Origin: a virus
Length of the DNA stretch: 64,000 nucleotides
Virus record (IMG/VR): IMGVR_UViG_3300043427_001796
Reading direction: 5' to 3' (one strand)
Made by a program: the position numbers and the translations under genes
Shown: one piece after another, positions 1 through 64,000 of the stretch
How positions within the stretch are numbered: the stretch's first letter is position 1
How the letters are laid out: the number at the start of each line of letters is the position of its first letter
Notes under the pieces: generated by a model
The model's database searches: none
Seen by the model: the letters and a program-made list of their open reading frames with translations, nothing else
What the model was told of the DNA's origin: nothing

Positions 1-18
1 TGCTCCCCCCTCCTACCA
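1..18 (+). tRNA. probable 3' end of a tRNA truncated by the window edge
   Basis: Ends in ...CCTACCA immediately before the tRNA-Ala gene; identity cannot be determined. Confidence 0.4.
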
Positions 19-21
19 CAA

Positions 22-94
22 GGGGAATTAACTCAGTTGGTAGAGTATCTGCTTTGCAAGCAGGCTGTCAGCGGTTCAAGTCCGCTATTCTCCA
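22..94 (+). tRNA. tRNA-Ala(TGC)
   Basis: Acceptor stem GGGGAAT/ATTCTCC with G3:U70, D arm, anticodon arm TCTGC-TT-TGC-AA-GCAGG, T loop GGTTCAAGTCC. Confidence 0.96.
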
Positions 95-142
95 TGGGTA
101 GTTTGCGCCGGAAAGATAAACCGGAATGCCGCTACCCTTTAA

Positions 143-214
143 TCCTCTGTAGCTCAGCGGTAGAGCGAGCGGCTGTTAACCGCTTGGTCGCAAGTTCGAT
201 CCTTGCCGGGGGAG
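143..214 (+). tRNA. tRNA-Asn(GTT)
   Basis: Acceptor TCCTCTG/CGGGGGA, anticodon arm AGCGG-CT-GTT-AA-CCGCT, T loop GTTCGATCC. Confidence 0.96.
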
Positions 215-230
215 TTGTTAACAATTTATT

Positions 231-404
231 ATGAAAATTAATCTTTGGTATTGCGAATCTTTTAAAGAATGGAGATGGACTTTAACTGATGATCATCGTC
301 CTATTGTAAAACAGGAATCTGGTAGCAGACCTTTTTTGAGAGACGCTATGAATGATATCGCAAACACTGTAGAATACATGATATCATCTCAGCAAAATAT
401 TTGA
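231..404 (+). CDS. small hypothetical cyanophage protein (57 aa, MKINLWYCESFKEWRWTLTD...)
   Basis: Hand-translated ORF below the track cutoff; fills the gap between the tRNA and the late promoter. Confidence 0.75.
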   Translation: MKINLWYCESFKEWRWTLTDDHRPIVKQESGSRPFLRDAMNDIANTVEYMISSQQNI

Positions 405-410
405 CACTGG

Positions 411-418
411 TATAAATA
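411..418 (+). promoter_or_regulatory. T4-type late promoter TATAAATA
   Basis: Exact gp55 consensus about 30 nt upstream of the 3259-aa structural gene. Confidence 0.85.
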
Positions 419-449
419 ACTCAGAAGAATTACCAGTAGCGCAATAATT

Positions 450-3400
450 ATGTCTCTTACAAGACTTGATAATCTGTATTCCAGCAAAACTGGAAAGTAT
501 CTGTATGTCTCTCCCGACGACTTTAACGCTACGGATACATTAGATAACAGAGGAAACTCACCACTCCGTCCATTCAAGACCATTCAAAGAGCATTCTTAG
601 AAGTATCTCGCTTCTCATATCAGCCTGGTGCTAATAATGATCGTTTTGATCAATTCAGCATCATGCTTATGCCTGGTGATCACTATATTGATAATAGACC
701 AGGACTAGTTAATTACAGTATCAATGGTAGTAATCAAAATAAAAATAGATATTACGATGCTGGTAATTTAATTGAATTAAACAGAGAATTTATTGCAAAT
801 GAAGCATATGCAAAGATGCTCAATGCAAATCCTGGATTTCTACCATCTACTGGAACCGTAGAAAATTTTATTAATAATGTTGCTGAAGTAATTGACTCGA
901 TCATTTACAATATTAAATTTGGCGGCAACGATAAAACTTTTGATGCATCTTTAGTATATCAAGATAACGCCACTTTATTTCAAAATGAACAGGCAGAATT
1001 ATTAGAAATTTATGAAAATGCAGCTGAAATTGCTACCTCAATAATTAAGCAAGAAATTATTATAACGTTATATCAAACTACATACACACAATCTTTCGAC
1101 CCATCAATTTCTGTGGGACCATCTGAATCCGGAGCAACGACACCGGATATTCCTTATGGTCAATTAGAAACATGTGCTGATGTTACAAGTGATTTAAATA
1201 CATTATTTGATATTATTGCTTCTGGTATTAATCAAATTTTAGATTTAGGTGATCGCACAGAACCAGAAACTTTTGGTGAACTTCCTATCTTTAATTTTAA
1301 CCAGGCAACTGGACAGTGGGAAGATAATTCCATCATAGATTTAAGAAGTCCAGACAATATCTATTGGAAGTTCAATGCTTCTACTGGTGGTGCAATTGTT
1401 CCTAGAGGTTGCTCACTGGTTGGATATGATCTTCGTAGAACTATTGTAAGACCACTCTATGTTCCTGATCCATCTGATGGAACACAAGAAAGAACATCAA
1501 TATTTAATTTAACTGGTGGTTGTTATATTTGGCAGTTTACAATTAAAGACGGAGACCTCTCTTCAAATTCTCCATTGTATGATTCTGCCGATAAAGTTGG
1601 TAAAGTATATTACCAAAAAGGAAATGTTACTAATTTAGCTGTTCCTGAATATTCACACCACAAAATCTGCATTATGGAATATGCAGAAAATTTTGAATTA
1701 GATGCTTATTATAAAAAAGTTGCCGTTGCGTTTTCAAAATATCAACCAACTATTGATGATCCTGGTGAATTTGATGTATTGGTTCAGGAAAATAGAATTG
1801 TTGGACCTCTTTCGGATACAACTTTTATCGAAAGTATTAAACCAGTAGATACCAACTTAGGTGAACCCAATCAAAAATTAGTATTAAATGTAACAACTAA
1901 AGTTAATCATGGTTATTTTAAGGATCAGTATGTTGCAGTATTAAATCTTGGTTTAGACGAAGAGTTAAACGGCACATTTAAAGTAGCAAGCATTGATGCT
2001 AATAATCCCAAAGTATTCACTTACGAAATTCCTGGAAAGGTAGCAGCTGGATTAGGACTTACAAATAATGCTGTATATACATCAGGTTCCTCACTCAATT
2101 CAAATGCTGTAGTTCAAGCTGAAATTGACTCTGTTGAATCTGCATCTCCATATGTATTCAACTGTTCGATTCGTTCGATCTGGGGTCTATGCGGTATGTG
2201 GGCAAATGGATCCAAGTCAACTGGATTTAGATCCATGGTTGTCGCTCAATATACTGGTGTATCCCTGCAGAAAGACGATAGAGCATTCATTCGCTACGAT
2301 GAATTTACTAACACTTGGAATCAAGCATCGTTAACAGATGCCTTTGCTTCTGTTCCTTATCATGCAAAGGGCGATTCTTACTGGAAGGATGAATGGAGAA
2401 ACTTCCACATTCGTGCTTCAGATGATGCATTCGTTCAGTGTGTGTCTGTGTTTGCTGTGGGATTCTTTGACCACTTCTTGATGGAATCTGGTGGCGACAT
2501 GTCCATCACCAACTCCAACTCAAACTTCGGTAACACTTCACTTCACTCTGTAGGTCATAAAGGATACTCATTTAACCAGGATAAGGGTGGATATATTACT
2601 CATATTATCCCACCTCAGCAAATTGTTGGTGGATATCGCCCTACTATTTTTGGTGATTCTATTAATTCAACTGAAATTCCATACTATCCAATTGATGTTC
2701 CAACTTCAAACGATCCTGGTAATTTTACTCGTCTTTACTTAGGAACCAACGAAGCATATGATCCATCTAAAAAACCAGCCTCAACATTAAGTGGATACCG
2801 ACTTGGTGCTAGACCGGGAGAAAAATTATATGTTGAATTGGAACCAATTACTCCAGGTGGAAATAATTTATTTGAAGCAACTTTAACTCCAACAGGAATT
2901 GAAACGTATAATGTTTCTGTAAATTTCTTAAATCCTACTGGAATTACCATTAATCAGAGAGCACAGGATGCTTCTAATTTAATTGGATATAATAAACAAT
3001 TCATTCAAGATGAAGTGTATGGATATATTACCGCAAAATATCCCGATCTTTTGAATAATTCAAATATTGACATCCTTACATGTAAAAGAGATATTGGTTA
3101 TTATGTAGATGCTGTAGTTAAAGATTTGAGACTTGGGGGAAATGTTAATAGCGTTCAGACAGCAGAAGGATATTTTTCTGCAAATGAATTAATTTACATT
3201 GAAAATGAGTTAAGTGAAACAATTGATGCTCTTGGCGTAACAAAAGATTTTTGCCTCGCAGCAATGCGTAACTGGAATTACCTACTGACTGGATGCAAAA
3301 CTGAAACAAGCAGTAGTATTATTGAAGTCCCATCAACAAAGGGATTAGTTGTTGGTATGAAGGTTACTTCATACTCTTCTTACGATTCATTAACTCAGAC

Positions 3401-6400
3401 GGAACCAACTGGATCTCCAACTGCAACAATTCCACCCGGTTCTTATATTAGATCTATTATTGATGATACAAATATTGAAATTGGCGTAAAAGGATCTTAT
3501 AATTTTGGCGTGGATCCAGGTCAATATTTTAATCCATCCTCACAAACTAAGGTAGCAACACAGGAGTTAACTGGTGCAATTCTTTATTTTACATTAAGAG
3601 ACGAAACTGAATTTACATCATATCCAAATGGACCTGTTGCCGTAAGAGATGGTATTTTCTCAACTGAAAGAACTATCTATGATGATACTATCCCTAAAGA
3701 TACAGTTAATGTATTAAATAATGAAACTGAATACGACGACATTGAAACAATTATTGATGGATATTTTGTAGACATTACAAGTATTTTATCTTCAGATCCA
3801 GAAAATGCTGGTGTCGATAAAATTGAACCAACTACAGACTTCTCGGTTCTTTCTAGGAGAGCAACACTCTTCACTATAGTTGGTGGACAAGCTCACCAAA
3901 TGGAAACAGGAACAGCTGTTCGTCTTTCTCCAAAACCTGCTCCAGGAACTAATCCAGATCCTAGAGTTATTCGCCTACCAAAAGGATTTAATACTAATAC
4001 AACATATTATGTAATTGCTCCAGGAAGAAAAACTTCTCCGGAAGATTTCTCAAGCACCACAATTTTCGATGGATCTGATCAACAGGTCTTCTTACTTGCA
4101 ACAACTTTAGAAAATGCAAAAGCAGGTAATTATATTTACTCTCCAGAAACTGATTCAATAAATCCTGATGTAGTAATTGAAGTAAACAAATATATTTTAG
4201 ATGCACAATATGATTTATATCAATATATAACTTCTGTATCTACAGATGCAGGAACTGGTGTATTAAAAACTTCAGTCTCACACTCATTTGATATTCCTTC
4301 TGACTCTATTGATCCAATTGATCACCAAAAAGTATTCTTTAGACCAATTAATGGATCAAATTTACCTGTAAGAACTATTTCTGTTGCTGGTGTAACTACT
4401 CAAGTAACTTTAGATCCCCAAGATGAATTTTGGGTTAGATATTATAGTCCAAATGAATTTACAATTTATACATCATACGATGATTCCAAAAATGATGTAA
4501 ATCGTGTTGTTTTAAATGGAAATCTTACATTTTTAACATATTCAAATAAGAGATTTTCTCCACTGAGATTTGAACCAAAACCAACTAGTAATCAATCTGT
4601 CAGAAATTCAACTGGACAGTGGTATTTACGTTGTGTGGACGAAATTAGTGATGAAGATAATGAAAATACAAATCATATTTTGTATAGATTTAATTCTGGC
4701 AATGTATATTCCGGACCAAATCCTGGAGAGGTCAGGACATCCGATACATTCTTTGAAAGAGTTAATGATGATAGAATTAAAGAAGATAGAATTTACAAAC
4801 TTAGATATGTAATTCCAAAATATCTAGAGACAGTTAGAGATCCATTAAATGGATTTGTATTAAAAATCAGAACAGACAACAAACGAAGATTATTACCACA
4901 AAAAATTGTACTCAAACCAATTATTTCCGATAGTCACTTAGAGGAAGCTGGGTATTCTTCTTCGTCAATTGCCAAATTTTTAAATAATTCTGGCATAAAT
5001 CCAGATTTTGATAATACAGATGAGCAAATTGGTTGGGATAGAAAAACATATGGGAGTATTATAGAACCTAAATATGATCCATATAGTAATCCAAAAGTTG
5101 TAGAGACTAAAAACGGAAAAATTGCTTTTACTATTCAATCAGCAAAAATTATTTCCCAAGATAATGGAAGCGGAACAAACTTTAGTTACTTAGAAGTTGT
5201 TGCTTTTGACCACACTATTTTAAATCAAGCAATTAAGAATGAAAAATTTACAATAGTTAAAATTGAACCCCCACAGGGTTCAGTTGGAATTTTCTCCGCA
5301 AATGCCACTTCAAATACCAATGGAAATTTAATTCAATGGTCTGGGCATAGTTCTGGCACTGGTTATTTACACGGATATTTTACAACATCTGATAAACCAT
5401 TTACATCAAGTTCTGTAACTAATCAAGATCATTATTTAATAATTAAAAATATTACTGATGGTGAAATCAATTTCAGTAAAATAAATCAAACGACGTTTTT
5501 CCAGGGAGGTTCTACACCTCTTGGATCTACAGTGTTTGCAAAACTTCTAGCAAAACCAGATAGCGTGGGTGATGCAAATGGAAATAGTAAGTCATTAAAG
5601 AGTGATTATCTTTACTCCCTTAAAGGATCAAATGTATTCACTCTAGTGCCCGGCGACATTGTTTCCGATGACACTGGAGCAGAATTTTATATTGATAGTG
5701 TAGAAGATGTTGGAGAAATTGAAGATACATTCTACATTTTTGATATTGAAGAAATTAAGGAAAGAATTCCCGGACAACAAGATGGTATTTACTATCTAAC
5801 TTGTCTGAAAGGAAATGTTTCTCCGTTCCCAACAGGTCCAGGTGTTGGAAATAATTTCAGAAACTTTAAATTCTCGCAACCAGTAGCATACATTTATCCA
5901 CAAAATTACAAAGATGATCCTTTATGGTATGAAAAATTAGATTCTGATTATTATGGTGATGAAATTAATGATCCTCCAGCATCATACTCTGCTGCCGATA
6001 ATTATGTTCATGGATTAGTTACTGTTAACAACTCAAAATTCAGTTCCACGAAGGAAGCAGTAACATTTTTAGTTAATAGTCCAGCACTTAATGAATATGA
6101 ATATGATGAATATGTTGATGTTGCTCCAGAATATTCTGTTGACGCTAGATTGAGGGCACAAGTTGGAAATGCTGAATCTGGATCTGAAGATAGACTCATT
6201 CCAATTAGAGGAACCTCGCTGTTTCCAACAGAAGAAAGACTCTATGTAGAACTTCGTAGACCATCTATTGCTCGTTCTGGAAACCACACCTTTGAGTATC
6301 TTGGATTTGGTCCTGGTAACTACTCAACTGGTTTCCCACTACGTCAGGAAGTTATTCTTACTGATAAGCAAGACTTCTATGCTCAGGCAAAGAGAGAGGA

Positions 6401-9400
6401 TGGTGGTATCGTATTCTACACTGGATTAAACTCCAATGGAGACCTTTACATCGGTAACAAGAAGATTAATGGTATTACTGGTGAAGAATCATTCTTAGAA
6501 TCTGCAGAATTAGTTGGATTTGGCGAAGAAGATGATGATCTTGGATCTGCTTTGGTAACTACGTTTACTTCACCAGTTACATTTAGAGAAAAAATTACTG
6601 TTAAAGGAACTGCGGATTTTTCACAACCAGTTACAATAAGAGTTCAACCAAATGATGCCAAAGAACCAGTTGCTGCTCTGTCAATTCTAAGTCTAGTTGA
6701 TCCAAGTGTTCTTGGTGAAGATCCAACATTAGATAGAACTGCATTTCCGGATGAAAAATTAGGGGATATTCGTTTATCGAAAAATAGAATTAATTCTGCA
6801 ATATTTGCAATTAATCCTAGAGGAAATGGTGCATCGGGAGCTTCTGGTCAAGATTATTCAATCAGGACTCACTATAATTTCCAGGAAAGTGGGGGATCTC
6901 CATCAAATACAACTCCAGAGCAATCTCCGGAAATTTATTCACCTACAAATTTAAATTCAAATAAACTATTTTCAGATCAAGATGTTTATTATGGAAATAC
7001 TGGAAATCAACCTATCCCCGGTGATATACTATTTAAAGGTAAAGAAGTAGGTAAATCCGGATCTTTAGGTTGGATTTATGCCAATACTTTTGAAATTATT
7101 CCAAATTCATTGATTCAAACTGTAGCAACTCCAAAAATTAATGATGCAACATTAAATTTAGAAGTTGGAACTGGTGGCGGAGAAGGATACACTGCAACTA
7201 ATCTGATTCGTTTAATCTGGTCTGTATCTGGTGGAGTTGGTGGATCTCCCATCACAAATAGAGAATTAAATCTATCATATGGTCTTACTTTAGATTCTAT
7301 TATTCGCACCATTAATGTTGATGGTCAAGAATTGGAACAAAGATTTAATGGAAGATTTACAATTCACGAAGATACTTGGGATATTGATGGCGAATTTATT
7401 GATATTGAAGTCAATGGATTAGTTACATTTGATTTAGTAGAAAATTGGAATGCGGTTGGAATTGGACAGGGTGCTCAAGTATCTGTTACCAATTCAAACT
7501 GGAAAGAACTGGGAGTTATTGGTTCTGAATCAATTAGAACCTTTACTTCAACACTTGGAGATTATAGAGTAGGCATTAACACAGTTGCTAGATCACCTCA
7601 TAGTGCCTACAGTAACTCTTATGTTGACTCGGCAACAACTGATCCTAGAGCAAATCTTGACGTTGTTGGTAATGTTTTTATTACTGGTAAGGCAGTTCCT
7701 GATTATAGAAGTCAGTCTAATCCTTCTAATAGAGTTGCACAATCATTAAATAATGCATTTGTCCTTGGTTACAATTTCCTCAATTCTACTGATACTTTAA
7801 TTTCGCAAAATGCTGCTACATTCAGAATAGCAACTACAGATGCAACAACACCTGGCACTACTTATCAAAGTGGCGGCAGAGTTGGAATCAACACTCAATT
7901 GAGCGACCTTGATAGAAATTTTGTAGTCAAAGGAAATGCTAGAATTACTGGAGACTTCTTATTTGAAAATGATATTGACATTAATGGAGGAGGTGGAACT
8001 AACACTGCTGATGTAAGAACTAGTATTACTACTGGAACTTTCAATTTCATCTCAAATAGTGGATTTGTTGGAACAGCAAATCTTACAACTTGGGCAGAAG
8101 TAGTTAATTTTGCCAGCAGAGCTTCTACAATCGCAATTGGTAATGTTGAATCCACAACTCAGGTTATCAATATTGGTAATCTTGCTGCCACACAAACAAT
8201 TGATATTGGAAATACCTCGGATACATTCACTATTACGCTAGGAAACGCTAGCACAACTTCTGCAGTATCTAGAGTTAATATTGGTGGAGCATACAGCAGA
8301 AATCAATCATTGAGCTTTACCACAATAAAGACAAAGCAAACCAATATTTGGGGAGATCTGTCAATTGGATTAAACAAAGCATTTAGTGATACATTAGATG
8401 TTACTGGATCTGCTGGCACTGTTAATTTCTTTAGTAATTCTGGAGCAACCTCAACATTAAATTTTGCAACAAACGCAGCACTTGTTACTATGGGTGCTCA
8501 GGGTGGAACAACAACTATCCGCAATAGTTTGACGGTTGATGCAACTCTAAGTGTAAAAGGAAATTCTATAGTTGTTGGTGGAACAGCAGCATTTTCATTT
8601 AATGCAACACGATCTAGATTGGGATCAACTCAGACAACACATACAGGAACACCATCCGGCATTCCTGCTGATAAAAATGTTGATTTTGTTATAATTACAA
8701 CTACTACAAATGTGTTGGATACTGCTGGTGCAGGAACTTGGGGAGGAACTTTCTTCCAGCAAGCAATTCCTACCTATACAGCAGATGATGGGACAGCACT
8801 TGCTGCTTTAACTGGAAATCAATACTATTTACCAATTGTTAATGCACCAGTTGGTATTTCGGAAGGAAATGATCTTTTAATTGATACTGCAGTTTCTGGT
8901 TCTAGTCACCCTGAAATTGTTAGAGTTTCTATAGGAGGATTGAGAAGAGTTAATGCTTCTCCATATTATCTTATTGTTGAGAGACAACCATACGGAACAT
9001 TCTTACCTACAAGAACTGATCACCCAGACGCAACTACAATTAGAAAAGTAATTACGTCATTTGATAGCACTTGGTTAACTTCTAACGTTGACGGAACTGG
9101 AACAACCGATGTAGTCTCTCTTGCTGAATTTGGTGGAGAACTATCACAAGGAAGTTACTTATTCCTGTCTAGAAATACTTCTGGAACTACAGGAGAAGCT
9201 ATATTAGTTGGAGCATCCACATCAGCAATTAATAAAAAGTTTCAGGTTTATAACGGTGCAAACGTCTTAAAATTTGAAATTGATACAATTACTGGTGCTA
9301 CCTTAATTAGTGATAATATTACTAATGGAGGATTGACGGTTTATGGACCAATTGATTTTAATGGATCTTTAAATGTTGACGGAAATGCAACATTTAATAC

Positions 9401-10229
9401 GCCAAATAATTTAACTATAAATGGCGGAAACTTCATCATTAACGATTCTGCAGGAACTTCCAATAAATTAACGCTTACTAATTCTACTGGAAATCTGTTT
9501 ATTTCTGGCGACCTGACAGTTGCTGGAAATGACATTAGTTCAAGCACAAATGTTGCTTTAACTTTATCTGGCGCAAATGTTACTGTTGCTGGAGATCTAC
9601 AGATCAATGGAAATGATATTAAATCCAGCACTGGTGCTACAGTTCTTAGTCTTAGTGCTAATGATGCAACATTTGCTGATAATGTAACAATTGGGGGAGA
9701 CCTAACATTAGATGGTGGCGACTTTACTATTAATTCTGGTGGTATCGAAAAATTTGCTATTAACTCTACTGGATCTATTGATTTTGCCGGAATCACTAAT
9801 TACATTACAAATACTGGAGGATTTAAGTGGGTATTCATTAGCACTGATTCAAATAGTGAAGCATCAATTGGACCAAGTGAACTTTTAAAATCAAATACAA
9901 ATTATTTCGTTAGACCTTCTGGATCCAATGCTGCCTTGATATTAAAACTACCAACAACAGCACAAACTGGAGATATGATTAGAATCGTTGACGTTGGAGG
10001 AAGTTTAAAATATAATACACAATTGGTTCTCAGAGCACCATCTGGTGTTGCAATACAGGGAGATACAACAGGAACAAATATTGGTCTTACTTCAGGAATA
10101 TATAGTGGTGGGGAATTAATTATTAATACGCCAAATGCTGCATTTGGACTTATCTACGCAGGTGCTACTGATGGAGATGGTAATTCAATTCCATCTTCAA
10201 ACAGAGGGTGGCATTTAATGGAGATTTGA
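450..10229 (+). CDS. giant virion structural / tail-fibre-like protein (3259 aa) with two phycobiliprotein-like helical domains and C-terminal beta-helix repeats
   Basis: Long ORF under a late promoter; N-terminal YLYVSPDD...GNSPLRPFKTIQRA typical of cyanomyovirus structural proteins; G/T/S-rich C-terminus with GDLTVAGND-type repeats. Confidence 0.85.
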   Translation: MSLTRLDNLYSSKTGKYLYVSPDDFNATDTLDNRGNSPLRPFKTIQRAFLEVSRFSYQPGANNDRFDQFSIMLMPGDHYIDNRPGLVNYSINGSNQNKNRYYDAGNLIELNREFIANEAYAKMLNANPGFLPSTGTVENFINNVAEVIDSIIYNIKFGGNDKTFDASLVYQDNATLFQNEQAELLEIYENAAEIATSIIKQEIIITLYQTTYTQSFDPSISVGPSESGATTPDIPYGQLETCADVTSDLNTLFDIIASGINQILDLGDRTEPETFGELPIFNFNQATGQWEDNSIIDLRSPDNIYWKFNASTGGAIVPRGCSLVGYDLRRTIVRPLYVPDPSDGTQERTSIFNLTGGCYIWQFTIKDGDLSSNSPLYDSADKVGKVYYQKGNVTNLAVPEYSHHKICIMEYAENFELDAYYKKVAVAFSKYQPTIDDPGEFDVLVQENRIVGPLSDTTFIESIKPVDTNLGEPNQKLVLNVTTKVNHGYFKDQYVAVLNLGLDEELNGTFKVASIDANNPKVFTYEIPGKVAAGLGLTNNAVYTSGSSLNSNAVVQAEIDSVESASPYVFNCSIRSIWGLCGMWANGSKSTGFRSMVVAQYTGVSLQKDDRAFIRYDEFTNTWNQASLTDAFASVPYHAKGDSYWKDEWRNFHIRASDDAFVQCVSVFAVGFFDHFLMESGGDMSITNSNSNFGNTSLHSVGHKGYSFNQDKGGYITHIIPPQQIVGGYRPTIFGDSINSTEIPYYPIDVPTSNDPGNFTRLYLGTNEAYDPSKKPASTLSGYRLGARPGEKLYVELEPITPGGNNLFEATLTPTGIETYNVSVNFLNPTGITINQRAQDASNLIGYNKQFIQDEVYGYITAKYPDLLNNSNIDILTCKRDIGYYVDAVVKDLRLGGNVNSVQTAEGYFSANELIYIENELSETIDALGVTKDFCLAAMRNWNYLLTGCKTETSSSIIEVPSTKGLVVGMKVTSYSSYDSLTQTEPTGSPTATIPPGSYIRSIIDDTNIEIGVKGSYNFGVDPGQYFNPSSQTKVATQELTGAILYFTLRDETEFTSYPNGPVAVRDGIFSTERTIYDDTIPKDTVNVLNNETEYDDIETIIDGYFVDITSILSSDPENAGVDKIEPTTDFSVLSRRATLFTIVGGQAHQMETGTAVRLSPKPAPGTNPDPRVIRLPKGFNTNTTYYVIAPGRKTSPEDFSSTTIFDGSDQQVFLLATTLENAKAGNYIYSPETDSINPDVVIEVNKYILDAQYDLYQYITSVSTDAGTGVLKTSVSHSFDIPSDSIDPIDHQKVFFRPINGSNLPVRTISVAGVTTQVTLDPQDEFWVRYYSPNEFTIYTSYDDSKNDVNRVVLNGNLTFLTYSNKRFSPLRFEPKPTSNQSVRNSTGQWYLRCVDEISDEDNENTNHILYRFNSGNVYSGPNPGEVRTSDTFFERVNDDRIKEDRIYKLRYVIPKYLETVRDPLNGFVLKIRTDNKRRLLPQKIVLKPIISDSHLEEAGYSSSSIAKFLNNSGINPDFDNTDEQIGWDRKTYGSIIEPKYDPYSNPKVVETKNGKIAFTIQSAKIISQDNGSGTNFSYLEVVAFDHTILNQAIKNEKFTIVKIEPPQGSVGIFSANATSNTNGNLIQWSGHSSGTGYLHGYFTTSDKPFTSSSVTNQDHYLIIKNITDGEINFSKINQTTFFQGGSTPLGSTVFAKLLAKPDSVGDANGNSKSLKSDYLYSLKGSNVFTLVPGDIVSDDTGAEFYIDSVEDVGEIEDTFYIFDIEEIKERIPGQQDGIYYLTCLKGNVSPFPTGPGVGNNFRNFKFSQPVAYIYPQNYKDDPLWYEKLDSDYYGDEINDPPASYSAADNYVHGLVTVNNSKFSSTKEAVTFLVNSPALNEYEYDEYVDVAPEYSVDARLRAQVGNAESGSEDRLIPIRGTSLFPTEERLYVELRRPSIARSGNHTFEYLGFGPGNYSTGFPLRQEVILTDKQDFYAQAKREDGGIVFYTGLNSNGDLYIGNKKINGITGEESFLESAELVGFGEEDDDLGSALVTTFTSPVTFREKITVKGTADFSQPVTIRVQPNDAKEPVAALSILSLVDPSVLGEDPTLDRTAFPDEKLGDIRLSKNRINSAIFAINPRGNGASGASGQDYSIRTHYNFQESGGSPSNTTPEQSPEIYSPTNLNSNKLFSDQDVYYGNTGNQPIPGDILFKGKEVGKSGSLGWIYANTFEIIPNSLIQTVATPKINDATLNLEVGTGGGEGYTATNLIRLIWSVSGGVGGSPITNRELNLSYGLTLDSIIRTINVDGQELEQRFNGRFTIHEDTWDIDGEFIDIEVNGLVTFDLVENWNAVGIGQGAQVSVTNSNWKELGVIGSESIRTFTSTLGDYRVGINTVARSPHSAYSNSYVDSATTDPRANLDVVGNVFITGKAVPDYRSQSNPSNRVAQSLNNAFVLGYNFLNSTDTLISQNAATFRIATTDATTPGTTYQSGGRVGINTQLSDLDRNFVVKGNARITGDFLFENDIDINGGGGTNTADVRTSITTGTFNFISNSGFVGTANLTTWAEVVNFASRASTIAIGNVESTTQVINIGNLAATQTIDIGNTSDTFTITLGNASTTSAVSRVNIGGAYSRNQSLSFTTIKTKQTNIWGDLSIGLNKAFSDTLDVTGSAGTVNFFSNSGATSTLNFATNAALVTMGAQGGTTTIRNSLTVDATLSVKGNSIVVGGTAAFSFNATRSRLGSTQTTHTGTPSGIPADKNVDFVIITTTTNVLDTAGAGTWGGTFFQQAIPTYTADDGTALAALTGNQYYLPIVNAPVGISEGNDLLIDTAVSGSSHPEIVRVSIGGLRRVNASPYYLIVERQPYGTFLPTRTDHPDATTIRKVITSFDSTWLTSNVDGTGTTDVVSLAEFGGELSQGSYLFLSRNTSGTTGEAILVGASTSAINKKFQVYNGANVLKFEIDTITGATLISDNITNGGLTVYGPIDFNGSLNVDGNATFNTPNNLTINGGNFIINDSAGTSNKLTLTNSTGNLFISGDLTVAGNDISSSTNVALTLSGANVTVAGDLQINGNDIKSSTGATVLSLSANDATFADNVTIGGDLTLDGGDFTINSGGIEKFAINSTGSIDFAGITNYITNTGGFKWVFISTDSNSEASIGPSELLKSNTNYFVRPSGSNAALILKLPTTAQTGDMIRIVDVGGSLKYNTQLVLRAPSGVAIQGDTTGTNIGLTSGIYSGGELIINTPNAAFGLIYAGATDGDGNSIPSSNRGWHLMEI

Positions 10230-10232
10230 TAA

Positions 10233-11306
10233 ATGGCAACGCATTACAATAATGTCAAATCGATGAAATCTTGCTCCATAGGAACTATAATTCCATGGGC
10301 TGGTAACATAAGTAGCATTCCACCTGGGTGGTTAAAATGTGATGGTGCTACAATCTCACCACAAGATTTTCCTCTGTTGTATGAAATAATCGGTACTCGC
10401 TACGGTGGTGATGGTATCACATTCAATTTACCTCAACTTTTATCTAAAGCAATTGCTGACTTCCATCCAAATCATCAGAATATATCTGGATTGGGAATGT
10501 CCAGTAACTTTGCGGCAAGAATAGGTACGGATACTGCTAATAGCACTGCTGGCACTGTATCTAATATAGATTTAAGATTTGGTATTTCTACGAGAAATAC
10601 TTTTAGTGCGTCTGTAACTGGAATAGGTATTAATCCTCCGTCTTATGGAGAAAGTGTATCTATTATTCCTAGATTGATGGGAGATCACCATATGGGTGGT
10701 CATAGTCATACATCTCAAAATGGATATAGTTCCGTTGGTCCGGCTTCTCAATGGGTTGAGCGTTGTCAAGGTGGTGAATTGACTAATTGTGGATTCTTTT
10801 GTCCTGATGATTGTGAAAATGTTTCTTTCTATACTTCCGAATCAAACTCAAACGCTGAATTTGATCGATCATCATATGTCATCCCGGAATCAGCATCTGG
10901 TAATAATTTGGGGTATAATTTACAATCTGGCGGAGCTAGTAGAAATGAATACGCTACTGGTCAATTAGAAGCATCAAATATTTCTGGAGTTAGAAATTTT
11001 TTACAACCTTCAGATGATACATTAGAGTCAAATAATACTGGAAATGGTGGTAGATTTGGATATCCAGTTGCATTAAATCATCCAGAAGTTAATTTTGTTA
11101 GTAGGGCATTAGGACATACACATGATTCTGTTGATTTTACAATAACTATTGGCAGTGTAAGGACTCCAAATACTATAAGTATTAACACTATTGGAACTGG
11201 AAATGTTACTCCAATCAATGAGGGCACAGAACAAATAGCAACAATACGAGTAGATAATATAGACACACCTTCATTATCCATAATCCACATTATAAGGGCA
11301 TACTAA
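10233..11306 (+). CDS. tail collar domain protein (short tail fibre-like)
   Basis: IGTIIPWAG...PPGWLKCDG...YGGDG..FNLP collar motif, HxH motifs (GHSH, GHTH), ends HIIRAY. Confidence 0.85.
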   Translation: MATHYNNVKSMKSCSIGTIIPWAGNISSIPPGWLKCDGATISPQDFPLLYEIIGTRYGGDGITFNLPQLLSKAIADFHPNHQNISGLGMSSNFAARIGTDTANSTAGTVSNIDLRFGISTRNTFSASVTGIGINPPSYGESVSIIPRLMGDHHMGGHSHTSQNGYSSVGPASQWVERCQGGELTNCGFFCPDDCENVSFYTSESNSNAEFDRSSYVIPESASGNNLGYNLQSGGASRNEYATGQLEASNISGVRNFLQPSDDTLESNNTGNGGRFGYPVALNHPEVNFVSRALGHTHDSVDFTITIGSVRTPNTISINTIGTGNVTPINEGTEQIATIRVDNIDTPSLSIIHIIRAY

Positions 11307-11308
11307 AA

Positions 11309-12184
11309 ATGGCAAAAAATTATTCGTTTGAGAAGGGAAAATACGGAATAGTTACTGGAACCATAATGCCATTTGGTAGATATCTAGATGGAACAAATCC
11401 TGAAGGAACTGATTGGGTTAATTATGTCCCCGCAGGATTTTTAAGGTGCAATGGATTAATTTACAAGGCCAGAGATTTTAGAGCTCTAGCAGAAATATTG
11501 GGAATTGGATCTGATTGTAAATTTGCTAAAGAAGGATTCTCATTAGAAGAGGCTAATGATGATTTAACTTTGGGACAATTTCAGTTGCCAGATTTGGGAT
11601 CAAAATATGTAAAAGCATCTAATGCAAGTGGAATTTATGATAATTTGGTAATTTTAAATCCAAATACTGGTGTTGAAACTACTAGAGTTGGTTTGGAAGT
11701 TGAAATGAGTTTAAATAGAGGTGAAGAAATTGAAACTTTTTTCTCTGGTGAGTTTGCTGTTCCTCAGACAGAAGTTCCATTCCCTGCTACTCAAAATTTC
11801 GGAACAACACTTTCCGGTCAAGTTCCTGCTACTGCATTTCAGCAAGATAATCTTCTACCACATGGACATTATTCTAACGCTGCTGTTGTTCGTAGCGGTC
11901 CATTTTCGGCCCAAGTGGCAACATGGCCTGGCGATTTAAAAGCTGGATACTATTCTGATCAAGTAGAGACTCAAACTGCACTAGGAGGAAGTGCTACTGG
12001 TGTAAGTCATAATCATAGTCTACAGAGATCTACAGTTAGCAGATCCACCACTCATAATATAAGCGCATTTGATCTTTCTGCTGATCAGATCGTTACGACA
12101 ACACGGATAAATATGGATAATACATTCAAAATGGATGATCTACAGCACAAATATATTCTAGTTGAATATTTAATTAAAACTTAA
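11309..12184 (+). CDS. tail collar domain protein
   Basis: GTIMPF...PAGFLRCNG...FQLPDLG, HGH/HNH motifs, ends YLIKT. Confidence 0.8.
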   Translation: MAKNYSFEKGKYGIVTGTIMPFGRYLDGTNPEGTDWVNYVPAGFLRCNGLIYKARDFRALAEILGIGSDCKFAKEGFSLEEANDDLTLGQFQLPDLGSKYVKASNASGIYDNLVILNPNTGVETTRVGLEVEMSLNRGEEIETFFSGEFAVPQTEVPFPATQNFGTTLSGQVPATAFQQDNLLPHGHYSNAAVVRSGPFSAQVATWPGDLKAGYYSDQVETQTALGGSATGVSHNHSLQRSTVSRSTTHNISAFDLSADQIVTTTRINMDNTFKMDDLQHKYILVEYLIKT

Positions 12185-12185
12185 A

Positions 12186-13304
12186 ATGGCAGTAAGATAT
12201 TCTAAACAGACACAAAAAACTGGTGCATCGATTGGAACTGTGATTTCAGTTCCAAAACCATCTACCTGGACAAATAGTAGTAATTTAGCAACTGAATCTT
12301 CAAATTGGAATATAGAAACACTGTATCCTGGGTGGTTAGAATGCGATGGTAGATTACTTAATGTTTCTGATTATCGAGCATTATATCAAGTCCTTGGTAA
12401 TACTTATGGTGGAACACAAAATTCTACATTTAGATTACCAGATTATAGATCTAAAAAATTAATGGGAACTGGAGTTCTTGATGGTAATATTGGTGCTGGA
12501 TTATCTTTAACTCCCGTCACCAATCCAACTGGAACTCCTGGAGGATCTATAGATACTCCAGGAACTCAAGGGGGATTATATAATGTAAGCACGGTCAGGC
12601 AATTACCTCCAGGGTCTGAAATTACTCCTGGAAGTCCTGGCAATCCAGTATCTATTGGTGGAAGTTCAGAAGATACTTTTGAATTGGGTAGTTTTTTTAC
12701 AACTGGATTTGATAAAACAACTACTGAAGTTGAGCCAAACTATAGTGGAACTGCATCTTTCAGTGCCGGAAGCTCAAATGGCACAGAACCTAGACTAGTA
12801 TCTGCAGCTCCAGTGCATGATCATGTTATGAGACATGTTCTCAGGAGTGATGATCAAGCATCTTCTGGTAGTCCCTACTATTCTGATGCTAGAGTTGGAT
12901 TTGTTAATAAAACTAATGGCACACCACTGACTTTTAGTAGAAGCGGATCTCCATTACGAGCTCATTCTCATTACATCACTTGGGGAACGGCAGCACCAGT
13001 ATCTTCATATGGTCATGATGAAGGTCCAGGTGGAGCTCTGTATAATGGAAATTTAAACCCAGCAAATCAGACTGCACACGATACTTTTGTTGCAAATCCA
13101 AGTAATAATTTAGGCACAACCATCAACAAAACAATTAATTTAGTTAATGATGCTGGTGTAAATTTGAATCCTGGTAATATAGTTATGAAAACTTCTTCCA
13201 GATCAGAGTTTGATGCTGCATTGAGTGTAAGGTTACAGGCCGCGGAAGAAATTCTGTTGATGAGTCCATATTTTCGTCTTAAATATATAATAAAAGCATA
13301 CTGA
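12186..13304 (+). CDS. tail collar domain protein
   Basis: IGTVISV...PGWLECDG...YGG....FRLPDYR, HDH/HSH motifs, ends YIIKAY. Confidence 0.85.
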   Translation: MAVRYSKQTQKTGASIGTVISVPKPSTWTNSSNLATESSNWNIETLYPGWLECDGRLLNVSDYRALYQVLGNTYGGTQNSTFRLPDYRSKKLMGTGVLDGNIGAGLSLTPVTNPTGTPGGSIDTPGTQGGLYNVSTVRQLPPGSEITPGSPGNPVSIGGSSEDTFELGSFFTTGFDKTTTEVEPNYSGTASFSAGSSNGTEPRLVSAAPVHDHVMRHVLRSDDQASSGSPYYSDARVGFVNKTNGTPLTFSRSGSPLRAHSHYITWGTAAPVSSYGHDEGPGGALYNGNLNPANQTAHDTFVANPSNNLGTTINKTINLVNDAGVNLNPGNIVMKTSSRSEFDAALSVRLQAAEEILLMSPYFRLKYIIKAY

Positions 13305-13311
13305 AAATACT

Positions 13312-13965
13312 ATGTCTATAATACCAATTAAACCTCCCGAGTTAATGGAGGGAAAATTTGATGATTTCATTGGAGTTTGGGAAGATCATGTTCCTAAATT
13401 TGTTTGTGATAAAGCCATTAAACATATCGATGAAGTTTTACTGAATTGTTCGACCAATCAATTACAACTTAACGATTCAATGGATATTGAACCCATGGAG
13501 GGGGACCGTCAATTCAAAACTAAAAATCTCGGTCGTCAAGATTATAGTGTAATGATTAATCATACTGCTGCGGCATTATGTAATGAATTTAATCAATATT
13601 TACACTCTTGCTTTCTAGATTATATTGATCAATATGGACAACTTGCAAATACACCATTAATTGCTACAGATTCTAAACTACAAAGAACTGAACCTATGGG
13701 TGGGTATCATGTTTGGCATTATGAAGATACTGGATATGATATGGCACAAAGAGTTTTGGTTTGGATGATATATTTAAATGATCTTCCGGAAGGTGAGGGC
13801 GAGACAGAGTTTTTATATCAAAAAAGAAGGATCAGACCCAAAAGAGGAACATGTGTAATTTGGCCTGCAGGATATACTCATGTGCATAGAGGTTTAACTG
13901 TTTATTCTCAGAATAAATATATATTGACGGGTTGGTATATAAACGCCCCAGTATTACGTTACTAA
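13312..13965 (+). CDS. 2OG-Fe(II) oxygenase
   Basis: HxE/D (WHYED), MIYLND..EGETEF, HVHRG, KYILTGW. Confidence 0.9.
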   Translation: MSIIPIKPPELMEGKFDDFIGVWEDHVPKFVCDKAIKHIDEVLLNCSTNQLQLNDSMDIEPMEGDRQFKTKNLGRQDYSVMINHTAAALCNEFNQYLHSCFLDYIDQYGQLANTPLIATDSKLQRTEPMGGYHVWHYEDTGYDMAQRVLVWMIYLNDLPEGEGETEFLYQKRRIRPKRGTCVIWPAGYTHVHRGLTVYSQNKYILTGWYINAPVLRY

Positions 13966-13979
13966 TAAACAAAATTAAT

Positions 13980-14945
13980 ATGGAAAACCCAGAAAGAGCA
14001 CCAGTTCTACAATTTTATCTTCGTGAAAAGAAGATATATTGGGGTGGAAATATGCATTTAGTTGACGAAGAATCTCTGAAAGAATTTATATCATCTATTG
14101 ATAAATCTATTTGGTCTGAAGATGACCAAATTGTATTCTTTAATTGGTATAATGACGAAACTTTTTCTTGTGAAAAGGAAAAAAATGCCTATGATTATAG
14201 GTTACAGAAAAAGGTTCCAGTAATGTATAATGCAAATCTTACTCCAGAACAGGGATTTAATTTATATAATAAATTTTTGAATCTTTATGAAGAAGTAAGA
14301 ATAAAATTTTTACGAAATTCTAAAGAAGAAGTAAAAAAACAAATTGTTCAGCAATTCGATTTTATTGTTGCAAATTTGAGAGGATTAAGATCAAGTTTGC
14401 TCTCAAAATCAGATTGGACTCAGATTCCAGATGTCCCGTTGGATGAAGACGTTAAAATTATGTGGTCAAAATATAGACAAACTCTTAGGGATGTTACAAA
14501 AAATCCTAATTGGAGTAATGAAAATATCCTAAACATTGAGTTTCCAATAGATCCAGAAAATTATTTACTAAGATATCCAAATAAAGATGTTGAGTATCTT
14601 TCTACTCCAGATCAGTTTGAAAATCATGCTTTAATGCTAACAAAAGTAAAACTTTTAAAATTTGCTACGTATATATCTTTACCCATGGACGAAGATCTTA
14701 ATTTACTTTCTTATAGTGAATTGAAGGAAAAAATTACCAAAGCAATTCAAAAAATTGATAAAAATTTGGAACTTACAATTAATTATAAAACTGGATACAT
14801 GGGAGCTTGTTCAGATAGTGCAACTAACTTACAATCTGGATTAACTGATGAAGCTAGGGAAGTTCTATCTGAATTACTTCAAAAAAATCCAGAGGTTTAC
14901 TACCACGACGCTGCAACACAAGCACTAAATAAAATTTCGGAATAA
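13980..14945 (+). CDS. tail fibre assembly chaperone domain protein
   Basis: RSSLLSKSDWTQIPDVPL...WSKYRQTLRD...FP motif; start re-called at ATG 13980. Confidence 0.8.
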   Translation: MENPERAPVLQFYLREKKIYWGGNMHLVDEESLKEFISSIDKSIWSEDDQIVFFNWYNDETFSCEKEKNAYDYRLQKKVPVMYNANLTPEQGFNLYNKFLNLYEEVRIKFLRNSKEEVKKQIVQQFDFIVANLRGLRSSLLSKSDWTQIPDVPLDEDVKIMWSKYRQTLRDVTKNPNWSNENILNIEFPIDPENYLLRYPNKDVEYLSTPDQFENHALMLTKVKLLKFATYISLPMDEDLNLLSYSELKEKITKAIQKIDKNLELTINYKTGYMGACSDSATNLQSGLTDEAREVLSELLQKNPEVYYHDAATQALNKISE

Positions 14946-14954
14946 CTAATCATT

Positions 14955-15638
14955 ATGTTTCATACATTAACTCTTTTGAATGAACAGAATATTCAAAAAT
15001 TAAATTCTCTTTATGATGCTGCTGAATTTAAAGCAGGTCTTATGACAAAGGTTGAATTTGTGCCACAAATTAAAAATAATCTAGAAATGACAAGAGGTGA
15101 AGGATATTTTACCGAAAGTGAAAAAATTATAGTATCATCAGTTGCTGAAAATTATGATTTTCAGGAGTATACAGCACTGAGAAAATACGGACCCATTTTA
15201 TTTTCTCAGTATACTAGCGGTATGTATTATCACAAGCACAATGATTATTACAAAATGGGATCTGTTAGAACAGATTATAGTTGTACAGTTTTTCTGTCTA
15301 ATCCAGATGAGTATTCTGGTGGTGAGTTGATGATTGATATCGGCAATAAAGAAATCCCTTTTAAATTGGATGCCGGAGATGCTATAATATACCCAACTGG
15401 TTATACACATAGAGTAAATGAAGTTACATCTGGAGTAAGACGTGTTTGCGTATTTTGGATCGAATCTACTATTCAAAACAGTGTTTTGAGGCAAATTAAT
15501 TCAGATATGCATGGTATTATGAAAAATTACGCTGTTCCTGATAATTGGAAGGAAAAGCAACCAGAATTGTATGAAAATTTTGTTAAAATTAAATTTAATT
15601 TACTAAGAAACTTTGGAAATTTTGAGGGAATGAACTAA
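14955..15638 (+). CDS. PKHD-type (PiuC/YbiX-like) Fe(II)/2OG hydroxylase
   Basis: YHKHND...RTDYSCTVFLSNPDEYSGGEL...HRVNEVTSGVR...WIES, NLLR. Confidence 0.9.
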   Translation: MFHTLTLLNEQNIQKLNSLYDAAEFKAGLMTKVEFVPQIKNNLEMTRGEGYFTESEKIIVSSVAENYDFQEYTALRKYGPILFSQYTSGMYYHKHNDYYKMGSVRTDYSCTVFLSNPDEYSGGELMIDIGNKEIPFKLDAGDAIIYPTGYTHRVNEVTSGVRRVCVFWIESTIQNSVLRQINSDMHGIMKNYAVPDNWKEKQPELYENFVKIKFNLLRNFGNFEGMN

Positions 15639-15976
15639 TGGAAAATTTAAGAATTTCTGATCTAATCAGCGATTATTGCATCAAAAATAGAGTAAGTTTA
15701 GTCTATTATGAAATTAAATATTCAACGATAGAAGAAAGGGAAAAGATATGTGATTTCTATGACGATAAAGTTGATATGGAATTTATCAATGCAATGAGAA
15801 ATGATGATGATTGTTTTTTCTCTTTCTCTAATGCATTAACAGCTGTTGAAATTGCGGAAATGAATTTCCCAACCAAGAGAGAAATATTGGGAATGACCAA
15901 TGACTTACTTTTATATGTTTTTTGTTGTGTTTATGATGAAAATGGTAATTTCCTCTGGGATAACTCTTTAGAATGA
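15638..15976 (+). CDS. hypothetical protein
   Basis: Start/stop overlaps with both neighbours. Confidence 0.75.
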   Translation: MENLRISDLISDYCIKNRVSLVYYEIKYSTIEEREKICDFYDDKVDMEFINAMRNDDDCFFSFSNALTAVEIAEMNFPTKREILGMTNDLLLYVFCCVYDENGNFLWDNSLE

Positions 15977-16467
15977 TAAAAGCTTTTGAAAATGTATTTT
16001 GTGACCAGCAACGTGATGAAATACAAAATTATTTGAGATCATCTTCCTGGCGTTATGGACATGTCAGTAAATCGGGAGATGACAACAAGAAATTTTGGAT
16101 TATGAATCTAAATGATCATGATTTTTTCACTAAACATTTGTTTGGATGCATAAAAGATCTAATTCAAATGGATGTTACTCTCTTGAATGTTTATGCTAAT
16201 GGTCAAACATACGGACAATCTGGATCGTGGCATTTAGATTCTAATTCAAGCAATGAATATACTTTTTTGTTTTATGCAAATCCTCACTGGAACGTTAGTT
16301 GGGGAGGGGAGACGGTGTTTAATTTAAATAATGCATTATATTATTTTATACCAAAACCAAATACTGGACTATTATTTCCTGCAAATATTTGGCACTATGC
16401 AAAGTCTCCAGAAAAAGATTTTTTTGATCTGAGAACTACAATAGCTTTTAAGCTGAAATTAGCGTAA
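15973..16467 (+). CDS. 2OG-Fe(II) oxygenase (prolyl-hydroxylase-like)
   Basis: WHLD, YANPHW...WGGET, FPANIWH, LRTTIAFK. Confidence 0.88.
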   Translation: MIKAFENVFCDQQRDEIQNYLRSSSWRYGHVSKSGDDNKKFWIMNLNDHDFFTKHLFGCIKDLIQMDVTLLNVYANGQTYGQSGSWHLDSNSSNEYTFLFYANPHWNVSWGGETVFNLNNALYYFIPKPNTGLLFPANIWHYAKSPEKDFFDLRTTIAFKLKLA

Positions 16468-16474
16468 TGGGATA

Positions 16475-16533
16475 GTGTGCAGTCTGCAAACTGGCACACA
16501 CCCCTTGACGTGGGCGGCAAATGACCCTATAGT
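16475..16533 (+). promoter_or_regulatory. early promoter cassette 1: palindromic box + TTGACG/TATAGT
   Basis: GTGTGCAG-N8-CTGGCAC, 7 nt, -35, 17 nt, -10. Confidence 0.85.
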
Positions 16534-16555
16534 ATGAAGACAAACGTGATTCGTT

Positions 16556-17809
16556 ATGAACCTCCGTCCCCACCAGCAACGTGCTCTCGCCGCTATGGAG
16601 AAGCATAACACGGGTCGTATTATCATCCCTACGGGTGGTGGTAAGACTCTGATTGCTATTGAGGATCTCAAGCGTCGTCTGCTCGCTTCTGATGCCCCTA
16701 AGACTGCTGTAATCGTTGCTCCCCGCATTCTGCTTGCTAACCAACTCTGCGAAGAGTTCTGGTCTGCTCTGAATGGTGATGTTCATGCTGCTGTGGGTCA
16801 CGTTCACAGCGGTGAGACTGATCACTTTCACAGCACCAAACCTGCTGTAATTCGTGGTTTCAACGATGTCACTCTGAACGCTGGTCTTCACTGCCTGCTG
16901 TTCACCACCTATCAGTCTCTCAATCGTATTGTTGAGAGTGAGATTGATGTGGACTTCGTTTACTTTGACGAGGCACATAACAGCGTTCGTCGTGATTTCT
17001 TCCCGACTGTTGCTGACGTTGCTGGTAACGCCACCAACGCTTATTTCTTCACTGCTACGCCTAAGTATCACAACAATCCTTATGCCAATGGTATGAACAA
17101 TACCATGGTGTATGGTGAGGAACTGATCAGTGTGCCTGCTCCTGAACTGATTGAGAACGGCAGCATTCTTCCTCCTACCATCAAGTCGCACAAAGTAGAC
17201 TTTGCTCGCCAAAAGTCTCTTGCCGCAGCTGACAATGACAAGCAAGTTCTGCTTGACATTATTGACGAACTGGATGACGAACATGCCCAGAAGATTCTGG
17301 TTGCTGCTCCTAACACTAAAGTTCTGTGGCGTCTGCTGACCAAGACTGATGTGATCTCTCACTTCACTGCTCATGGTTACAACGTGCTTCATATCACTGC
17401 GAAGCATGGTGCCTATGTCAATGGTCAGAAAGTTGGTCGTGAGGTGTTTTTTAACACTATGACCAAGTGGGGCGAAGATCCTACTATCAAGATGATCATC
17501 TTCCACTACAGCATTCTTGCTGAGGGTATCAATTGCCCTGGTCTCACTCACACCATCCTGCTGCGTTGTCTGCCCGTCATTGAGATGGCACAGACCATTG
17601 GGCGTGTGATTCGTCTTGACCGCCGTGATGCTGCTGATATTGCCTCTGGCAAGATTGCTGCTGGTGCGTGTGAGTTCTATCGTAAGAAGACTGGTTTCGT
17701 GACTGTGCCTGTGTTCGCCAACTATGGTCAGCGCACTGAGAAGCGTCTTCAAGCGATCATTGAGAACATCTTCATCAAAGGTATCGCTGCTACCGAATAT
17801 TCCATCTGA
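16556..17809 (+). CDS. superfamily 2 (DEAH / type III Res-like) helicase
   Basis: LRPHQ Q-motif, PTGGGKT, DEAH, FTATP, LAEGIN, QTIGRVIR. Confidence 0.92.
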   Translation: MNLRPHQQRALAAMEKHNTGRIIIPTGGGKTLIAIEDLKRRLLASDAPKTAVIVAPRILLANQLCEEFWSALNGDVHAAVGHVHSGETDHFHSTKPAVIRGFNDVTLNAGLHCLLFTTYQSLNRIVESEIDVDFVYFDEAHNSVRRDFFPTVADVAGNATNAYFFTATPKYHNNPYANGMNNTMVYGEELISVPAPELIENGSILPPTIKSHKVDFARQKSLAAADNDKQVLLDIIDELDDEHAQKILVAAPNTKVLWRLLTKTDVISHFTAHGYNVLHITAKHGAYVNGQKVGREVFFNTMTKWGEDPTIKMIIFHYSILAEGINCPGLTHTILLRCLPVIEMAQTIGRVIRLDRRDAADIASGKIAAGACEFYRKKTGFVTVPVFANYGQRTEKRLQAIIENIFIKGIAATEYSI

Positions 17810-17819
17810 TTTTATCACC

Positions 17820-18014
17820 ATGACATACTACAAACCATATACACCTGAGTGGAATCGTCAGAGGTATCTGCGAGAAGCACTTTACACATACATTGAGGAT
17901 GGTGTTGATACTGATACTATTCTTCAAGAGATCTGTGATATTGTTTATGAACGCTCTGAGCAATCATATCAGGACTTTGCTAAGTGTAATGATCTAGCAG
18001 AACGATTTAAGTGA
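17820..18014 (+). CDS. hypothetical cyanophage protein
   Basis: ORF from ATG 17820 (MTYYKPYTPEW...). Confidence 0.7.
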   Translation: MTYYKPYTPEWNRQRYLREALYTYIEDGVDTDTILQEICDIVYERSEQSYQDFAKCNDLAERFK

Positions 18015-18020
18015 CCCGTG

Positions 18021-18027
18021 CTAAATA
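18021..18027 (+). promoter_or_regulatory. probable late promoter variant CTAAATA
   Basis: Intergenic, ~20 nt before GGAG SD + ATG 18048; heads the cluster containing cp12 and pebS. Confidence 0.55.
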
Positions 18028-18047
18028 ACCCTATATGGAGATTACAT

Positions 18048-18368
18048 ATGCTCTCTACGCAATATCGCCTTCGTCTGGAAGGTATTGGTAAGAAGATTGC
18101 GCTTCATGAGGAAGTCAGTCTGGAAGACATGATCTGGGCAGAGAAATTGGCAAAAGCAAATCGCTCTGCTGCTACCATACTCCGTCAGGCAAGAAGAAGG
18201 GCAGAGAATCCTGATATGGTGGAGGGTGATCTAGATGACTTTCTAAATCAGCTGGATATTGGTGGAACAGGACATGAATCCAAGGGAATTAGTGGATTCA
18301 ATAGTGTAGATGAGATTGCCGATTGGTTCAAGCAAGATAAACCCGAAGACTGGAGGCAGCGTGACTGA
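18048..18368 (+). CDS. conserved hypothetical cyanophage protein (MLSTQYRLRLE...)
   Basis: SD GGAG; ORF track. Confidence 0.8.
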   Translation: MLSTQYRLRLEGIGKKIALHEEVSLEDMIWAEKLAKANRSAATILRQARRRAENPDMVEGDLDDFLNQLDIGGTGHESKGISGFNSVDEIADWFKQDKPEDWRQRD

Positions 18369-18588
18369 ATTTTACTACTACGCATTACTCACCATATTTG
18401 CTGTTGTAGTGTATATGATGGCAGTTGATGAGAATGTTGGTAAGTGGATTCTGTTACAAGTTCAGTTGATCCGTATCAATATCATCAAACGCTGGTTTGT
18501 CTTGACATTAGGCATCCGTATACGCTATGATAACTACAAACTCAAACGTGCTCTAGAGAAGATACGAAAAGACTACAACATTAAGTAA
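18361..18588 (+). CDS. hypothetical membrane protein
   Basis: GTG start after GGAGG; N-terminal hydrophobic helix. Confidence 0.7.
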   Translation: MTEFYYYALLTIFAVVVYMMAVDENVGKWILLQVQLIRINIIKRWFVLTLGIRIRYDNYKLKRALEKIRKDYNIK

Positions 18589-18589
18589 T

Positions 18590-18805
18590 ATGAATGAAGA
18601 AGATTTTTGGATTGATGATTGCTTTCGTGTCCAGCAGAGTAGATGGGGAACATGGAACAGCTATCTTAAAGATGGCACAGCAGTGATTCTTTCTCTCACC
18701 AAGCATCATTGTGTTCATGCTACACGATGGTATCTGAAGGGCAAGCAAGAAGGATTTAACGAGCCGCTCAAAACTCATGATGGAATTGTAGGAGGTAAAC
18801 TCTAA
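18590..18805 (+). CDS. hypothetical protein (ends VGGKL)
   Basis: ORF track; tight packing. Confidence 0.75.
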   Translation: MNEEDFWIDDCFRVQQSRWGTWNSYLKDGTAVILSLTKHHCVHATRWYLKGKQEGFNEPLKTHDGIVGGKL

Positions 18806-19011
18806 TGGCGTTATCACAATCAGTTACCGATTCTTTAAAGGAAGCAGAGTATTCTCTGAGAAATGCTCTAGCATATGCTGCGAGAACAGAGAGACCGTCA
18901 ACAGCAAAAAACATTGCTGAGTTGATACATAATATTGATATGTTGATTCGCACTGATGAATTACTAGATCATATTGATGACATGAAGCAATCACTTAAAG
19001 ACAATAACTAA
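18805..19011 (+). CDS. hypothetical protein (SLRNALAYAAR)
   Basis: SD GGAGG, TAATG overlap. Confidence 0.8.
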   Translation: MALSQSVTDSLKEAEYSLRNALAYAARTERPSTAKNIAELIHNIDMLIRTDELLDHIDDMKQSLKDNN

Positions 19012-19012
19012 A

Positions 19013-19222
19013 ATGGACATCCATACACATATTGAAAAAGACAGACAAATTTTAGGAGATCCTATGGTATCTTCTCAGTCTCGCCGTCATGTTGAAGAAG
19101 AATTAGAGTCTCTGGAGCGTTATGCTGCTTCTCATCCAGACGATGAGCATGACCCAACTGCTCTAGAACTCTATTGTAACGATAATCCGGAAGCATTGGA
19201 ATGTAAAGTTTATGACGTGTGA
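19013..19222 (+). CDS. cp12: phage CP12 Calvin-cycle inhibitor
   Basis: C-terminal LELYCNDNPEALECKVYD with the CP12 Cys pair. Confidence 0.93.
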   Translation: MDIHTHIEKDRQILGDPMVSSQSRRHVEEELESLERYAASHPDDEHDPTALELYCNDNPEALECKVYDV

Positions 19223-19259
19223 AATTGATCCATCTTTGAACACTTACCCACATAATTAC

Positions 19260-19526
19260 ATGGAAAAGACTTATCAATCTGTTCGCAAAGATCGTCTTGT
19301 TGATGTCATTGGTGATTATCTCACTGATGAAGAATGTTCAGCAGAACAATTCTATAACGAATTAGTTGGTGAAATTGATACCTGGATTGAATATCATCGT
19401 AAATTCCTTGAGAAGGCTAAACTTGTCAAGAAAATGGTAAATGGTCATCGCCCACTGACTTTTGAAGATGACACCATCACCAACTATAGTCCACAATATC
19501 TTGCTGAAGATATTCTCGCGCTGTGA
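19260..19526 (+). CDS. hypothetical protein
   Basis: ORF; likely start at ATG 19260. Confidence 0.7.
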   Translation: MEKTYQSVRKDRLVDVIGDYLTDEECSAEQFYNELVGEIDTWIEYHRKFLEKAKLVKKMVNGHRPLTFEDDTITNYSPQYLAEDILAL

Positions 19527-20143
19527 AAAACCTCTGGAAAAACTATAAGCAAGCAATTCACGATACCTTCCCAGAACTCAAACAAGTAGAACTCTGGAAT
19601 CACTGGGAAGGTAAGATGACGATGGATGCTTATGTCTATCGTGGTGGTCATTTCATGCGAACTAGAGAAGCACTGGTCCGCAATGATACTACAGACATTT
19701 ACAATCATGTGCTGTATCCCTACACTGGCAAGAATACACCATGCTTCAGTGTAGACTTGATGGGATTCTTTGAGAACAAAGTGATCATCGTATTTGATTT
19801 CCAGCATCCTGTAGAGAACTATAAGTTCAGTGTTGGTGATAGACTACCCAAAGACACTGGTAAATATAGATTTTTTGAGATGGGAAATCATTTTAGTGAG
19901 CATATCTTTGTTCGCAAATGTACAATGTCAGAGGTTGATAACTATCTGGATGATTTTGTATCTTATTTGTCAGTATACAAGGAAATAGTTTATAACGATG
20001 CTCCTTTTAGTATAGATACATCAGCATACAAAGATTTTGACTCATATATGCGTAAACTTGACCCCATTTCTGGGTATATGAATAACATTTACGACAAAGA
20101 TAAGTCTAAATCATTTGTTGAAGAGTTCCTATTCATTTACTAG
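19523..20143 (+). CDS. pebS: phycoerythrobilin synthase (ferredoxin-dependent bilin reductase)
   Basis: DIYN.VLYP.TG...PCF..DLM....KVIIVFDFQHP, GKYRFFEMGNHFS, DFDSYM..LDP, FLF; closely matches phage PebS as recalled. Confidence 0.93.
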   Translation: MKNLWKNYKQAIHDTFPELKQVELWNHWEGKMTMDAYVYRGGHFMRTREALVRNDTTDIYNHVLYPYTGKNTPCFSVDLMGFFENKVIIVFDFQHPVENYKFSVGDRLPKDTGKYRFFEMGNHFSEHIFVRKCTMSEVDNYLDDFVSYLSVYKEIVYNDAPFSIDTSAYKDFDSYMRKLDPISGYMNNIYDKDKSKSFVEEFLFIY

Positions 20144-20144
20144 T

Positions 20145-20306
20145 ATGACTAAACCAAACTGGGATCAACTTAAAAGTGTACTATCCACAGAAGAATGTGG
20201 AATGATGAAAGAATTATACAAACGACTAGAAGACTTAGAAGACAAGATTGACATATCTTGCGATGATATTAAAAAGTATGGTGGCAGTTCGCAAACTGGC
20301 ACATAA
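20145..20306 (+). CDS. hypothetical protein; C-terminus encoded by promoter box 2
   Basis: ORF from ATG 20145. Confidence 0.55.
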   Translation: MTKPNWDQLKSVLSTEECGMMKELYKRLEDLEDKIDISCDDIKKYGGSSQTGT

Positions 20307-20338
20307 AACCTCCAATTCACCAAATAATGATGTATTAT
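20281..20338 (+). promoter_or_regulatory. early promoter cassette 2
   Basis: GTGGCAG-N8-CTGGCAC; TATTAT at the conserved distance. Confidence 0.75.
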
Positions 20339-20359
20339 TGATTTATTGATGCAATTTAC

Positions 20360-20656
20360 ATGAGTAAAGTTACACTACCTAAGGCACCAGATGGATACAA
20401 ATTTGTTGTTCAGCGGGATTTTGATGCTAAGCATCATGCTATCTGGTTACATCATTCTTTTCCGTATAGTTACACAACTGAAGAAGTAAAGACTATCTGG
20501 GGATTTCTTCGCAAGAAGGATATGAAGATTGTATCCCCAGTCAATGCTAAGAAACCCGGTAAACTTGCTGAATTTGTAACACCATATTCTGCCATGCCGC
20601 CGCCGCAGGGTGCCAGTTGTTTTAGTGTCACACACCTCGTCGTCAGCACCACCTGA
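20360..20656 (+). CDS. hypothetical cyanophage protein
   Basis: IWL.H...TIWGF...PVNAKKPGK...TPYSAM. Confidence 0.75.
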   Translation: MSKVTLPKAPDGYKFVVQRDFDAKHHAIWLHHSFPYSYTTEEVKTIWGFLRKKDMKIVSPVNAKKPGKLAEFVTPYSAMPPPQGASCFSVTHLVVSTT

Positions 20657-20667
20657 GACCCTATAAT
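20610..20667 (+). promoter_or_regulatory. early promoter cassette 3
   Basis: GTGCCAG-N8-GTGTCAC; TATAAT. Confidence 0.85.
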
Positions 20668-20689
20668 AAAGAGATCAAGAGGACAGACC

Positions 20690-21124
20690 ATGACCAGCGC
20701 CACCTTCGATCAATTTGTTGCTCAGCAAGACGCTAAGAATACCATTCAATTGAATGTTACTAAGTGGACTTGGGAACTATGTGAGGCACTGCGTCAGAAC
20801 TTTATTGATTACTCTATTCGGTCTCACGCACTTCGCACATCTGATGTGGAGTATCATGATGCCTGTATTGCTGAATTGAGGCAAGGTAAGTGTAACTATG
20901 ACTTCACTTTTGAGTCGGGTCGTAAGTATCACAAGATCATCATGACTGCGGATGGTTCCCGTTCTGTTCACGCATTTGTGGACAAGAAGACTGGTGAAGT
21001 CTATAAATCTGCCTCCTGGCAGTCTCCTGCTAAGGGTGTTCGTTACGATCTCCGCGTCATTAGTGAGCGTGAATGGTTGTTTGAGAATGCTGACTGGGCA
21101 GGTTCTTATCTGTATGCCCGTTGA
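20690..21124 (+). CDS. conserved hypothetical phage protein
   Basis: SD GAGGA; GRKYHKI...VHAFVDKKTGEVYK.ASW..PAKGVRY. Confidence 0.85.
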   Translation: MTSATFDQFVAQQDAKNTIQLNVTKWTWELCEALRQNFIDYSIRSHALRTSDVEYHDACIAELRQGKCNYDFTFESGRKYHKIIMTADGSRSVHAFVDKKTGEVYKSASWQSPAKGVRYDLRVISEREWLFENADWAGSYLYAR

Positions 21125-21149
21125 CAAGCGGAGATTTCTCTGCTAAATT
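21121..21149 (+). promoter_or_regulatory. sigma70-like promoter TTGACA-17-TAAATT (no palindrome)
   Basis: Consensus -35, 17-nt spacer, TGC-extended -10. Confidence 0.7.
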
Positions 21150-21168
21150 ATAGTAATCCTTCATTCCG

Positions 21169-21423
21169 GTGTTCAAAATGCTTCACGAAGACGATCTCTA
21201 CATTGTTATTGGTCCTCTCGGTATTGCTGTAAGTCTTGATCACACTGGTGGTGTCTATCAGATGCCTATGTGTCAAGATGGCACTCCCGATTGGGATAGT
21301 GAATGGGATATTGAGTGGGATGAGCTAAATCCTACTGAATATGCTCTGTATAAGACCGCATACGATTGTCTGGTTCGTATGTATGAACTCTCTGTAAAAC
21401 CTAACGTGGTATTTGTCAAATGA
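21169..21423 (+). CDS. hypothetical protein
   Basis: ORF track. Confidence 0.7.
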   Translation: MFKMLHEDDLYIVIGPLGIAVSLDHTGGVYQMPMCQDGTPDWDSEWDIEWDELNPTEYALYKTAYDCLVRMYELSVKPNVVFVK

Positions 21424-21665
21424 AAGCACAAAAACTCTCTCAATTTGTAGTGTCTGATCTCCGTCAATGGATGGAGGTTAATTACGACAACATGAGTGTT
21501 CGCCCCAAGGATACTACTTCTACGCGAGAGAAGAAAGTCTTCTGGATCTATCATCACAAGTTTCCCCTGGAGTTTGTGAACGCGATTCAAGAGAAACTTG
21601 ACGGATACAAGTTAGTATCCTATGATCACCTTAACAACAAACTGGAGTGTACACCCATTGAGTAA
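21420..21665 (+). CDS. hypothetical protein
   Basis: ATGA overlap. Confidence 0.7.
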   Translation: MKAQKLSQFVVSDLRQWMEVNYDNMSVRPKDTTSTREKKVFWIYHHKFPLEFVNAIQEKLDGYKLVSYDHLNNKLECTPIE

Positions 21666-21903
21666 AGCACAGAAATTATCAGATCAAGTTGAGACTATCA
21701 TGAAGAATCGTGAGCGTAGGTTCATGTATCTGATTCGTAATGGTCGTAATGATGATGCCATTGCTGTAGGCGATGAGTTCATGGAATGGTTGAATCCTGA
21801 TGTAGAAGATCCCATTGTGTGGTATGATGAGGATGAACTGGTAGATCTGTACGAACAACTCAAGAAAGAACAGAAGCGTCGTCGTAGAGGTAAAAGTCAA
21901 TGA
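21658..21903 (+). CDS. hypothetical protein
   Basis: Probable TTG start after GGAG. Confidence 0.65.
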   Translation: MSKAQKLSDQVETIMKNRERRFMYLIRNGRNDDAIAVGDEFMEWLNPDVEDPIVWYDEDELVDLYEQLKKEQKRRRRGKSQ

Positions 21904-22190
21904 AACTCATTAAATTTAATCACCGCTATGATTATGGTCATGACTGGTTTGTTCAAATTTTGAACACTGGTAGACATGTTCCTAGTCCATTCAAAGATTG
22001 GTCACTGATTCAACTATCAGTAAGTTGGAATGATTATGCTTCATGGCCCTATATTCAGATCAAATCTGGAACTGGAACTCTCTTCAGTGTAATGTTTTGG
22101 TGCTACAAATTTGGCATTGACATTGGATTCTTTGAACGCACTTGGAACTTTGATTATTTGGAGAATGTAAATGATGAAAGCGAAGACTAG
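21900..22190 (+). CDS. hypothetical protein (Trp-rich)
   Basis: ATGA overlap, SD GAGG. Confidence 0.7.
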   Translation: MKLIKFNHRYDYGHDWFVQILNTGRHVPSPFKDWSLIQLSVSWNDYASWPYIQIKSGTGTLFSVMFWCYKFGIDIGFFERTWNFDYLENVNDESED

Positions 22191-22353
22191 AGTAATTCTT
22201 GAGGAAGCACTTGAAGAAGGTATCCGCATTGGATATCGTAGATCATTCAAGCATACTGATACTCCAGAAGAACATTGGGTGATAGAAAACATCCAGAATG
22301 AGATTATGAATTGTATTGATTTGCGTTTTGATTTTGAGGAGAACTATCAATGA
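22171..22353 (+). CDS. hypothetical protein
   Basis: SD GGAG. Confidence 0.7.
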   Translation: MMKAKTRVILEEALEEGIRIGYRRSFKHTDTPEEHWVIENIQNEIMNCIDLRFDFEENYQ

Positions 22354-22643
22354 GCGGCGGGCACTTTGGAAATTATGACTACTACAAAGTAGATCAGTTT
22401 GCTGATGAGTTGGAAGTAGAGATTGAGAATAATGGTAAAGCAAAAGATGATAGTGGATACTATGGTGAGAAATGGTATCCTAGCCATGATCCTGATGTGA
22501 TTGATGTGTTGCGAGAGCAAATCCCCAAACTGCGTAAGATGGCAACGATTATGAGAGACATTGATTATCTCTATAGTGGTGACATTGGCGATGATGGTTT
22601 CCTGCTGCGTATGAAAGAAACTGAGGTGAAGTATGACTTTTGA
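22350..22643 (+). CDS. conserved hypothetical phage protein (MSGGHF...IDYLYSGD.G.D.F)
   Basis: SD GAGGAG, ATGA overlap. Confidence 0.8.
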   Translation: MSGGHFGNYDYYKVDQFADELEVEIENNGKAKDDSGYYGEKWYPSHDPDVIDVLREQIPKLRKMATIMRDIDYLYSGDIGDDGFLLRMKETEVKYDF

Positions 22644-23298
22644 CATGCCTTGGGTTAATCTAACTCAAAAAGAAATCAATGAACTTCGTAATAAGAAGTT
22701 TGAACTTACTGAATATGGTAAAGACAAATTGAGAGAACTTATGAACAATCAAGAACCATATCCTGATGCTATGTTTGAAGAAGCAATGTCTGATCAAGTA
22801 ATGAAAACTGCTCTAGAAGGTATTCATCAGTATGATGGAGCACTGAAAGAACTTGCTGCTTCCGAGAAAGAAGAGTTGTATGAACAACTTGAAGCACTAA
22901 AGAAAGAGAACTTTCAAAAGGTTGCTGAGTGTTGTATAGAAGAATACAATCAAAAGTATGGTGATCATAAAGAAGATCCATATTGGGTCTATATGATTTC
23001 TGAATACTTTGCTACTGGTGAAGGACAAACTATTTGTCTAATGATCACACAAGGACTACCATATGGCAATGACTTTGGACCTGATGACAATTACAATCCA
23101 GTTACCACAAAACAATATCGTGCTGTGAGGGAGTTTCATGAAAAGTTTGGGACATGGCATTTACATGGTCTTCGCTTTCTATCTAAAGAAGCATTCTATA
23201 CTGAGTGTGCTTATTTCATCCCACCTGTGATGATGAAACTCTCCAATGCCAAGTGCTATAAAAACTTCTATAGTCAAGTTCATTATAACTTTGGATAA
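22633..23298 (+). CDS. hypothetical protein (apparent multi-module fusion)
   Basis: SD GAGGTG; ORF track. Confidence 0.75.
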   Translation: MTFDMPWVNLTQKEINELRNKKFELTEYGKDKLRELMNNQEPYPDAMFEEAMSDQVMKTALEGIHQYDGALKELAASEKEELYEQLEALKKENFQKVAECCIEEYNQKYGDHKEDPYWVYMISEYFATGEGQTICLMITQGLPYGNDFGPDDNYNPVTTKQYRAVREFHEKFGTWHLHGLRFLSKEAFYTECAYFIPPVMMKLSNAKCYKNFYSQVHYNFG

Positions 23299-23304
23299 TT
23301 AAAA

Positions 23305-23868
23305 ATGAAAGACAATCTACCTGACACCACAATCAAACCTATTGATCTTTCACCTGGACGCCACGAGGGACGAGGAGTGCAAGTAGAAGTTTACGAACTT
23401 TCAGATTGTTATAAAAAAATATGGAAATTTTTGCCCGAAATTCCTGATTTTCAAATAGAGCAAGGATTATCACATCATGTTGAAATTATGAAAATAGTTA
23501 ATCCTGATTATATAAAAAGATATGGTTGGGATAAGGATGAAAAAACTGTCTGGATGGAACTTAAAAAAATATCAGGAGATACTGCTGATAAGTTCCCCCA
23601 CACTCCCGAATTTATAAAAAAAGTATATCAATTTTGTTTAGATAATATTAAACAGACTTTTCCTTATGCTCATCAAGATTGGCACTTGGATAATATTATA
23701 GTTGATGGTGATAACATGTCTATGGTAGATTGGGATAATGTAGATTTATATAGCTATCATGAATCAGTAAATAGACTACATGATAATCTTCGCAATTCTG
23801 AACGTGGATTCGGGGAAAAATTTGAACAATACTTACGATCAGAATTACCCGATTCTGAACAATCATGA
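23305..23868 (+). CDS. protein-kinase-like (PKL/APH-fold) protein
   Basis: KK (ATP lysine), ME...I.G hinge, HQDWHLDNII catalytic loop, VDWD metal loop. Confidence 0.7.
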   Translation: MKDNLPDTTIKPIDLSPGRHEGRGVQVEVYELSDCYKKIWKFLPEIPDFQIEQGLSHHVEIMKIVNPDYIKRYGWDKDEKTVWMELKKISGDTADKFPHTPEFIKKVYQFCLDNIKQTFPYAHQDWHLDNIIVDGDNMSMVDWDNVDLYSYHESVNRLHDNLRNSERGFGEKFEQYLRSELPDSEQS

Positions 23869-24059
23869 CTGACAAAGAACTCTATAATCCAGACGAGTTT
23901 CTTCTGGATGATATTAAATCGTATCACTATGAGGTGATGGATGAAGGGCATCATGTTTGGATGGCATTCTATTTTGAGGATGGTCGCACAGGACACTTGA
24001 ATATCTTCACCAATGATGGTAAGATCAATACGAGATACGAGGAATGGAATGAGATTTGA
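23865..24059 (+). CDS. hypothetical protein
   Basis: ATGA overlap. Confidence 0.7.
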   Translation: MTDKELYNPDEFLLDDIKSYHYEVMDEGHHVWMAFYFEDGRTGHLNIFTNDGKINTRYEEWNEI

Positions 24060-24390
24060 AACTCAATCAAAGTGGCAAGACTTCCTAGATGGATTTCGTA
24101 ATGTCTTGTGTATTGTAGATTGTTATAATGATGGTGATGAATGGGGTTATGGTGAGTTCTGGGAATCCTTAAGTATTGGATGGTTTCAAGAATACATCTA
24201 TCCATATGATGATCCATACAATTTAACTATCAGTCCAGAACGCAAGTTGAGATTGTCGCAAGAACTACCAAAGATTCTACTCTCAGTAGAGGATTACAAT
24301 GAACTTGTGAGACGAATCAATGAACCACCAGATCCTGCTGTAGCAGAAAGAATAAAAGAACTGATAAATCGTAAAGCACCATGGGACTAA
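24049..24390 (+). CDS. hypothetical protein with DUF1778/TacA-like C-terminus
   Basis: ILLSVEDYNELVRRINEPPDP...IKELINRKAPWD. Confidence 0.6.
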   Translation: MRFETQSKWQDFLDGFRNVLCIVDCYNDGDEWGYGEFWESLSIGWFQEYIYPYDDPYNLTISPERKLRLSQELPKILLSVEDYNELVRRINEPPDPAVAERIKELINRKAPWD

Positions 24391-24394
24391 ACAA

Positions 24395-24580
24395 ATGAAA
24401 GAACTTCCGGACAAACGTAACCTAGACCTTATGTGGACAGTAGCAACCAGTGGAGCTTTAGAAACTGGCACACGTCCCCACCATGGATTTGCTGAGCTGC
24501 TGTATGATTATCTCACAGACGGAACACTCAACAAATACAACATCAAACTCGATGATGAGAAAAGTCCTAGTCAAACCTAA
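24395..24580 (+). CDS. hypothetical protein overlapping a degenerate promoter box
   Basis: ORF track; contains CTGGCAC and TATGAT. Confidence 0.55.
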   Translation: MKELPDKRNLDLMWTVATSGALETGTRPHHGFAELLYDYLTDGTLNKYNIKLDDEKSPSQT

Positions 24581-24767
24581 GAGTAGCAAGGCAAAGAATC
24601 GTCTTGCTAATATAATGGAAAACAATCCTGTTTGTATTGTAGAACAGGATACTGGCGGTGAGTTGTTCCTTGCATCCGAGAATCGTAAATACTTCTTTTG
24701 GGTCAGCACTCGGACTGGAACTAATCGTTTTGGTGATAAATCTGATGCACACTGGGAGATAGTATGA
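24552..24767 (+). CDS. hypothetical cyanophage protein (KPKSSKAKNRLAN)
   Basis: ORF; start re-called. Confidence 0.75.
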   Translation: MMRKVLVKPKSSKAKNRLANIMENNPVCIVEQDTGGELFLASENRKYFFWVSTRTGTNRFGDKSDAHWEIV

Positions 24768-24937
24768 TTGATTGTAAAGAAACACAAGATGGTTTTGAAA
24801 TTACATGGGATCCTGATGATCCTGTGGAGTCTGTGTTCAATACCTGGACCGAACAAGACTTTATAAATGTCATTATGGCAGAGTGTAACCGAGTAATTGA
24901 GGAACATGAGAAAAACAAAGAGCAATCTGAAAACTGA
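24764..24937 (+). CDS. small hypothetical protein (57 aa)
   Basis: Hand-translated; SD GGAG, ATGA overlap. Confidence 0.65.
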   Translation: MIDCKETQDGFEITWDPDDPVESVFNTWTEQDFINVIMAECNRVIEEHEKNKEQSEN

Positions 24938-25355
24938 AGATCTATTTCCACACTCAAACTTTGGGTATCGCCTAGAGCATAAGGATAGGAATGACAATAA
25001 GATCTGTTGGTTCTGTCATCCTACTCATGTTGGTAAGTATCTTGAAAAATACAAGATTGATGTGAGTCAGTGTAAGATTGATGTGCATCCAGATTATCCA
25101 CCACTAGAGGAAAAACAAGAGAAAGTTAAGAAACCACGCACTACAAAGAAAGACAAGGTATTTGCTGATCTTGACACCTATGTTAAGATCACTGATGTAG
25201 AAGAGAAACCAAAGCGGACACGCAAGAAGACTGCTGAGGCACCGCCAGCAGCGCCCAGGAGCGGCAGGAAGACCCCTGCTAAGACTCCTAAGCAGTCTGC
25301 TGCTGCTCCCGCTGCCAAGACCCCTACAGCGTCCCCTAGGAGCAAGAAAAAATGA
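24906..25355 (+). CDS. hypothetical protein with histone-H1-like K/A/P-rich tail
   Basis: ICWF...H..KYL domain followed by KPKRTRKK...AKTPK...KKK. Confidence 0.75.
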   Translation: MRKTKSNLKTEDLFPHSNFGYRLEHKDRNDNKICWFCHPTHVGKYLEKYKIDVSQCKIDVHPDYPPLEEKQEKVKKPRTTKKDKVFADLDTYVKITDVEEKPKRTRKKTAEAPPAAPRSGRKTPAKTPKQSAAAPAAKTPTASPRSKKK

Positions 25356-25528
25356 TTGTATCAACTGATGTGGTTCTGAATAACAAAGAGATTGCATTTA
25401 TTATTGATTTGATGTGGGCAACTGATGAGCGTATTGCTAAACAGATTGCTAACAGGCATGGCGTGAGCGATCAAGAGCTAGAGTGCCACTTGTCAAGGTG
25501 TCTGGGTGCTGCCCTATCGGGCGACTGA
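25352..25528 (+). CDS. small hypothetical protein running through promoter box 4
   Basis: Hand-translated, 58 aa. Confidence 0.55.
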   Translation: MIVSTDVVLNNKEIAFIIDLMWATDERIAKQIANRHGVSDQELECHLSRCLGAALSGD

Positions 25529-25539
25529 CCTGCTACAAT
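25483..25539 (+). promoter_or_regulatory. early promoter cassette 4
   Basis: GTGCCAC-N8-GTGTCTG; TGC-TACAAT. Confidence 0.75.
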
Positions 25540-25560
25540 TAATTCATAATCAAACAAACC

Positions 25561-25995
25561 ATGATTCAACTCAATCAAGTTTATAACTTTGAGTGCCCAG
25601 CAGCATTTGGAACTCTCTCGCAAGAGCGTGTGAATAAACTATTCACTGATGGTCGTCGTGCATCTGGTTTTCTTGAATTGCAACTTGAAGAATGGTTTCC
25701 TGAATTGATGTTTGTTGATGGCAAGGGATACGATCATGTAGATCCCAATGGTGTCAAGTATGATGCCAAATGTTTCACTAAAGGTGGTGCCAAATTCTGT
25801 GCATCCAAATATCTTGGTGTTGGTCGGTCTGTTGATATTGATGAGCATCGTGAACATTCTATGAAGATGATCTACATCTTCTGTGATGTGGTAGAATTCC
25901 CTAAGGTTCGCGTTGTATTCAAACGTGGATCTGATCTGACTCAATATACTAAGGGTTCTATTCCATTTGGTGATCGTAATGCTCTATTTGCTTGA
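25561..25995 (+). CDS. putative PD-(D/E)xK endonuclease
   Basis: E...GYD...YDAK catalytic-like pattern; overlaps the methyltransferase gene. Confidence 0.55.
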   Translation: MIQLNQVYNFECPAAFGTLSQERVNKLFTDGRRASGFLELQLEEWFPELMFVDGKGYDHVDPNGVKYDAKCFTKGGAKFCASKYLGVGRSVDIDEHREHSMKMIYIFCDVVEFPKVRVVFKRGSDLTQYTKGSIPFGDRNALFA

Positions 25996-26758
25996 TTGTT
26001 TGACTGGTATGAAGCAATTGGAGAACGAGAGTGTTGATGCTATCATCACCTCTCCTCCATATAATCTTAATATCAAATATGGTAAATATTCTGATGACAA
26101 ACCACGCCAAGAGTATATTGATTGGTTGGTAGAGATATTTCGTGAAGGTAAGCGTGTGCTCAAGGATAATGGGCATTTGTTTGTGAACATGGGATATTCT
26201 AATGTTGATCCATGGGTGGGCATGGAGGTCGGTCTTGCACTCAGAAATGATTGGATTTTGCAAAATCACATTAACTGGGTGAAATCTATTCATGTAAATG
26301 ACAAGACAAGCGGACATTTCAAACCAATTAATAGTAAAAGATTTCTATGTCCTACATGGGAGCATCTCTTTCACTTCACAAAAGATGGTAATGTAAATGT
26401 AGATCGTCTTGCAGTTGGTGTTAAGTATGAATACTACGAAGCAAACATTCGTGGTAAGAATACTATTGACACCAAACCAAATTTGAGAGACAAGGGCAAT
26501 TGCTGGTTTATACCATACGAAACTATTAATAGTAAAGAACTCAGAGGCAAGCATCCAGCTACATTTCCAGTTAAATTGGTTGCGGATTGTATTAAACTGA
26601 CTGGTATTGAGAATGGTATAGTTCTTGATCCATTCATGGGCACAGGGACTACAGCAGTTGCCGCAATTAATCTTGATTGGGATTATATTGGTTACGATAT
26701 TGATGCAGACTATATTGATTATGCCAGGCAGCGGATCGAGGCGTGTGCCACCTCATGA
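25979..26758 (+). CDS. DNA methyltransferase, N4-C/N6-A beta class
   Basis: TSPPYN motif IV, HPATFP, DPFMGTGTT motif I. Confidence 0.93.
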   Translation: MLYLLDCLTGMKQLENESVDAIITSPPYNLNIKYGKYSDDKPRQEYIDWLVEIFREGKRVLKDNGHLFVNMGYSNVDPWVGMEVGLALRNDWILQNHINWVKSIHVNDKTSGHFKPINSKRFLCPTWEHLFHFTKDGNVNVDRLAVGVKYEYYEANIRGKNTIDTKPNLRDKGNCWFIPYETINSKELRGKHPATFPVKLVADCIKLTGIENGIVLDPFMGTGTTAVAAINLDWDYIGYDIDADYIDYARQRIEACATS

Positions 26759-26801
26759 GCTGTCCACCATTCTCCCCACTGCCCACCAGATGCCCTATAC
26801 T
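26745..26801 (+). promoter_or_regulatory. early promoter cassette 5
   Basis: GTGCCAC-N8-CTGTCCAC-CATTCTCCCC; TATACT. Confidence 0.85.
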
Positions 26802-26828
26802 GATTACATCAGCGAAAGACACGCACTC

Positions 26829-27101
26829 ATGACTGACTACCTGCTCATCACTTTCGGTCCTGCTGAGGATGTAGAGCGTAACGGATGGTATAACTGCAAA
26901 GAGCGTTTCAACTCCAAACGTGCTGCTATTCGTAAAGGTCTTGACTCTCTCTGTATTGCTGGTTGCTTCGGTTATGTTGTGATTGAAGATGGTGAGGACT
27001 GGTGGCAGATCATTGATGAGTCTGGCACTGAGAATGCTACTATCACTGCCAAGCGTTTCACTTTCCAAGTCTCTCCTGCTCCTAAACTCCAACTGGTCTG
27101 A
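26829..27101 (+). CDS. hypothetical protein
   Basis: ATG after cassette 5. Confidence 0.75.
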   Translation: MTDYLLITFGPAEDVERNGWYNCKERFNSKRAAIRKGLDSLCIAGCFGYVVIEDGEDWWQIIDESGTENATITAKRFTFQVSPAPKLQLV

Positions 27102-27304
27102 TGACACTCTCATTCAAATCTAAAGAAGAGCATATTGCTGCTCTGTATGATGCTCTCATGCTGATTGCTGAGACATACTATGCTACTGATCTGCTAGATG
27201 GTGCGGATTTCGGACTCACAACTCCGTATCACTTTGCTAAGTCTGCGCGAGCAGCATTAGATTCTATTGCTAAACAACAAGATGGACAACAAGAAACTGC
27301 TTAA
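27101..27304 (+). CDS. hypothetical protein
   Basis: TGATG overlap. Confidence 0.7.
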   Translation: MTLSFKSKEEHIAALYDALMLIAETYYATDLLDGADFGLTTPYHFAKSARAALDSIAKQQDGQQETA

Positions 27305-27494
27305 GAAACTGGAGAATGCTTACACCTCATGTTTTGATTGTGGTGCTGAGTATGGTGTGTATTCTGTAGGATGCTCATCTGTGTGGAATGGTAAATGTGA
27401 TGTCTGTGGTGAGACCAAACCTATCACAGAATCGCGTGACTTTGGATATTTTATTACTGGTATTCGTAAACTCAAACTGGAGATGAACAAATGA
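27282..27494 (+). CDS. small zinc-ribbon protein
   Basis: CFDC...CDVC, RDFGY. Confidence 0.7.
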   Translation: MDNKKLLKKLENAYTSCFDCGAEYGVYSVGCSSVWNGKCDVCGETKPITESRDFGYFITGIRKLKLEMNK

Positions 27495-27898
27495 AACAAC
27501 AAAACGGATTTATTGACCCTGCCATTGCTCTCATTGCTGTTGGTGTTGTGGTAGTTGGTGGTCTCATCTTTATTGGTGGTCCACAATATAATGTGTGGCA
27601 ACAATCGCTTGCTGGTAAGGCAGAACTTCAGAAAGCAGAGTATACTCGTCAGGTAGCAGTGTTGGAAGCACAAGCAAAGAAAGATAGTGCTCAACAACTA
27701 GCTGATGCTGAGATCATTCGTGCTACTGGTGTTGCTAAAGCAAACCAGATCATTGGTGATAGTCTGAAGGACAATCGTGAGTATCTTCAGTATCTGTATA
27801 TCACTGGACTTGAAGAGGGTGCTAACAAAGGTAACGTGACCATCTACGTTCCTACCGAGGGTGGTATGCCTGTGCCCACACTTCAGATGAATAAGTAA
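27491..27898 (+). CDS. membrane-anchored coiled-coil protein (SPFH/band-7 C-terminal-like)
   Basis: N-terminal TM helix, AE..R/EA.A heptads, IYVPTE. Confidence 0.75.
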   Translation: MKQQNGFIDPAIALIAVGVVVVGGLIFIGGPQYNVWQQSLAGKAELQKAEYTRQVAVLEAQAKKDSAQQLADAEIIRATGVAKANQIIGDSLKDNREYLQYLYITGLEEGANKGNVTIYVPTEGGMPVPTLQMNK

Positions 27899-27916
27899 CA
27901 CTAATTGATTATGGGG

Positions 27917-27945
27917 TTGCCAGATCCCCTCAAAACTGGTATGAT
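27917..27945 (+). promoter_or_regulatory. sigma70-like promoter TTGCCA-17-TATGAT
   Basis: Extended -10 TGG-TATGAT. Confidence 0.65.
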
Positions 27946-28008
27946 AACCATATCAGAGAAAGTGATTGGCACTTGATCTGATGTTCATAACACATTGAAT
28001 TAACTATC

Positions 28009-29016
28009 ATGAAACAAAAACTTAAAGTCAAGGACTTCACCTACAAATTTGTAGCAACTCCTGGTATCTCCGCTGCCCTTGGTGGTAGATCTGAGGAACG
28101 GGGTGGTGGTGGATCTGGTCGGGCATCTATCACACTTGCTGATATCTATACTGGACAAACTGAAACCAATCCTGGTCGTGTTCATGGCGCATTGCGTAAG
28201 AATGTGTCTAAGATTGAGAACTCTTTGCGTGATCGTGGTGTTGATTACTCTCTTCCCGTTCCTGTAGTTGAACGATTGAAAGATCCCATTGTTGCTAATG
28301 GCAGGAAGTATTACTATCGTTTGATTGATGGTATGAATCGCTTCAAGGCATTTCTCAACATCGGATACACTGAATGGGTATTTGATGTAGTCAACATCGG
28401 TGTGAATGGTGTGAGTCGTGAGTATGCCCTAGAGACATTTGCTCAGATTCGTAATGATCATGCTCCCAGTGAAGCACATAGCGTGGAAGATGTTCATGCT
28501 TCTGCGACTCGTTTGATTGGATCTGGTGATCTAGAAGATAACGAAGATTCTATCCGTGAATGGGTGTATTTGGTATGCCAGAACATGCCCACACAGACTA
28601 AGAATCAGATTGTGGCAGAGATCATCAAGAACAACGATATTCCTACTGCTACGATTAGCTGGACTGATAAGAGTGCTACTGCTTGGGCACAGCAACCTGA
28701 TACGAATTTGCCTGTAGAACCAGATTACTTTTTCCCTGGTCATTACTTCCAAGATCGTATCTACTCTCTCATGAAGCAATATTCTGATACTAAGAAAGTC
28801 CAGAATGTTTATCTTCATGTTGATGGCAAAGATGAGAAGTCTATCGTGAAGCAACGAGAGGATACTATGGACAAATTTGATAACTTTGAACAGATCGTTC
28901 GTGATGTTGCTGGTTATCTTTTTGTGAATGGTAGTCTTCCCTTTAACTTCATTGGTTTTGCTCCGCAGATCAATGATAAAGAGGATCCCACTACTTGCGT
29001 TCCTATTGCCTCATGA
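28009..29016 (+). CDS. ParB/sulfiredoxin-like N-terminal domain protein
   Basis: NPGR...SL...G....PVV...YRLIDGMNRFKA. Confidence 0.7.
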   Translation: MKQKLKVKDFTYKFVATPGISAALGGRSEERGGGGSGRASITLADIYTGQTETNPGRVHGALRKNVSKIENSLRDRGVDYSLPVPVVERLKDPIVANGRKYYYRLIDGMNRFKAFLNIGYTEWVFDVVNIGVNGVSREYALETFAQIRNDHAPSEAHSVEDVHASATRLIGSGDLEDNEDSIREWVYLVCQNMPTQTKNQIVAEIIKNNDIPTATISWTDKSATAWAQQPDTNLPVEPDYFFPGHYFQDRIYSLMKQYSDTKKVQNVYLHVDGKDEKSIVKQREDTMDKFDNFEQIVRDVAGYLFVNGSLPFNFIGFAPQINDKEDPTTCVPIAS

Positions 29017-29017
29017 T

Positions 29018-29075
29018 GTGCCACTAGGCAAGCTGTCCACCTCACCCCCCGGTGGGGTGGATTCTCCTGTATATT
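29018..29075 (+). promoter_or_regulatory. early promoter cassette 6 with internal stem-loop
   Basis: GTGCCAC-N8-CTGTCCAC; hairpin 29036-29061; TATATT. Confidence 0.8.
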
Positions 29076-29101
29076 ACATAGGTAATCAAGGAAACGCCCC
29101 G

Positions 29102-31444
29102 ATGGTCTTCCACTACACTGCTGGTCACGGCAAGCAAGGCACCCTAACTCTGGTTCCTTCCATGTCTATGCTCAAGTCTGAATATATTTGTGTTGCTCAG
29201 GTTGGTGACAACATGATGGTTGTTTCTAATCCTCGCCCTCTTGATGAAGCACTCAACTGGGCACAAAACTACTGCGGTTCTTTCTGCCTGATCTGAAAAT
29301 GGTATTCCTCATCTCTGAAGTTAACGGTTGCACTTACACTCTGGATGCTAACAATCAGCGTGTGCTGATGTATGCTCCACTGCTGTCTGATGGTTCATAC
29401 GAAACTGCTGGTTCTGCTTATGATTATGTGGAGTGGGATTGTCTAGATGAAGATGTCTTGATGGAGGCAGATCGTTGTCACAAACTCTTGCTTGCTGAAG
29501 TATGAACTACCTGTGTTTGATTGATGGTGTTGTTGAGTTTGGCAGCACCAGTTTACATGAGTTTGCTCGTTACTTTGTCATGTATGATGAAGAAGTAAGA
29601 CAGGCAGAAGAGAATAATACATTAGAGATTCTCAATCTCACTGATGAAGAGCTTGCCGCTATGTTTCCTGTAGAGGATGAAGAAGAATGAAACATGTGAA
29701 GTTTGTATCAGTCACCCGTGTGATTGATCCTAAGACACGCATACACTATCTGGATGCTATTGATGTAGATGGCATTCACTGGACAGCAGAGATGGATCAT
29801 CTACAAGAGCCATGGTTGTGCTATAATGAGATGTGGCGTCAAGATCCCCAACAACCAAAGAATTATGACTGACACTAAAATTCTACTTCAACGAATTTCT
29901 ACGGCAATCTCTACTGCTCCACAAGGAGAAACTTATGAGGATTGTCGTAATAATGAGGCAAAGGCAGCACTTTTGGAGATTACTGATTGGTTAGAACAAG
30001 TTAATGATGGTGATTTTGATTTTATCCTTTGGAGATTGAAAGAGGAATTAAAATGACTGAATTTCAACCAAAACCACAAACACCAGATGAAGTAGATGCT
30101 GGTCTCCGTGATGCTATGAAACAAGCAAAACTAGAGGGTGTATTCAAAATACCAGATGATCCCTATAGTAAAATCAATTTTCCAAAGCATTCCAAATGGA
30201 CATGCTATATGTTTGGCAATCGTCCTGGTGCTAATTATGGTATTGCTTATACACCACAAGAAGGAAGAGTTCCTAATCGTTTTGTGAGGTGGATGATGTA
30301 TCTGTGTTTTGATTGTATGTGGGTGAAGAAATGAAACTGAATGCTGGTGATTTGATGGTCATTGTGGACACTCTCAATCATAGTTTGAAAGTTATGAACT
30401 ATGAAGGATTCACAGACGCAACGAGAGAGCGTGTGAGAGATCATGTGCTGAATATGATGAGTCAAATTGAGGTTGAAGTTGTGTGTGGTAATGTAGAGCC
30501 TGTTGTGATTAGTGGTGATGTTGGAGGTTGACCATGACTAAGCAACCTAAAAAAATTCAAGTCAAAGAAACTCAACGATACTGGGGGGACTTTGATGGTA
30601 CTCTTAAGAGTATTATTTCTTCACTTCAAGCAGAATTAGATGCTGGTTGGGAAGGTATAGAGATTGATTATGAACGAGGTTATGGTGATTGTCACGACCA
30701 CGAAGTTCCTTATCTCTACAAGCATCGTGAAGAAACCGACAAAGAGTATGAGAAACGGATGAAGCAACTGGAGAAAGAAAAAGCAGAGAAAGCAAAGGCA
30801 AAGGAACAAAAACTTAAGCAACTCAAGAAAGACCTTGCTTCCTTGACTGATGAAGAAAAAGAACTTCTGGGGTTAAAATGACTAAACTCTATGATAAGAT
30901 ATGGAAGATTGTGGGCACCAGAGTAGGATATGGTATTGAGTGTGATGTGGTTACAGATCAACTCATTGATGCTGTAGATGAATGGTTGCCTCAGGAACAT
31001 GATACAAACTCCTATAAATGGAATCAATGCGTAAACACAATGAGAGGTAACTTACGATGAACATGACAATGGATCAACTCTTTGAGTATGTGACCAAGAC
31101 GATTGCTTCACCACATACTTCTATCACTGAACATGATAAACGTCGTGCGGCGCTCATCTTTACATACTTTGATGAGTATATGATTGATGTTGATGCTGCT
31201 GCTGGACGTTGTGATGTAGGTGATGAACTTGACTTTAGTTCTTATGCTACACAAGTGATTGATGAATTAGAAGGTAAGACCAATGAATCGTAATCAGTAT
31301 CTAGCACAAGAACTACGCTATCACGCACAGAATAATGAAATGATTGATCAATGGTATACTGAATTTGGTGCTCTATGTAATGAGATAGCAGATGTCCTAG
31401 ATCAATTACCAGTATCAGTGGACAGCTCAGATACTGGCACATGA
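29102..31444 (+). other. run of small overlapping hypothetical ORFs (29102-29296, 29299-29505, 29502-29690, 29687-29872, 29865-30056, 30053-30334, 30331-30531, 30534-30881, 30878-31060, 31057-31293, 31283-31444)
   Basis: ATGA-coupled ORFs, several with SD motifs; no recognisable domains. Confidence 0.7.
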
Positions 31445-31477
31445 CCTGTTGCGAATCACCGCACACCATGCCATAAT
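31418..31477 (+). promoter_or_regulatory. early promoter cassette 7
   Basis: GTGGACAG-N8-CTGGCAC; TTGCGA-17-CATAAT. Confidence 0.85.
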
Positions 31478-31501
31478 ACATTCATACAAACGAACGAGAC
31501 C

Positions 31502-32604
31502 ATGAGCGACCAAGAGTTTCACATCTTTCAGACAATGGAAGATGGCACGACTGAATTGCTTTATGTCACCTATAGTGAAGAGGGAGCACAAGATGAGGTA
31601 GATCGTATTAACTCTCTTCTTGCCTCTGCTGGTATTCCTTCCTCTGTCTCCTGTGCTTATTACAACTGATATGAAAGTTACCTACATCTTTCTTGCTTTT
31701 ATTGCCATTCTCATGTATAATGTAGCATTGGCAAAGCGTGATCAACAACTCTTTAAAGCATATGATCATGCCTGTCAACAACTCCCACAACCACATCCTG
31801 ATTGCCGTTACGCTAAATGACTATTTTATTCTGGTATTTCGGTGGTATGGTGACAGCATTAGTAGTTAACTATGTGATACATCAACCAAACAAAGAACAA
31901 GAAGATAATCTCTATCGTAACACTCATCACAACTACGACGATTAAATGAATTACATCTACGAATCTCCTGATAAAGGACAGACAATCTATCGTAGACTAC
32001 CTAACTCTACTCATCGTGAATTGCTTCATGATTACCAAGAGTTAGAGGCACTTGCTGCTGAACTTGAGATTACCGTTGACTATTACATTCAGGAATTTAT
32101 CTAATGACTCCAGACACTTACACATTCAGTGGTGATGCTGTTACCTTCCTTGGTCTACTTGGTGTGGTTTCCACGCTTGTTATTGTGGTCACTGCTTTCA
32201 GGCGTTATTTCAACTCTCCTCTTCGTCGTTAAATGAAAGAGGTTAATATCACCCTATCTAAAGAGTTACAAATTGATTTTGATTCGTATCTTGATTGCTG
32301 CTTCTCTTTAGATGTAAAACCTAATATCAATTCATTTCTATACTACACAAACGAATTTGGATGCTATCACTCATTGGGATCTATTTCATCTACCTAGGAC
32401 TTACATATAGGAAACAACCAGATGACACCTAATACATTTACACAAACATCACATCAATCATATGATAGACATAAGTATAAACTTGTTCTATCTAATGGTC
32501 AGGTAGAGGTGTATGAATGGTATGATGAATGCCAAGCACGATGGTTTCAAACACCTAGTCAGTTCCTCTCACATGTAGAGGTGATTGATAGGAAAAAACG
32601 ATAG
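31502..32604 (+). other. run of tiny ORFs (31502-31669, 31671-31820, 31817-31945, 31946-32104, 32104-32232, 32233-32397, 32422-32604)
   Basis: Hand-translated, tightly abutting; several single-TM peptides. Confidence 0.65.
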
Positions 32605-32777
32605 TGATTCGTATTGCTCCGCGTCAGTGATAGCAATGGGTTTCACACCGCAATTTGATGGTGTTTGGTATTATTAATAAATGTTTAAAAAAATATAGGT
32701 AATGTGTTGTATTGTTGACAATTGTGCGGGCCTGTTGGAGTCTTAGCACACCACCTAACAGGATGTCAACCCCCACT

Positions 32778-32835
32778 ATGCCAGTTCTCCAAGTGGCACA
32801 CAGACCTTGACAGGGACTGGGTTTTGCCCTATACT
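32778..32835 (+). promoter_or_regulatory. early promoter cassette 8
   Basis: ATGCCAG-N8-GTGGCAC; TTGACA-17-TATACT. Confidence 0.9.
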
Positions 32836-32962
32836 TAAAAAGTAAGAAATCCAAGAAACTTCAAAATCTCAATTTTTCACTTTTTTAAGATTTTGAGTTT
32901 TTTAAGAATTTAAGATTTCCTATTTATTAAATTTTAATCCTTTTTAGTTTTTTAACAATCAA

Positions 32963-33190
32963 ATGAATCTAAAGATTTCAGATTTTAATAGTTCTGCTAT
33001 TGATTCTGTTTATATTAAAGATAATGTAGTATCTTTGGTATATAATAACAATAAAGATAAAGAATATCAGTATACTAGTAGTAATATCAATCTATTTGTG
33101 ATTGATTTAGTAACTAATATTCTAAATAATGTATCTGTTGGGAAATATATTCACCAACAGCGTTCTAATAACAATCTTCAAGAGATCTGA
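32963..33190 (+). CDS. KTSC-domain-like protein
   Basis: SSAI..V......LVY.....YQY...SVGKY pattern. Confidence 0.6.
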   Translation: MNLKISDFNSSAIDSVYIKDNVVSLVYNNNKDKEYQYTSSNINLFVIDLVTNILNNVSVGKYIHQQRSNNNLQEI

Positions 33191-33203
33191 TTAAACAGCT
33201 ATT

Positions 33204-33371
33204 ATGTCTAACAAGAAATACGATTATCGTCCTAATATTAACAGCAAGTCCAGTTACTATGAAGATGAATTTGAAGATTATGGATACGATGTAAAGAACA
33301 TACGTCGCCAATCCAAGAAGAAAGTTACCAAATTCAAGGACCAAAACGATGATTGGGGTGACAGTTTCTGA
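33204..33371 (+). CDS. small hypothetical protein (55 aa)
   Basis: Hand-translated; stop lies in the spacer of box 9. Confidence 0.65.
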   Translation: MSNKKYDYRPNINSKSSYYEDEFEDYGYDVKNIRRQSKKKVTKFKDQNDDWGDSF

Positions 33372-33414
33372 AGTGTCCACTAATCTCCCCATTCCCCCAG
33401 ATATCGTGTATTGT
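33358..33414 (+). promoter_or_regulatory. early promoter cassette 9
   Basis: GTGACAG-N8-GTGTCCAC-TAATCTCCCC; TATTGT. Confidence 0.8.
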
Positions 33415-33437
33415 ATATGAGTTGTCGGGAATTCACG

Positions 33438-33608
33438 TTGAAAACTATTCGCGTTCAGGTTGAGACTAACGATGGTTGCACTACCATTTGGTATGAAAAG
33501 TCCAAATTAAAGAATCCCACTGAATCTATCTGCAAGCGTGTTAACGAACAGCTGCAGGGTTTGAATATTAAACGTGTGGAAGTCTCGCTGTCACCTGCTA
33601 CCGTGTGA
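33438..33608 (+). CDS. small hypothetical protein
   Basis: Probable TTG start; IRVQVETNDGCTTIWYE. Confidence 0.65.
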   Translation: MKTIRVQVETNDGCTTIWYEKSKLKNPTESICKRVNEQLQGLNIKRVEVSLSPATV

Positions 33609-33662
33609 CAGTCAGACAAGTGGCACAAACCGCTTGACTTTCTCCCCGATCCGGTCCATACT
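33605..33662 (+). promoter_or_regulatory. early promoter cassette 10
   Basis: GTGACAG-N8-GTGGCAC; TTGACT-17-CATACT. Confidence 0.9.
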
Positions 33663-33687
33663 GTATACATCAAACAAATTTCAGCAA

Positions 33688-34002
33688 ATGCGTAAGATTG
33701 AACGTCTGATGAATGCCGCTATCACTGCTGGCAAAGATTTTCGCTCTGCTAACACTAACGTTGTGATGGCAGATGATATCGCTGTCGTGCTCCTGCATGG
33801 TAACAAGATTGCCGAGATTGGTGAGAATTTCATCACTTTGTTTGATGGCGGTTGGCAATCTAACACTACCAAATCTCGCCTGAATGCTATTCTTTCTGAG
33901 CATGGTCTGCCTGGTGAGCGAGTCTTTCAACGTAAGTTTGAATGGTTCGTGAGTCAGGAAGGGGGTGAGATTCCTTTCTTCTCTGGTATGCGTCTCAACT
34001 GA
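33688..34002 (+). CDS. conserved early cyanophage protein (MRKIE...LHGNKIA...TTKSRLNA)
   Basis: ATG after cassette 10. Confidence 0.85.
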   Translation: MRKIERLMNAAITAGKDFRSANTNVVMADDIAVVLLHGNKIAEIGENFITLFDGGWQSNTTKSRLNAILSEHGLPGERVFQRKFEWFVSQEGGEIPFFSGMRLN

Positions 34003-34019
34003 ATCTGAGGAGTTAACTA

Positions 34020-34124
34020 ATGACAATTCAGGAAATGTATGATGAATTGAATGAACAAACTGATGATCCAGAATATTATGATGATCCACAAGATGTGGAC
34101 ATAGACTACACTACTCAAGACTGA
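34020..34124 (+). CDS. tiny acidic peptide (34 aa)
   Basis: SD GAGGAG; hand-translated. Confidence 0.6.
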   Translation: MTIQEMYDELNEQTDDPEYYDDPQDVDIDYTTQD

Positions 34125-34151
34125 TTCTTTACACTTTACCATTTTTTGATT

Positions 34152-34343
34152 ATGAACACCAAACTGATGATCTCTGCTCTGCGTCAAGGTAAGACTGGCG
34201 AGCAAATCCTTTCTATTCTTGATGCTATCACCAGCGACGTTAATGATGCTCAACCTGTGGATGGATTTGTTACTCTCCCCAGTGTGAATGTCACCCTACC
34301 TGTAGTGAATGGGCAACCTACTCTAGAAGAGATCGTATTCTGA
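34152..34343 (+). CDS. hypothetical protein
   Basis: ORF track. Confidence 0.7.
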   Translation: MNTKLMISALRQGKTGEQILSILDAITSDVNDAQPVDGFVTLPSVNVTLPVVNGQPTLEEIVF

Positions 34344-34350
34344 TCATATT

Positions 34351-34408
34351 GTGCCAGTTGGGAGAGTGTCCACCATTCTCCCTGCTGCCCCTGATTTGAT
34401 GCCATACT
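34351..34408 (+). promoter_or_regulatory. early promoter cassette 11
   Basis: GTGCCAG-N8-GTGTCCAC-CATTCTCCC; CATACT. Confidence 0.88.
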
Positions 34409-34436
34409 ACCTTTGTTGAAACGAAACGAACACATT

Positions 34437-34889
34437 ATGTGGGATGAGATTCAAGACATGCCCGGCGAAATCTTTGACATGAGCGATGAGGATCGTGAAG
34501 AGTTTGCCAGGGTTTGTATGATGAATGAGGAAGAATACATGATGTACATGAACCCTGAACAATTCAACTTTGCTGCCTGAAATCATGCCTGCTACGCTTA
34601 ACTTTGTTGGTGATAGTGTAACCTACCTGGGTTTGGTAGGTGTCACCAGCACCCTGATTATCATGGTTTCAGTCTTTCGTTCCTATTACAACTCTCCCCT
34701 GATCAAATGATGACTAACCGCCAAGATCTTCAAGACGCCTACATCAACAACGTGATTGATGGTATGGACATGAAAGATTGTCTTGCTATGTTGTTTGATT
34801 ATATGGACAATGATATGGATTCTTATACTGAAGAGGAGCTAATTGCTGAGGTTACAGAATACTATCCCGAACTGCTAGAGGGAGTGTGA
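34437..34889 (+). other. three tiny ORFs (34437-34580 acidic, 34585-34710 TM peptide, 34707-34889 acidic)
   Basis: Hand-translated plus ORF track. Confidence 0.7.
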
Positions 34890-34943
34890 CAGTGGGCAAG
34901 GTGTCCACCATTCTCCCCATTGTCCCCTCTGGGGTGCCATACT
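34886..34943 (+). promoter_or_regulatory. early promoter cassette 12
   Basis: GTGACAG-N8-GTGTCCAC-CATTCTCCCC; CATACT. Confidence 0.88.
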
Positions 34944-34970
34944 AGTATCAACAAACGAAACGAGGTGATT

Positions 34971-35153
34971 TTGAAAGTCTACGCTGTGATCGGTGGTTGG
35001 GATTATGAAGGCGAGCACTTCGATTCCCTGCGCCTGTATGATTGTAAGTCTGCTGCCGAAGCATACTATCAACGCCTGACGGATGTTGACGGTTACGATT
35101 ATGCTACGATGGAAGTCAAAGAGATCCGAATGGAATCTCTGATCTGCGCCTGA
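34971..35153 (+). CDS. hypothetical protein (VYAVIGGWDYEGE)
   Basis: TTG start after GAGGTG. Confidence 0.75.
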   Translation: MKVYAVIGGWDYEGEHFDSLRLYDCKSAAEAYYQRLTDVDGYDYATMEVKEIRMESLICA

Positions 35154-35174
35154 TTCACACTTAACCAACAAACA

Positions 35175-35333
35175 ATGAGCAACATCTACACTCGCCAGAT
35201 TGCCCAGCAGGGTAAGGAACCTAGCAAGATGCCTGCCCCTAAGGCTACCTATCCTCGGACGATTGGTGCCCGGACCTTCTACACTGAGGCAGACTATAAA
35301 GAGGCATTGGCAGACTATCTCAACGGCATGTGA
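35175..35333 (+). CDS. small hypothetical protein (52 aa)
   Basis: Hand-translated; stop inside box 13. Confidence 0.7.
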   Translation: MSNIYTRQIAQQGKEPSKMPAPKATYPRTIGARTFYTEADYKEALADYLNGM

Positions 35334-35387
35334 CAGTCAGACAGGTGGCACACATCGCTTGACTCTGCCACCGATCTGATCCATACT
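35330..35387 (+). promoter_or_regulatory. early promoter cassette 13
   Basis: GTGACAG-N8-GTGGCAC; TTGACT-17-CATACT. Confidence 0.9.
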
Positions 35388-35484
35388 AGGTTTCACAAGG
35401 GGAGACGCGAGGGCAGCAATGCCTCAGACCCCTTCCACACTGTAGGGGGGATCGGTGCCCCAACCCAATCCAATTCTTTACATC

Positions 35485-35922
35485 ATGTCCGTCACTTTGA
35501 CCGCTAACTACAAAGAAGTCCTCGCTGCTGATACTGTTAGCAAGATCGAAGAATTGCTCGATGATAGCTATGCTCTGGATGACATGCTGGAGTTTATCGA
35601 CCAGCACAATGAGAGCGATTTCGTAGCATATTATGAAGAATATTGCCGCTGTGGTGAGGCGATTGGTTACGAGGCAGTTGATGCCCTGATCTCTGAGATG
35701 GGCGATGTTAGCTATATCGAAGATTGCGATGAGCGTTATCAGGGACATTACCACAATGAGGCAGAGTTTGCTGAAGAATTCGTCACTGAGATGGGTTATG
35801 ACATCCCCTCTATCATTGTGGTTGATTGGGAGCAAACGTGGGAATCTTCCCTGCGTTATGATTTCACTGCCTGCCGTGATGGTAGCACCTATCGCCCCTG
35901 CCACATCTTCCGGGACCACTGA
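35485..35922 (+). CDS. ArdA-like antirestriction DNA-mimic protein
   Basis: Very acidic; YQG.Y..EAEFAEEF....G..IP....VDWE.....L..D resembles the ArdA C-terminal domain. Confidence 0.7.
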   Translation: MSVTLTANYKEVLAADTVSKIEELLDDSYALDDMLEFIDQHNESDFVAYYEEYCRCGEAIGYEAVDALISEMGDVSYIEDCDERYQGHYHNEAEFAEEFVTEMGYDIPSIIVVDWEQTWESSLRYDFTACRDGSTYRPCHIFRDH

Positions 35923-35971
35923 GCGAAGTGGCACAATGGGGGCACCGCTCTGCCCCCTGACCCTGTAGGAT
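35913..35971 (+). promoter_or_regulatory. early promoter cassette 14 with internal hairpin
   Basis: GGACCAC-N8-GTGGCAC; GGGGGCA/TGCCCCC; TAGGAT. Confidence 0.75.
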
Positions 35972-35992
35972 AAGATCAATTCAAACAAACGC

Positions 35993-36265
35993 ATGAAAGA
36001 CCTCACCCTCAGCACTTACAACGGTTGGGCAACTTACGAAACCTGGAATGCTGCGCTGTGGATTCAGAATGACGATTTTCTCTATAACACTGCTGTGGCA
36101 TGTGTAGAGTTTTGTGGAGAGAATGAGACCCCTTGGGATAAGTTTGTGCGTTGTATGATGGAGGGACAGATTGGGCGTATGCTTGGGCAGACTCGTGACG
36201 GCGTGGCATGGGACAGCGTAGCAATTGATGCCGATGAGATGAACGAACTGCTGGGCGATCTCTGA
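35993..36265 (+). CDS. conserved phage early protein (YNGW..YETWN..LW..ND)
   Basis: Recognisable motif; ORF track. Confidence 0.85.
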   Translation: MKDLTLSTYNGWATYETWNAALWIQNDDFLYNTAVACVEFCGENETPWDKFVRCMMEGQIGRMLGQTRDGVAWDSVAIDADEMNELLGDL

Positions 36266-36290
36266 CCATCTCATGACAAACGAAACGCAA

Positions 36291-36449
36291 ATGATTCGCC
36301 ACTTCAACATTCAAACGTGCCAATGGGAGATGATCCCTGCCCCTATTGAATGTGAGCATGATGATTACATGACGGCAGATGATTATGATGCCCGCCGTTA
36401 TGAACGCGACGGATGGGGTGAGTCTCGCTATGATCGCCAGCGTTACTGA
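36291..36449 (+). CDS. small hypothetical protein
   Basis: Hand-translated; alternative start at 36273. Confidence 0.6.
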   Translation: MIRHFNIQTCQWEMIPAPIECEHDDYMTADDYDARRYERDGWGESRYDRQRY

Positions 36450-36622
36450 TGACGACCAAACAGTTACTCAAACTCGCCAAGATGCAGGGTTGGATAGAGA
36501 AACGCAAGGGCGGATCTCATCTCATCTATACTAAGGGCGACCAACAGATAACTATTCCCTACAGCGTAAAGAATGACTTCACAGGTAAACTCATTGCCAA
36601 ACAACTCACTGCCACTCGCTGA
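36449..36622 (+). CDS. HicA-like mRNA interferase (57 aa)
   Basis: LLKLAKMQGWIEKRKGGSHLIYTKG...ITIP matches the HicA fold with catalytic GSH. Confidence 0.7.
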   Translation: MTTKQLLKLAKMQGWIEKRKGGSHLIYTKGDQQITIPYSVKNDFTGKLIAKQLTATR

Positions 36623-36742
36623 TAGATTAGAGAGAGCATTCTTCATTCAATTTATTAGGTTGATTGATGATGTGCAAGGTAAGCAGAGATTGAAATCTGT
36701 TCGCCCACAGAAACATCAACTGCACTACACTAAATGACACTG

Positions 36743-36769
36743 GGGGCAGTTAATTTGCCCCTTTCGTTT
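36743..36769 (+). terminator. rho-independent terminator ending the early region
   Basis: GGGGCA...TGCCCC followed by TTTCGTTT. Confidence 0.75.
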
Positions 36770-36772
36770 ATA

Positions 36773-37041
36773 TCGGGGGCGGCCGGGCGAAGGGACTCCT
36801 AACCCTACCCTAACCTACAAAAGTATCCAAACGACCAATAAATATCACGAAGGGACTCCAATATAAAAAATTGCCCCCGAAAAAAATTATGAGAAAAACT
36901 CGCGCCAAGACAACTTTTAGAGGAAAACATATTCGTGGAGATTCTCTAAGATCATCAGAGATTCGTCGCCGGAATGAGTTAAGAAGAAAATATGAATTTC
37001 AAAAAATTTCCCGGCAAAAAAATGCTTCTCAAAAGTCGCGC
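36773..37041. repeat. repeat-rich boundary element
   Basis: CGAAGGGACTCC at 36788 and 36848; inverted TCGGGGGC/GCCCCCGA; paired A-tract blocks. Confidence 0.7.
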
Positions 37042-37143
37042 AGAGTTTCAAAGGTCAAAGAAGATCATACAATCATTGGTATGATCATCTTAGGCATTTG
37101 TTATGTGATTGCGAAAGTCATTGAGTATATTGCAGTAAAGTAA
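36889..37143 (+). CDS. basic protein with C-terminal TM helix
   Basis: ORF; stop abuts the next ATG. Confidence 0.55.
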   Translation: MRKTRAKTTFRGKHIRGDSLRSSEIRRRNELRRKYEFQKISRQKNASQKSRRVSKVKEDHTIIGMIILGICYVIAKVIEYIAVK

Positions 37144-38319
37144 ATGGCCTCACTTCTCTTCGATAGTGTAACAGTTGGTGTATTTCCATTACCTGATACT
37201 GCTTTAAGGTTTACGGACCCCAATAGTCTAGTCAACAAAATTCCTGCAGGATTCTACGAATTCAAACCAGTAGTGCCACCTCTACCAACTTCGATTCGTT
37301 CATTACTGGATAAAGTTGGACTCAAACCAGAGAAACCTCCAATATACATCTCACCATACGATAACTTCACATTACCTGTAACAGCAACAGCAAATATTCC
37401 AAATGAATTCATTACTAATATGACCATCACTGGTCCTATTGCATGTTTTCTGGAAGACCCTCTGCCATCGCTCAAATTTCCAGATACTTTAAGATCTTTA
37501 GGTCAAGCTCTCAGAATTGGAATATCTCCATGGTGGGCACCAGGATTGTTCCTAGAACCCTTTGTAAGTTCCTCACCTGTCACAGCACCTGTAGCTCCTT
37601 CTCCTGTCACTGTAGGACCATCTGGAACGGGACCAGGGTATTTAAATTTCACAACGAATATCAGTGGGTATTATACAGAAAGAAATTGGACTGATCGTGA
37701 ATGGATCTTAAAGGAATCGGATGTGATTGCGAAATACAATATTAATGGAAGATTCTATAAACCATGGGATCCAGAGAATCAATCATATCCAATTGATACT
37801 GCAAGTATTAATCGACTTACTGCAAGTCTAATTACACCAGCAACGTTCTATGCTACGAATATAATTACTGGTGGATGCATCGAAGAAGTCATGCTACCTT
37901 ATATTCGATGTGCTGAGCATGTTATGTCATATAAGGGCAGTGAGATTCGATCTTTAAGATTCTATTTCTTAGTTACTATTGATAGTGTAATCTATCCACC
38001 ATATACGCCACCATTTCAATCTCCACCACCTTCGATCATCTTAAAGACACCGTTTATTGCTCATATGAGTGTTGATGCAGGTCATGATTGGATGACGATA
38101 CTTAAAATATTCTGTGCAAATCAACTTGCTTGTGGACCATGCACTGAAAATAGAATATATGACGACCTCAATGATATTCCACCTTCTGTGGGAACCGACG
38201 AACTAGTTGGCGATTGCTTTGCAATTCAAAGAGATACAGACGAATATATAGAAGAGTTGGAGACTTTGTTCTCTGATTTTATTGAAGAAAATACACTCTC
38301 AGAAGAATCAGACATATGA
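37144..38319 (+). CDS. hypothetical (probably virion) Pro-rich protein
   Basis: 391-aa ORF upstream of PAAR. Confidence 0.75.
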   Translation: MASLLFDSVTVGVFPLPDTALRFTDPNSLVNKIPAGFYEFKPVVPPLPTSIRSLLDKVGLKPEKPPIYISPYDNFTLPVTATANIPNEFITNMTITGPIACFLEDPLPSLKFPDTLRSLGQALRIGISPWWAPGLFLEPFVSSSPVTAPVAPSPVTVGPSGTGPGYLNFTTNISGYYTERNWTDREWILKESDVIAKYNINGRFYKPWDPENQSYPIDTASINRLTASLITPATFYATNIITGGCIEEVMLPYIRCAEHVMSYKGSEIRSLRFYFLVTIDSVIYPPYTPPFQSPPPSIILKTPFIAHMSVDAGHDWMTILKIFCANQLACGPCTENRIYDDLNDIPPSVGTDELVGDCFAIQRDTDEYIEELETLFSDFIEENTLSEESDI

Positions 38320-38684
38320 GTTTATACCCAGCACTCTACACAGCAGCAGACGTTACTTCAGGTCACGGACCATGGCCGCCTGTTGGATATGCTCCACCTC
38401 CTGTCGGGGCATCCGCAAATGTGATGATCAATGGAGCATTTGTTCATCATGTGGGAGACTCAACTTTACCACACTATGCTTTTCTTCCAGTTCCTCCAGA
38501 TCTTCATCCGGATGTGATTTCAACTGGCGAACCAAGTGTGTTGGTAAATGGCACACCGATTGCAATTCAGGGATTGAGTTTCCTTGCTCCTGCTGGTCTT
38601 GTAGCAGGACTTGCAGCAGTTGATGTAGTAGTCCGAATAGGAAACCTAACAAATGCCACTACAGAGGCAGGAGTAAGCGTATAG
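38316..38684 (+). CDS. PAAR spike-tip protein (gp5.4-like)
   Basis: TSGHGPWPP, VMING..VGD...H...H, GEPSVLVNG. Confidence 0.85.
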   Translation: MSLYPALYTAADVTSGHGPWPPVGYAPPPVGASANVMINGAFVHHVGDSTLPHYAFLPVPPDLHPDVISTGEPSVLVNGTPIAIQGLSFLAPAGLVAGLAAVDVVVRIGNLTNATTEAGVSV

Positions 38685-38724
38685 CGGTTTCCGAATATAT
38701 AATTATAGATCAATCATTCTAGTT

Positions 38725-38946
38725 ATGGAAGAACATAAAATCACTTACAAAACAAAGGACGGAACGCTGAAGGAGCAACGCTTTGACGATTTTAATCAAT
38801 TTGCAAATGCGGTTGAAGATGCAGCAATGAATTTTTACGAAACTGGCGTTATGCCAACAATGGATATTGAGACACGTTATGGAAACATCACCCGTAAAGA
38901 AACAGTTACAGGAAATAATTCAACGCCTGAGTTCCTTGGAGAATAG
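38725..38946 (+). CDS. hypothetical protein
   Basis: ORF track. Confidence 0.75.
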   Translation: MEEHKITYKTKDGTLKEQRFDDFNQFANAVEDAAMNFYETGVMPTMDIETRYGNITRKETVTGNNSTPEFLGE

Positions 38947-39079
38947 ACTTTCTTCATTTGAACAACAAGTAAAGAATATCAAATTAGAATATAAGCGTCC
39001 AGGATCTGAGACTTATGAAACTTTGTCTGAGACACTTGACTACCTTCATAAAAGGTGGTATGATAAATCTGTAAATTGA
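38867..39079 (+). CDS. hypothetical coiled-coil protein (start uncertain)
   Basis: YKRPGSE.YE.L.ETLDYLH. Confidence 0.6.
   Translation: MRHVMETSPVKKQLQEIIQRLSSLENRLSSFEQQVKNIKLEYKRPGSETYETLSETLDYLHKRWYDKSVN
39036..39064 (+). promoter_or_regulatory. sigma70-like promoter TTGACT-17-TATGAT
   Basis: Extended -10; upstream of the small basic protein. Confidence 0.6.
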
Positions 39080-39087
39080 GGCACACT

Positions 39088-39231
39088 ATGGCAAAACGTC
39101 CATCTTTTACTGGAGCACCTCACGTTGAGGGAACTCCTAAGGTTACTCGTCAGGGTCGTAGCAAAAACACTAAACTTGCTGCTACTGCTAGAAATGGAGC
39201 AAAAAAGAAATATCGAGGTCAAGGCAAATAA
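39088..39231 (+). CDS. small basic cyanophage protein (47 aa, ends KKYRGQGK)
   Basis: SD GAGG; hand-translated. Confidence 0.8.
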   Translation: MAKRPSFTGAPHVEGTPKVTRQGRSKNTKLAATARNGAKKKYRGQGK

Positions 39232-39296
39232 ATAGTTGAGGAGATAGAAACCTCCTAAAAAGTTCTACATTTTGTAGTTCTTTTAGGAGGTTTTTT

Positions 39297-39488
39297 ATGG
39301 CTCTCAGTCCAGTTGATAAAAGTCAAGAGTTTATTCAATCTGGTATGAAGTTGATCACAGATCCATCATCGGATCAATTGTTAGAAAAAGTAAAAAAGGC
39401 AAAATACGAAATACCCAAAGATCGTTATTCCAGACCATGTGGAGGATCGGGAGGATTTGATGATTTCGTTGAAAGATGGCATGAGTGA
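39297..39488 (+). CDS. hypothetical protein
   Basis: SD AGGAGG. Confidence 0.75.
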   Translation: MALSPVDKSQEFIQSGMKLITDPSSDQLLEKVKKAKYEIPKDRYSRPCGGSGGFDDFVERWHE

Positions 39489-39522
39489 TAATAAATAGAA
39501 AAAGAAGTTATACCCTATTCTT

Positions 39523-39912
39523 GTGCCTACATTCCAGACATTTAAAGATCTGAGTATGCCATTTAAGCCACATCCTGTAACTCGGGATGTGGTTACAAAA
39601 AAAGACGATTCTGCAATTAAACAAGCAGTCTCTAACTTATTGTATACAAGAATAGGAGAAAGGCCATTCAATTCCGGAATTGGCACAAACTTAGCTAACT
39701 TACTCTTTGAACCTCTTAATTCTATAAGTGCAGGATTTATTTCTTCTGAAATAAGAGAAGTTTTAAATGCATATGAACCCAGAATTAAAGTTGTGAATGT
39801 TGAAGTCACACCAAATTTTAATTCAAACGGATTTGATGTTATTCTTGCATTTGTTATTGTAGGCAGAGAGGACAATCTTGTAAGTTTAGATCTATTCTTG
39901 GAGAGACCATAA
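39523..39912 (+). CDS. gp25: baseplate wedge subunit gp25
   Basis: FKDL...HPVT.D...AIKQAV.NL..T..GERPF...YEPR; AATAAATA late promoter at ~39490. Confidence 0.93.
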   Translation: MPTFQTFKDLSMPFKPHPVTRDVVTKKDDSAIKQAVSNLLYTRIGERPFNSGIGTNLANLLFEPLNSISAGFISSEIREVLNAYEPRIKVVNVEVTPNFNSNGFDVILAFVIVGREDNLVSLDLFLERP

Positions 39913-39913
39913 A

Positions 39914-41710
39914 GTGCCTTACGCTCAAATCAATAATCTAGATTATTCTCAAATTAAAGAGAATTTAAAAAATTATCTAAAATCTCAATCAGAATTCACT
40001 GATTATGATTTTGAGGGTTCTGCTTTAAGTAATATTCTTGATGTTCTTGCATATAATACGTATTATACTGCATTCAACACCAATTTAATTGCAAACGAAT
40101 TTTTCATTGATTCTGCTACTTTAAGAGACAATGTTATAAGAATTGCGAAGCAACTCGGATATAGACCTAGATCGAAAGTTGCTTCAAGATCAAAAATTAA
40201 TTTTACATCAACAATTGTAAGTCCAATACAACCTTCAACATATACATTAAAAAAGGGCACTGGATTTATTACAAATTACGATAACAGCTTATACAATTTT
40301 GTAGTTGTTGATGATGTGACAGTGCCTGTAGAAGAGGGTGCTGCTGTTTTTACCGAAGTTGATATATTTGAAGGTAACTTAGTTACTGAGTATTTTGTTT
40401 ATAATAAAACAAAAATTGATAACAGAATTATATTGTCAAATCCACAGATTGATGTTTCCAGTATTAGAATTAATGTATATGAATCACAATCTTCATCTGT
40501 AAAAAATATTTTTAATGTTGCTGAAAATATTTTAGACGTTGATTTTTCTACAAATATATTTTTTGTCGAGGAAGTTAGTGACGAGAAGTATGAAATTATA
40601 TTTGGCGATGGTGTATTTGGAAGACAACTAGAGGACGGTAATTACATTGAAATTTCATACTTAGTTACAAATGGATCGGTAACAAACGGAGTAGAAAATT
40701 TTAGATTTAATGGTCTTCTTGTAGATGGCAGCAATCAGAGTTATCAAAATAATGTTGTAATTAATAATGTTCTAACTCCAGCATATGGTGGTGCTGAAAT
40801 AGAGACTACCGACAATATTAAGTTCATTGCTCCAAAGTATTTTGGAACTCAAAATAGAGCAGTTACGGCAGAAGATTTTAAACCAATAATTTCAAAAATT
40901 TACCCAAATGTTTCTGATATCATTACCTATGGTGGTGAGGATGAACAACCTCCAGAATATGGAGTTGTAAAAATTATAATTAAACCTAAACAAGGAGAAA
41001 AAATAACCAGTGTAACCAAGAATCAAATCGAAGAGGCTTTGAAACCATACATGGTTGCATCAGTAAGACCTCGTATTGTTGATCCCTCTGTTTTGTATAT
41101 TGAAATTTCTAGTAACATTTATTATAGCAAATTAAAGACAAATTCAACTAGAGATCAAATTAAAACTGAAGTCATAAATTCTATTTCTGATTACATTGAT
41201 AAATCAGACACAGAAAAGTTTTCTGGAAAATTAAGATATAGTAAAATTAATAGTGCTATTGATAAAGCAGATAGTTCTATAGAATCCAATGAAACATCTT
41301 TCACTATGAGAAAAGATGTCTTTCCAATATTAAATTCTAAGACATTTTATGAAGTATGTTATCAAAATTCTTTCGATAAGGACTGTGATGGTGCAACTGT
41401 ATACACCACTGGATTTGTAGTTTCAGAATATCCAAATTATACTGTATATCTCAAAGATGTGGATGGAAAAATGGTCCTATATAGGGTAGGAAATGATGGA
41501 AATGATTATATTATTAACTCTGACGTTGGGAATGTGAATTACATTTCAGGAGAGATCAAATTATACAATTTGACTATTATAAAGGGTTCTTACCCAAATA
41601 ATAAAATTGAATTTAGAGTAGTCCCTCTCAAACGAGATATTTTTGCTTTTCGTGAGCAATATTTGAAGGTTGATATTGAGAAAAGTACCTTTATCGCAAA
41701 AGCAGAATAG
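39914..41710 (+). CDS. gp6: baseplate wedge subunit gp6
   Basis: FTDYDFEGSALS.ILDVLAYNTYY, QNRAVTAEDF. Confidence 0.95.
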   Translation: MPYAQINNLDYSQIKENLKNYLKSQSEFTDYDFEGSALSNILDVLAYNTYYTAFNTNLIANEFFIDSATLRDNVIRIAKQLGYRPRSKVASRSKINFTSTIVSPIQPSTYTLKKGTGFITNYDNSLYNFVVVDDVTVPVEEGAAVFTEVDIFEGNLVTEYFVYNKTKIDNRIILSNPQIDVSSIRINVYESQSSSVKNIFNVAENILDVDFSTNIFFVEEVSDEKYEIIFGDGVFGRQLEDGNYIEISYLVTNGSVTNGVENFRFNGLLVDGSNQSYQNNVVINNVLTPAYGGAEIETTDNIKFIAPKYFGTQNRAVTAEDFKPIISKIYPNVSDIITYGGEDEQPPEYGVVKIIIKPKQGEKITSVTKNQIEEALKPYMVASVRPRIVDPSVLYIEISSNIYYSKLKTNSTRDQIKTEVINSISDYIDKSDTEKFSGKLRYSKINSAIDKADSSIESNETSFTMRKDVFPILNSKTFYEVCYQNSFDKDCDGATVYTTGFVVSEYPNYTVYLKDVDGKMVLYRVGNDGNDYIINSDVGNVNYISGEIKLYNLTIIKGSYPNNKIEFRVVPLKRDIFAFREQYLKVDIEKSTFIAKAE

Positions 41711-41715
41711 AGTAA

Positions 41716-44700
41716 ATGACGATCAAGCTATCCAGTTTAGTAAGAAGACAACTTCCGGAGTTCATTTCTACTCACTATAGTACATTTGCGTCTTTTCTAG
41801 AAAAATATTACGAAAGTCTAGAGATTACAGGGCAACCATTAGATATTTTATCTAATATTGCAAATTACTATGATATAAATTTTTACGAAAAAAATCTTCT
41901 TCAGAAAGGAACAAATTTATCTTCATTTGTTTCTGTAAATGATGATGAAATTGAATTGGATGACGCTATAGCATTTCCGGAAGAATATGGTTATGTGAAA
42001 ATAGATAATGAAATTTGCTTTTATACTAAAAAAGAAGGAAATACACTCACTGGTGTTTATAGAGGAATAAGCGCATCTACAAAATTAGGTGATCTGTATA
42101 ATAAAAGCGAATTTGTATCTTCAAATTCGGAAAATCATGCTGTCGGAACTTATGTTCAAAACATAAGCAATCTTTTCTTATTTGCTATTTTAAAAAGTTT
42201 TGAGGCACAATATCTCTCTAGCATTCCAGAGAAATATCTTAACGAAAAGATTGATAAAAGAACTTTAATCAAAAATATTACAGATTTTTACAGATCAAAA
42301 GGATCGGAAAAATCTATACAATTTATATTCAATTCACTTGTTTCAACTGATCCATCTGATAAAGCAACGATTAGAAGACCTTCCGATCTAACTCTAAGAT
42401 CTTCAGATTCAAACTGGATTACTAGTTATAGAATTAAAATAGACGTAATTTCAGGTAATCCAAAGAATTTAATTGGAAAAGTATTAGAACAATCAGATCC
42501 ATATGCTTATGCAGTTATAGAATCTGTAGATGTATCAAATAAATTCACAGATTTGATAATAGATCCAACATCAATTGTCTCAGAATTTAAGTATTATGGA
42601 TATACTGAATTGCTGAGTCCAATTTCTTCTCTAGACCAACAAAATTTCAAAATTGAAGTTGTTTCAACTAGTGCATGGAAATCTGCTGATAAAAGTCTTT
42701 ATATAGGAAATGAAGAATTTGATATTGTTGAGAAGAACGTAAATCAATTTACGATTAAATCTAGATCAGGAACATCTTCGTTTAGTCCAGGTTCTATTGT
42801 ATATCTCCAGAAACCATATGAAGTAAATGGGGTAAAATTTAACATTACTGGATCCATTTATAATTTAAGACCAAAAACAAAGAACCCTTATTCAGTAAAG
42901 GGTGATCCTATCTTACAGTCGAAGTTTGCAAAGAGTAGTATTGATCCAATTGTGTATGATGCAAGTTCATCTTCATATAGATGGATTGAAAATCAAAATA
43001 GAGAGAGACCAGTAATCCCAACTTTATCAAATTTACAAAATCAATTATCTTCTGTAAATGCAAACGTTTCTGCAATATTAGATGATGAAACTTATTTTTA
43101 CATCTGTTCATCTGGATATCCTTCGTATCCAATCCTTGCTGATACAATGTTATCAGGCAATCAATCTTTAAGTGAAAATAATTATTTAAAACTGGTAAGA
43201 AAATCTCCAATTTTTAGTCCAGAAATCTATGAAACTAATTCATATGATGTCGGAATTTTTGTAGACGGGACACTTGCATATAGTAAAAAAAGTGATTCTT
43301 TTGTAAGAACTGGACCAATAGTAAAAACAAATTTAATTAATAAAGGATTTGGTTATAAAAATCCTCCTATTGTTTTAGTTAACGGATCTGCATCAAAAGC
43401 AGTAGCAATTCTTTCCGGTAATGTTGTATCAGAAATAAAAATTCTCACTACTCAATCATACAAAAAAACTCCAAGTATTTTTATAACTTCTGGAAGAAAT
43501 GCTGCTCTTAAAGCAGTTGTTACTAATGGAAAACTTACCAGTATTGTTATTGAAAATCCTGGCGAATATTATGTTTCTCCCCCACAAATTATTGTTCGTG
43601 ATTTAAATGGCAGAGGAAAATTTGCAGAATGTGAGGCAGTTGTATCTAACAGTGGAAAAATAATTGGTGTTAATATAATTAATCAAGGTAAAAATTATAG
43701 TTCAAATTCTATTGTAATTGATGTAATTCCTCAAGGTAGAGATGCAGAAGCTGAGGTTGAAATTGAAAAGTGGTATTACAATAGATACAATGAAATACAA
43801 GAAAATAATATTGACTATAACGGTGGCAGTCTAGTAAACAAAAAATTTGAGTCTAAAAAAACATATGCTATTGTATCCAATCCGAAAAGATTGAGATATA
43901 GTATTGGTGATAACATCAGTAGCATCTTAGCAGAGCAACCAACTGAACATTCCAAAATACTTGGATTTGCCTACGATGGTTATCCAATTTATGGTCCTTA
44001 TGCATATCAAAATCCACTTGATAGCGAATCAAGTATCGTGAGAATGAATAGTGGATATGTTCTTAATAATTCTAGAACTAATGGACCATCAATTGTAACG
44101 CACCCATTAGGAATTTTTGATAAAGATTATACATGGGTTCCCAATTTAAATTCTGGCAAGACTTTCTTAGATCAAAATAATGGAAGATATTGTGTAACTC
44201 CAGAATATCCAAATGGCACATACGCATATTTTGTGACAATTGATTCTGGTGGAGAACCAGAGTATCCTTACATTATTGGCAAAAATTATTATGGAATACC
44301 CGTAGATTCAAATTATAATCAACCAATCACGCAAAATGATATTCCATCGTCTGCCAAATTACTAGACTTCTCCTCTTATGTTAATAATGGTATTAATTTT
44401 TCAGCTTTAGTATCTGAAGTTGAAAAAGGATCTATTGATGGATTTACCATTGATGATGTAAATTCATTACACAATCCGGGCAATTTATTGTTTGTAAATA
44501 ATGACGGCACAGGTGGCGAAGGATTTGTCGGGTCAGTAGAGTCGGTATTGGGAGAAAATGTAAGTTATATTAATTCTAAAAATAGTGTATCTGTTTTATC
44601 TGCAAACTCTAATGTATATTTGTTTGATGGTTATAATTTACAGGAACAAAATACATCGAGAGTTGGAAAAATAGTTGGTGATGTTTTATTTGATAATACT

Positions 44701-47700
44701 ATTATTTTAGAAGAAATTAGCGACACATTTGATGGCGAAGAAAAATTTGATATGAGAGATCCAGATACTGGAGAAATTATCAAAATTTTAAACATATTTT
44801 TATCCAAAAATTCTACTTTTACTGCTAATGCCACTGTATCACTTACTGATGGATTTAATAGACCAGATTCAGTAGTTGCTGTTGGAACTATTCTAGAATC
44901 TGCATCCAATCAAAATGTTTTGAAAGTATTAGTGGAATCTGGAGATTTTAGTCTTGGAATTGAAAATGATGCTCTTTTCCTACAAAGTTCTGTTTCTTCA
45001 GATGATGTAGGAACTGGTATTGTTGTTCTAAATTCTCTCAGTGAGAATATTGAAATTTTAAATTTTAAATATAATTTTGCTATTGTAAAAACAGAGAATC
45101 CTCATAATTTAGCGATAGGAGATAATGTCAATGTTTCTATAAATCCGGATGATTCTTCAACACAAAAAACTTTCTTTGTGAGAAAAAGATTATTCCAAGA
45201 ATTGAAATTACGTGATAGAAAAATAAAAGCAAAATTACGTGATACTGGAATTGGAAAATTTTCAATTTTATCTAGTGGAACATTCAGAAGTTCTGGAACT
45301 TATACTACAACTTTAGGTAATGCTTCAGTTCAGGTTGTTATTACAAATAATACAGTATCTAATATAACAATTTTAGATAAGGGTTCTGATTTTGTGGAGG
45401 ATCAGCAATTAAGATTTGATGCTGTTTTAGTTCCAGATCCTTTGGATGCATCTAAGCAAGTCTTCTTGACTGATTTTGGTGTTTACATGGAGAAGAATTC
45501 TGTATTTGTGTGTAGAGTTGATCACGCAGGATTTGGAATTGGTAATACAGAAATGAAATTATCAATCGTTGAAAATATCTCCAATGATGATTTACTTTCA
45601 ATAGGAAAAGAAATTGTTAAAGTATTAAATGTTGATTATGCAAATAAATTAGTTTCGGTTCAAAGAGCTCAAAATGGAACAATTGCATTAGAGCATTTTG
45701 ATGGTGCCGATGTTTCGTTTTATGATTTTTCTTATAGATTTAATCGTGATTCTTTTATTCCTGAATTGGGGACAAATCCAACTTCAAGTCCTAAAGTATA
45801 TTCATATGATCGTAATAGTAATGTATTAGTCCTTTATTACCAATATGGAGCATCACTATCATCGACCATTGACATATCATTAAGTAATTTCTTCAAAGAT
45901 GAAAGTTTTGAAAGAAAAGATGTTTTAATTTCTTCTGTGGGAGAGAAGAAATTTAAATTAGAATTTTCAGAGGATAACGAAGATAATTTTGTAGTGAATC
46001 CAAATATTAATATACAAAATTATTACAAATATATTTTCAAAACTGGACATCCGAGTATGTATCAAACATATTTGGACTTTTCGCCAAGTTTAAAGTATAA
46101 TTTAATAACACAAGAAAAAATTGTTGGCGATGCCGATCCTGGAACAAACTCACCAAATTCTTTTGTTTCACTAAAATTTGGATTTGGACCAGCATTAGAA
46201 ACTAATACATATACTTCTAAAGTATTAAATAGATTTTCAAATTATTATTATTTTATAGTTGCAAGCGGTGTAACTACAGATAATGCTAAATTATCTGTAG
46301 TTGAGGATCCATTGACGGGATCAAAAAATGTTGCGTATGTCACTAGCAATAAATTTTTATACGAATTAAATGCTACGCCGCAGGAAAATGGGTCTGGGGA
46401 GATTTTCTACTCAACATCTTCACAAAATGCTCTAGGTTTAATTAATTCATTGAAAGTAAACAACTCTGGAAAAAATTATGCTGATATTCCAGTAGTTATA
46501 GGAGTAGAACCCGCAAGGTCGAGAAAAGCATTATTAACAGCAGTCATGAATCTTAGTGGTGGTGTTGATTCATTTATCATTAACGATTCCGGAGTTGGAT
46601 ATATCAATCCTAAAATTATTTTGGATGGTGATGGGAGTCAAGGAATATTTCAAATTGCTTTGAATCAAAATGGTGGCGTAATATCAGTAAAAATTTTGAA
46701 CGGTGGACTTGGATACACTAAAATTCCAAAAGTTTATGTTATCGAGGATTCAAATAAAATTTATTTGACATCCAAAAATATTGGAATTCCAAAAACAATT
46801 GAAATAACTAGTTCCGGTAATAATTTTACTACCGATACTACAACTTTACCTAATTTTACATCAACTTATGCTGTTCTACTTTCTGATATAGGTGATGCAT
46901 CATTTTCTCCAGGAAGAATAGTAAATCAATATGACAACTTTAATAACTTAATTTTTAGCGGAAAGGTATCCAAAAATGGTCTTAAGCGAGGATCTAACAT
47001 AGTTAGATTTGAACAAGTTTTTGGAGATATATCTAAAAATTATCCATTAAATGGTGCTAAAATTATAGCAATTTTATATACAAATTACGAATCTGAAATT
47101 AGATCTTTTTATGATAAGTCTGGATATTTTGGATCCGAAAAAGGATTTACAAGTTCGGTAAATTCTAATATAACCGATTCATATTTTTATCAAGATTATT
47201 CTTATGTGATAAGATCTAAGACCCCTATTGAGATTTGGAGAAGTTTAATTAAAGATGTAGTTCACCCAGCTGGATTCCAGTTATTTGGTGAAGTTGTAAT
47301 TGAAGCAAATACTGGCATAGTAGGACAAACTACACAACAAACTTTAACTCCAATTGTATTGACTATCAATACAGGGGTTCAATCTGCAATCACAATTAAT
47401 ACTAGAACTCAGGTTACTGAAACAATACTTTCTGTATCTGATACAAATGTACAAAGAGGCGTTGGAAGATTACATTTTTCTGAATTTTATGATGATTCAA
47501 ACATTGCAAAAGAAATCTATCTAAGTCCAAATTTTGATGGGTATATTGATCCTGATAATAATATTCAATTGGGAACAAAGACATTTAATATTCTTGATAC
47601 GAAATCTAATCAACCTGTATTTCCATATGATGAAAATTCTGTAATTGTTAGTCTTTCTGGTGTAATACAGGAACCAAAAGTATCTTATACAATTGAAGGA

Positions 47701-50700
47701 TCAACTATAACATTTGCATCGGCTCCTCTAGGAGAAAGAATTTCTGAAGGTCAGTCTTTACAATCCGATCCATTTATCGGAAGAGTTTTTGGATACAGAA
47801 CCGAAGAAGATAATCAAAAATATTTTAAAAAGATAAAAAATATTTTCCAAAGAAGTGGAATATGGTTGGATGCTGCCAATCAAATACATTTCAATAGAAA
47901 TTTTATTGTTGAGGAAACATTTGGATATTTAAATAATAAGTATCCAAATCTTGAATTTAATACAGAAAAGTGCAAAAGAGACATTGGATATATTATAGAT
48001 TCGTTTGAACACGATTTAAGATTTGGCGGAAATTTAAAAACTGTCACATCTGGAAATTTTTACTTTAATGCTGCAGAAGAACTTCAATTTATTAATGATG
48101 AATTAGAAGAAACAAAAGATGCTTATAAGTATGCAGCAAAATTATGTGCCGCAGCTATCAGAAATTGGGATGTGGCATTTATTGATGATCCAAATACATT
48201 AGATCCTGAATTTGAAGTTATAGTTTCCGCCAATAGTGATGTTATTACTGTTCCATCTACTTTTGGAATTGTTGAGGGAATGTATGTTAGTTCTGGATCT
48301 CAATTTCCATCTGGAACTAAAGTGATAGAAATTATGAATGATACTAATGTCAGAGTTAGTTCAAATTCCTTTGCTAACATAACAGACGAAGAAGTATTTG
48401 TATTTGACATTCCCATTGGTCAAGTGGTATTGCCACCTGTAGGAAGCACTGAGGTTGAGTTCAATTATAATGGCGTTATTATACAAACAGACGCAGAACT
48501 GATAGTTTCTGATGGCATAACGGTTTCGATTACAGCACAAATTGCTAAATTGAGGCAAGTTAGATTTTCATTGAGTAGAATTAATACTGGAAAATATGTA
48601 GACGCATCGAATTTAATTTATGTCAACCGTGAATACATAATTGACGAAACCATTTCATATATTAATTTAACTTATCCGGGATTTTCATATCCAAGTGAGA
48701 AAAAATGCAGGAGAGATATTGGGCATTTAATTGACGCAGTAATTTATCATCTTAGATATGGTGGCAATAATAGACTAGTTGATTATGCAGAAAAATACTA
48801 TTTTGCAAATAAATTAAATTACATTAATGAAGAACTAACTCAAACTGTAGTTGCCTTTGAGTATTCTATTGCCTTAATGTTGGATGCTATAGAGAATCCA
48901 GGATCTCCTTTCCAGACAGTAAATTATGTTGTGGCATCAGACGATGTAAATCCACTAGATTTATGCATCGAAGTTAAGTCAACTATTAATGCGTATAGAG
49001 ATCTTTATACCTTTATTTTAGAAAATGGACCTAATTTAATTGAAAGAAATTTTGGAGAGGTTCAGAAGTCTGGAAATTATACAGAATTGTTAACTTTTTC
49101 AAATTATAATTTAATCGATGACGAAGAGTTACAATTATCGACTCAAATTAATGGTGTTTGGTTTGCTTCAGAATGTGCAAATGTTATTTCCAGTCTTTAC
49201 AATTTACAGCAATCTTTAGATCAAATTTTAACTTCTGGAGTTGATTCTGTAGATATCTCTGGTCCAGATTATTTTAACGGTGAAACAAAGCAGTTTGAAT
49301 TATATACAGATTCAAATGCTATACTAAAAACAGATCCAGACGAAAATTTATTAATTTTCATAAATGGAGTTTTACAAAGAACGACATCTTATAAAATTTT
49401 AAGATCGGAAAATCCACAACAAACTGATATTATTGAATTTACTGAGGCACCAAGATGGGATCAAAATGAAGCACAATTATTATTGAACCAGGGGACTGCA
49501 GTTGATTATTTTTATGGGTTCTCAATTGGAAATTATCAAAGAAGAACCATAGATAAAACTTATTTTAAATATGAATCTAGTTATAGAATTGTTTCCGAAA
49601 ATGGATATTCTATTGATCCAATATTTGATTCTAGATTCCATTTAGTTTTCGTTGATGGAGTTTTGCAAAGAAACAAAATTGATTATAATATCGATCAAAC
49701 TAGAATAATATTTAAAGAGAAATTAAATTACTATACTCCAGCAACTGGAGAAAACTTACTTTCAAATGTTGACATCATTTCTTTCTCTGGTGAAAAAAAT
49801 AAAGATACTTTTATAGGATTTGATTTTCAACCAGGATCTTATTCATTAACAGCAACATTTGATGTTTATGATGACGATAATTCACAAGATAACATTTACG
49901 AAATTATTACCCAGTGGAATGCTCCTTCTAGGTCTTATCCTATAGACATTATTGACGAATATGGTCCTGTTGGACGAGTATTGAATTATGTTCAAGTAAA
50001 TTCTCCTTACTCAGGCGTAAGATTTACAATCATTACCGATGTAATTAGAGAAGTTATACAAGAATCAATAACATTACGTAAAGATTTGCCTTATGTAAAC
50101 GACATTACGCTATCAATTGCTGCTCCTTTAATAATAAGTGGAAATTTTGTAGTTCCTGGACCTGGAGAATATATTGTTGGCGCAATAAATGTAACATCAG
50201 GGTCTACCGTGACTGTTCCTGAAGATACAACTCTTATCTCTATATCTAATATCACAGATGTAAATTATGAGACAAACAATGATGGAGAAAAAATTCTTAG
50301 AAGAGCAAACGCTGTTCATATTCATGATGATAGAAGAATCGCAAATAAAAACTGGAGAATTCTTAACAAATTAACAGCTAATATATTGGAAGGTGATAAG
50401 ATAAAAGTTGATGGTGAAGAAGAATACAGAGATGTATTAAAATTACCTGACATAGTAAAAACTACTCAAAATAATTTATATACGCCAGTATCCAAAAAAA
50501 CATATGGTAATATTATAACTTCTGTATCAGATAAGAAGCCTAAAGGTAGTGGTCTTAGAATTAACCCCATATTGGATTCGCAAGGAAGAATTGTTTCTTT
50601 AGATTATGGAAAAGATGACTACATAAGATCAAAATTATTAAATCTTCCATCCAGAAAAATTGGACTATATCCAAAAGAAATTTATGTAGACTTTTTATCT

Positions 50701-52704
50701 GCAGATGGAAACGGAGGCGGAGCTTTTGCAAAGGCTTTCATTCTGAATAACGAAATTATAAGTGTTGAGATCGTTAGTAGTGGATTTGGGTATACAAGTC
50801 CACCGATACCTTATGTTTCTAGAGGATATGATATTATCAAATCTCATAGAAATGCTTCATCTACATTTAAAAAGGAAAGGAATATTATAATTCCATTTAC
50901 TTTGAGTGTAGATAAACAAATTGAGGTTATTGATCCAAGCCTAATCTTCAACGCTCCTTCTTTCCTTTCTGTTGGTTTGCCAGAAGATATTCTGGAATAT
51001 ACCACTACATTAGGATTTGAAGTATCGACAAGAACTGCTGGTGAACTTACTATAATTGCAATTCCTCAAGAACTTGTTAAGACATATCCAGATTATGTTG
51101 TATCATTTGATCCTTCAGTATTAGTTAATGAGACTTTATGGACTTTACCATCTGAATATAGTGTTTCTATTGGAGCATCACAATCTACCAATTCTGAAGT
51201 AACATACACTACAGAATTTTCTGTTTCTATTGGCGAATCTCTAAGATTCCCAGAAAATATCAATCAATTGGCAACACTTGTCAATATTGATTTCCTCGAC
51301 ACAGATACGGTGTTGTATGTTACATCAACATCCGGTTTTGATGATTTTGGTTATCTGCAAGTAGGAACAGAAGTTGTCAAATATACTGATAAGCAAGCTG
51401 ATAGATTCTTTATTACGGAAAGGGGAGTATTTGGAACATCCACACCTGCAATTCATCCAATTGGAACTTTTGTATCCACGTTCCTACCAAATATAAACGC
51501 CAATAGTGCAACGTTTAATTATATTGAAGTAGATGATATTTTTGATACCCCTATTCATGCTGGGACAGAAATTTACAGTATTGCCCAAACAAATATAGCA
51601 CAAAATGTTGATTTTGTTACTGCGGATGATACAGTAATTAATTATTATCTACAACCAGAAATTTATATTCAAACTAATAGATTTGAATCTGAATTAACAA
51701 TAAATTACATCTCTCAGATTCCAATCACAGATTTAACAATCCTAGTTGAAAATGCTGAGGTTTCTCTGTTTACATCTACAGAATCTATAGAGGATGTAGT
51801 TATACTGAATGCATCTATGTCGAATTTTGCCGACACATCTGTAAATATAACGACACAAGCATTTATTGAATACACTACTGCAAATATAGATTCCTATGAT
51901 CAAATAACAAATACTATACAATCTTACGAAATATTTGATGTCGTAGATACAACGCCAGCAGAATTTGCAATACTCTTCAACACAGAATCTGATCAAAATC
52001 TTTCCATTGCTAATGTAAACCGTGAAACACAATCTCAAATTGTATTCAATGGAAATATTACCCTATCAAATATCAGTGACCAATTATCATTATTCTTTGA
52101 AACTCCATCTTCTATAGAGCAACTGTCTGCTAATATAATAGAAAGTGATAGTGAGATTTTACAAATATTTGATCAACCAGTAAATAGTGAAATTAATGTA
52201 AGCGAGATAATCCTCGGTAGTGTTGATGTCATTTCACAAATTATATTTACCCCATTTGACATTGAAATAAATCCAGGAAGTTCCTTAAATATTGTTGATA
52301 GGGAAATTTCCGAACAACTTACAAATAGGTCATATGAATATGGAGAGATACTAAATGAAGTTGAAATTATTTCTAAACTAGATATTAATATAGAATATGG
52401 TAACATTGAGAGTATTATTGACGTAATTAATGTTGTAGATAATTCTTCAATTAATGAATTTACTGCTGTTATTAATGTAGGAAATAATTTAAATATTATT
52501 CAGCAAGAAATTCGTAAGCAACCCGAAGATTTACTTCCAGAATACGGAAATATAAATGATACAGTTGAAATTACTAGTATACTAGATATTAATAGAGAAT
52601 ATGGAAATATTGAGAGCAATATGAATATTACCACTAGACTTGATCGTGCTGCCATTGATGAATTTAATGAGACTATTAATGTAGGAGATATCGAGACAAA
52701 CTAA
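41716..52704 (+). CDS. gp7: giant baseplate wedge initiator (gp7-like, 3662 aa) with YHYH-type, phycobiliprotein-like and acidic repeat regions
   Basis: Position between gp6 and gp8; QLPEF...FLEKYY, FYRSKGS, DSYFYQDYSYVIRS...VHPAGFQLFGE. Confidence 0.85.
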   Translation: MTIKLSSLVRRQLPEFISTHYSTFASFLEKYYESLEITGQPLDILSNIANYYDINFYEKNLLQKGTNLSSFVSVNDDEIELDDAIAFPEEYGYVKIDNEICFYTKKEGNTLTGVYRGISASTKLGDLYNKSEFVSSNSENHAVGTYVQNISNLFLFAILKSFEAQYLSSIPEKYLNEKIDKRTLIKNITDFYRSKGSEKSIQFIFNSLVSTDPSDKATIRRPSDLTLRSSDSNWITSYRIKIDVISGNPKNLIGKVLEQSDPYAYAVIESVDVSNKFTDLIIDPTSIVSEFKYYGYTELLSPISSLDQQNFKIEVVSTSAWKSADKSLYIGNEEFDIVEKNVNQFTIKSRSGTSSFSPGSIVYLQKPYEVNGVKFNITGSIYNLRPKTKNPYSVKGDPILQSKFAKSSIDPIVYDASSSSYRWIENQNRERPVIPTLSNLQNQLSSVNANVSAILDDETYFYICSSGYPSYPILADTMLSGNQSLSENNYLKLVRKSPIFSPEIYETNSYDVGIFVDGTLAYSKKSDSFVRTGPIVKTNLINKGFGYKNPPIVLVNGSASKAVAILSGNVVSEIKILTTQSYKKTPSIFITSGRNAALKAVVTNGKLTSIVIENPGEYYVSPPQIIVRDLNGRGKFAECEAVVSNSGKIIGVNIINQGKNYSSNSIVIDVIPQGRDAEAEVEIEKWYYNRYNEIQENNIDYNGGSLVNKKFESKKTYAIVSNPKRLRYSIGDNISSILAEQPTEHSKILGFAYDGYPIYGPYAYQNPLDSESSIVRMNSGYVLNNSRTNGPSIVTHPLGIFDKDYTWVPNLNSGKTFLDQNNGRYCVTPEYPNGTYAYFVTIDSGGEPEYPYIIGKNYYGIPVDSNYNQPITQNDIPSSAKLLDFSSYVNNGINFSALVSEVEKGSIDGFTIDDVNSLHNPGNLLFVNNDGTGGEGFVGSVESVLGENVSYINSKNSVSVLSANSNVYLFDGYNLQEQNTSRVGKIVGDVLFDNTIILEEISDTFDGEEKFDMRDPDTGEIIKILNIFLSKNSTFTANATVSLTDGFNRPDSVVAVGTILESASNQNVLKVLVESGDFSLGIENDALFLQSSVSSDDVGTGIVVLNSLSENIEILNFKYNFAIVKTENPHNLAIGDNVNVSINPDDSSTQKTFFVRKRLFQELKLRDRKIKAKLRDTGIGKFSILSSGTFRSSGTYTTTLGNASVQVVITNNTVSNITILDKGSDFVEDQQLRFDAVLVPDPLDASKQVFLTDFGVYMEKNSVFVCRVDHAGFGIGNTEMKLSIVENISNDDLLSIGKEIVKVLNVDYANKLVSVQRAQNGTIALEHFDGADVSFYDFSYRFNRDSFIPELGTNPTSSPKVYSYDRNSNVLVLYYQYGASLSSTIDISLSNFFKDESFERKDVLISSVGEKKFKLEFSEDNEDNFVVNPNINIQNYYKYIFKTGHPSMYQTYLDFSPSLKYNLITQEKIVGDADPGTNSPNSFVSLKFGFGPALETNTYTSKVLNRFSNYYYFIVASGVTTDNAKLSVVEDPLTGSKNVAYVTSNKFLYELNATPQENGSGEIFYSTSSQNALGLINSLKVNNSGKNYADIPVVIGVEPARSRKALLTAVMNLSGGVDSFIINDSGVGYINPKIILDGDGSQGIFQIALNQNGGVISVKILNGGLGYTKIPKVYVIEDSNKIYLTSKNIGIPKTIEITSSGNNFTTDTTTLPNFTSTYAVLLSDIGDASFSPGRIVNQYDNFNNLIFSGKVSKNGLKRGSNIVRFEQVFGDISKNYPLNGAKIIAILYTNYESEIRSFYDKSGYFGSEKGFTSSVNSNITDSYFYQDYSYVIRSKTPIEIWRSLIKDVVHPAGFQLFGEVVIEANTGIVGQTTQQTLTPIVLTINTGVQSAITINTRTQVTETILSVSDTNVQRGVGRLHFSEFYDDSNIAKEIYLSPNFDGYIDPDNNIQLGTKTFNILDTKSNQPVFPYDENSVIVSLSGVIQEPKVSYTIEGSTITFASAPLGERISEGQSLQSDPFIGRVFGYRTEEDNQKYFKKIKNIFQRSGIWLDAANQIHFNRNFIVEETFGYLNNKYPNLEFNTEKCKRDIGYIIDSFEHDLRFGGNLKTVTSGNFYFNAAEELQFINDELEETKDAYKYAAKLCAAAIRNWDVAFIDDPNTLDPEFEVIVSANSDVITVPSTFGIVEGMYVSSGSQFPSGTKVIEIMNDTNVRVSSNSFANITDEEVFVFDIPIGQVVLPPVGSTEVEFNYNGVIIQTDAELIVSDGITVSITAQIAKLRQVRFSLSRINTGKYVDASNLIYVNREYIIDETISYINLTYPGFSYPSEKKCRRDIGHLIDAVIYHLRYGGNNRLVDYAEKYYFANKLNYINEELTQTVVAFEYSIALMLDAIENPGSPFQTVNYVVASDDVNPLDLCIEVKSTINAYRDLYTFILENGPNLIERNFGEVQKSGNYTELLTFSNYNLIDDEELQLSTQINGVWFASECANVISSLYNLQQSLDQILTSGVDSVDISGPDYFNGETKQFELYTDSNAILKTDPDENLLIFINGVLQRTTSYKILRSENPQQTDIIEFTEAPRWDQNEAQLLLNQGTAVDYFYGFSIGNYQRRTIDKTYFKYESSYRIVSENGYSIDPIFDSRFHLVFVDGVLQRNKIDYNIDQTRIIFKEKLNYYTPATGENLLSNVDIISFSGEKNKDTFIGFDFQPGSYSLTATFDVYDDDNSQDNIYEIITQWNAPSRSYPIDIIDEYGPVGRVLNYVQVNSPYSGVRFTIITDVIREVIQESITLRKDLPYVNDITLSIAAPLIISGNFVVPGPGEYIVGAINVTSGSTVTVPEDTTLISISNITDVNYETNNDGEKILRRANAVHIHDDRRIANKNWRILNKLTANILEGDKIKVDGEEEYRDVLKLPDIVKTTQNNLYTPVSKKTYGNIITSVSDKKPKGSGLRINPILDSQGRIVSLDYGKDDYIRSKLLNLPSRKIGLYPKEIYVDFLSADGNGGGAFAKAFILNNEIISVEIVSSGFGYTSPPIPYVSRGYDIIKSHRNASSTFKKERNIIIPFTLSVDKQIEVIDPSLIFNAPSFLSVGLPEDILEYTTTLGFEVSTRTAGELTIIAIPQELVKTYPDYVVSFDPSVLVNETLWTLPSEYSVSIGASQSTNSEVTYTTEFSVSIGESLRFPENINQLATLVNIDFLDTDTVLYVTSTSGFDDFGYLQVGTEVVKYTDKQADRFFITERGVFGTSTPAIHPIGTFVSTFLPNINANSATFNYIEVDDIFDTPIHAGTEIYSIAQTNIAQNVDFVTADDTVINYYLQPEIYIQTNRFESELTINYISQIPITDLTILVENAEVSLFTSTESIEDVVILNASMSNFADTSVNITTQAFIEYTTANIDSYDQITNTIQSYEIFDVVDTTPAEFAILFNTESDQNLSIANVNRETQSQIVFNGNITLSNISDQLSLFFETPSSIEQLSANIIESDSEILQIFDQPVNSEINVSEIILGSVDVISQIIFTPFDIEINPGSSLNIVDREISEQLTNRSYEYGEILNEVEIISKLDINIEYGNIESIIDVINVVDNSSINEFTAVINVGNNLNIIQQEIRKQPEDLLPEYGNINDTVEITSILDINREYGNIESNMNITTRLDRAAIDEFNETINVGDIETN

Positions 52705-53288
52705 TGGCATTCTTTCCTCTTTCCAAACCAATACAGGTTTTATTATTTGATGGAACTTTAATTGGAGTAAATAATTTATACTATTATTCTCCAATACTTG
52801 ATACATACACAACTGGACCAAGTATTGGTAATTGGGAATCTTTCGATCTGGAACATAATTGTGAGTCGGGAACAATAAGATTTCAATCCTCAAAAGATAT
52901 CAATTTAGATTCAAATCCTCCATTATTGTATATCTCTCCAGTATCAATATTTGATCAAGATTCAACTTTAACATTAGAAACTTTCTTTTCTAGACCAAAA
53001 TCTATAATAGATATCAAAAATACTAAATTAACTGGCATAGTATTGCCATCAATTAATTTATCTGGTGCCTTATTTGATACATTTACATCACCAACTATAT
53101 TGAGAGTTCAAGGATCAAATAATCCTTTACAAAAATTTCCATCATCTGGTAAAATTCTCATAAATAAAGAAGTTATTTCTTACACAGGAAAAACATCAAA
53201 TACTTTGACAGGTGTAATCAGAGCGCAAGATGGAACGGTTTCGACAACTCACGCATCTGGTTCATATCTTAGAACGGTGACTATTTAA
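52704..53288 (+). CDS. virion protein, possibly a split-off gp7 C-terminal domain
   Basis: FPSSG.I.INKEVISYTGKT...LTGV.R...T....H repeat also seen within the gp7-like protein; TAATG coupling. Confidence 0.7.
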   Translation: MAFFPLSKPIQVLLFDGTLIGVNNLYYYSPILDTYTTGPSIGNWESFDLEHNCESGTIRFQSSKDINLDSNPPLLYISPVSIFDQDSTLTLETFFSRPKSIIDIKNTKLTGIVLPSINLSGALFDTFTSPTILRVQGSNNPLQKFPSSGKILINKEVISYTGKTSNTLTGVIRAQDGTVSTTHASGSYLRTVTI

Positions 53289-53299
53289 ATAAAAACTAT

Positions 53300-53307
53300 T
53301 ATAAATA
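53300..53307 (+). promoter_or_regulatory. late promoter TATAAATA
   Basis: Exact consensus upstream of gp8. Confidence 0.85.
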
Positions 53308-53344
53308 AAAAAAGTTAAACCCCTCCAAACCAACGAGAGACAAA

Positions 53345-55444
53345 ATGGCTGATACTGCTTTAATTACGGATAAGTTTAGAGTTTATAACGCTAAACAATT
53401 TCTAGAATCTTTCGATGAGACAGCATCGACAAACCATTTCTTCTTTGTCGGAAAATCTGCAAATTGGCAGACATTGATTGAATACTATCAATATGACAGT
53501 AATAATGGTGCTAATGAAGTTACGGTTGGAGATCCTATCAGTATTGAAACTCTGTCTGGATACCCAACAACAACTCATGCAACAGTAACTGCAGTGTTGG
53601 ACGGAGCAATTCTGGTGACTGGTTTGGATCCTGCCGCTCTCACAACTCTAAAGTTTGGTTTAAATTTCAGCTGGGATGGTGCTGGTGGTAACGGGGACGC
53701 AAAAATTCTAAAAATTAGACCAGCAACAGAAGACGAACCACTTCGTCCACTCGATAATCTTGAAGAGAAGTATAATTATTATAGAGAGATTATCGCTGCA
53801 AAGAGAATTTATAACGATAAACTTGGAGAAGGAGTAGGAACCTCTCCAGATGGAAGTTTTGTAAGACCTGTTGTTAACAGACTTGATTATGGAAAGAATG
53901 CTGACATTGGTTTCACAGATCGCGTAGAACCATATGACATGTGGCGTCATAATTACGCCAACACAAACAATTTCAAGAGACTATCACAAGAATCTGGTCT
54001 GTGGCAAGGAACAGCATCAACTTCAAATCTGGAAATGATTGTTAGATGCCCAGATTACTCCGTTTGGATGTGTATTGACAATAATAGACAAGCTAATGGA
54101 GATGGAGCTACTCCAGACCTCTTTAATGGTCCTTCTACTTCCAGTCCAACACAGCTTCCAGAAGCGGTTGGATATTGTTCTCTAAATGGTGTATATACAA
54201 CTACTAATGGTTATAAGTGGAAGTATCTTTACACTCTATCAATCGAAGAAGTTCTAAGATTCCAATCACAGAAGTTTATTCCTGTGGCACCTTTTGCTGG
54301 TGTTTCTGTTGTTGGACCAGAAGTAGTTACAATTCTTCGTGGTGGAACTGGATATCTTGGTGGCGGAAGTGGCGAACTTTATGCTCCAATCAATGGTGAT
54401 GGTCAGATTAGCGATACTGAAATGAAGATCGCTAAACTCACAATTACAAATGGTGTTATTACAAAAGCTCGTGTTCTTACTACTGGTGGGACAACTCCAG
54501 AAACAACTAAGACACCTACCGAATACTCATTTGCAAAGGTTAAATTAGTTCCAGGTGCTGCTTTAGCAGTTCCAGATGGACAAAAGTATGGTCTATACAA
54601 AAATGCCACTTTAACAACTCTCGCAGTTTTAAACACTGACGTTCCTGCTAACGTATTAAACAGAGGAGATGTTGAGGTTGTAATTCCACCTCAAGGTGGA
54701 TATGGTGCATCGGGTAATGTTGGAACAGAAGGTTTTGGCAAATTTATTGAGCAACTCAATGCAAAGAGAGTTATGTGCAATATTCGCCTAACCTTTGCTG
54801 AAGGCGCAGGAGATTTCCCTGTAACCAACGACTTTAGAAGAATTGGTCTACTAAGAGATCCTCTTGCTTTTGATGGTGCTGGCGGTGCAGTAATTGATAA
54901 CACAGACGCTCCTGCTTATGATACAGCTCGTCAAACATATGCTTTAGCATTTAATACTGGAGCTGGAAATACCTATGTTGGTAATTTTACAGTTGATGAA
55001 ACAATTACTCAGACACTTACTCTAACTGGTGGACTTAGTGTTCAAGCAAAAGCAATTGTTACAGAATGGATTCCCAATGATGATGCTGATCCAACTGCTG
55101 GTGGTATTTTAAGATATTATCAAGATCCAGCACTTCACTCAGCAACAAATGGAAAGGTATATCCATTCTATACTGGAGCCTCAGGTGCTGTAACTGCAGT
55201 TAGTGGTCTTACTGGATCAACTAGCGGTTCACATGGATCAAATGCTCCTGACTTTGCTACAGGAAATACAGCATACAGCGCAACTGCTTTAGGTTTAACT
55301 GTAGATTCTGTTGCATTAACTGCAAAAGATCTATATCCTGAACTTCAACCATATAGTGGAGAAATCATCTATGTTGAAAATAGAAGATTAATTACTCGCG
55401 CTATTGACCAAATTGAAGATATTAAACTAGTTATTGAATTCTGA
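53345..55444 (+). CDS. gp8: baseplate wedge subunit gp8
   Basis: ITDKFRVYNA..F, GYKWKYLYT, NDFRRIGL, SGEIIYVENR..I.R..DQIEDIKLVIEF. Confidence 0.92.
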   Translation: MADTALITDKFRVYNAKQFLESFDETASTNHFFFVGKSANWQTLIEYYQYDSNNGANEVTVGDPISIETLSGYPTTTHATVTAVLDGAILVTGLDPAALTTLKFGLNFSWDGAGGNGDAKILKIRPATEDEPLRPLDNLEEKYNYYREIIAAKRIYNDKLGEGVGTSPDGSFVRPVVNRLDYGKNADIGFTDRVEPYDMWRHNYANTNNFKRLSQESGLWQGTASTSNLEMIVRCPDYSVWMCIDNNRQANGDGATPDLFNGPSTSSPTQLPEAVGYCSLNGVYTTTNGYKWKYLYTLSIEEVLRFQSQKFIPVAPFAGVSVVGPEVVTILRGGTGYLGGGSGELYAPINGDGQISDTEMKIAKLTITNGVITKARVLTTGGTTPETTKTPTEYSFAKVKLVPGAALAVPDGQKYGLYKNATLTTLAVLNTDVPANVLNRGDVEVVIPPQGGYGASGNVGTEGFGKFIEQLNAKRVMCNIRLTFAEGAGDFPVTNDFRRIGLLRDPLAFDGAGGAVIDNTDAPAYDTARQTYALAFNTGAGNTYVGNFTVDETITQTLTLTGGLSVQAKAIVTEWIPNDDADPTAGGILRYYQDPALHSATNGKVYPFYTGASGAVTAVSGLTGSTSGSHGSNAPDFATGNTAYSATALGLTVDSVALTAKDLYPELQPYSGEIIYVENRRLITRAIDQIEDIKLVIEF

Positions 55445-55464
55445 TAATACCCGAATTTCTTGAC

Positions 55465-55472
55465 TATAAATA
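55465..55472 (+). promoter_or_regulatory. late promoter TATAAATA
   Basis: Exact consensus upstream of the VrlC-like gene. Confidence 0.85.
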
Positions 55473-55507
55473 AGGTTAGGAACTTAAGTGCGTAACAACA
55501 ATTTAAT

Positions 55508-58500
55508 ATGGCACAAAATACTAACCTTAATGTATCTCCATATTATGACGATTTTGATGGAGATAAAAACTTTTATCGAGTCCTATTTCGTCCAGGAAGA
55601 CCTGTTCAAACTAGAGAGTTAACAACTCTCCAAAGTATCTTACAGGATCAAATTGAAAAATATGGGAATTACCAGTTCAAACAAGGGGAGCTGGTAATTC
55701 CTGGCGAGGTTGGTTTAAATACTAGATTAAATTATGTGAAATTGTCTTCAGTTTCTGAAGTTGCTGTAAATGTAAATGGACAAATTGAATTTAAAAAATA
55801 CGATATTAGTGGGTTAGAGGGAGAATTTTTAGTTGGATCAACATCCGGAGTTAGAGCTTTAGTTTTATCCAGCACTAAAGAAACCGATTCTAATTCTGAT
55901 ACTCTTTTTGTATCTTATGTTTCTAATGGAGATTCAAATACAGAGTCAACTTTCAGACAAGGAGAAACACTAGAAGTTCTAGACGGAGTAAACACTCCAA
56001 CATTAACTGTTGGAACAGATGGTGCAGTCCTACCAAATTTTATAACAATTGAAGATGTAGATACTGGAGAAACTAATGTAGTTCCTAGTCCAGCAATTGG
56101 ATTTGCATCTGGTGTTAAAATTGAGGAAGGAGTTTACTTTATTAATGGATTCTTTGTGAGAAATTCTCAGCAGTTAATTATTTTAGATCCATACAATAAT
56201 AAAGCATCTGGTAAAATTGCTTTTAATGTATTAGAAACTATAGTTACTCCTGAAGAAGATTCATCTTTATACGATAACTCTCGCGGAACTTCTAATTTTT
56301 CTGCCCCTGGTGGACACAGATTAAAAATAGAATTAATTGCAAAGAAATATTCTTATACTGAAATTTTAGATAAAAACAGTGTAGAATTAATTTCAATCAA
56401 AAATGGATTAGTTGAGAAAAAAATTAGACAGAAAGAATATAATCTTATCGAAGAGACTCTTGCAAGAAGAACTTACGATGAATCTGGAGATTATGTTGTA
56501 TCAGAATTTGGATTTGATATTAGAGAATACTACCAAAAAAATGATAATACTGGACTCTATAAATTAAATTCTAATACAAATTTAGTAAATGGATTAAGTG
56601 AAACTGAAGCTTCTTCAAAATTAATTGGAACGATTGGATCAGGAAAGGCATATGTCAAGGGATACGAATTAGTAAACAAAGAAACTAAGTATGTAACCAT
56701 TGATAAATCAAGAGATAGTATTACCAGACCTAATGTAACTATAAAAAATTCTGGTTATAGTTCATTTTACATTACAAATTTATATGGTTCCGTTCCTTTA
56801 AATGCAGAGGGTGTAGAACTTACTGCATATCCAAATGTATACATGTTTGGATCATTAAATGATGGAAATATTGGATTGAATGGATTAGAGAGTGATTATG
56901 CAAATTCTGTAGATTTGAGAGGTAAATTATTATCACAACAACCAAATAATATTGGACCTGGAGTTAATGCACCAGATTTAGATTTAACTCCAAGTAATAT
57001 TGGAGTAAAAACTATTTTAATAAATCCAAGTGTAGATTATTTGACTTATTCATCTACTTATACTCCTCCAGTAGGAAGTTATATTTACATCATCAAATCC
57101 GTTGGATTTGATGAGACTGCACAAGCAAGTAGAACACTTTTAGTAGAAAAGGTAAGAGTCATTTCTTCTGCTTTTGTGCAATCTAAAAAAGTTAATCCAT
57201 CAGGAAATTTTAATTATATAGAATTGAAAGTAGTTGGAAAGCGCGATGTAGTTGATTCGTTACTTAAAGAATATGATACTGAAGATCCTAATGTGCAAAG
57301 AAGAATTTTTATTAAAGAAAGTGACGCATTTGATATCAATGACACTTTACCCGGAGACTCAGTAAGAGCAAATTATTATTGGGGAACAATTGTAGATTAT
57401 ACAGAAACTTATTCACCTTTAATTGGTGTATGCAAACCAAGCAATATATCTTTTGTCGAAATTGGTCAAGGATTCAATCCCCTTAAAGATAAAGTAGCTT
57501 CAAGAGGAATATCTGCATCTGGTGAGGAAATCTATAATTCAATTTATAAGTTTGGATATTTTAATCCGGTATTTTTCACCAAAATAATACTGACTTCAAA
57601 TTTTTCAAATGGATTCGATGTTGGTAAGTATATTACTGGTTCTACTAGCGGTGCCTATGGAGTCGTAGAAGGCACTCCAGGTGGTTCATATAGTTCAACT
57701 AACACTTTACATATTAAAGTCCAGCAAGGTCAATTTGTAGAGGGAGAGACAATTGTAGATGAAGATGGTAATATTGCGAAAATTGCAAAGAGTAATACTT
57801 TATCACATTTTGTTGTCCATCAACAAGGATTTAACTACAATGCAAATTCTGTAATTGTAGTGAACGGAACTCAATTTGATAAATCAAAAATTTCTGTAAC
57901 TAGAGTATCTGGTGGTAATTCTATTGCTTACGTTAAAATTGAAGATGATATTGTGAGGGATGTCACATATGTAAATCCTCCACAAGTAAGTGTTACTGAG
58001 GGAACAGGATCATTAATAACTGCTGTATTGTTTAAAAATACGGTTCATACTTACAATGTTTCAGAAGTAAAATCTTTCTATTCTTCTTTTGGATCAGGTT
58101 CAGAAGGTCAAAATATTTTTACAGCGGATGTAGAAGTTTCAAATAATCTTTATTCAAATTTTCAAAATATTACAACTTCAACATTTAGTGGAACAAAAGG
58201 TTATGATTTCCTGGAAATAAACTCACTATCCGTTGATCTTGGTCAATTACTAAGACAGGGAGATATTGTTCAATATGTTGAAAATTCTGGTAAAGTGAGA
58301 AAGGCAGTTGTCGTTTATGCAACTTCCTCTAATACAAGTGTAAAATCTAGAGTTTATCTTGATGCTACGTTAAGAGATAATGTAACAAATTCAGTGCTTA
58401 CAAAAATATATTCCAGTGTTGAAAATCCAAACGCAAGTTCACTTATTTCATCTGGAACCACCGGAATATCCAGTATTGTAAAAGATATTACAGATTCAAA

Positions 58501-61500
58501 AATTACATATTATTTTAGAAGAGATTTTGTTGCAGAGGGATCTTCTTCTGGTGGTTCTTTGACTTTTGCTGCTCAACTTCCATTTGGAACTCAAAGATTT
58601 GTTTCTTTTAACAAAGAAAATTATATCATGTCAGTTCTATATCCAGGTAGTTCATCAACAGATAATTTATTCTTTAAATCTGGTGACATAGTTGAAATAA
58701 AACCAGAATATGTCACTATATCTGGTTCAACAGATGAGATTAGTGGTTTAGTTGCCGGATCTGCAACTATCACTTTCCCAGAAGAATATTTCGGCACGGA
58801 TATGACCGAGTATCCTAAGGTAAAATTAACAACGACAATTGAAGTATCTAAGGCAAAACCAAAATTAAAGACCGCAATAAAAAATAAAAGAATAGTAATT
58901 ACACCATCAAATGATAAAGTAATTCCTCTTAGAGGTCAGGATTACGATACTGGAGAACTTGCTATTCTATCGTATTCCGATGTCTATAAATTAAGATACA
59001 TTTATGAAGGAAGTTTGGTTTCTCCTCCCAAAGTAGATGCAAATGGAACTTTAATTGAAGGTAAAGATATCACAAGTAACTTTATCTTTGATGATGGGCA
59101 AAGACCATCATTCTATGACGTATCTAGAATTATTTTAAAGCCGGGAATCCAAGTTCCCACTGGCAAAATTGTTATTGGATTTGATTATTTTGAGCATTCT
59201 CAAGGAGAGTTTTGTTCTGTTGATTCCTATCTTCATGAATCTGGAGTCCCACTGGAAGAAATTCCATCTTATGAATCAGATAAAGGAAATATTTCTCTCA
59301 GAGATGTTATTGACTTTAGACCAAAAGTTGATAGTACAGTAGTTATTAGCGGATTTCAAAATAAAACTTTATTATCATCAAGTAATTACATTTCTTTTAA
59401 TGGCGCAGGCGGAGCTCCTTCAGTTAGCTTAGCAGCAGATTCAAATCTAGAATACTCAATTAAGTTTGATGAGACAAGTTATCTTGACAGAATTGACGCT
59501 CTATTCTTAAATAAGTCTGGCGAATTCTTTATCAAAAAAGGAACTTCATCAAAGAATCCAGCAAAACCAGATCTTGTTGATGATGCAATTCCCTTGAATT
59601 ACATATACATTCCAGCAATAACAGAAAATTCAAAAGATATTAAAATATTCCCAGTTGACAACAAACGCTACACAATGCGTGATATTGGAAAACTTGAAAA
59701 GCGTGTAGAGAGATTAGAATATTATACTTCATTAAGTATTCTTGAGCAGCAAACTTTGAACATGCAGATCAAAGATAGTTTTGGGTTTGATAAATTCAAA
59801 AGTGGATTTTTAGTTGATAACTTTGAATCTCATGGCGTGGGTAATGTTTCTTCTGATGAGTATAGATGTTCTATAGATCCACAACAATCTGTTCTGAGAC
59901 CGGAAGTATATGAAGATAATGTAAAATTAATTGAATCTAATTCCAAAGAAGTAGAAAGGCAACTAAATGGATATGTAAAAAATAATGACGTTGTGACTCT
60001 CCCATATGAATCTACGTATTTACTCGGAAACTCGTCTGCAACAGGGGTTGTGAATCCAAATCCATTTGTTGTGCTCCAATATGTTGGGGATTTAAATATA
60101 AATCCAGTTGTAGATAATTGGTATGATACAAATATTGTTCCGTTGGTCACAAATAACAATACTAATTTATTCAATATTTTTATATCAAAAGAAAATAAAC
60201 CGGAAGATGCGTATGCATCTATTCATAATTCATTCTTGATTAATTGGACTGGTGTAAATTCTGCGTTCAATTCAATTAACTCATTATCGACAAAAAATAC
60301 TCAAGAGGCAAGCTCAACTTCCGTTGAAGCACTAATTTCAAGTTCTTCAAATATAAGTCCAAATAACAACGAAGTTGCAAAAGGAGTTCCGACAAAATCA
60401 TCTGGCGAATTCTATGTTTGTTCTTCAGTTCAATTCTTTGTGAGATCCATTCCTGTAAAATTTGTAGTTACAAGAATGAAACCCAACACTGTATTATATC
60501 CCTTTATTGATGGAAGAGATGTTACAAGATGGACCATTCCAGATTCAAATTTTACAGGAATTCCATCTTCTTCACTAACTTCTTTTGGTGGTCCTATAGT
60601 AACCGACGATAATGGATCGGCAAGTGGAATCATTCTAATTCCTGCTGGATATCCTCCCAAGCAAGGAACAACTTGGAATGGGGATATTCTAGATGTTAGT
60701 TACGACACAACTGCAGAGAAAATTCATTTGGTTGCTGGTCAAAAGAATATCAGATTTACCTCTAGTAGCACTAATGCTGCTAAAGAAGAACTTAATACTT
60801 ATGCAGAAATTAATTACTATTCTAGAGGACTAAAACCAGAAAATCCACAATCAATTGTATCTACTCAACCTTCATATTTTAAATCAAATGAGGGCATTCA
60901 ATTTGTAGAAAGCAATACGGATAATTTAGTAAGACCGAATCCACTTTCGCAAACATTTAGAATTGAAAATTATGATGGAGGACTTTTTGTTACGGGATTA
61001 GATCTGTATTTCAATAAAAAAAGTCAAGTAATTCCAATTAAAATTTATTTGACTGATGTAAATGTTGGCAAACCTGGCAAGAACATTATTCCAGGTTCTG
61101 AGGTTGTTCTTCTATCTAAAACATATTTACAAGTTTATTCTTCAGGAAATATTTCTTTAAATATAAATGATAATTTAACCGGAGTAAAATCTGGTGCTGT
61201 TGGTCCAATTGAAAAAATTCTAGACAAGAATGGAATTGAAGTAACTTTATTTGGCGGTAAAACATATAATCTTACTAACGAACAAGTTTATACATTTGTA
61301 TTATCCAATCACAACGGCAAATCATTTGTTCAAGATGAATTATTGTCATCATCTTCAATTGTATCTTTTAATGCTACCAATAATACAAATGTTCAATTAA
61401 AAATTGCAAAGGATTCTGGAAAGGTTGTTTCATTTGAAGTAGAGCAGAGTGGATCAAATTATGAAGGTGCAATTATAACAATTGAAAGTCCTCAACTTCC

Positions 61501-63706
61501 TGGAGAAAGTATTGCAATTGCTAGTCCTTCAATTTTTGGAGGAATTATATACAATGTTGATGTCGCAACTCAAGGATCTGGATATACTAGTCCTCCATCT
61601 GTAGTAGTAAGAGGTATTGGTAATGGCGCTGGTGGAGCTTCGGTTAAAAGTATCATAGAAATTGATACTCCGGCAGTTAGAATGGGTGTTGCGGTTGATG
61701 ATGCCGATCAAATTTCTAAAATTCCAACCAATTTTAAATTTGATTATCCAGTTTACTTACAAAATGATACAAATTATGCAATACAAATAGAAACAGACTC
61801 TACTGAGTATAAATTGTGGTCTTCAAAACTTGGATCTCTTGATATTATTTCTGGGATACAAGTAAGTTCACAACCACTTATTGGATCATTATATAGATCT
61901 CAAAATACAGATACTTGGGTGGAAGATTCATTTGAAGATTTAAAATTTACGTTGACCAGGGCAAAATTCGATATTTCCAAAACAGCAACTTTAAAACTTG
62001 TTAATGAATCCCTACCATATCAAAAGTTAAAAGTAAATCCATTTGAAACAAGTTCGGCATCTAATAGTAATGCCACATCAGATTTATTCAAAGCAAATAA
62101 TTCTGTTGTCAAGGTAACACAAAGAAATCATGGATTTGAAGATACGGGACTTTCTCGCACATTCTTCAGGGGGGTTCAAGATTTCTCAGGAATCTCCGGA
62201 ACATCATTTAATAAAAAATTATATGCTATAGATTCTTGTGGCATAGATACATATACAATTATTTCTCCCACACAAGCAAGTCAAAGTGGATTTGGAGGGG
62301 GAACATCTATATACGCTACAAAACATGTCAAGTATGAGAAATTATACGCTGACATTGCTTATTTACAATCTCCAAAAACAAAAATTGAAACTGAAGTGAG
62401 AACTATTAATGTAGTTCCTGTAGATTCAAGAACTCAAAATTATCTTTCTTATAATATTTCAGATTTTGAAAAGACATTTTTAAATCAGGAACAATATTTT
62501 GAAACTCAAAAATTTGTTGCTTCATCAATAAATGAAGTTTTAAATGATACTGGAAAATCACTAACTTATAAATTATCGCTTTCTTCTGAAGTTGATTATT
62601 TATCTCCATTGATTGATTTACGTAATACAAGTGTAAAAACAACATCATCAAGAATTGATAACTCAACTGGTTATGAAGATAGATTTGGAAAGAGATATGA
62701 AGTTGTTAAATTTTGGCCAGTTTATACTTTTACAATTGATGCAATTGATATTAGTGAGGATCCAATTCAGGAAAATCAAACTCTCATAGGAAGATCTTCT
62801 AGTGCAGAAGGAACTATTGTAAATGTTTTTGGTAATGTAGTTACAGTTAGAATGAAAAATAATGGTGTGTTTGAAAGTGGCGAAGGATTAATATTTGGAA
62901 CTCAAAATGGATTTAACGATGATTTAAATATTAAAATTTCAAACTCTGAATTTATTTCTGTAGAATTTCCACCATTTGATTTAGATGATAATGTAGTTGC
63001 TTATAATGAAATTTCAAATATTAAGTATACAAATATTATCAATGGTGAGGTCATTTCTTGGGATAGTGCTACTGGAGAATTGGTGATTGGCGTAGAGAAG
63101 AAACCAATTAATAATAATTACACAAGTGCTTCTTTACCTGATGGTGACTATGCAAGAAATTCAAATATAGCAAATCAAGATGATGATATTTTTAGAGTGA
63201 ACGATTACATTTATACTATAAACCCAACAAAATCCAATATTCAACTTGGCAAAGAAAATTATTTTAAAATTAAATCTACAGAATTTAAATCTGGAGTTGA
63301 CTATAGATCTGATATTGAAACTACTATCACTTCCTCAATTTCAAAATATTTGACAAAGGATATATTGTTAAATATTCCAGCAACATCAATAGATGTTAGA
63401 TTAACCGCAAATATAACAGATTCATCAAATGTTATAGTAATGTATAAAATTCTTGGAAGTTCTTCTCAAGAAAATTTATCTGATATTAAGTGGAATTATT
63501 TACCAGCACATTTTGATGAAATTGAATTTAAGAGATCAAATTCTATTTCTGGGGTGTTTGAAAAGAGATCTGAATATAAAGAACTTAAATACTACATCAA
63601 TGATCTTGAGGAATTTAACAGATATGCAATTAAAATTATATTAAAATCCGACAACCCTAGTTTTTCTCCAAAAGTACAAGATTTAAGAGTTGTTGCTTCG
63701 ATCTGA
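55508..63706 (+). CDS. VrlC/DUF4815-like large virion structural protein (2732 aa)
   Basis: NLNVSPYYDDF...LFRPG..VQ.RELT.LQS, RTYDESGDY, NKRYTMRDIGKLEKR, KSGFLVDNF. Confidence 0.88.
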   Translation: MAQNTNLNVSPYYDDFDGDKNFYRVLFRPGRPVQTRELTTLQSILQDQIEKYGNYQFKQGELVIPGEVGLNTRLNYVKLSSVSEVAVNVNGQIEFKKYDISGLEGEFLVGSTSGVRALVLSSTKETDSNSDTLFVSYVSNGDSNTESTFRQGETLEVLDGVNTPTLTVGTDGAVLPNFITIEDVDTGETNVVPSPAIGFASGVKIEEGVYFINGFFVRNSQQLIILDPYNNKASGKIAFNVLETIVTPEEDSSLYDNSRGTSNFSAPGGHRLKIELIAKKYSYTEILDKNSVELISIKNGLVEKKIRQKEYNLIEETLARRTYDESGDYVVSEFGFDIREYYQKNDNTGLYKLNSNTNLVNGLSETEASSKLIGTIGSGKAYVKGYELVNKETKYVTIDKSRDSITRPNVTIKNSGYSSFYITNLYGSVPLNAEGVELTAYPNVYMFGSLNDGNIGLNGLESDYANSVDLRGKLLSQQPNNIGPGVNAPDLDLTPSNIGVKTILINPSVDYLTYSSTYTPPVGSYIYIIKSVGFDETAQASRTLLVEKVRVISSAFVQSKKVNPSGNFNYIELKVVGKRDVVDSLLKEYDTEDPNVQRRIFIKESDAFDINDTLPGDSVRANYYWGTIVDYTETYSPLIGVCKPSNISFVEIGQGFNPLKDKVASRGISASGEEIYNSIYKFGYFNPVFFTKIILTSNFSNGFDVGKYITGSTSGAYGVVEGTPGGSYSSTNTLHIKVQQGQFVEGETIVDEDGNIAKIAKSNTLSHFVVHQQGFNYNANSVIVVNGTQFDKSKISVTRVSGGNSIAYVKIEDDIVRDVTYVNPPQVSVTEGTGSLITAVLFKNTVHTYNVSEVKSFYSSFGSGSEGQNIFTADVEVSNNLYSNFQNITTSTFSGTKGYDFLEINSLSVDLGQLLRQGDIVQYVENSGKVRKAVVVYATSSNTSVKSRVYLDATLRDNVTNSVLTKIYSSVENPNASSLISSGTTGISSIVKDITDSKITYYFRRDFVAEGSSSGGSLTFAAQLPFGTQRFVSFNKENYIMSVLYPGSSSTDNLFFKSGDIVEIKPEYVTISGSTDEISGLVAGSATITFPEEYFGTDMTEYPKVKLTTTIEVSKAKPKLKTAIKNKRIVITPSNDKVIPLRGQDYDTGELAILSYSDVYKLRYIYEGSLVSPPKVDANGTLIEGKDITSNFIFDDGQRPSFYDVSRIILKPGIQVPTGKIVIGFDYFEHSQGEFCSVDSYLHESGVPLEEIPSYESDKGNISLRDVIDFRPKVDSTVVISGFQNKTLLSSSNYISFNGAGGAPSVSLAADSNLEYSIKFDETSYLDRIDALFLNKSGEFFIKKGTSSKNPAKPDLVDDAIPLNYIYIPAITENSKDIKIFPVDNKRYTMRDIGKLEKRVERLEYYTSLSILEQQTLNMQIKDSFGFDKFKSGFLVDNFESHGVGNVSSDEYRCSIDPQQSVLRPEVYEDNVKLIESNSKEVERQLNGYVKNNDVVTLPYESTYLLGNSSATGVVNPNPFVVLQYVGDLNINPVVDNWYDTNIVPLVTNNNTNLFNIFISKENKPEDAYASIHNSFLINWTGVNSAFNSINSLSTKNTQEASSTSVEALISSSSNISPNNNEVAKGVPTKSSGEFYVCSSVQFFVRSIPVKFVVTRMKPNTVLYPFIDGRDVTRWTIPDSNFTGIPSSSLTSFGGPIVTDDNGSASGIILIPAGYPPKQGTTWNGDILDVSYDTTAEKIHLVAGQKNIRFTSSSTNAAKEELNTYAEINYYSRGLKPENPQSIVSTQPSYFKSNEGIQFVESNTDNLVRPNPLSQTFRIENYDGGLFVTGLDLYFNKKSQVIPIKIYLTDVNVGKPGKNIIPGSEVVLLSKTYLQVYSSGNISLNINDNLTGVKSGAVGPIEKILDKNGIEVTLFGGKTYNLTNEQVYTFVLSNHNGKSFVQDELLSSSSIVSFNATNNTNVQLKIAKDSGKVVSFEVEQSGSNYEGAIITIESPQLPGESIAIASPSIFGGIIYNVDVATQGSGYTSPPSVVVRGIGNGAGGASVKSIIEIDTPAVRMGVAVDDADQISKIPTNFKFDYPVYLQNDTNYAIQIETDSTEYKLWSSKLGSLDIISGIQVSSQPLIGSLYRSQNTDTWVEDSFEDLKFTLTRAKFDISKTATLKLVNESLPYQKLKVNPFETSSASNSNATSDLFKANNSVVKVTQRNHGFEDTGLSRTFFRGVQDFSGISGTSFNKKLYAIDSCGIDTYTIISPTQASQSGFGGGTSIYATKHVKYEKLYADIAYLQSPKTKIETEVRTINVVPVDSRTQNYLSYNISDFEKTFLNQEQYFETQKFVASSINEVLNDTGKSLTYKLSLSSEVDYLSPLIDLRNTSVKTTSSRIDNSTGYEDRFGKRYEVVKFWPVYTFTIDAIDISEDPIQENQTLIGRSSSAEGTIVNVFGNVVTVRMKNNGVFESGEGLIFGTQNGFNDDLNIKISNSEFISVEFPPFDLDDNVVAYNEISNIKYTNIINGEVISWDSATGELVIGVEKKPINNNYTSASLPDGDYARNSNIANQDDDIFRVNDYIYTINPTKSNIQLGKENYFKIKSTEFKSGVDYRSDIETTITSSISKYLTKDILLNIPATSIDVRLTANITDSSNVIVMYKILGSSSQENLSDIKWNYLPAHFDEIEFKRSNSISGVFEKRSEYKELKYYINDLEEFNRYAIKIILKSDNPSFSPKVQDLRVVASI

Positions 63707-63906
63707 TGAATAATTATTATAAAGTTCAGGGTCACGAAAACCTTTACCGTGACCCTAATACTGGTGCTATTGTGAGCACAGAAAAACCAAATAGGAACAA
63801 GATAAAACAGCACTTAGATACAACTTCCACAGACATAAATAGTTTGAAGGAAGAAATAAGAGAACTCAAACTTCTGTTATTGGAGCACATTAAGAAACAT
63901 GGCTAA
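63706..63906 (+). CDS. small conserved protein (KVQGHENLYRD..TGAI)
   Basis: TGATG overlap; C-terminal coiled coil. Confidence 0.8.
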   Translation: MNNYYKVQGHENLYRDPNTGAIVSTEKPNRNKIKQHLDTTSTDINSLKEEIRELKLLLLEHIKKHG

Positions 63907-64000
63907 AAGAGAAGTAAAAAGATCATTTACGTTTGAACAACAACGCCAAGAAATCAATCTCCTAGCAGATGATTTGGGTGATAGAGCGCAACTTGATGCT
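63899..64000 (+). CDS. N-terminus of a fibre/fibritin-like structural protein (truncated)
   Basis: MAKREVKRSFTFEQQRQEIN; SD GGAG. Confidence 0.65.
   Translation, partial: MAKREVKRSFTFEQQRQEINLLADDLGDRAQLDA

Follow-up and report, generated by a model that had tools for sequence, protein, structure and literature searches.

A phycobiliprotein-like module with an intact chromophore-site triad in a predicted cyanophage tail-fibre protein

In the cells of cyanobacteria, red algae and cryptophytes, light is harvested by phycobiliproteins; what, then, would such a domain be doing inside a giant structural protein of a virus, and might it still hold a pigment? The question is raised by IMG/VR virus record IMGVR_UViG_3300043427_001796, of which a stretch of 64,000 nt was analysed (the window, which always means this full stretch). 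An earlier note, made from the DNA letters and by comparison with phycocyanin sequences, had proposed that a phycobiliprotein-like domain with an intact bilin site lies in a virion protein of this phage and possibly carries a bilin. Our search of the full-text literature outside subscription journals turned up no account of such domains in the structural proteins of phages. The gene concerned and its relevant parts are these:

450..10229, + strand: gene for the giant tail-fibre protein P0002 (3,259 aa), from the ORF list, PHROGs and DNA relatives
738..1082, + strand: degenerate N-terminal module copy in P0002 (aa 97-211), from a BLASTP self-comparison (E 2e-7) and an HMM domain
2940..3326, + strand: phycobiliprotein-like module (aa 831-959) with equivalents of helices B, E, F and G, from an HMM domain, AF2 helices, hhalign and VIA
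3081..3092, + strand: C878-K-R880-D881, aligned to Cys84-x-Arg86-Asp87, from sequence comparisons and conservation
3276..3686, + strand: inserted beta-rich domain (aa 943-1079) separating the G-like from the H-like helix, from AF2 strands and orthologue conservation
3735..3791, + strand: closing helix of the module (aa 1096-1114), from the AF2 helix and structural alignments

The protein text quoted in the earlier note is the exact translation of 2967-3790 (+), in frame in the ORF at 450..10229, where TCKRDIGYY…GGN is read, and Cys878 had been placed correctly, its codon being 3081-3083. Six-frame translation of the 64 kb yields only two occurrences of the motif C.RD.GY, each within a module copy. 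Every PHROG matched by P0002 is a tail fibre (phrog_4527, E 0; phrog_529, E 3e-278; phrog_38839; phrog_5342), the DNA relatives of the gene are the "tail protein / short tail fiber" genes of Synechococcus phages, and the neighbourhood is one of baseplate and tail genes (tail collar, short tail fibre, baseplate wedge). By these annotations, P0002 appears to be a virion-structural tail-fibre protein of a T4-like cyanomyovirus. Its orthologues (n=63) are 40-69% identical to it across the module region.

The module belongs to a large family whose members occur singly or in long tandem arrays in phage fibre and baseplate giants; in all, 150 giant phage proteins hold about 1,600 copies, with arrays of up to 35 units and a period of ~155 aa. 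The window holds four copies, the remaining two being in a second giant protein, whose gene comes after a gp6-like baseplate wedge gene at 39914..41710:

41716..52704, + strand: gene for the giant baseplate-wedge / virion structural protein P0003 (3,662 aa), with two module copies; phrog_4406, phrog_2885
47866..48183, + strand: module copy 1 in P0003 (aa 2051-2156), CKRDIGY, from the motif scan and an HMM domain
48562..49065, + strand: uninterrupted module copy 2 in P0003 (aa 2283-2450), CRRDIGH, from AF2, Foldseek and VIA

Among 50,697 sequenced phage genomes, the module is carried by 399 records, and these are cyanophages only. Additionally, there are the contigs with tandem arrays. Some of the phages with such arrays have capsids like those of phages that infect heterotrophs. 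The gp23 of one of them is closest (68-71%) to that of jumbo phages of Vibrio, Sinorhizobium and Pseudomonas, an affinity that leaves bilin-rich hosts not assured for the whole family; in another, the clamp loader is approximately equidistant from Pelagibacter, Stenotrophomonas and cyanophage homologues. Genes neighbouring the arrays are similar to those for tail proteins in jumbo phages of Caulobacter and Brevundimonas and also in phages of Methylophilales, Pelagibacter and Prochlorococcus.

How close is the module to true phycobiliproteins? The relationship is visible only through profiles and structure, and not by single-sequence Pfam or PDB searches: P0002 and the 274-aa region, taken singly, match no Pfam family at E<=1, and a PDB phmmer search with the P0002 copy returns no phycobiliprotein. 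Pairwise BLASTP of that copy against a CpcA (C-phycocyanin alpha) gives E 2e-4, with only 20 residues aligned. When a profile of 145 module copies is compared with 177,635 PDB sequences, 35 of the 36 matches are phycobiliproteins (best CpcA, E 3.4e-4), and C-x-R-D falls on Cys84/Arg86/Asp87. The hhalign comparisons with CpcA, which span 55-90 columns, give Prob 91.3% and E 9.5e-7 for the alignment of P0002 orthologues (90 columns, helices B to G, CpcA 39-139) and Prob 94.7% and E 6.3e-8 for the alignment of repeat units. PF00502, the phycobiliprotein alpha/beta family, is the sole recurrent Pfam family: its matches (best E 5e-6) include 17 of the 63 orthologues and 9 of 142 units, and it also matches the protein P0007 above the gathering score, from profile position 35 onward. 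By these comparisons, the module family is significantly related in sequence to phycobiliproteins, with CpcA the closest, and the similarity is beyond chance. The likeness to phycocyanin that the earlier note had pointed out is borne out in retrieved phycocyanin alpha sequences, which share with the module the N-x(n)-Y-x-K-[FY]-P of helix B, the KC-x-RD-[IV]-GYY of helix E and a GG 18-19 residues past the Cys (18 in the shared pattern). Both also have a Tyr past the GG turn and, within the G-like helix, the stretch [TY]-[IV]-[DE]-A-L-x-Y-x-K. Confident sequence similarity is limited to helices B to E, reaching G in one comparison, and the other residues lining the pocket show no demonstrable retention.

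Structure prediction carries the comparison further. AF2 models of the P0002 region (pLDDT 81) and of P0003 aa 2283-2450 (pLDDT 84) were compared with known structures by two aligners, and phycobiliproteins rank first for both models, so that the globin-like fold foreseen in the earlier note is what is predicted. The P0003 unit is modelled as all-helical; its top 50 Foldseek matches are phycobiliproteins throughout (prob 1.0, TM 0.57-0.68), as are the top seven in a VIA scan of whole-PDB representatives (Z 13.2-15.8, the highest being phycoerythrin beta; rmsd 2.1-2.8 A over 124-148 residues). In the P0002 model, helices at model residues 17-120 are followed by strands at 124-260 (pLDDT mostly 84-95) and a helix at 277-295, and VIA matches it to phycobiliproteins at Z 12-13.2. 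Its structural alignments cover the model from residues 4-16 to 295 and end at phycobiliprotein chain residue 177-184, i.e. the C-terminus; in other words, the helix-H-like segment claimed to follow an inserted beta domain is found at aa 1096-1114, aligned with the C-terminal (helix-H) end of phycobiliproteins. The structural half of the earlier proposal, a globin/phycobiliprotein-fold domain with an intact triad built into a tail-fibre protein annotated as virion-structural, is thus supported, and in the fold and the phycobiliprotein homology we have high confidence. As a separate observation, feature and shape searches of the ESM Atlas gave only weak globin-like RsbRD_N leads.

The module also differs from phycobiliproteins. 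The latter are free chains of about 165 aa, whereas the module is embedded in phage proteins of 3,000-6,000 aa, and in P0002 its G-H loop holds the 137-aa beta domain, which all 63 orthologues conserve and which has a G-x-x-x-G-M motif. The N-terminal X helix, with which phycobiliproteins build the alpha-beta monomer, appears to be missing because the structural alignments take in the chain only from about residue 14-34 onward (residues 1-16 of the P0002 model are unstructured and of low confidence); the models suggest that a Y-like helix may be present. The position of the domain inside tail-fibre and baseplate giants argues against assembly into the (alpha-beta)3 discs of a phycobilisome. 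By predicted structure, the closest phycobiliproteins are phycoerythrin beta, far-red allophycocyanin and the bilin-binding domain of ApcE, with a common globin-like helix arrangement whose alignment extends as far as the C-terminal helix. ApcE, a component of the cellular phycobilisome, is a precedent for a phycobiliprotein domain within a large multidomain protein, and its bilin Cys is at a different position from the canonical Cys84, the position that the phage module keeps. Engineered smURFP, which binds biliverdin, is among the structural matches as well, and both ApcE and smURFP are precedents for lyase-independent covalent bilin attachment. The superfold is shared more widely, with the RsbR N-terminal domain, globin-coupled sensors, pXO2-61 and photocobilin (VIA Z 9-12.8), but these globin-like sensor domains score modestly below phycobiliproteins, have no sequence-profile relationship to the module and are without C-x-R-D.

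Has the chromophore site been kept for a function? Over 1,598 units whose mutual identity is only ~25%, the Cys is conserved at 97%, the Arg at 96% and the Asp at 99%, figures to be read with the caution that repeats are not phylogenetically independent and that HMM detection favours motif-bearing units. The triad equivalent to Cys84/Arg86/Asp87 thus reads as intact in P0002 and very strongly conserved in the family. Where it is lost, it tends to be lost as a whole: the Asp is missing from none of 1,487 units with the Cys and from 14 of 46 Cys-less units, the Arg from 44 of 1,487 and 22 of 46, respectively. In the N-terminal copy of P0002, all three are gone together, with F, N, N and N where C, R, D and D are expected. 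Asp892, an invariant of the module (98%) that phycobiliproteins do not have, stays when the triad goes (C against D892, p = 0.18). In 22 of the 46 Cys-less units the Cys has given way to Phe, Trp or Tyr, as expected if a cavity were being filled. This pattern argues for a functional site at the triad. Tyr908 (99%), which aligns with a conserved Tyr of CpcA, and the module-specific Glu/Gln920 and Thr924 are also invariant, and a paired change of Arg to Asp with Asp892 to Asn recurs in 15 units. The earlier note had named a disulfide-bonded Cys as an outcome that would refute it; since just a single Cys is present in 115 of 142 units and no other Cys column is conserved, an intradomain disulfide is rejected at the level of the family. 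P0002 orthologues do carry extra Cys columns, including one conserved at 94% just before the closing helix, where P0002 itself has Tyr. A thioester or ester cross-link to Glu/Gln920 is unlikely, that column being about half Glu and half Gln.

The cell in which such a protein would be made matters too, and the window contains the following gene:

19523..20143, + strand: gene for a PebS-like ferredoxin-dependent bilin reductase (context, outside the fibre); PF05996 E 4.6e-15, NF009720

Its nearest annotated DNA is that of the phycoerythrobilin synthase of P-SSM2, P-HM1 and P-HM2. Most phycobiliprotein sites require dedicated lyases, and a bilin lyase gene was not found among the window ORFs scanned. 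We propose that the domain at 2940-3791 descends from the phycobiliprotein family and has been built into a giant cyanomyovirus tail-fibre protein, in which Cys878, Arg880 and Asp881 would be maintained by selection as one functional site. The module would be made in a bilin-rich infected cyanobacterium by a phage with a PebS-like bilin synthase gene of its own, and a linear tetrapyrrole would sit in the cleft of helices B, E, F and G, with Asp881 facing the pyrrole nitrogens, Arg880 facing a propionate and Cys878 forming a thioether with the bilin. Were a bilin so bound, the fibre would carry pigment; with the three pigment-binding residues intact, the virus particle as a whole may do so. Taken from descent to bound bilin, this explanation is plausible and the one that we put forward, tentatively.

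Other explanations deserve careful weighing. Might the resemblance be due to chance or convergence, with an unrelated helical repeat sharing a short C-x-R-D-I-G-Y-Y with phycocyanin? The failure of P0002 alone to match Pfam or the PDB, the 20-residue span of pairwise BLASTP and the ease with which helical bundles reach middling Z-scores would all be in keeping with this, but a profile search that picks phycobiliproteins specifically from the whole PDB, hhalign values of 91-95% over 55-90 columns, the match of two independent models to the full phycobiliprotein chain and the residue-for-residue agreement of the motif positions make it highly improbable and close to refuted. A much stronger contender, possible if doubtful, is that the phages kept the borrowed fold and gave up the pigment, leaving a phycobiliprotein-derived helical domain that serves fibres and baseplates only as a rigid building block or spacer and holds no tetrapyrrole; the triad, together with Asp892, Tyr908, Glu/Gln920 and Thr924, would then make up a buried network of polar residues or a contact between modules or chains. 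Tandem runs of up to 35 units are typical of structural repeats, as is their period; the module's own invariants are absent from phycobiliproteins (Asp892) or look fold-related (Tyr908); the pairing of Arg to Asp with Asp892 to Asn hints at a protein-protein or intramolecular contact; some of the phages that carry relatives are close to PA5oct-like jumbo phages of heterotrophs; and pigmented cyanophage particles are unreported in the full-text literature outside subscription journals. Harder to fit to a lost pigment is that a buried structural position is rarely Cys at such a frequency with almost no Ala, Ser or Val, that its replacements are mostly bulky aromatics, that the Cys has no disulfide partner within the unit and that the presence of a free thiol on an extracellular particle has to be accounted for. 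Moreover, it is precisely the chromophore triad that has been kept, and its members are lost jointly while Asp892 stays.

The same site-conservation statistics that favour a bilin would serve equally for a functional site with another ligand, such as biliverdin or another tetrapyrrole, a metal or a host surface molecule, or for a Cys link between chains or modules in assembly. Heme-binding globin sensor domains are among the structural neighbours and biliverdin-binding smURFP among the Foldseek matches, and a more widely available ligand would be called for in those relatives whose phages have uncertain, possibly non-cyanobacterial hosts. Against this stand the absence of His or any typical heme or metal ligand from the invariant columns, the inability of one Cys per unit to pair within a three-fold fibre and the restriction of the module, among cultured phages, to cyanophages, and we think such a site unlikely.

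Even at the least, the phage module clearly exemplifies the recruitment of a host photosynthesis fold into the structure of the virion: a member of the phycobiliprotein family, its triad under strong selection, as a building block of the phage adsorption machinery, in a large family that has thousands of copies in metagenomes and no Pfam model of its own. If the bilin-binding explanation that we favour is right, virus particles would carry pigment, and a long-standing question would become directly open to test, namely why light is a requirement for adsorption in some cyanophages and why bilin synthesis genes are retained in Prochlorococcus phages; the module could also supply compact, lyase-independent bilin-binding tags. 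One could go further and imagine a light-sensing virion, in which the modules covalently take up phycoerythrobilin or phycocyanobilin inside the infected cell, with the aid of the phage's PebS-type synthase, and light absorbed by these pigments shifts the conformation of fibre or baseplate. We regard this extension as quite unlikely; if true, it would provide the missing mechanism for the light-dependent adsorption of cyanomyoviruses. Such adsorption is known in S-PM2 and P-HM2, among others, and S-PM2 has at least five copies of the module.

The tail-fibre and baseplate proteins of this phage incorporate a domain of the phycobiliprotein family whose chromophore triad is intact and under strong conservation. 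The window comes from a T4-like cyanomyovirus, and its closest DNA relatives are the Synechococcus phages Sf-FR1, S-RIM44 and Syn1, at an identity of only ∼66–72% in the stretch that holds the finding. The protein text quoted in the earlier note was reproduced exactly on translation, and the codon of Cys878 starts at 3081. Four copies of the module are present in the window: two lie in P0002, whose gene falls in the PHROGs tail fibre/short tail fibre class (phrog_4527, phrog_529, phrog_38839) and has genes for short-tail-fibre and tail-collar proteins on its 3′ side, and two lie in P0003, the second giant protein.

Module copies and the genes that carry them
450–10229, plus strand: P0002 gene, 3,259 aa, PHROGs tail fibre, carries the Cys878 module
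738–1082, plus strand: degenerate N-terminal module copy (P0002 aa 97–211), with Phe, Asn, Asn and Asn replacing Cys, Arg, Asp and Asp892
P0002 aa 831–959, plus strand: main module copy, triad Cys878/Arg880/Asp881 intact
3276–3686, plus strand: beta-rich inserted domain (P0002 aa 943–1079), confidently modelled, G-x-x-x-G-M motif conserved in 63 orthologues
41716–52704, plus strand: P0003 gene, 3,662 aa, baseplate-wedge/virion structural protein, after a gp6-like baseplate wedge gene
47866–48183, plus strand: P0003 module copy 1 (aa 2051–2156), intact C-[KR]-R-D, beta insertion as in P0002
48562–49065, plus strand: P0003 module copy 2 (aa 2283–2450; matched domain aa 2293–2403), intact C-[KR]-R-D, uninterrupted, His at the Asp892 position

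The P0002 sequence alone matches no Pfam family at E ≤ 1, and phmmer against the PDB likewise gave nothing. When an HMM of 145 units was searched against all 177,635 distinct PDB sequences, phycobiliproteins made up 35 of the 36 matches at E ≤ 10, headed by the C-phycocyanin alpha subunit CpcA (8iml_A, E 3.4e-4); the alignments span phycocyanin alpha residues 39–104, with C-x-R-D falling on Cys84-x-Arg86-Asp87 and GGN on GGT. For hhalign, CpcA sequences were retrieved with the 67-residue fragment from the PDB match of the module HMM. The unit alignment matched them with a probability of 94.7% (E 6.3e-8, 55 columns), and an alignment of 63 orthologues of the P0002 region did so with 91.3% (E 9.5e-7, 90 columns), continuing through the F- and G-like helices with Tyr908 on the conserved CpcA Tyr110/111 and T-I-D-A-L-x-x-x-K on Y-V-E-A-L-K-Y-I-K. 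The phycobiliprotein family PF00502 is also the sole Pfam family matched recurrently by single copies (17/63 orthologous segments and 9/142 units at E ≤ 0.01); one tandem protein exceeds its gathering score, and a precomputed match to this family is on record for the majority of database orthologues, S-PM2d218 and the S-H9-2 tail protein among them.

Structure prediction points the same way. Folded with the 63 orthologues, P0002 aa 820–1135 (pLDDT 81, pTM 0.83) runs from six helices through the beta domain to a closing helix (aa 1096–1114), and phycobiliproteins form the majority of its Foldseek matches in the PDB (prob 0.99–1.0, target TM 0.45–0.59). Structural alignments to phycobiliproteins with VIA-align (Z 12–13.2; for example, 3v57_B at Z 12.7, rmsd 2.0 Å over 136 residues) extend from model residues 4–16 to 295, as far as the C-terminal end of the phycobiliprotein chain. 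The closing helix therefore aligns with the helix-H end, and the beta domain interrupts the module between its G-like and H-like helices; the earlier note had read a helix-H-like segment after an inserted beta domain, and the model and its alignments bear this out. Contact with the host could be made by this inserted domain. The uninterrupted unit, P0003 aa 2283–2450, folded with 142 units (pLDDT 84, pTM 0.81), consists of helices only, and all of its top 50 Foldseek matches are phycobiliproteins (prob 1.0, TM 0.57–0.68). When 48,161 PDB representatives were scanned independently of Foldseek, phycobiliproteins filled the top seven places, including phycoerythrin beta (Z 15.8, rmsd 2.5 Å, 148 residues), far-red allophycocyanin (14.6) and ApcE (14.1), whereas other globin-like sensor domains rank below them (Z 9–12.8). 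Because middling Z-scores come easily to helical folds, we place weight on the agreement of the sequence profiles, the ranking and the residue-level placement of the motif.

The module belongs to a large repeat family. With P0002 aa 830–1000 as query, phmmer run exhaustively over 1.84 billion representative proteins matched 854 proteins, nearly all of them giants of 1,000–6,400 aa with up to 34–35 matched stretches each, and the tandem proteins have a repeat period of ∼155 aa. Among 1,598 units taken from the best 150 of these proteins and the two window proteins, identity is just ∼25%, yet five columns are near-invariant: Cys878 (97%), Arg880 (96%), Asp881 (99%), Asp892 (98%) and Tyr908 (99%). 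Further well-conserved positions are Asn848, Gly883, Asp887, GGN896–898, Glu/Gln920 and Thr924.

What, then, is the triad for? Chance resemblance to phycobiliproteins is essentially excluded, and an intradomain disulfide is ruled out as an explanation of the Cys, since the C-x-R-D Cys is the sole Cys in 115 of 142 tandem units, and no other column in these 142 units reaches 8% Cys. All five invariants are kept in 1,432 of 1,533 units, a count in which HMM detection is biased toward motif-bearing units. Asp881 is lost in 0 of 1,487 units with Cys vs 14 of 46 Cys-less units and Arg880 in 44 vs 22 of the same sets, and loss of Asp892 does not depend on that of Cys (p = 0.18), repeats being non-independent samples that inflate the p-values of such statistics. 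Phe, Trp or Tyr occupies the Cys position in 22 of the 46 Cys-less units; this replacement is hard to square with a tightly packed small residue and is what the filling of a cavity would lead one to expect. The degenerate P0002 copy, in which the triad reads F, N, N, retains the GGN turn and the Tyr and represents a natural 'site-dead' control within the same protein. From the one-Cys units, the joint loss, the aromatic replacement and this degenerate copy, we infer that the triad is a functional site.

The reading that we favour, tentatively, is that this putative site may bind a linear tetrapyrrole as phycobiliproteins do. Its main rival, which we consider a serious possibility, is that the fold was borrowed and the former pocket is now a conserved polar network or interface; another ligand, or a different Cys chemistry at the triad, seems unlikely. 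If the tetrapyrrole reading is true, pigment on the fibre would offer a candidate mechanism for the light-dependent adsorption documented for the cyanomyoviruses S-PM2, P-HM1 and P-HM2 (2010; PMC2984593). No account of phycobiliprotein-like domains in structural proteins of phages turned up in a full-text literature search.

Several residue patterns stand apart. In 15 units, Arg880 → Asp is paired with Asp892 → Asn (C-d-D-n-Y); these positions lie 12 residues apart on the same helix, too distant for direct intrahelical contact, and a ligand or a neighbouring chain might couple them, or the pattern may reflect mere shared ancestry of those units. Among P0002 orthologues, the alignment column of Tyr1095 (column 357), immediately ahead of the closing helix, is Cys in 94% (P-E-C motif), and C935 (48%) and C949 (81%) are partly conserved; from these columns, subgroup-specific disulfides are possible.

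A tblastn search of 50,697 phage genomes with the module matched 399 records. Every one is a cyanophage (Synechococcus 325, 'Cyanophage' 59, Prochlorococcus 14, marine single-cell virus 1). The matched genes bear tail fibre, baseplate wedge or virion structural protein annotations, and S-PM2 has five module places. Named BFVD structure matches are likewise Synechococcus phage proteins or from uncultured Caudovirales. The long tandem arrays, giants with 8–35 phycobiliprotein-like units (P0004, P0007, P0008, P0009, P0015, P0074), come from metagenomic T4-superfamily contigs (L001–L004), and here the evidence cuts the other way: the major capsid protein (gp23) of L003 is 68–71% identical to those of the jumbo phages Vibrio phage 2.275.O, Sinorhizobium phage Phosso and Pseudomonas phage PA5oct, and neighbouring genes on other contigs resemble tail proteins from phages of several heterotrophs and Prochlorococcus.

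The window also encodes a bilin reductase, whose closest annotated DNA is the phycoerythrobilin synthase of P-SSM2, P-HM1 and P-HM2.

Genes with annotations in the region that separates the two structural blocks
15973–16467: 2OG-Fe(II) oxygenase
19523–20143, plus strand: PebS-like ferredoxin-dependent bilin reductase (PF05996, E 4.6e-15)
20690–21124: DUF7717
25967–26758: N6/N4 DNA methylase
33574–34002: Kyanoviridae Gp96 family protein

As called, the PebS-like ORF has 206 aa and a GTG start; the NCBIfam model is longer (240 positions), so the real start may be elsewhere. A 457-aa minus-strand ORF (16448–17821) overlaps nearly entirely with a plus-strand helicase gene (16556–17809, ResIII/DEAD); GC content is higher in this stretch, and the minus-strand ORF is probably a spurious shadow.

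What the first reader, a model, noticed from the sequence alone, without database searches (positions are those of the whole stretch)
756..1230. First domain copy keeps only the beta-155-like Cys, the site class served by T-type lyases
Seen: DAGNLIELNREFIANEAY...NP...IDSIIYNIKFGGN has lost CxRD, but ends TCADVTSDLNTLFDIIASGI (Cys242). This aligns gap-free with beta-PC CSALASEIASYFDRAAAAV (C, S, D/E, L/I, F, D, A). The second copy in this protein has the reverse pattern (CxRD present, terminal Cys absent), which argues against an obligatory intradomain disulfide. Established: CpcT/CpeT-type lyases attach bilin at beta-155-type Cys, and many cyanomyoviruses carry a cpeT whose natural substrate is unclear. 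Inference: these virion domains may be that substrate. No cpeT is present in this window.
Basis: partly seen in the sequence, partly recalled or inferred. Interest (0 to 1): 0.8.

Follow-up and report, generated by a model that had tools for sequence, protein, structure and literature searches.

The report
Phycobiliprotein-like domain in cyanophage fibre
A giant tail-fibre protein of a marine cyanobacterial virus holds a domain truly related to its host's light-harvesting pigment proteins. Its only cysteine sits at one of the known pigment-attachment positions, so the virus particle may carry a pigment, but nobody has tested this.

Summary
Residues 97-275 of the 3259-aa fibre protein (nt 738-1274) form a six-helix domain. 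Its model (pLDDT 88.6) matches phycoerythrin beta best (Z 16.5). The family profile matches phycobiliproteins (HHalign 96.3%, E 1.7e-9; CpcA E 1e-5).

This copy has F140/N142/N143 where 94-98% of about 1600 family copies have Cys-x-Arg-Asp. Its only cysteine, Cys242, aligns with the beta-155 cysteine in HMM and HHalign. Asp103 and Asn99 fall on beta-Asp39 and beta-Asn35, which hold the beta-155 bilin.

- For: among 50,697 phage genomes the domain occurs only in cyanophages. CpeT is present in 15 of 15 cyanomyoviruses checked. In seven genomes cpeT lies 0.6-2 kb upstream of this fibre gene.
- Against: the siphovirus S-SKS1 keeps the same domain and cysteine without cpeT. The Cys-Asp coupling (53/53) is not significant on a tree. 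Most copies have Ser or Thr at this helix-cap position.
- Bilin attachment is untested.

The scan had already found sister domains in this genome's gp7-like protein. No paper searched describes the domain. Verdict: real homology, plausible beta-155-type site (about 0.3), function open.

The parts
450..10229 (+). Giant tail-fibre-like virion protein (3259 aa, P0001) that carries the domain
   Evidence: Single ORF. PHROG tail fibre families, E 0 to 1e-29. Orthologues are annotated tail protein or short tail fibre in Sf-FR1, S-RSM4 and S-MbCM7.
738..1274 (+). Domain copy 1 (residues 97-275): phycobiliprotein-beta-like globin domain inserted in the N-terminal beta-helix region
   Evidence: A2 HMM hit, 1.2e-28. 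AF2 pLDDT 88.6, six helices. Foldseek and VIA top hits are all phycobiliproteins. HHalign 96.3%.
744..758 (+). Asn99, Arg100 and Asp103, at the positions of beta-Asn35, beta-Lys/Arg36 and beta-Asp39
   Evidence: HMM columns 3, 4 and 7 map to CpcB N35, K36 and D39. PMC6614406 gives the role of Asn35 and Asp39 at the beta-153/155 bilin.
867..878 (+). F140-I141-N142-N143, in place of the Cys-x-Arg-Asp bilin motif
   Evidence: Alignment columns 41-44. The family has Cys 96%, Arg 94%, Asp 98%.
1173..1175 (+). Cys242 codon, the only Cys of the domain, at the N-cap of the last helix
   Evidence: HMM column 126 aligns to CpeB Cys165, the beta-155 site. Model helix 147-164 starts right after model residue 146.
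1176..1229 (+). Last helix (helix H equivalent), ADVTSDLNTLFDIIASGI
2949..3419 (+). Domain copy 2 of the same protein, with CKRD (Cys878, nt 3081-3083) and an inserted beta-rich segment before its last helix
47851..48282 (+). Domain copy 3, in the 3662-aa gp7-like protein (P0002), with CKRD
48583..49059 (+). Domain copy 4 (P0002), with both CRRD and the terminal Cys
19523..20143 (+). Ferredoxin-dependent bilin reductase gene (PebS/PcyA type), a phage-encoded bilin supply
   Evidence: Pfam PF05996, E 4.6e-15, 56.3 bits against a cut-off of 31.
22..214 (+). tRNA-Ala and tRNA-Asn, the end of the tRNA array that separates cpeT from the fibre gene in relatives
   Evidence: ARAGORN. Same order cpeT, tRNAs, small ORF, giant gene in Sf-FR1 and S-RSM4.

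Best explanation
Shown:
- Residues 97-275 are a phycobiliprotein-like globin domain, with helices equivalent to A, B, E, F, G and H. It lacks the N-terminal X-Y hairpin of true phycobiliproteins.
- The domain is built into a cyanomyovirus tail-fibre protein.
- It belongs to a large phage family of about 150-165-aa units, with up to about 36 tandem copies per protein.
- Across about 1600 copies the family keeps the Cys84-Arg86-Asp87 bilin motif at 94-98%.
- This copy has lost that motif. It keeps Cys242 at the position homologous to beta-Cys155, with Asp103 and Asn99 at the positions of the beta-39 and beta-35 residues that hold the beta-155 bilin.

Inferred, and the most likely single mechanism: during particle assembly in the infected cell, a bilin is attached by thioether to Cys242. 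The bilin would be phycoerythrobilin from host or phage PebS. Attachment would be helped by a T-type lyase (phage or host CpeT) or be autocatalytic. The fibre would then carry a peripheral, solvent-exposed chromophore.

What the pigment would do (light sensing for adsorption, or something else) is speculation.
For: Homology:
- The A2 profile against PDB sequences gives CpcA at E 1e-5 and dozens of phycobiliproteins below 1e-3.
- 45 of 148 copies hit Pfam PF00502. The next family has 2 hits.
- HHalign probability 96.3%, E 1.7e-9, over 127 columns.

Fold:
- pLDDT 88.6.
- All Foldseek top 50 are phycobiliprotein beta chains.
- VIA gives Z 16.5, rmsd 2.5 A over 147 residues to C-phycoerythrin beta. 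The top 8 are all phycobiliproteins or ApcE.

Site:
- Column 126 aligns to CpeB Cys165, column 7 to Asp39 and column 3 to Asn35.
- The roles of these residues are described in PMC6614406.
- The Cys is kept in 9 of 10 related cultured phages and in S-SKS1.
- All 53 copies with this Cys have Asp at column 7, against 72 of 682 others.

Context:
- The domain is found only in Synechococcus and Prochlorococcus phages among 50,697 phage genomes and among named BFVD hits.
- A bilin reductase gene lies in the window.
- CpeT is present in 15 of 15 cyanomyoviruses checked.
- cpeT lies 0.6-2 kb upstream on the same strand as the fibre gene in seven genomes.
- CxRD globins outside phycobilisomes bind bilins without lyases (PMC10151467).
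Against: - There is no direct evidence of any chromophore. No report of pigmented cyanophage particles was found.
- Column 126 is the helix N-cap. It is Thr, Ser or Gly in most copies, so Cys may be a conservative variant.
- On a tree the Cys state changes only about 7 times and gives 3 supported independent pairs. The Asp coupling is therefore not significant.
- In phycocyanin, ring D of the beta-155 bilin is held by alpha-subunit residues (PMC6614406). This domain has no alpha partner and no X-Y hairpin.
- The G-H loop here is 43 residues long with low confidence.
- S-SKS1 keeps the Cys without cpeT. Sf-FR1 has Tyr at this position.
- This copy alone gives no Pfam hit.
- cpeT synteny and co-occurrence are seen within one virus family and may reflect one ancestral arrangement.
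Confidence: 0.3

Rival explanations
1. The domain is a purely structural module. It would be an old capture or relative of a phycobiliprotein or globin, used as a rigid helical bead in fibres. Cys242 would be a Ser/Thr-like helix N-cap residue. Where a second Cys exists, it may form inter-domain or inter-chain disulfides after release into oxic seawater. No ligand is bound at this site.
For: - Column 126 is Thr 303, Ser 143 and Gly 103 of 682 non-Cys copies, which are typical N-cap residues.
- Copies with this Cys form a few clades.
- In those clades nearly every tandem copy has both cysteines, as staples between neighbouring beads would need.
- Tandem arrays of 20-36 units in fibre-like proteins point to an architectural role.
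- S-SKS1 has the Cys without cpeT.
Against: - In this window's copy Cys242 has no partner in the domain. The next Cys is at residue 321.
- Either Cys is lost singly in relatives.
- An intradomain bond is excluded by the 34 A separation of the two sites in phycocyanin (PMC8421246).
- The 94-98% conservation of Cys, Arg and Asp, the exact chromophore triad, in otherwise 19%-identical copies is hard to explain by structure alone.
Confidence: 0.3
2. Copy 1 is a decaying, ligand-free member of a family whose other copies bind bilin at the CxRD site. Cys242 would be a leftover of the ancestral two-cysteine form with no present function.
For: - Orthologues of this copy carry C-x-D-D plus the terminal Cys. 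This copy has F-I-N-N, with Asn for the 98%-conserved Asp55.
- Only 2 of about 1600 copies have the pattern of no first Cys but the terminal Cys.
- Sf-FR1 shows the opposite single loss.
Against: - The rest of the domain is well kept (HMM 1.2e-28, confident fold).
- Asp103, Asn99 and Arg100 at the beta-155-type site are intact.
- The Cys is kept in a protein with only 0.37% Cys.
Confidence: 0.2
3. The conserved polar cluster of the family (Cys41, Arg43, Asp44, Asp55, Tyr71) binds something other than a bilin, such as a metal, heme or host surface sugar. The phycobiliprotein likeness would be only ancestry. Cys242 would then belong to a second, unknown binding or cross-link site.
For: - Asp55 and Tyr71 (98%) have no counterpart in phycobiliproteins.
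- Globin-coupled heme sensors are the next structural neighbours, at Z 9-11.4.
- Many-copy members occur on contigs whose capsid protein is 70% identical to those of Rak2-like jumbo phages of Proteobacteria, and in freshwater bins without CpeT.
Against: - No conserved His for heme.
- Sequence matches go to phycobiliproteins, not heme globins.
- No cultured non-cyanophage carries the domain.
Confidence: 0.1

Closest known systems
Phycobiliprotein beta subunits (C-phycoerythrin beta, PDB 5aqd_M; CpeB/CpcB; Pfam PF00502)
   Same: - Same globin-like core. Z 16.5, rmsd 2.5 A over 147 residues, with model 1-165 matching chain 31-184.
- Profile homology.
- Cys242, Asp103 and Asn99 align with beta-Cys155, Asp39 and Asn35.
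- In the family, CxRD aligns with Cys82/84, Arg and Asp.
   Different: - No X-Y hairpin, so no alpha-beta monomer, trimer or rod assembly is expected.
- About 15-19% identity.
- Embedded in a 3259-aa virion fibre.
- This copy lacks the Cys84-type site.
- Long disordered G-H loop.
- Family-specific invariant Asp55 and Tyr71.
- Chromophore not shown.
ApcE (core-membrane linker) phycobiliprotein-like domain
   Same: A phycobiliprotein-like domain forming part of a large multidomain polypeptide. It is the third-best structural match, Z 14.5. From my own knowledge, it attaches its bilin autocatalytically.
   Different: ApcE is a host phycobilisome core protein with one such domain and linker repeats. 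Here the domain sits in phage fibres, often in long tandem arrays.
BBAGs, bilin biosynthesis-associated globins (Rockwell et al. 2023, PMC10151467)
   Same: Phycobiliprotein paralogues outside phycobilisomes. Some carry CxRD and bind bilins without lyases.
   Different: BBAGs are small soluble bacterial proteins clustered with HO and pre-PcyA genes. No phage or virion members are described there. The relationship to this family was not tested by phylogeny here.
Sister copies in this genome's gp7-like baseplate protein (earlier scan finding e1-5669745)
   Same: Same domain family. Copy 4 carries both CRRD and the terminal Cys.
   Different: Copy 1 is the only one in the window that has lost the CxRD cysteine while keeping the terminal one.

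Membership tests
Phycobiliprotein superfamily (PF00502-like bilin-binding globins) | Globin-like fold matching phycobiliproteins better than other globins | tested here: met
   The VIA top 8 are all phycobiliproteins or ApcE (Z 12.9-16.5), against at most 11.4 for heme globin sensors. The Foldseek top 50 are all phycobiliprotein beta chains. Model pLDDT 88.6.
Phycobiliprotein superfamily (PF00502-like bilin-binding globins) | Significant sequence or profile similarity to phycobiliproteins | tested here: met
   At family level: HHalign 96.3%, E 1.7e-9; CpcA E 1e-5; 45 of 148 copies hit PF00502. Copy 1 alone gives no PF00502 hit.
Phycobiliprotein superfamily (PF00502-like bilin-binding globins) | Cys84-x-Arg86-Asp87 chromophore motif | tested here: not met
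   Copy 1 reads F140-I-N142-N143. The family as a whole meets it: Cys 96%, Arg 94%, Asp 98%.
Phycobiliprotein superfamily (PF00502-like bilin-binding globins) | N-terminal X-Y helix hairpin that builds the alpha-beta monomer | tested here: not met
   All alignments start at phycobiliprotein residue 31-36. The domain is flanked by beta-helix sequence.
Phycobiliprotein superfamily (PF00502-like bilin-binding globins) | Covalently bound bilin | not testable with these tools
   Needs spectroscopy or mass spectrometry of the protein.
Beta-155-type (T-type lyase) chromophore site | Cys at the position homologous to beta-Cys153/155, at the start of the last helix | tested here: met
   HMM column 126 aligns to CpeB Cys165. 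HHalign pairs d1 Cys with CpeB Cys165. The model helix starts at the next residue.
Beta-155-type (T-type lyase) chromophore site | Asp at beta-39 (binds the pyrrole nitrogens) and Asn at beta-35 (binds a propionate) | tested here: met
   Asp103 is column 7, which aligns to D39. Asn99 is column 3, which aligns to N35. Roles are from PMC6614406. The family-wide coupling of Asp with the Cys is 53/53 but not significant on a tree.
Beta-155-type (T-type lyase) chromophore site | G-H loop residue (Thr149) and alpha-subunit residues that shape the pocket | tested here: inconclusive
   The loop is 43 residues long with pLDDT 54-76. No alpha partner exists.
Beta-155-type (T-type lyase) chromophore site | A T-type lyase (CpeT/CpcT) available in the same system | tested here: inconclusive
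   - None in the window.
- No whole genome is held.
- An earlier unchecked note says the genome has cpeT.
- Present in 15 of 15 related cyanomyoviruses.
- Absent in S-SKS1, which keeps the Cys.
- Hosts have their own lyases (established knowledge).
Beta-155-type (T-type lyase) chromophore site | Bilin transfer to this Cys by the lyase | not testable with these tools
   Needs an in vitro or E. coli co-expression assay.

The most novel reading that the evidence does not exclude
Cyanophage particles are pigmented. Phycoerythrobilin made by host or phage PebS would be attached to virion fibre and baseplate domains, at Cys84-type sites in most copies and at the beta-155-type Cys242 here, with help from the phage's own CpeT. 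That would explain why cyanophages carry cpeT beside this fibre gene. The chromophores would make tail fibres respond to light, giving the long-sought mechanism of light-dependent adsorption.
Probability: 0.2. Interest if true: 0.95.

Novelty: new variant of a known kind. Interest (0 to 1): 0.75.

Why it matters
Two puzzles in cyanophage biology are old and open.
- It is unclear what phage CpeT and the phage bilin genes are for. From memory, the reported P-HM1 CpeT-PEB complex did not directly hand its bilin to host phycoerythrin; I could not check this paper here.
- It is unclear why some cyanomyoviruses, including P-HM1/2 and S-PM2, adsorb only in the light, independently of host photosynthesis. 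'Light-sensitive tail fibres' is an untested suggestion in PMC6628666.

A family of true phycobiliprotein relatives in fibre and baseplate proteins bears on both puzzles. It is restricted to cyanophages among cultured phages. It keeps the chromophore triad, and in this copy a beta-155-type site next to cpeT. Both puzzles become directly testable with simple assays.

Even if no pigment is bound, the family is a striking case of a host-type light-harvesting fold reused as a tandem building block of virus fibres. It adds a large phage branch to the bilin-binding globin superfamily.

Tried and rejected
- Pfam on the whole protein and on copy 1 alone gave nothing useful.
- A single-sequence AF2 run of residues 1-420 was useless, pLDDT 32.
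- No whole genome is held, so cpeT, ho1 and petF could not be sought in the rest of the genome. An exact search of viral contigs for the window found nothing.
A degenerate DNA pattern was used instead.
  - It gave 25 hits. Two were chance matches (L025, L027).
  - The other 23 were all in aquatic MAG bins, so their bin names are not host evidence.
- A psbA search of five bins found only pufLM-like genes of one host.
- Intradomain disulfide was rejected on geometry (PMC8421246) and on the single-loss pattern.
- The Asp7-Cys126 covariation is striking in raw counts, but I do not claim it as independent evidence after the tree test.
- Co-occurrence of cpeT with Cys-retaining copies does not discriminate within Kyanoviridae, where it is 15/15. 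One counter-example lies outside that family.
- P0004 was too long for a context look-up.
- The hosts of the many-copy giants stayed unknown.
- Gasper et al. 2017 on phage CpeT is not in the library.
Full report
**What is there.** The window comes from a T4-like cyanomyovirus. Its nearest cultured relatives are S-PM2 and Sf-FR1, and only short stretches reach 80-84% DNA identity. Positions 450-10229 (+) encode one 3259-aa protein that PHROGs places in tail-fibre families.
- DAGNLIELN starts at residue 103 (nt 756).
- FGGN is at residues 157-160.
- Cys242 is nt 1173-1175.
- The last helix ends at nt 1229.

Cys242 is the only Cys between residues 90 and 280. The whole protein has 12 Cys. Four copies of the domain lie in the window: nt 738-1271 and 2949-3419 in this protein, and 47851-48282 and 48583-49059 in the 3662-aa gp7-like protein.

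**It is a true phycobiliprotein relative.**
- A profile of the four copies, searched against all PDB sequences, returned phycobiliproteins in 29 of its 30 best hits, with weak E-values.
- That profile found 1322 representative proteins in 1.84 billion. Many are giants with up to about 36 tandem copies of a 150-165-aa unit and tail-fibre-like N-termini.
- A 148-copy alignment with copy 1 first (A2) gave CpcA at E 1e-5 and dozens of phycobiliproteins below 1e-3. The phage CxRD sits exactly on Cys84-Arg86-Asp87.
- 45 of 148 single copies hit Pfam PF00502. The next family has 2 hits.
- HHalign against eight real alpha and beta subunits gave 96.3% probability, E 1.7e-9, over 127 columns.
- AlphaFold2 with this alignment gave a confident six-helix model, pLDDT 88.6, pTM 0.86.
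- The Foldseek top 50 PDB hits are all phycobiliprotein beta chains.
- VIA-align over 48,161 representative chains put C-phycoerythrin beta first (Z 16.5, rmsd 2.5 A, 147 residues, model 1-165 on chain 31-184). Seven more phycobiliprotein or ApcE chains followed at Z 12.9-15.3. Heme globin sensors came only at Z 11.4 or below.
- The X-Y hairpin that builds the alpha-beta monomer is absent.

**The family motif.** Over about 1600 copies the conserved positions are Cys 96%, Arg 94% and Asp 98% of CxRD. A family-specific Asp (98%) and Tyr (98%) have no phycobiliprotein counterpart. PMC10151467 states that CxRD is the chromophore motif of phycobiliproteins and of some BBAG globins, which bind bilins without lyases.

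**Copy 1 and Cys242.**
- Copy 1 reads F140-I-N142-N143 at CxRD.
- Against real CpeB, the family HMM puts column 126 on CpeB Cys165, the beta-155 site. The consensus at that column is Thr, so the Cys does not drive the alignment. The column holds d1 Cys242.
- The following F-D of d1 falls on the phycobiliprotein F-D. HHalign gives the same pairing.
- In the model the last helix starts right after this Cys.
- Column 7 (Asp103) falls on beta-Asp39, column 3 (Asn99) on beta-Asn35, and column 4 (Arg100) on beta-Lys36.
- PMC6614406 reports that the beta-153/155 bilin is held by Asp39 (pyrrole nitrogens) and by Asn35 and Thr149 (propionates). Ring D is framed by alpha-subunit residues.

**How general is the Cys.**
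- Column 126 is Cys in 118 of about 1000 aligned copies. Otherwise it is Thr, Ser or Gly, which are typical helix N-caps.
- All 53 Cys copies with an aligned N-terminus have Asp at column 7, against 72 of 682 others.
- On a tree built without these columns the Cys state changes only about 7 times and gives 3 supported independent pairs. The coupling is therefore compatible with shared ancestry, and I do not count it as independent evidence.
- Orthologues of copy 1 carry a variant C-x-D-D motif, Asn for the family Asp, and the terminal Cys. These are S-MbCM7, S-RSM4, S-WAM2, S-RIM44, Syn9, metagenomic P0145 and P0150, and the siphovirus S-SKS1.
- This window's copy has lost the first Cys. Sf-FR1 has lost the second, which is Tyr there.
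- Only 2 of about 1600 copies show the window's pattern.
- The beta-84 and beta-155 chromophores are 34 A apart in one beta subunit (PMC8421246). Inter-domain or inter-chain bonds remain possible.

**Distribution.**
- tblastn with copy 1, copy 4 and a copy from a metagenomic giant hit 292, 392 and 236 of 50,697 phage genomes. All hits are Synechococcus, Prochlorococcus or cyanophage records, plus one 'Marine virus'.
- Named BFVD fold matches are all Synechococcus phages or uncultured Caudovirales.
- A degenerate DNA pattern over 185,579 species genomes gave 23 true hits. All are in aquatic MAG bins and none in an isolate genome, so they look like misbinned phage contigs.
- One 21-copy giant lies on a contig whose gp23 is 70% identical to those of Rak2-like jumbo phages of Proteobacteria. 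Its host is unknown.
- Freshwater-type bins have CxRD copies but no column-126 Cys, and no CpeT in the bin.

**Bilin genes.**
- The window encodes a ferredoxin-dependent bilin reductase at 19523-20143.
- The window has no cpeT, and no whole genome is held.
- CpeT (PF06206) is present in all 15 Kyanoviridae checked.
- In Sf-FR1, S-MbCM7, S-RIM44, S-RSM4, S-WAM2, S-H9-1 and a 194-kb contig, cpeT lies 0.6-2 kb upstream of the orthologous fibre gene on the same strand. Typically only a tRNA array and a small ORF separate them.
- The window starts inside that array, so cpeT is expected just upstream.
- In Syn9, cpeT lies between a tail protein gene and gp5.
- This linkage is suggestive, but it is one arrangement within one virus family.
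- S-SKS1 is outside that family. It has a d1-type domain with both cysteines and no CpeT, so phage cpeT is not needed to keep the Cys. The host has its own lyases.

**Reading.**
- Shown: homology, fold, positional identity of Cys242, Asp103 and Asn99 with the beta-155 site, restriction to cyanophages among cultured phages, and cpeT linkage.
- Inferred: bilin attachment. I put it at about 0.3 for Cys242.
- The family's CxRD sites are somewhat more likely to bind bilin.
- The structural N-cap or disulfide reading is about equally likely. A vestigial site is at about 0.2.
- No paper in the library describes phycobiliprotein-like domains in phage.
- PMC6628666 records that light-dependent adsorption of P-HM1/2 and S-PM2 may reside in tail fibres and does not need host photosynthesis.
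- The scan had already found and followed up sister copies in this genome's gp7-like protein.

Noticed in passing
window 19523-20143 (+): A ferredoxin-dependent bilin reductase gene (PF05996, E 4.6e-15), PebS/PcyA type, lies 9 kb downstream of the fibre gene. DUF7717 (20690-21124) and a DNA methylase (25967-26758) lie nearby.
   Followed up: partly
Phage records PV340855.1, NC_023587.1, KX349295.1, FM207411.1, NC_031935.1, MW117966.1; G008:C1: cpeT lies 0.6-2 kb upstream of the orthologous giant fibre gene on the same strand. A tRNA array and a small ORF sit between them in Sf-FR1 and S-RSM4. The long (about 180 aa) CpeT form goes with phages that have this fibre gene. A short (about 150 aa) form occurs in Syn9, Syn19, S-RIM2, ACG-2014a/d, P-HM1 and P-TIM40.
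   Followed up: partly
P0003-P0015, P0154 (L006 10001-21814): These are giant proteins of 3600-6400 aa with 20-36 tandem phycobiliprotein-like units. Each unit keeps CxRD, and the N-termini look like tail fibres. One lies next to T4-type portal and gp23 genes whose capsid protein is 70% identical to those of Rak2-like jumbo phages.
   Followed up: partly
P0058, P0094: A shorter tandem-repeat variant (about 125-135 aa) seems to lack the first two helices. It keeps both the CxRD Cys and the terminal Cys in nearly every copy.
   Followed up: no
Family alignment columns 55 and 71 (d1 Asn154, Tyr170): An Asp and a Tyr are 98% conserved in the phage family. They have no counterpart in phycobiliproteins and are unexplained. 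In the d1-type subfamily the Asp is Asn and CxRD is C-x-D-D.
   Followed up: no
NC_020851.1 15531-18317 (L078): The tail fibre of siphovirus S-SKS1 (Llyrvirus, not Kyanoviridae) has the same architecture: a beta-helix start with an inserted d1-type domain carrying CADD plus the terminal Cys. The module is therefore shared across unrelated Synechococcus phages.
   Followed up: partly
L018-L042: MAG bins labelled Verrucomicrobiales, Flavobacteriales TMED113, Euryarchaeota TMED129, Planctomycetaceae, Rhodobacteraceae and others contain contigs with these fibre genes. These are very likely misbinned phage contigs.
   Followed up: partly
window 2949-3700: Copy 2 has a beta-rich segment of about 130 residues inserted between its fifth helix and a weakly detected last helix near residues 1086-1122. 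This is a nested-domain arrangement.
   Followed up: partly

What the first reader, a model, noticed from the sequence alone, without database searches (positions are those of the whole stretch)
47869..49250. Two nested phycobiliprotein-like domains in the gp7-like baseplate protein, each with Cys84- and Cys155-type cysteines
Seen: DAANQIHFNRNFI...KYP...KCKRDIGYIIDSFEHDLRFGGN (Cys2086) and DASNLIYVNREYI...YP...KCRRDIGHLIDAVIYHLRYGGN (Cys2331). These are followed by two closing helices, LCIEVKSTINAYRDLYTFIL (Cys2417) and ECANVISSLYNLQQSLDQIL (Cys2487). The order suggests copy 2 is inserted within copy 1. The closing helices resemble the beta-phycocyanin terminus DCSALASEIASYFD (the beta-155 site, recalled). 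Inference: up to four bilin sites on the baseplate, which triggers adsorption and contraction. An alternative is that the two Cys of each domain form a structural disulfide.
Basis: partly seen in the sequence, partly recalled or inferred. Interest (0 to 1): 0.9.

Follow-up and report, generated by a model that had tools for sequence, protein, structure and literature searches.

The report
Phycobiliprotein-like pigment domains in cyanophage baseplate
The giant baseplate protein of this marine cyanobacterial virus holds two domains, one nested in the other, that are true relatives of its host's light-harvesting pigment proteins and keep the pigment-attachment site, so the virus particle may carry a pigment and perhaps sense light, which nobody has tested.

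Summary
All six motifs and Cys2086, 2331, 2417 and 2487 lie at the stated coordinates in a 3662-aa ORF at the gp7 position (gp25-gp6-ORF-gp8). The two copies are a real duplication (38% identity, E 1e-25).

The fold is phycobiliprotein (PBP)-like. A profile of copy 2 hits only PBPs in the PDB (phycocyanin alpha, E 2.7e-4), with Cys2331 on Cys84, Arg86 and Asp87. Predicted models match allophycocyanin and ApcE (Z 14-14.5, rmsd about 2 A). Helix 2418-2437 is helix H of copy 2. Nesting of copy 2 inside copy 1 is probable, with only weak direct support.

The same ~105-aa unit occurs 14-37 times in other giant cyanophage proteins. In 2239 copies the Cys, Arg and Asp are 99-100% conserved. In gp7 copy 1 of a sister clade this site is lost as a unit while the fold core stays invariant, which points to a ligand site.

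Bilin binding is my leading reading (about 45%) but is unproven. "Four sites" and the beta-155 resemblance are not shown. The proposed Cys84-Cys155 disulfide does not fit the conservation pattern.

All 391 matching phage records are cyanophages, and the window also encodes PebS. This scan noted the same kind of domain before on other DNA (e1-5339572, e1-5335498).

The parts
41716..52704 (+). Giant gp7-position baseplate protein (3662 aa)
   Evidence: ORF. Synteny is gp25 (39523-39912), gp6 (39914-41710), this ORF, then gp8 (53345-55444). PHROG hits are 4406 'virion structural protein' and 2885/708 'baseplate wedge subunit'.
47851..48165 (+). PBP-like copy 1, helices A to G (aa 2046-2150), with intact C-x-R-D site (Cys2086 = nt 47971-47973) and Cys2144 (nt 48145-48147)
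   Evidence: Family HMM E 5e-42. AF2 pLDDT 85. VIA-align: allophycocyanin 8imk_G Z 12.5, rmsd 2.1 A over 102 aa, model 1-105 = PBP 33-144. The Foldseek top 50 are all phycobiliproteins.
48169..48570 (+). Beta-rich insert between copy 1 helix G and copy 2 (aa 2152-2285)
   Evidence: The AF2 model shows strands at model residues 124-257, partly at low confidence. No Pfam family matches.
48583..48897 (+). PBP-like copy 2, helices A to G (aa 2290-2394), with C-x-R-D site (Cys2331 = nt 48706-48708)
   Evidence: Family HMM E 1.4e-40. A profile of 71 orthologues hits phycocyanin alpha at E 2.7e-4, and all 43 hits are PBPs, with Cys on Cys84. Cys is kept in 62/66 orthologues.
48964..49026 (+). Cys2417 plus helix H of copy 2 (aa 2417-2437)
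   Evidence: Model 263-408 aligns to allophycocyanin 34-158 (Z 14.0, rmsd 1.8 A) and to the ApcE bilin-binding domain (Z 14.5). Cys is invariant in 66/66.
49174..49236 (+). Cys2487 plus second closing helix (aa 2487-2507), the probable helix H of copy 1
   Evidence: Helix at model 460-479 with pLDDT 91-93. It is homologous to the first closing helix. Cys is invariant in 66/66. Complex prediction with copy 1 gave weak support, 0.50 against a best control of 0.07.
2955..3305 (+). A further intact copy of the same domain (TCKRD, Cys878; Cys935 at family position 100) in the tail-fibre-like giant ORF 450-10229
   Evidence: Family HMM E 9e-29. The ORF matches PHROG tail-fibre families.
738..1064 (+). 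Degenerate copy of the domain in ORF 450-10229 that has lost the Cys, Arg and Asp
   Evidence: Family HMM E 5.6e-12. The motif reads ENFINN in place of KCxRD.
19523..20143 (+). Phycoerythrobilin synthase (PebS) homologue, a possible pigment supplier
   Evidence: Pfam PF05996 at 56 bits, cut-off 31. It is 51.6% identical to P-SSM2 PebS.

Best explanation
Shown: aa 2046-2507 of the gp7-position baseplate protein is built from two domains that are remote homologues of phycobiliproteins (PBPs). They have the globin-like fold without the N-terminal X-Y arm. Copy 2 (helices A to H) sits, together with a beta-rich insert, between helix G of copy 1 and a final helix that probably closes copy 1. The same ~105-aa unit is a cyanophage-specific building block. 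This phage's fibre protein holds two more copies, and other giant virion proteins hold 14-37.

Inferred: the domain keeps a working ligand site made of the Cys84/Arg86/Asp87-equivalent triad plus family positions 69, 72, 85 and 89. Each intact copy (Cys2086, Cys2331, fibre Cys878) most likely binds a bilin by a thioether bond. The bilin would be taken from the host pool or made through the phage's own PebS while virions assemble in the cell.

Speculative: the pigment could make the baseplate and fibres light-responsive. That would explain the light-dependent adsorption of cyanomyoviruses, which does not depend on host photosynthesis. This is undecided.
For: Homology:
- Pfam PF00502 scores 24.2 bits on aa 2030-2520, cut-off 22.2.
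- A profile of 106 diverse copies gives phycocyanin alpha as its best PDB hit (E 0.012); 27 of its 28 listed hits are phycobiliproteins.
- A profile of copy 2 reaches E 2.7e-4 with 43 of 43 hits PBPs, aligned in register KC-x-RD-x-GY = Cys84-Arg86-Asp87.
- PF00502 passes its cut-off on sister giant ORFs in other cyanophage contigs.

Fold:
- The AF2 models are confident (pLDDT 85 and 78).
- The Foldseek top 50 are all PBPs.
- VIA-align gives Z 12.5-15.7 to allophycocyanin, phycoerythrin, the ApcE bilin domain and photocobilins.

Site:
- In 2239 copies from 120 proteins, Cys42 is 100%, Arg44 99%, Asp45 100%, Tyr72 100% and Thr89 98% conserved, against 20-35% overall identity.
- These proteins have roughly one Cys per repeat and hardly any others.
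- In gp7 copy 1, the 51 sequences without the Cys also change Arg44 (24/51 kept), Tyr72 to Phe (41/51), Gly/Ala69 to Val/Thr/Leu, Glu/Gln85 to Asn and Thr89 to Ser/Ile. The core positions (N16, D56, F59, G60, G61, N62, Y95) stay 51/51. The triad is therefore not needed for folding, and small residues become bulky when it is lost, as in a filled-in pocket.

Context:
- All 391 phage records with the domain are cyanophages.
- The window encodes PebS.
- S-PM2 (9 copies) and P-HM2 (5 copies) adsorb only in light. P-SSM2, which adsorbs in the dark, has none (phenotypes from PMC6628666).
- The roles of phage bilin genes in Prochlorococcus phages are stated to be unclear (PMC2984593).
Against: - No pigment has been shown, and I know of no report of coloured cyanophage particles.
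- The unit lacks the X-Y arm, and most family copies also lack helix H (period 100-119 aa).
- The B-E loop that covers the bilin in PBPs is about 10 residues shorter (alignments).
- Sequence E-values are marginal.
- Only 2 of 106 single copies reach PF00502 at E < 0.01.
- The loss of the site in gp7 copy 1 is essentially one evolutionary event, a basal split in the tree.
- pebS is in only 31 phage records against 391 with the domain.
- P-SSM2 has pebS but no domain, so phage bilin genes and the domain are not tightly coupled.
- A second Cys at family position 100 recurs beside the site Cys (Cys2144, fibre Cys935, 4 of 5 P-HM2 copies). This could mean redox chemistry instead of a thioether.
- The adsorption correlation rests on three phages.
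Confidence: 0.45

Rival explanations
1. Pigment-free structural module. A host phycobiliprotein gene was captured and reused as a rigid helical bead for baseplate and fibre proteins. In this reading the conserved Cys-Arg-Asp and its partners form an inter-domain or inter-subunit contact or a buried polar network, and no bilin is bound.
For: Tandem arrays of 14-37 units with a 100-119 aa period look like a fibre-building repeat. The fold is truncated, with no X-Y arm, usually no helix H and a shorter B-E loop. Most phages with the domain lack bilin genes. No pigmented virions are reported in the papers searched.
Against: The residues kept at 99-100% are exactly those that hold the chromophore in PBPs. 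Natural variants that lost them keep the fold core intact, so they are not needed for folding. A purely packing role for Cys would tolerate Ala or Ser, yet Cys is 100% in 2239 copies.
Confidence: 0.33
2. Redox or disulfide role. The cysteines form disulfides, such as 2417-2487, 2086-2144 or between neighbouring repeats, once the virion meets oxygenated seawater. These would lock or tune the baseplate and fibres. Bilin is not involved.
For: Cys2417 and Cys2487 are both invariant in 66/66 orthologues. Cys2086 and Cys2144 occur together in 17 of the 18 orthologues that have Cys2086, and in none of the 48 without it. A Cys at family position 100 recurs in other intact copies.
Against: In the multi-copy proteins there is only one conserved Cys per unit and no partner column. 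The 2086/2144 pairing is one clade-level event with single losses on either side: P0077, P0079 and P0082 lost 2086, and L010 lost 2144. Direct-coupling analysis places position 100 against positions 13 and 50, about two helical turns from Cys42, although this signal is weak. A disulfide does not explain the invariant Arg and Asp.
Confidence: 0.17
3. Chance or convergent likeness. In this reading the domain is an unrelated helical bundle whose CxRD motif only mimics phycobiliproteins.
For: Single-sequence E-values are weak (0.18 to 1.3). Helical bundles often give middling Z-scores (note).
Against: Profile searches return only PBPs, apart from one type IV pilin chain at E 0.74, and in the same register over helices B to E. 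The structural matches (Z 12.5-15.7, rmsd about 2 A over 100-117 residues) stand above the unrelated rows and cover the whole domain including helix H. Pfam PF00502 passes its own cut-off on several family members.
Confidence: 0.04

Closest known systems
Phycobiliprotein alpha subunits (C-phycocyanin alpha, allophycocyanin alpha; Pfam PF00502)
   Same: Globin-like helices A to H. The motif K-C-x-R-D-x-G-Y on helix E is in register with Cys84, Arg86 and Asp87. These are the best sequence hits (E 2.7e-4) and the best fold hits (Z 14, rmsd 1.8 A).
   Different: There is no X-Y arm for alpha/beta pairing, and the B-E loop is about 10 residues shorter. The domains are embedded in 3000-6000-aa virion proteins, often as long tandem arrays without helix H. 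Overall identity is about 15-20%. No pigment has been shown.
Bilin-binding domain of the phycobilisome core-membrane linker ApcE (PDB 4xxi)
   Same: It is a PBP fold built into a very large multi-domain protein, and it attaches its bilin without a lyase (own knowledge). It is a strong fold match (Z 14.5, rmsd 2.1 A over 117 aa).
   Different: ApcE has one such domain, carrying a loop insertion, followed by linker repeats, and it sits in the phycobilisome. Here the domains are duplicated, nested or tandem, and sit in a phage baseplate or fibre.
Photocobilin bilin-binding domain (PDB 8j2y, 8j2w)
   Same: It is a PBP-like globin domain used outside light harvesting, as a photoreceptor module. The fold match is Z 11.4-11.8.
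   Different: These are cellular B12-coupled photoreceptors of non-photosynthetic bacteria. Sequence identity is only 6-11%.
T4 gp7 baseplate wedge protein
   Same: The gene lies between gp6 and gp8, and PHROG 'baseplate wedge subunit' families match.
   Different: The protein is about three times longer than T4 gp7 (own knowledge). It carries YHYH and PBP-like domains that I do not know from T4 gp7 (own knowledge; T4 gp7 was not searched here). The Pfam Baseplate_wedge match is below the cut-off (16.5 against 27 bits).

Membership tests
Phycobiliprotein family (Pfam PF00502) | Significant sequence match to the family profile | tested here: met
   24.2 bits on aa 2030-2520 against a cut-off of 22.2, which is marginal. 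The whole protein scores 17 bits, below the cut-off. The copy-2 profile against the PDB gives E 2.7e-4 with only PBPs.
Phycobiliprotein family (Pfam PF00502) | Globin-like fold with helices A, B, E, F, G and H | tested here: met
   Copy 2 plus helix 2418-2437 aligns to allophycocyanin residues 34-158 (Z 14.0, rmsd 1.8 A, 116 aa) and to ApcE (Z 14.5). This is a predicted model, not a solved structure.
Phycobiliprotein family (Pfam PF00502) | N-terminal X-Y helical arm that pairs alpha with beta subunits | tested here: not met
   The single-domain model aligns from PBP residue 33 onward. Family units start at the helix A equivalent. One low-quality alignment uses copy-1 helices in that place (rmsd 5.5-6.8 A).
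Phycobiliprotein family (Pfam PF00502) | Cys84 with Arg86 and Asp87 on helix E | tested here: met
   HMMER alignments put KC-R-RD of copy 2 and KC-K-RD of the family on KC84-A-R86-D87. The residues are 99-100% conserved in 2239 copies.
Phycobiliprotein family (Pfam PF00502) | Covalently bound bilin | not testable with these tools
   This needs expression with bilin synthesis, or virion mass spectrometry.
Phycobiliprotein family (Pfam PF00502) | Assembly into (alpha-beta)3 discs and phycobilisome rods | not tested
   Assembly was not modelled. The lack of the X-Y arm makes it unlikely.
Beta-subunit Cys155 (153) bilin site | Cys at the end of the G-H loop just before helix H | tested here: met
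   Cys2417 and Cys2487 are model residues 389 and 459, each one residue before a helix (390-409 and 460-479). Both are invariant in 66/66. This is positional evidence only.
Beta-subunit Cys155 (153) bilin site | Sequence likeness of the helix H start to beta subunits | tested here: inconclusive
   A 28-position profile of both closing helices found no PBP in the PDB. The best relatives of the domain are alpha subunits.
Beta-subunit Cys155 (153) bilin site | A T-type lyase (CpeT/CpcT) available | tested here: inconclusive
   No CpeT was found among about 30 window ORFs scanned with Pfam. The rest of the genome is not held. Hosts encode such lyases (own knowledge).
T4-type gp7 baseplate wedge protein | Position between gp6 and gp8 and a match to baseplate wedge families | tested here: met
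   gp25, gp6 and gp8 flank the ORF. PHROG 2885 and 708 'baseplate wedge subunit' match at E 5e-160 and 3e-50. Pfam Baseplate_wedge is below the cut-off.

The most novel reading that the evidence does not exclude
The PBP-like domains carry bilins and act as the virion's own photoreceptor. Light absorbed in the baseplate and fibres changes their conformation and permits adsorption or triggering. This would explain why S-PM2, P-HM1 and P-HM2 adsorb only in light regardless of host photosynthesis. It would also give phage PebS, HO and CpeT a viral target. It would be the first light-sensing virus particle.
Probability: 0.15. Interest if true: 0.95.

Novelty: new variant of a known kind. Interest (0 to 1): 0.8.

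Why it matters
Two puzzles in cyanophage biology are still open.

- Some cyanomyoviruses need light to adsorb even when host photosynthesis is blocked. Light-sensitive host receptors or tail fibres have been proposed, but no receptor molecule is known (PMC6628666).
- Phages of Prochlorococcus carry working bilin-synthesis genes, although the host has no phycobilisomes (PMC2984593).

A pigment-protein fold with its attachment site intact, placed in the baseplate and fibres of exactly these phages, offers one concrete target for both puzzles. It can be tested with routine experiments: co-expression with bilin enzymes, zinc blots, virion mass spectrometry and an action spectrum of adsorption.

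Even without pigment, this would be a clear case of a host light-harvesting protein being captured and rebuilt into a viral structural repeat. About 1600 cluster representatives in 1.84 billion proteins carry it, no Pfam family covers it, and none of the papers searched describes it.

Tried and rejected
- Whole-genome search of the window's own genome: none is held, so CpeT and heme oxygenase elsewhere in the genome could not be checked.
Occurrence in cellular genomes is therefore untested.
- Second homologous-protein search on the closing-helix region: it gave only 7 close orthologues.
- Profile of the two closing helices against the PDB: no phycobiliprotein, only thymidylate synthase at E 1.2.
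- ESM Atlas shape search: no row with TM above 0.5 that made sense.
- Pfam on single repeat copies: only 2 of 106 reach PF00502.
A mean-field direct-coupling analysis on 2180 copies was used instead. It recovers the helix A-E packing but gives only weak signals for helix E-G.
- Complex prediction for copy 1 with the last helix: weak support only, score 0.50 against a best control of 0.07, partner pLDDT at least 65, runs agreeing in at least 93% of contacts. A likeness to solved phycobiliproteins may contribute to that score.
- The idea that phage bilin genes always accompany the domain: rejected. P-SSM2 has pebS but no domain in a full six-frame HMM scan, and 391 records have the domain against 31 with pebS.
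- Gasper et al. 2017 on the phage CpeT lyase could not be read because it is not held. What I say about it rests on its title in a reference list and on my own knowledge.
Full report
**Where the finding lies**

The window is part of a T4-like cyanomyovirus. It carries Kyanoviridae Gp96 and PebS genes and a baseplate gene row: gp25 (39523-39912), gp6 (39914-41710), a 3662-aa ORF (41716-52704) and gp8 (53345-55444). The giant ORF therefore occupies the gp7 position. It matches PHROG families annotated as virion structural protein and baseplate wedge subunit. No ORF of 80 aa or more lies on the opposite strand under the finding.

**The observation**

- All six quoted peptides and Cys2086, 2331, 2417 and 2487 are at the stated coordinates.
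- A fifth cysteine, Cys2144, lies in the same stretch. Only 10 of the 3662 residues are Cys.
- Copy 1 (aa 2046-2175) and copy 2 (aa 2290-2425) align at 38% identity with E 1e-25.

**Is it phycobiliprotein-like?**

Sequence evidence:
- Pfam PF00502 scores 24.2 bits on aa 2030-2520, against a cut-off of 22.2.
- The single sequence gives only weak PDB hits, most of them to phycobiliproteins.
- A profile of 106 diverse copies of the unit (alignment A1) gives phycocyanin alpha as its best hit at E 0.012; 27 of its 28 listed hits are phycobiliproteins.
- A profile of copy 2 from 71 orthologues (A4) reaches E 2.7e-4, and all 43 hits are phycobiliproteins.
- In every alignment, K-C-x-R-D-x-G-Y falls on Lys83-Cys84-x-Arg86-Asp87-x-Gly-Tyr of helix E, and helix B aligns before it.
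- PF00502 also passes its cut-off on sister giant ORFs in two other cyanophage contigs.

Structure evidence:
- The AF2 model of copy 1 has pLDDT 85.
- Its Foldseek top 50 are all phycobiliproteins.
- An exhaustive VIA-align search puts allophycocyanin, phycoerythrin, photocobilins and the ApcE bilin domain on top. Z is 12.5-9.9, and the best match has rmsd 2.1 A over 102 residues, with model 1-105 equal to PBP 33-144.

The fold is the PBP globin fold without the X-Y arm. I treat the homology as established to a reasonable standard, with about 4% left for convergence.

**Nesting**

- The AF2 model of aa 2029-2522, built on 73 orthologous sequences, has pLDDT 78 and pTM 0.76.
- Copy 1 has helices up to G (model 102-120) and then runs straight into beta strands (124-257).
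- Copy 2 has helices 264-365, then a 24-residue loop, then helix 390-409.
- VIA-align matches model 263-408 to allophycocyanin 34-158 (Z 14.0, rmsd 1.8 A) and to ApcE (Z 14.5). The first closing helix is therefore helix H of copy 2.
- The second closing helix (460-479, pLDDT 91-93) is a gap-free homologue of the first, with a shared invariant Cys and a >=90% Val.
- Folding it together with copy 1 gave weak support only: score 0.50, best control 0.07, partner pLDDT at least 65, runs agreeing in at least 93% of contacts. That score may owe something to likeness with solved phycobiliproteins.
- I consider the nested reading probable, not proven.

**The family**

- A search of 5.8 billion proteins found 401 relatives.
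- Among the 120 listed, 16 are gp7 orthologues with two copies. About 100 are giant proteins of 2700-6400 aa with 14-37 tandem copies, mostly at a period of 100-119 aa.
- These giant proteins sit in T4-like structural gene rows next to gp13 or gp23, and on the same contigs as gp7-like genes.
- An exhaustive HMM search of 1.84 billion representatives found 1606 proteins.
- No Pfam family covers the unit.
- In the phage collection, all 391 matching records are cyanophages.
- In this window, the fibre-like ORF 450-10229 holds one intact copy and one degenerate copy.

**The site**

- Over 2239 copies, Cys42 is 100%, Arg44 99%, Asp45 100%, Asp56 99%, Tyr72 100% and Thr89 98% conserved. Overall identity is 20-35%.
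- The multi-copy proteins have about one Cys per repeat and hardly any others.
- In 66 gp7 orthologous regions taken from viral contigs, copy 2 keeps Cys, Arg and Asp in 62, 62 and 65 sequences.
- In the same set, copy 1 has Cys in only 18 and mostly Tyr instead.
- Copy 1 sequences without the Cys also change Arg44, Tyr72 (to Phe), Gly/Ala69 (to Val/Thr/Leu), Glu/Gln85 (to Asn) and Thr89.
- The core positions N16, D56, F59, G60, G61, N62 and Y95 remain 51/51 in those sequences.
- The triad is therefore not needed for the fold, and it behaves as one unit with four other positions.
- Small residues are replaced by bulky ones when the site is lost, as when a pocket is filled in.
- Caveat: the tree shows this is essentially one basal split.
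- Direct-coupling analysis also shows residual couplings among the near-invariant site positions (42-89, 44-89, 42-68, 45-68). This fits joint loss in rare degenerate copies.

**The other cysteines**

- Cys2417 and Cys2487 are invariant (66/66) and sit one residue before the two H helices.
- This is where beta subunits carry Cys155 (own knowledge). No sequence match to beta subunits was found, and the domain's nearest relatives are alpha subunits.
- These two cysteines could be bilin sites, a mutual disulfide, or something else.
- Cys2144 (family position 100) goes with Cys2086 in the window's clade. Each has been lost singly in some members.
- A Cys at position 100 recurs in copy 2 of another subclade, in the window's fibre copy (Cys935), and in 4 of 5 P-HM2 copies.
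- Coupling analysis places position 100 near positions 13 and 50, not near 42, though the signal is weak.

**Function**

I commit to bilin binding at the intact CxRD sites as the single most likely reading, at about 45%. A pigment-free structural module is close behind at about 33%.

Points in favour of bilin binding:
- The residues kept are the chromophore-holding ones.
- The domain is confined to phages whose hosts are full of bilins and lyases.
- This phage encodes PebS.
- Phage bilin genes lack an agreed purpose in Prochlorococcus phages.

Points against:
- The pocket is truncated.
- There is no report of coloured virions.
- The domain is only loosely coupled with phage bilin genes. P-SSM2 has pebS but no domain.

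The light-adsorption link:
- Adsorption of S-PM2, P-HM1 and P-HM2 needs light, independently of host photosynthesis.
- Light-sensitive receptors or fibres have been proposed for this (PMC6628666; PMC2984593).
- S-PM2 has 9 copies and P-HM2 has 5, with intact sites.
- P-SSM2, which adsorbs in the dark, has none.
- Three phages are far too few to count as evidence, but they make the idea testable.

**Novelty**

Searches of the paper library found no description of phycobiliprotein-like domains in phage virion proteins. This scan noted the same kind of domain earlier on two other genomes (e1-5339572 and e1-5335498) and on this same stretch read in another window (e1-5669757). Those are unchecked notes and I do not count them as evidence.

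Noticed in passing
window 19523-20143 (+): A phycoerythrobilin synthase (PebS) homologue: Pfam PF05996 at 56 bits, 51.6% identical to P-SSM2 PebS. No heme oxygenase or CpeT was seen among about 30 neighbouring ORFs scanned.
   Followed up: partly
window 450-10229 (+): A 3259-aa tail-fibre-like ORF with two more copies of the PBP-like unit. One is degenerate (aa 97-205, triad lost). One is intact (aa 836-952, TCKRD) with a second Cys at family position 100.
   Followed up: partly
window 52704-53288 (+): The 194-aa ORF directly after the giant gene matches the C-terminal part (positions 2886-2991 of 3231) of the same PHROG family as the giant protein. It is either a split-off tail of gp7 or a duplicated end.
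   Followed up: no
window 43936-44244 (+), aa 741-843 of the giant ORF: There is a strong YHYH domain (PF14240, E 7.5e-28) inside the baseplate protein. Its role there is unknown.
   Followed up: no
window 13312-16467 (+): Three separate 2OG-Fe(II) oxygenase genes (13312-13965, 14955-15638, 15973-16467) surround a tail-fibre assembly chaperone-like gene (13932-14945), just downstream of the fibre genes.
   Followed up: no
P-SSM2 genome NC_006883 (loci L096-L109): A full six-frame HMM scan finds no copy of the PBP-like unit in P-SSM2, although this phage carries pebS. S-PM2 has 9 copies and P-HM2 has 5. This parallels their reported dark or light adsorption behaviour (three phages only).
   Followed up: partly
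P-HM2 loci L112, L113: Four of the five P-HM2 copies carry a second Cys at family position 100, and three of the five have C-x-D-D instead of C-x-R-D.
   Followed up: no
window 55508-63706 (+): Another giant ORF (2732 aa) lies after gp8. It has three DUF4815 stretches and no PBP-like unit.
   Followed up: no
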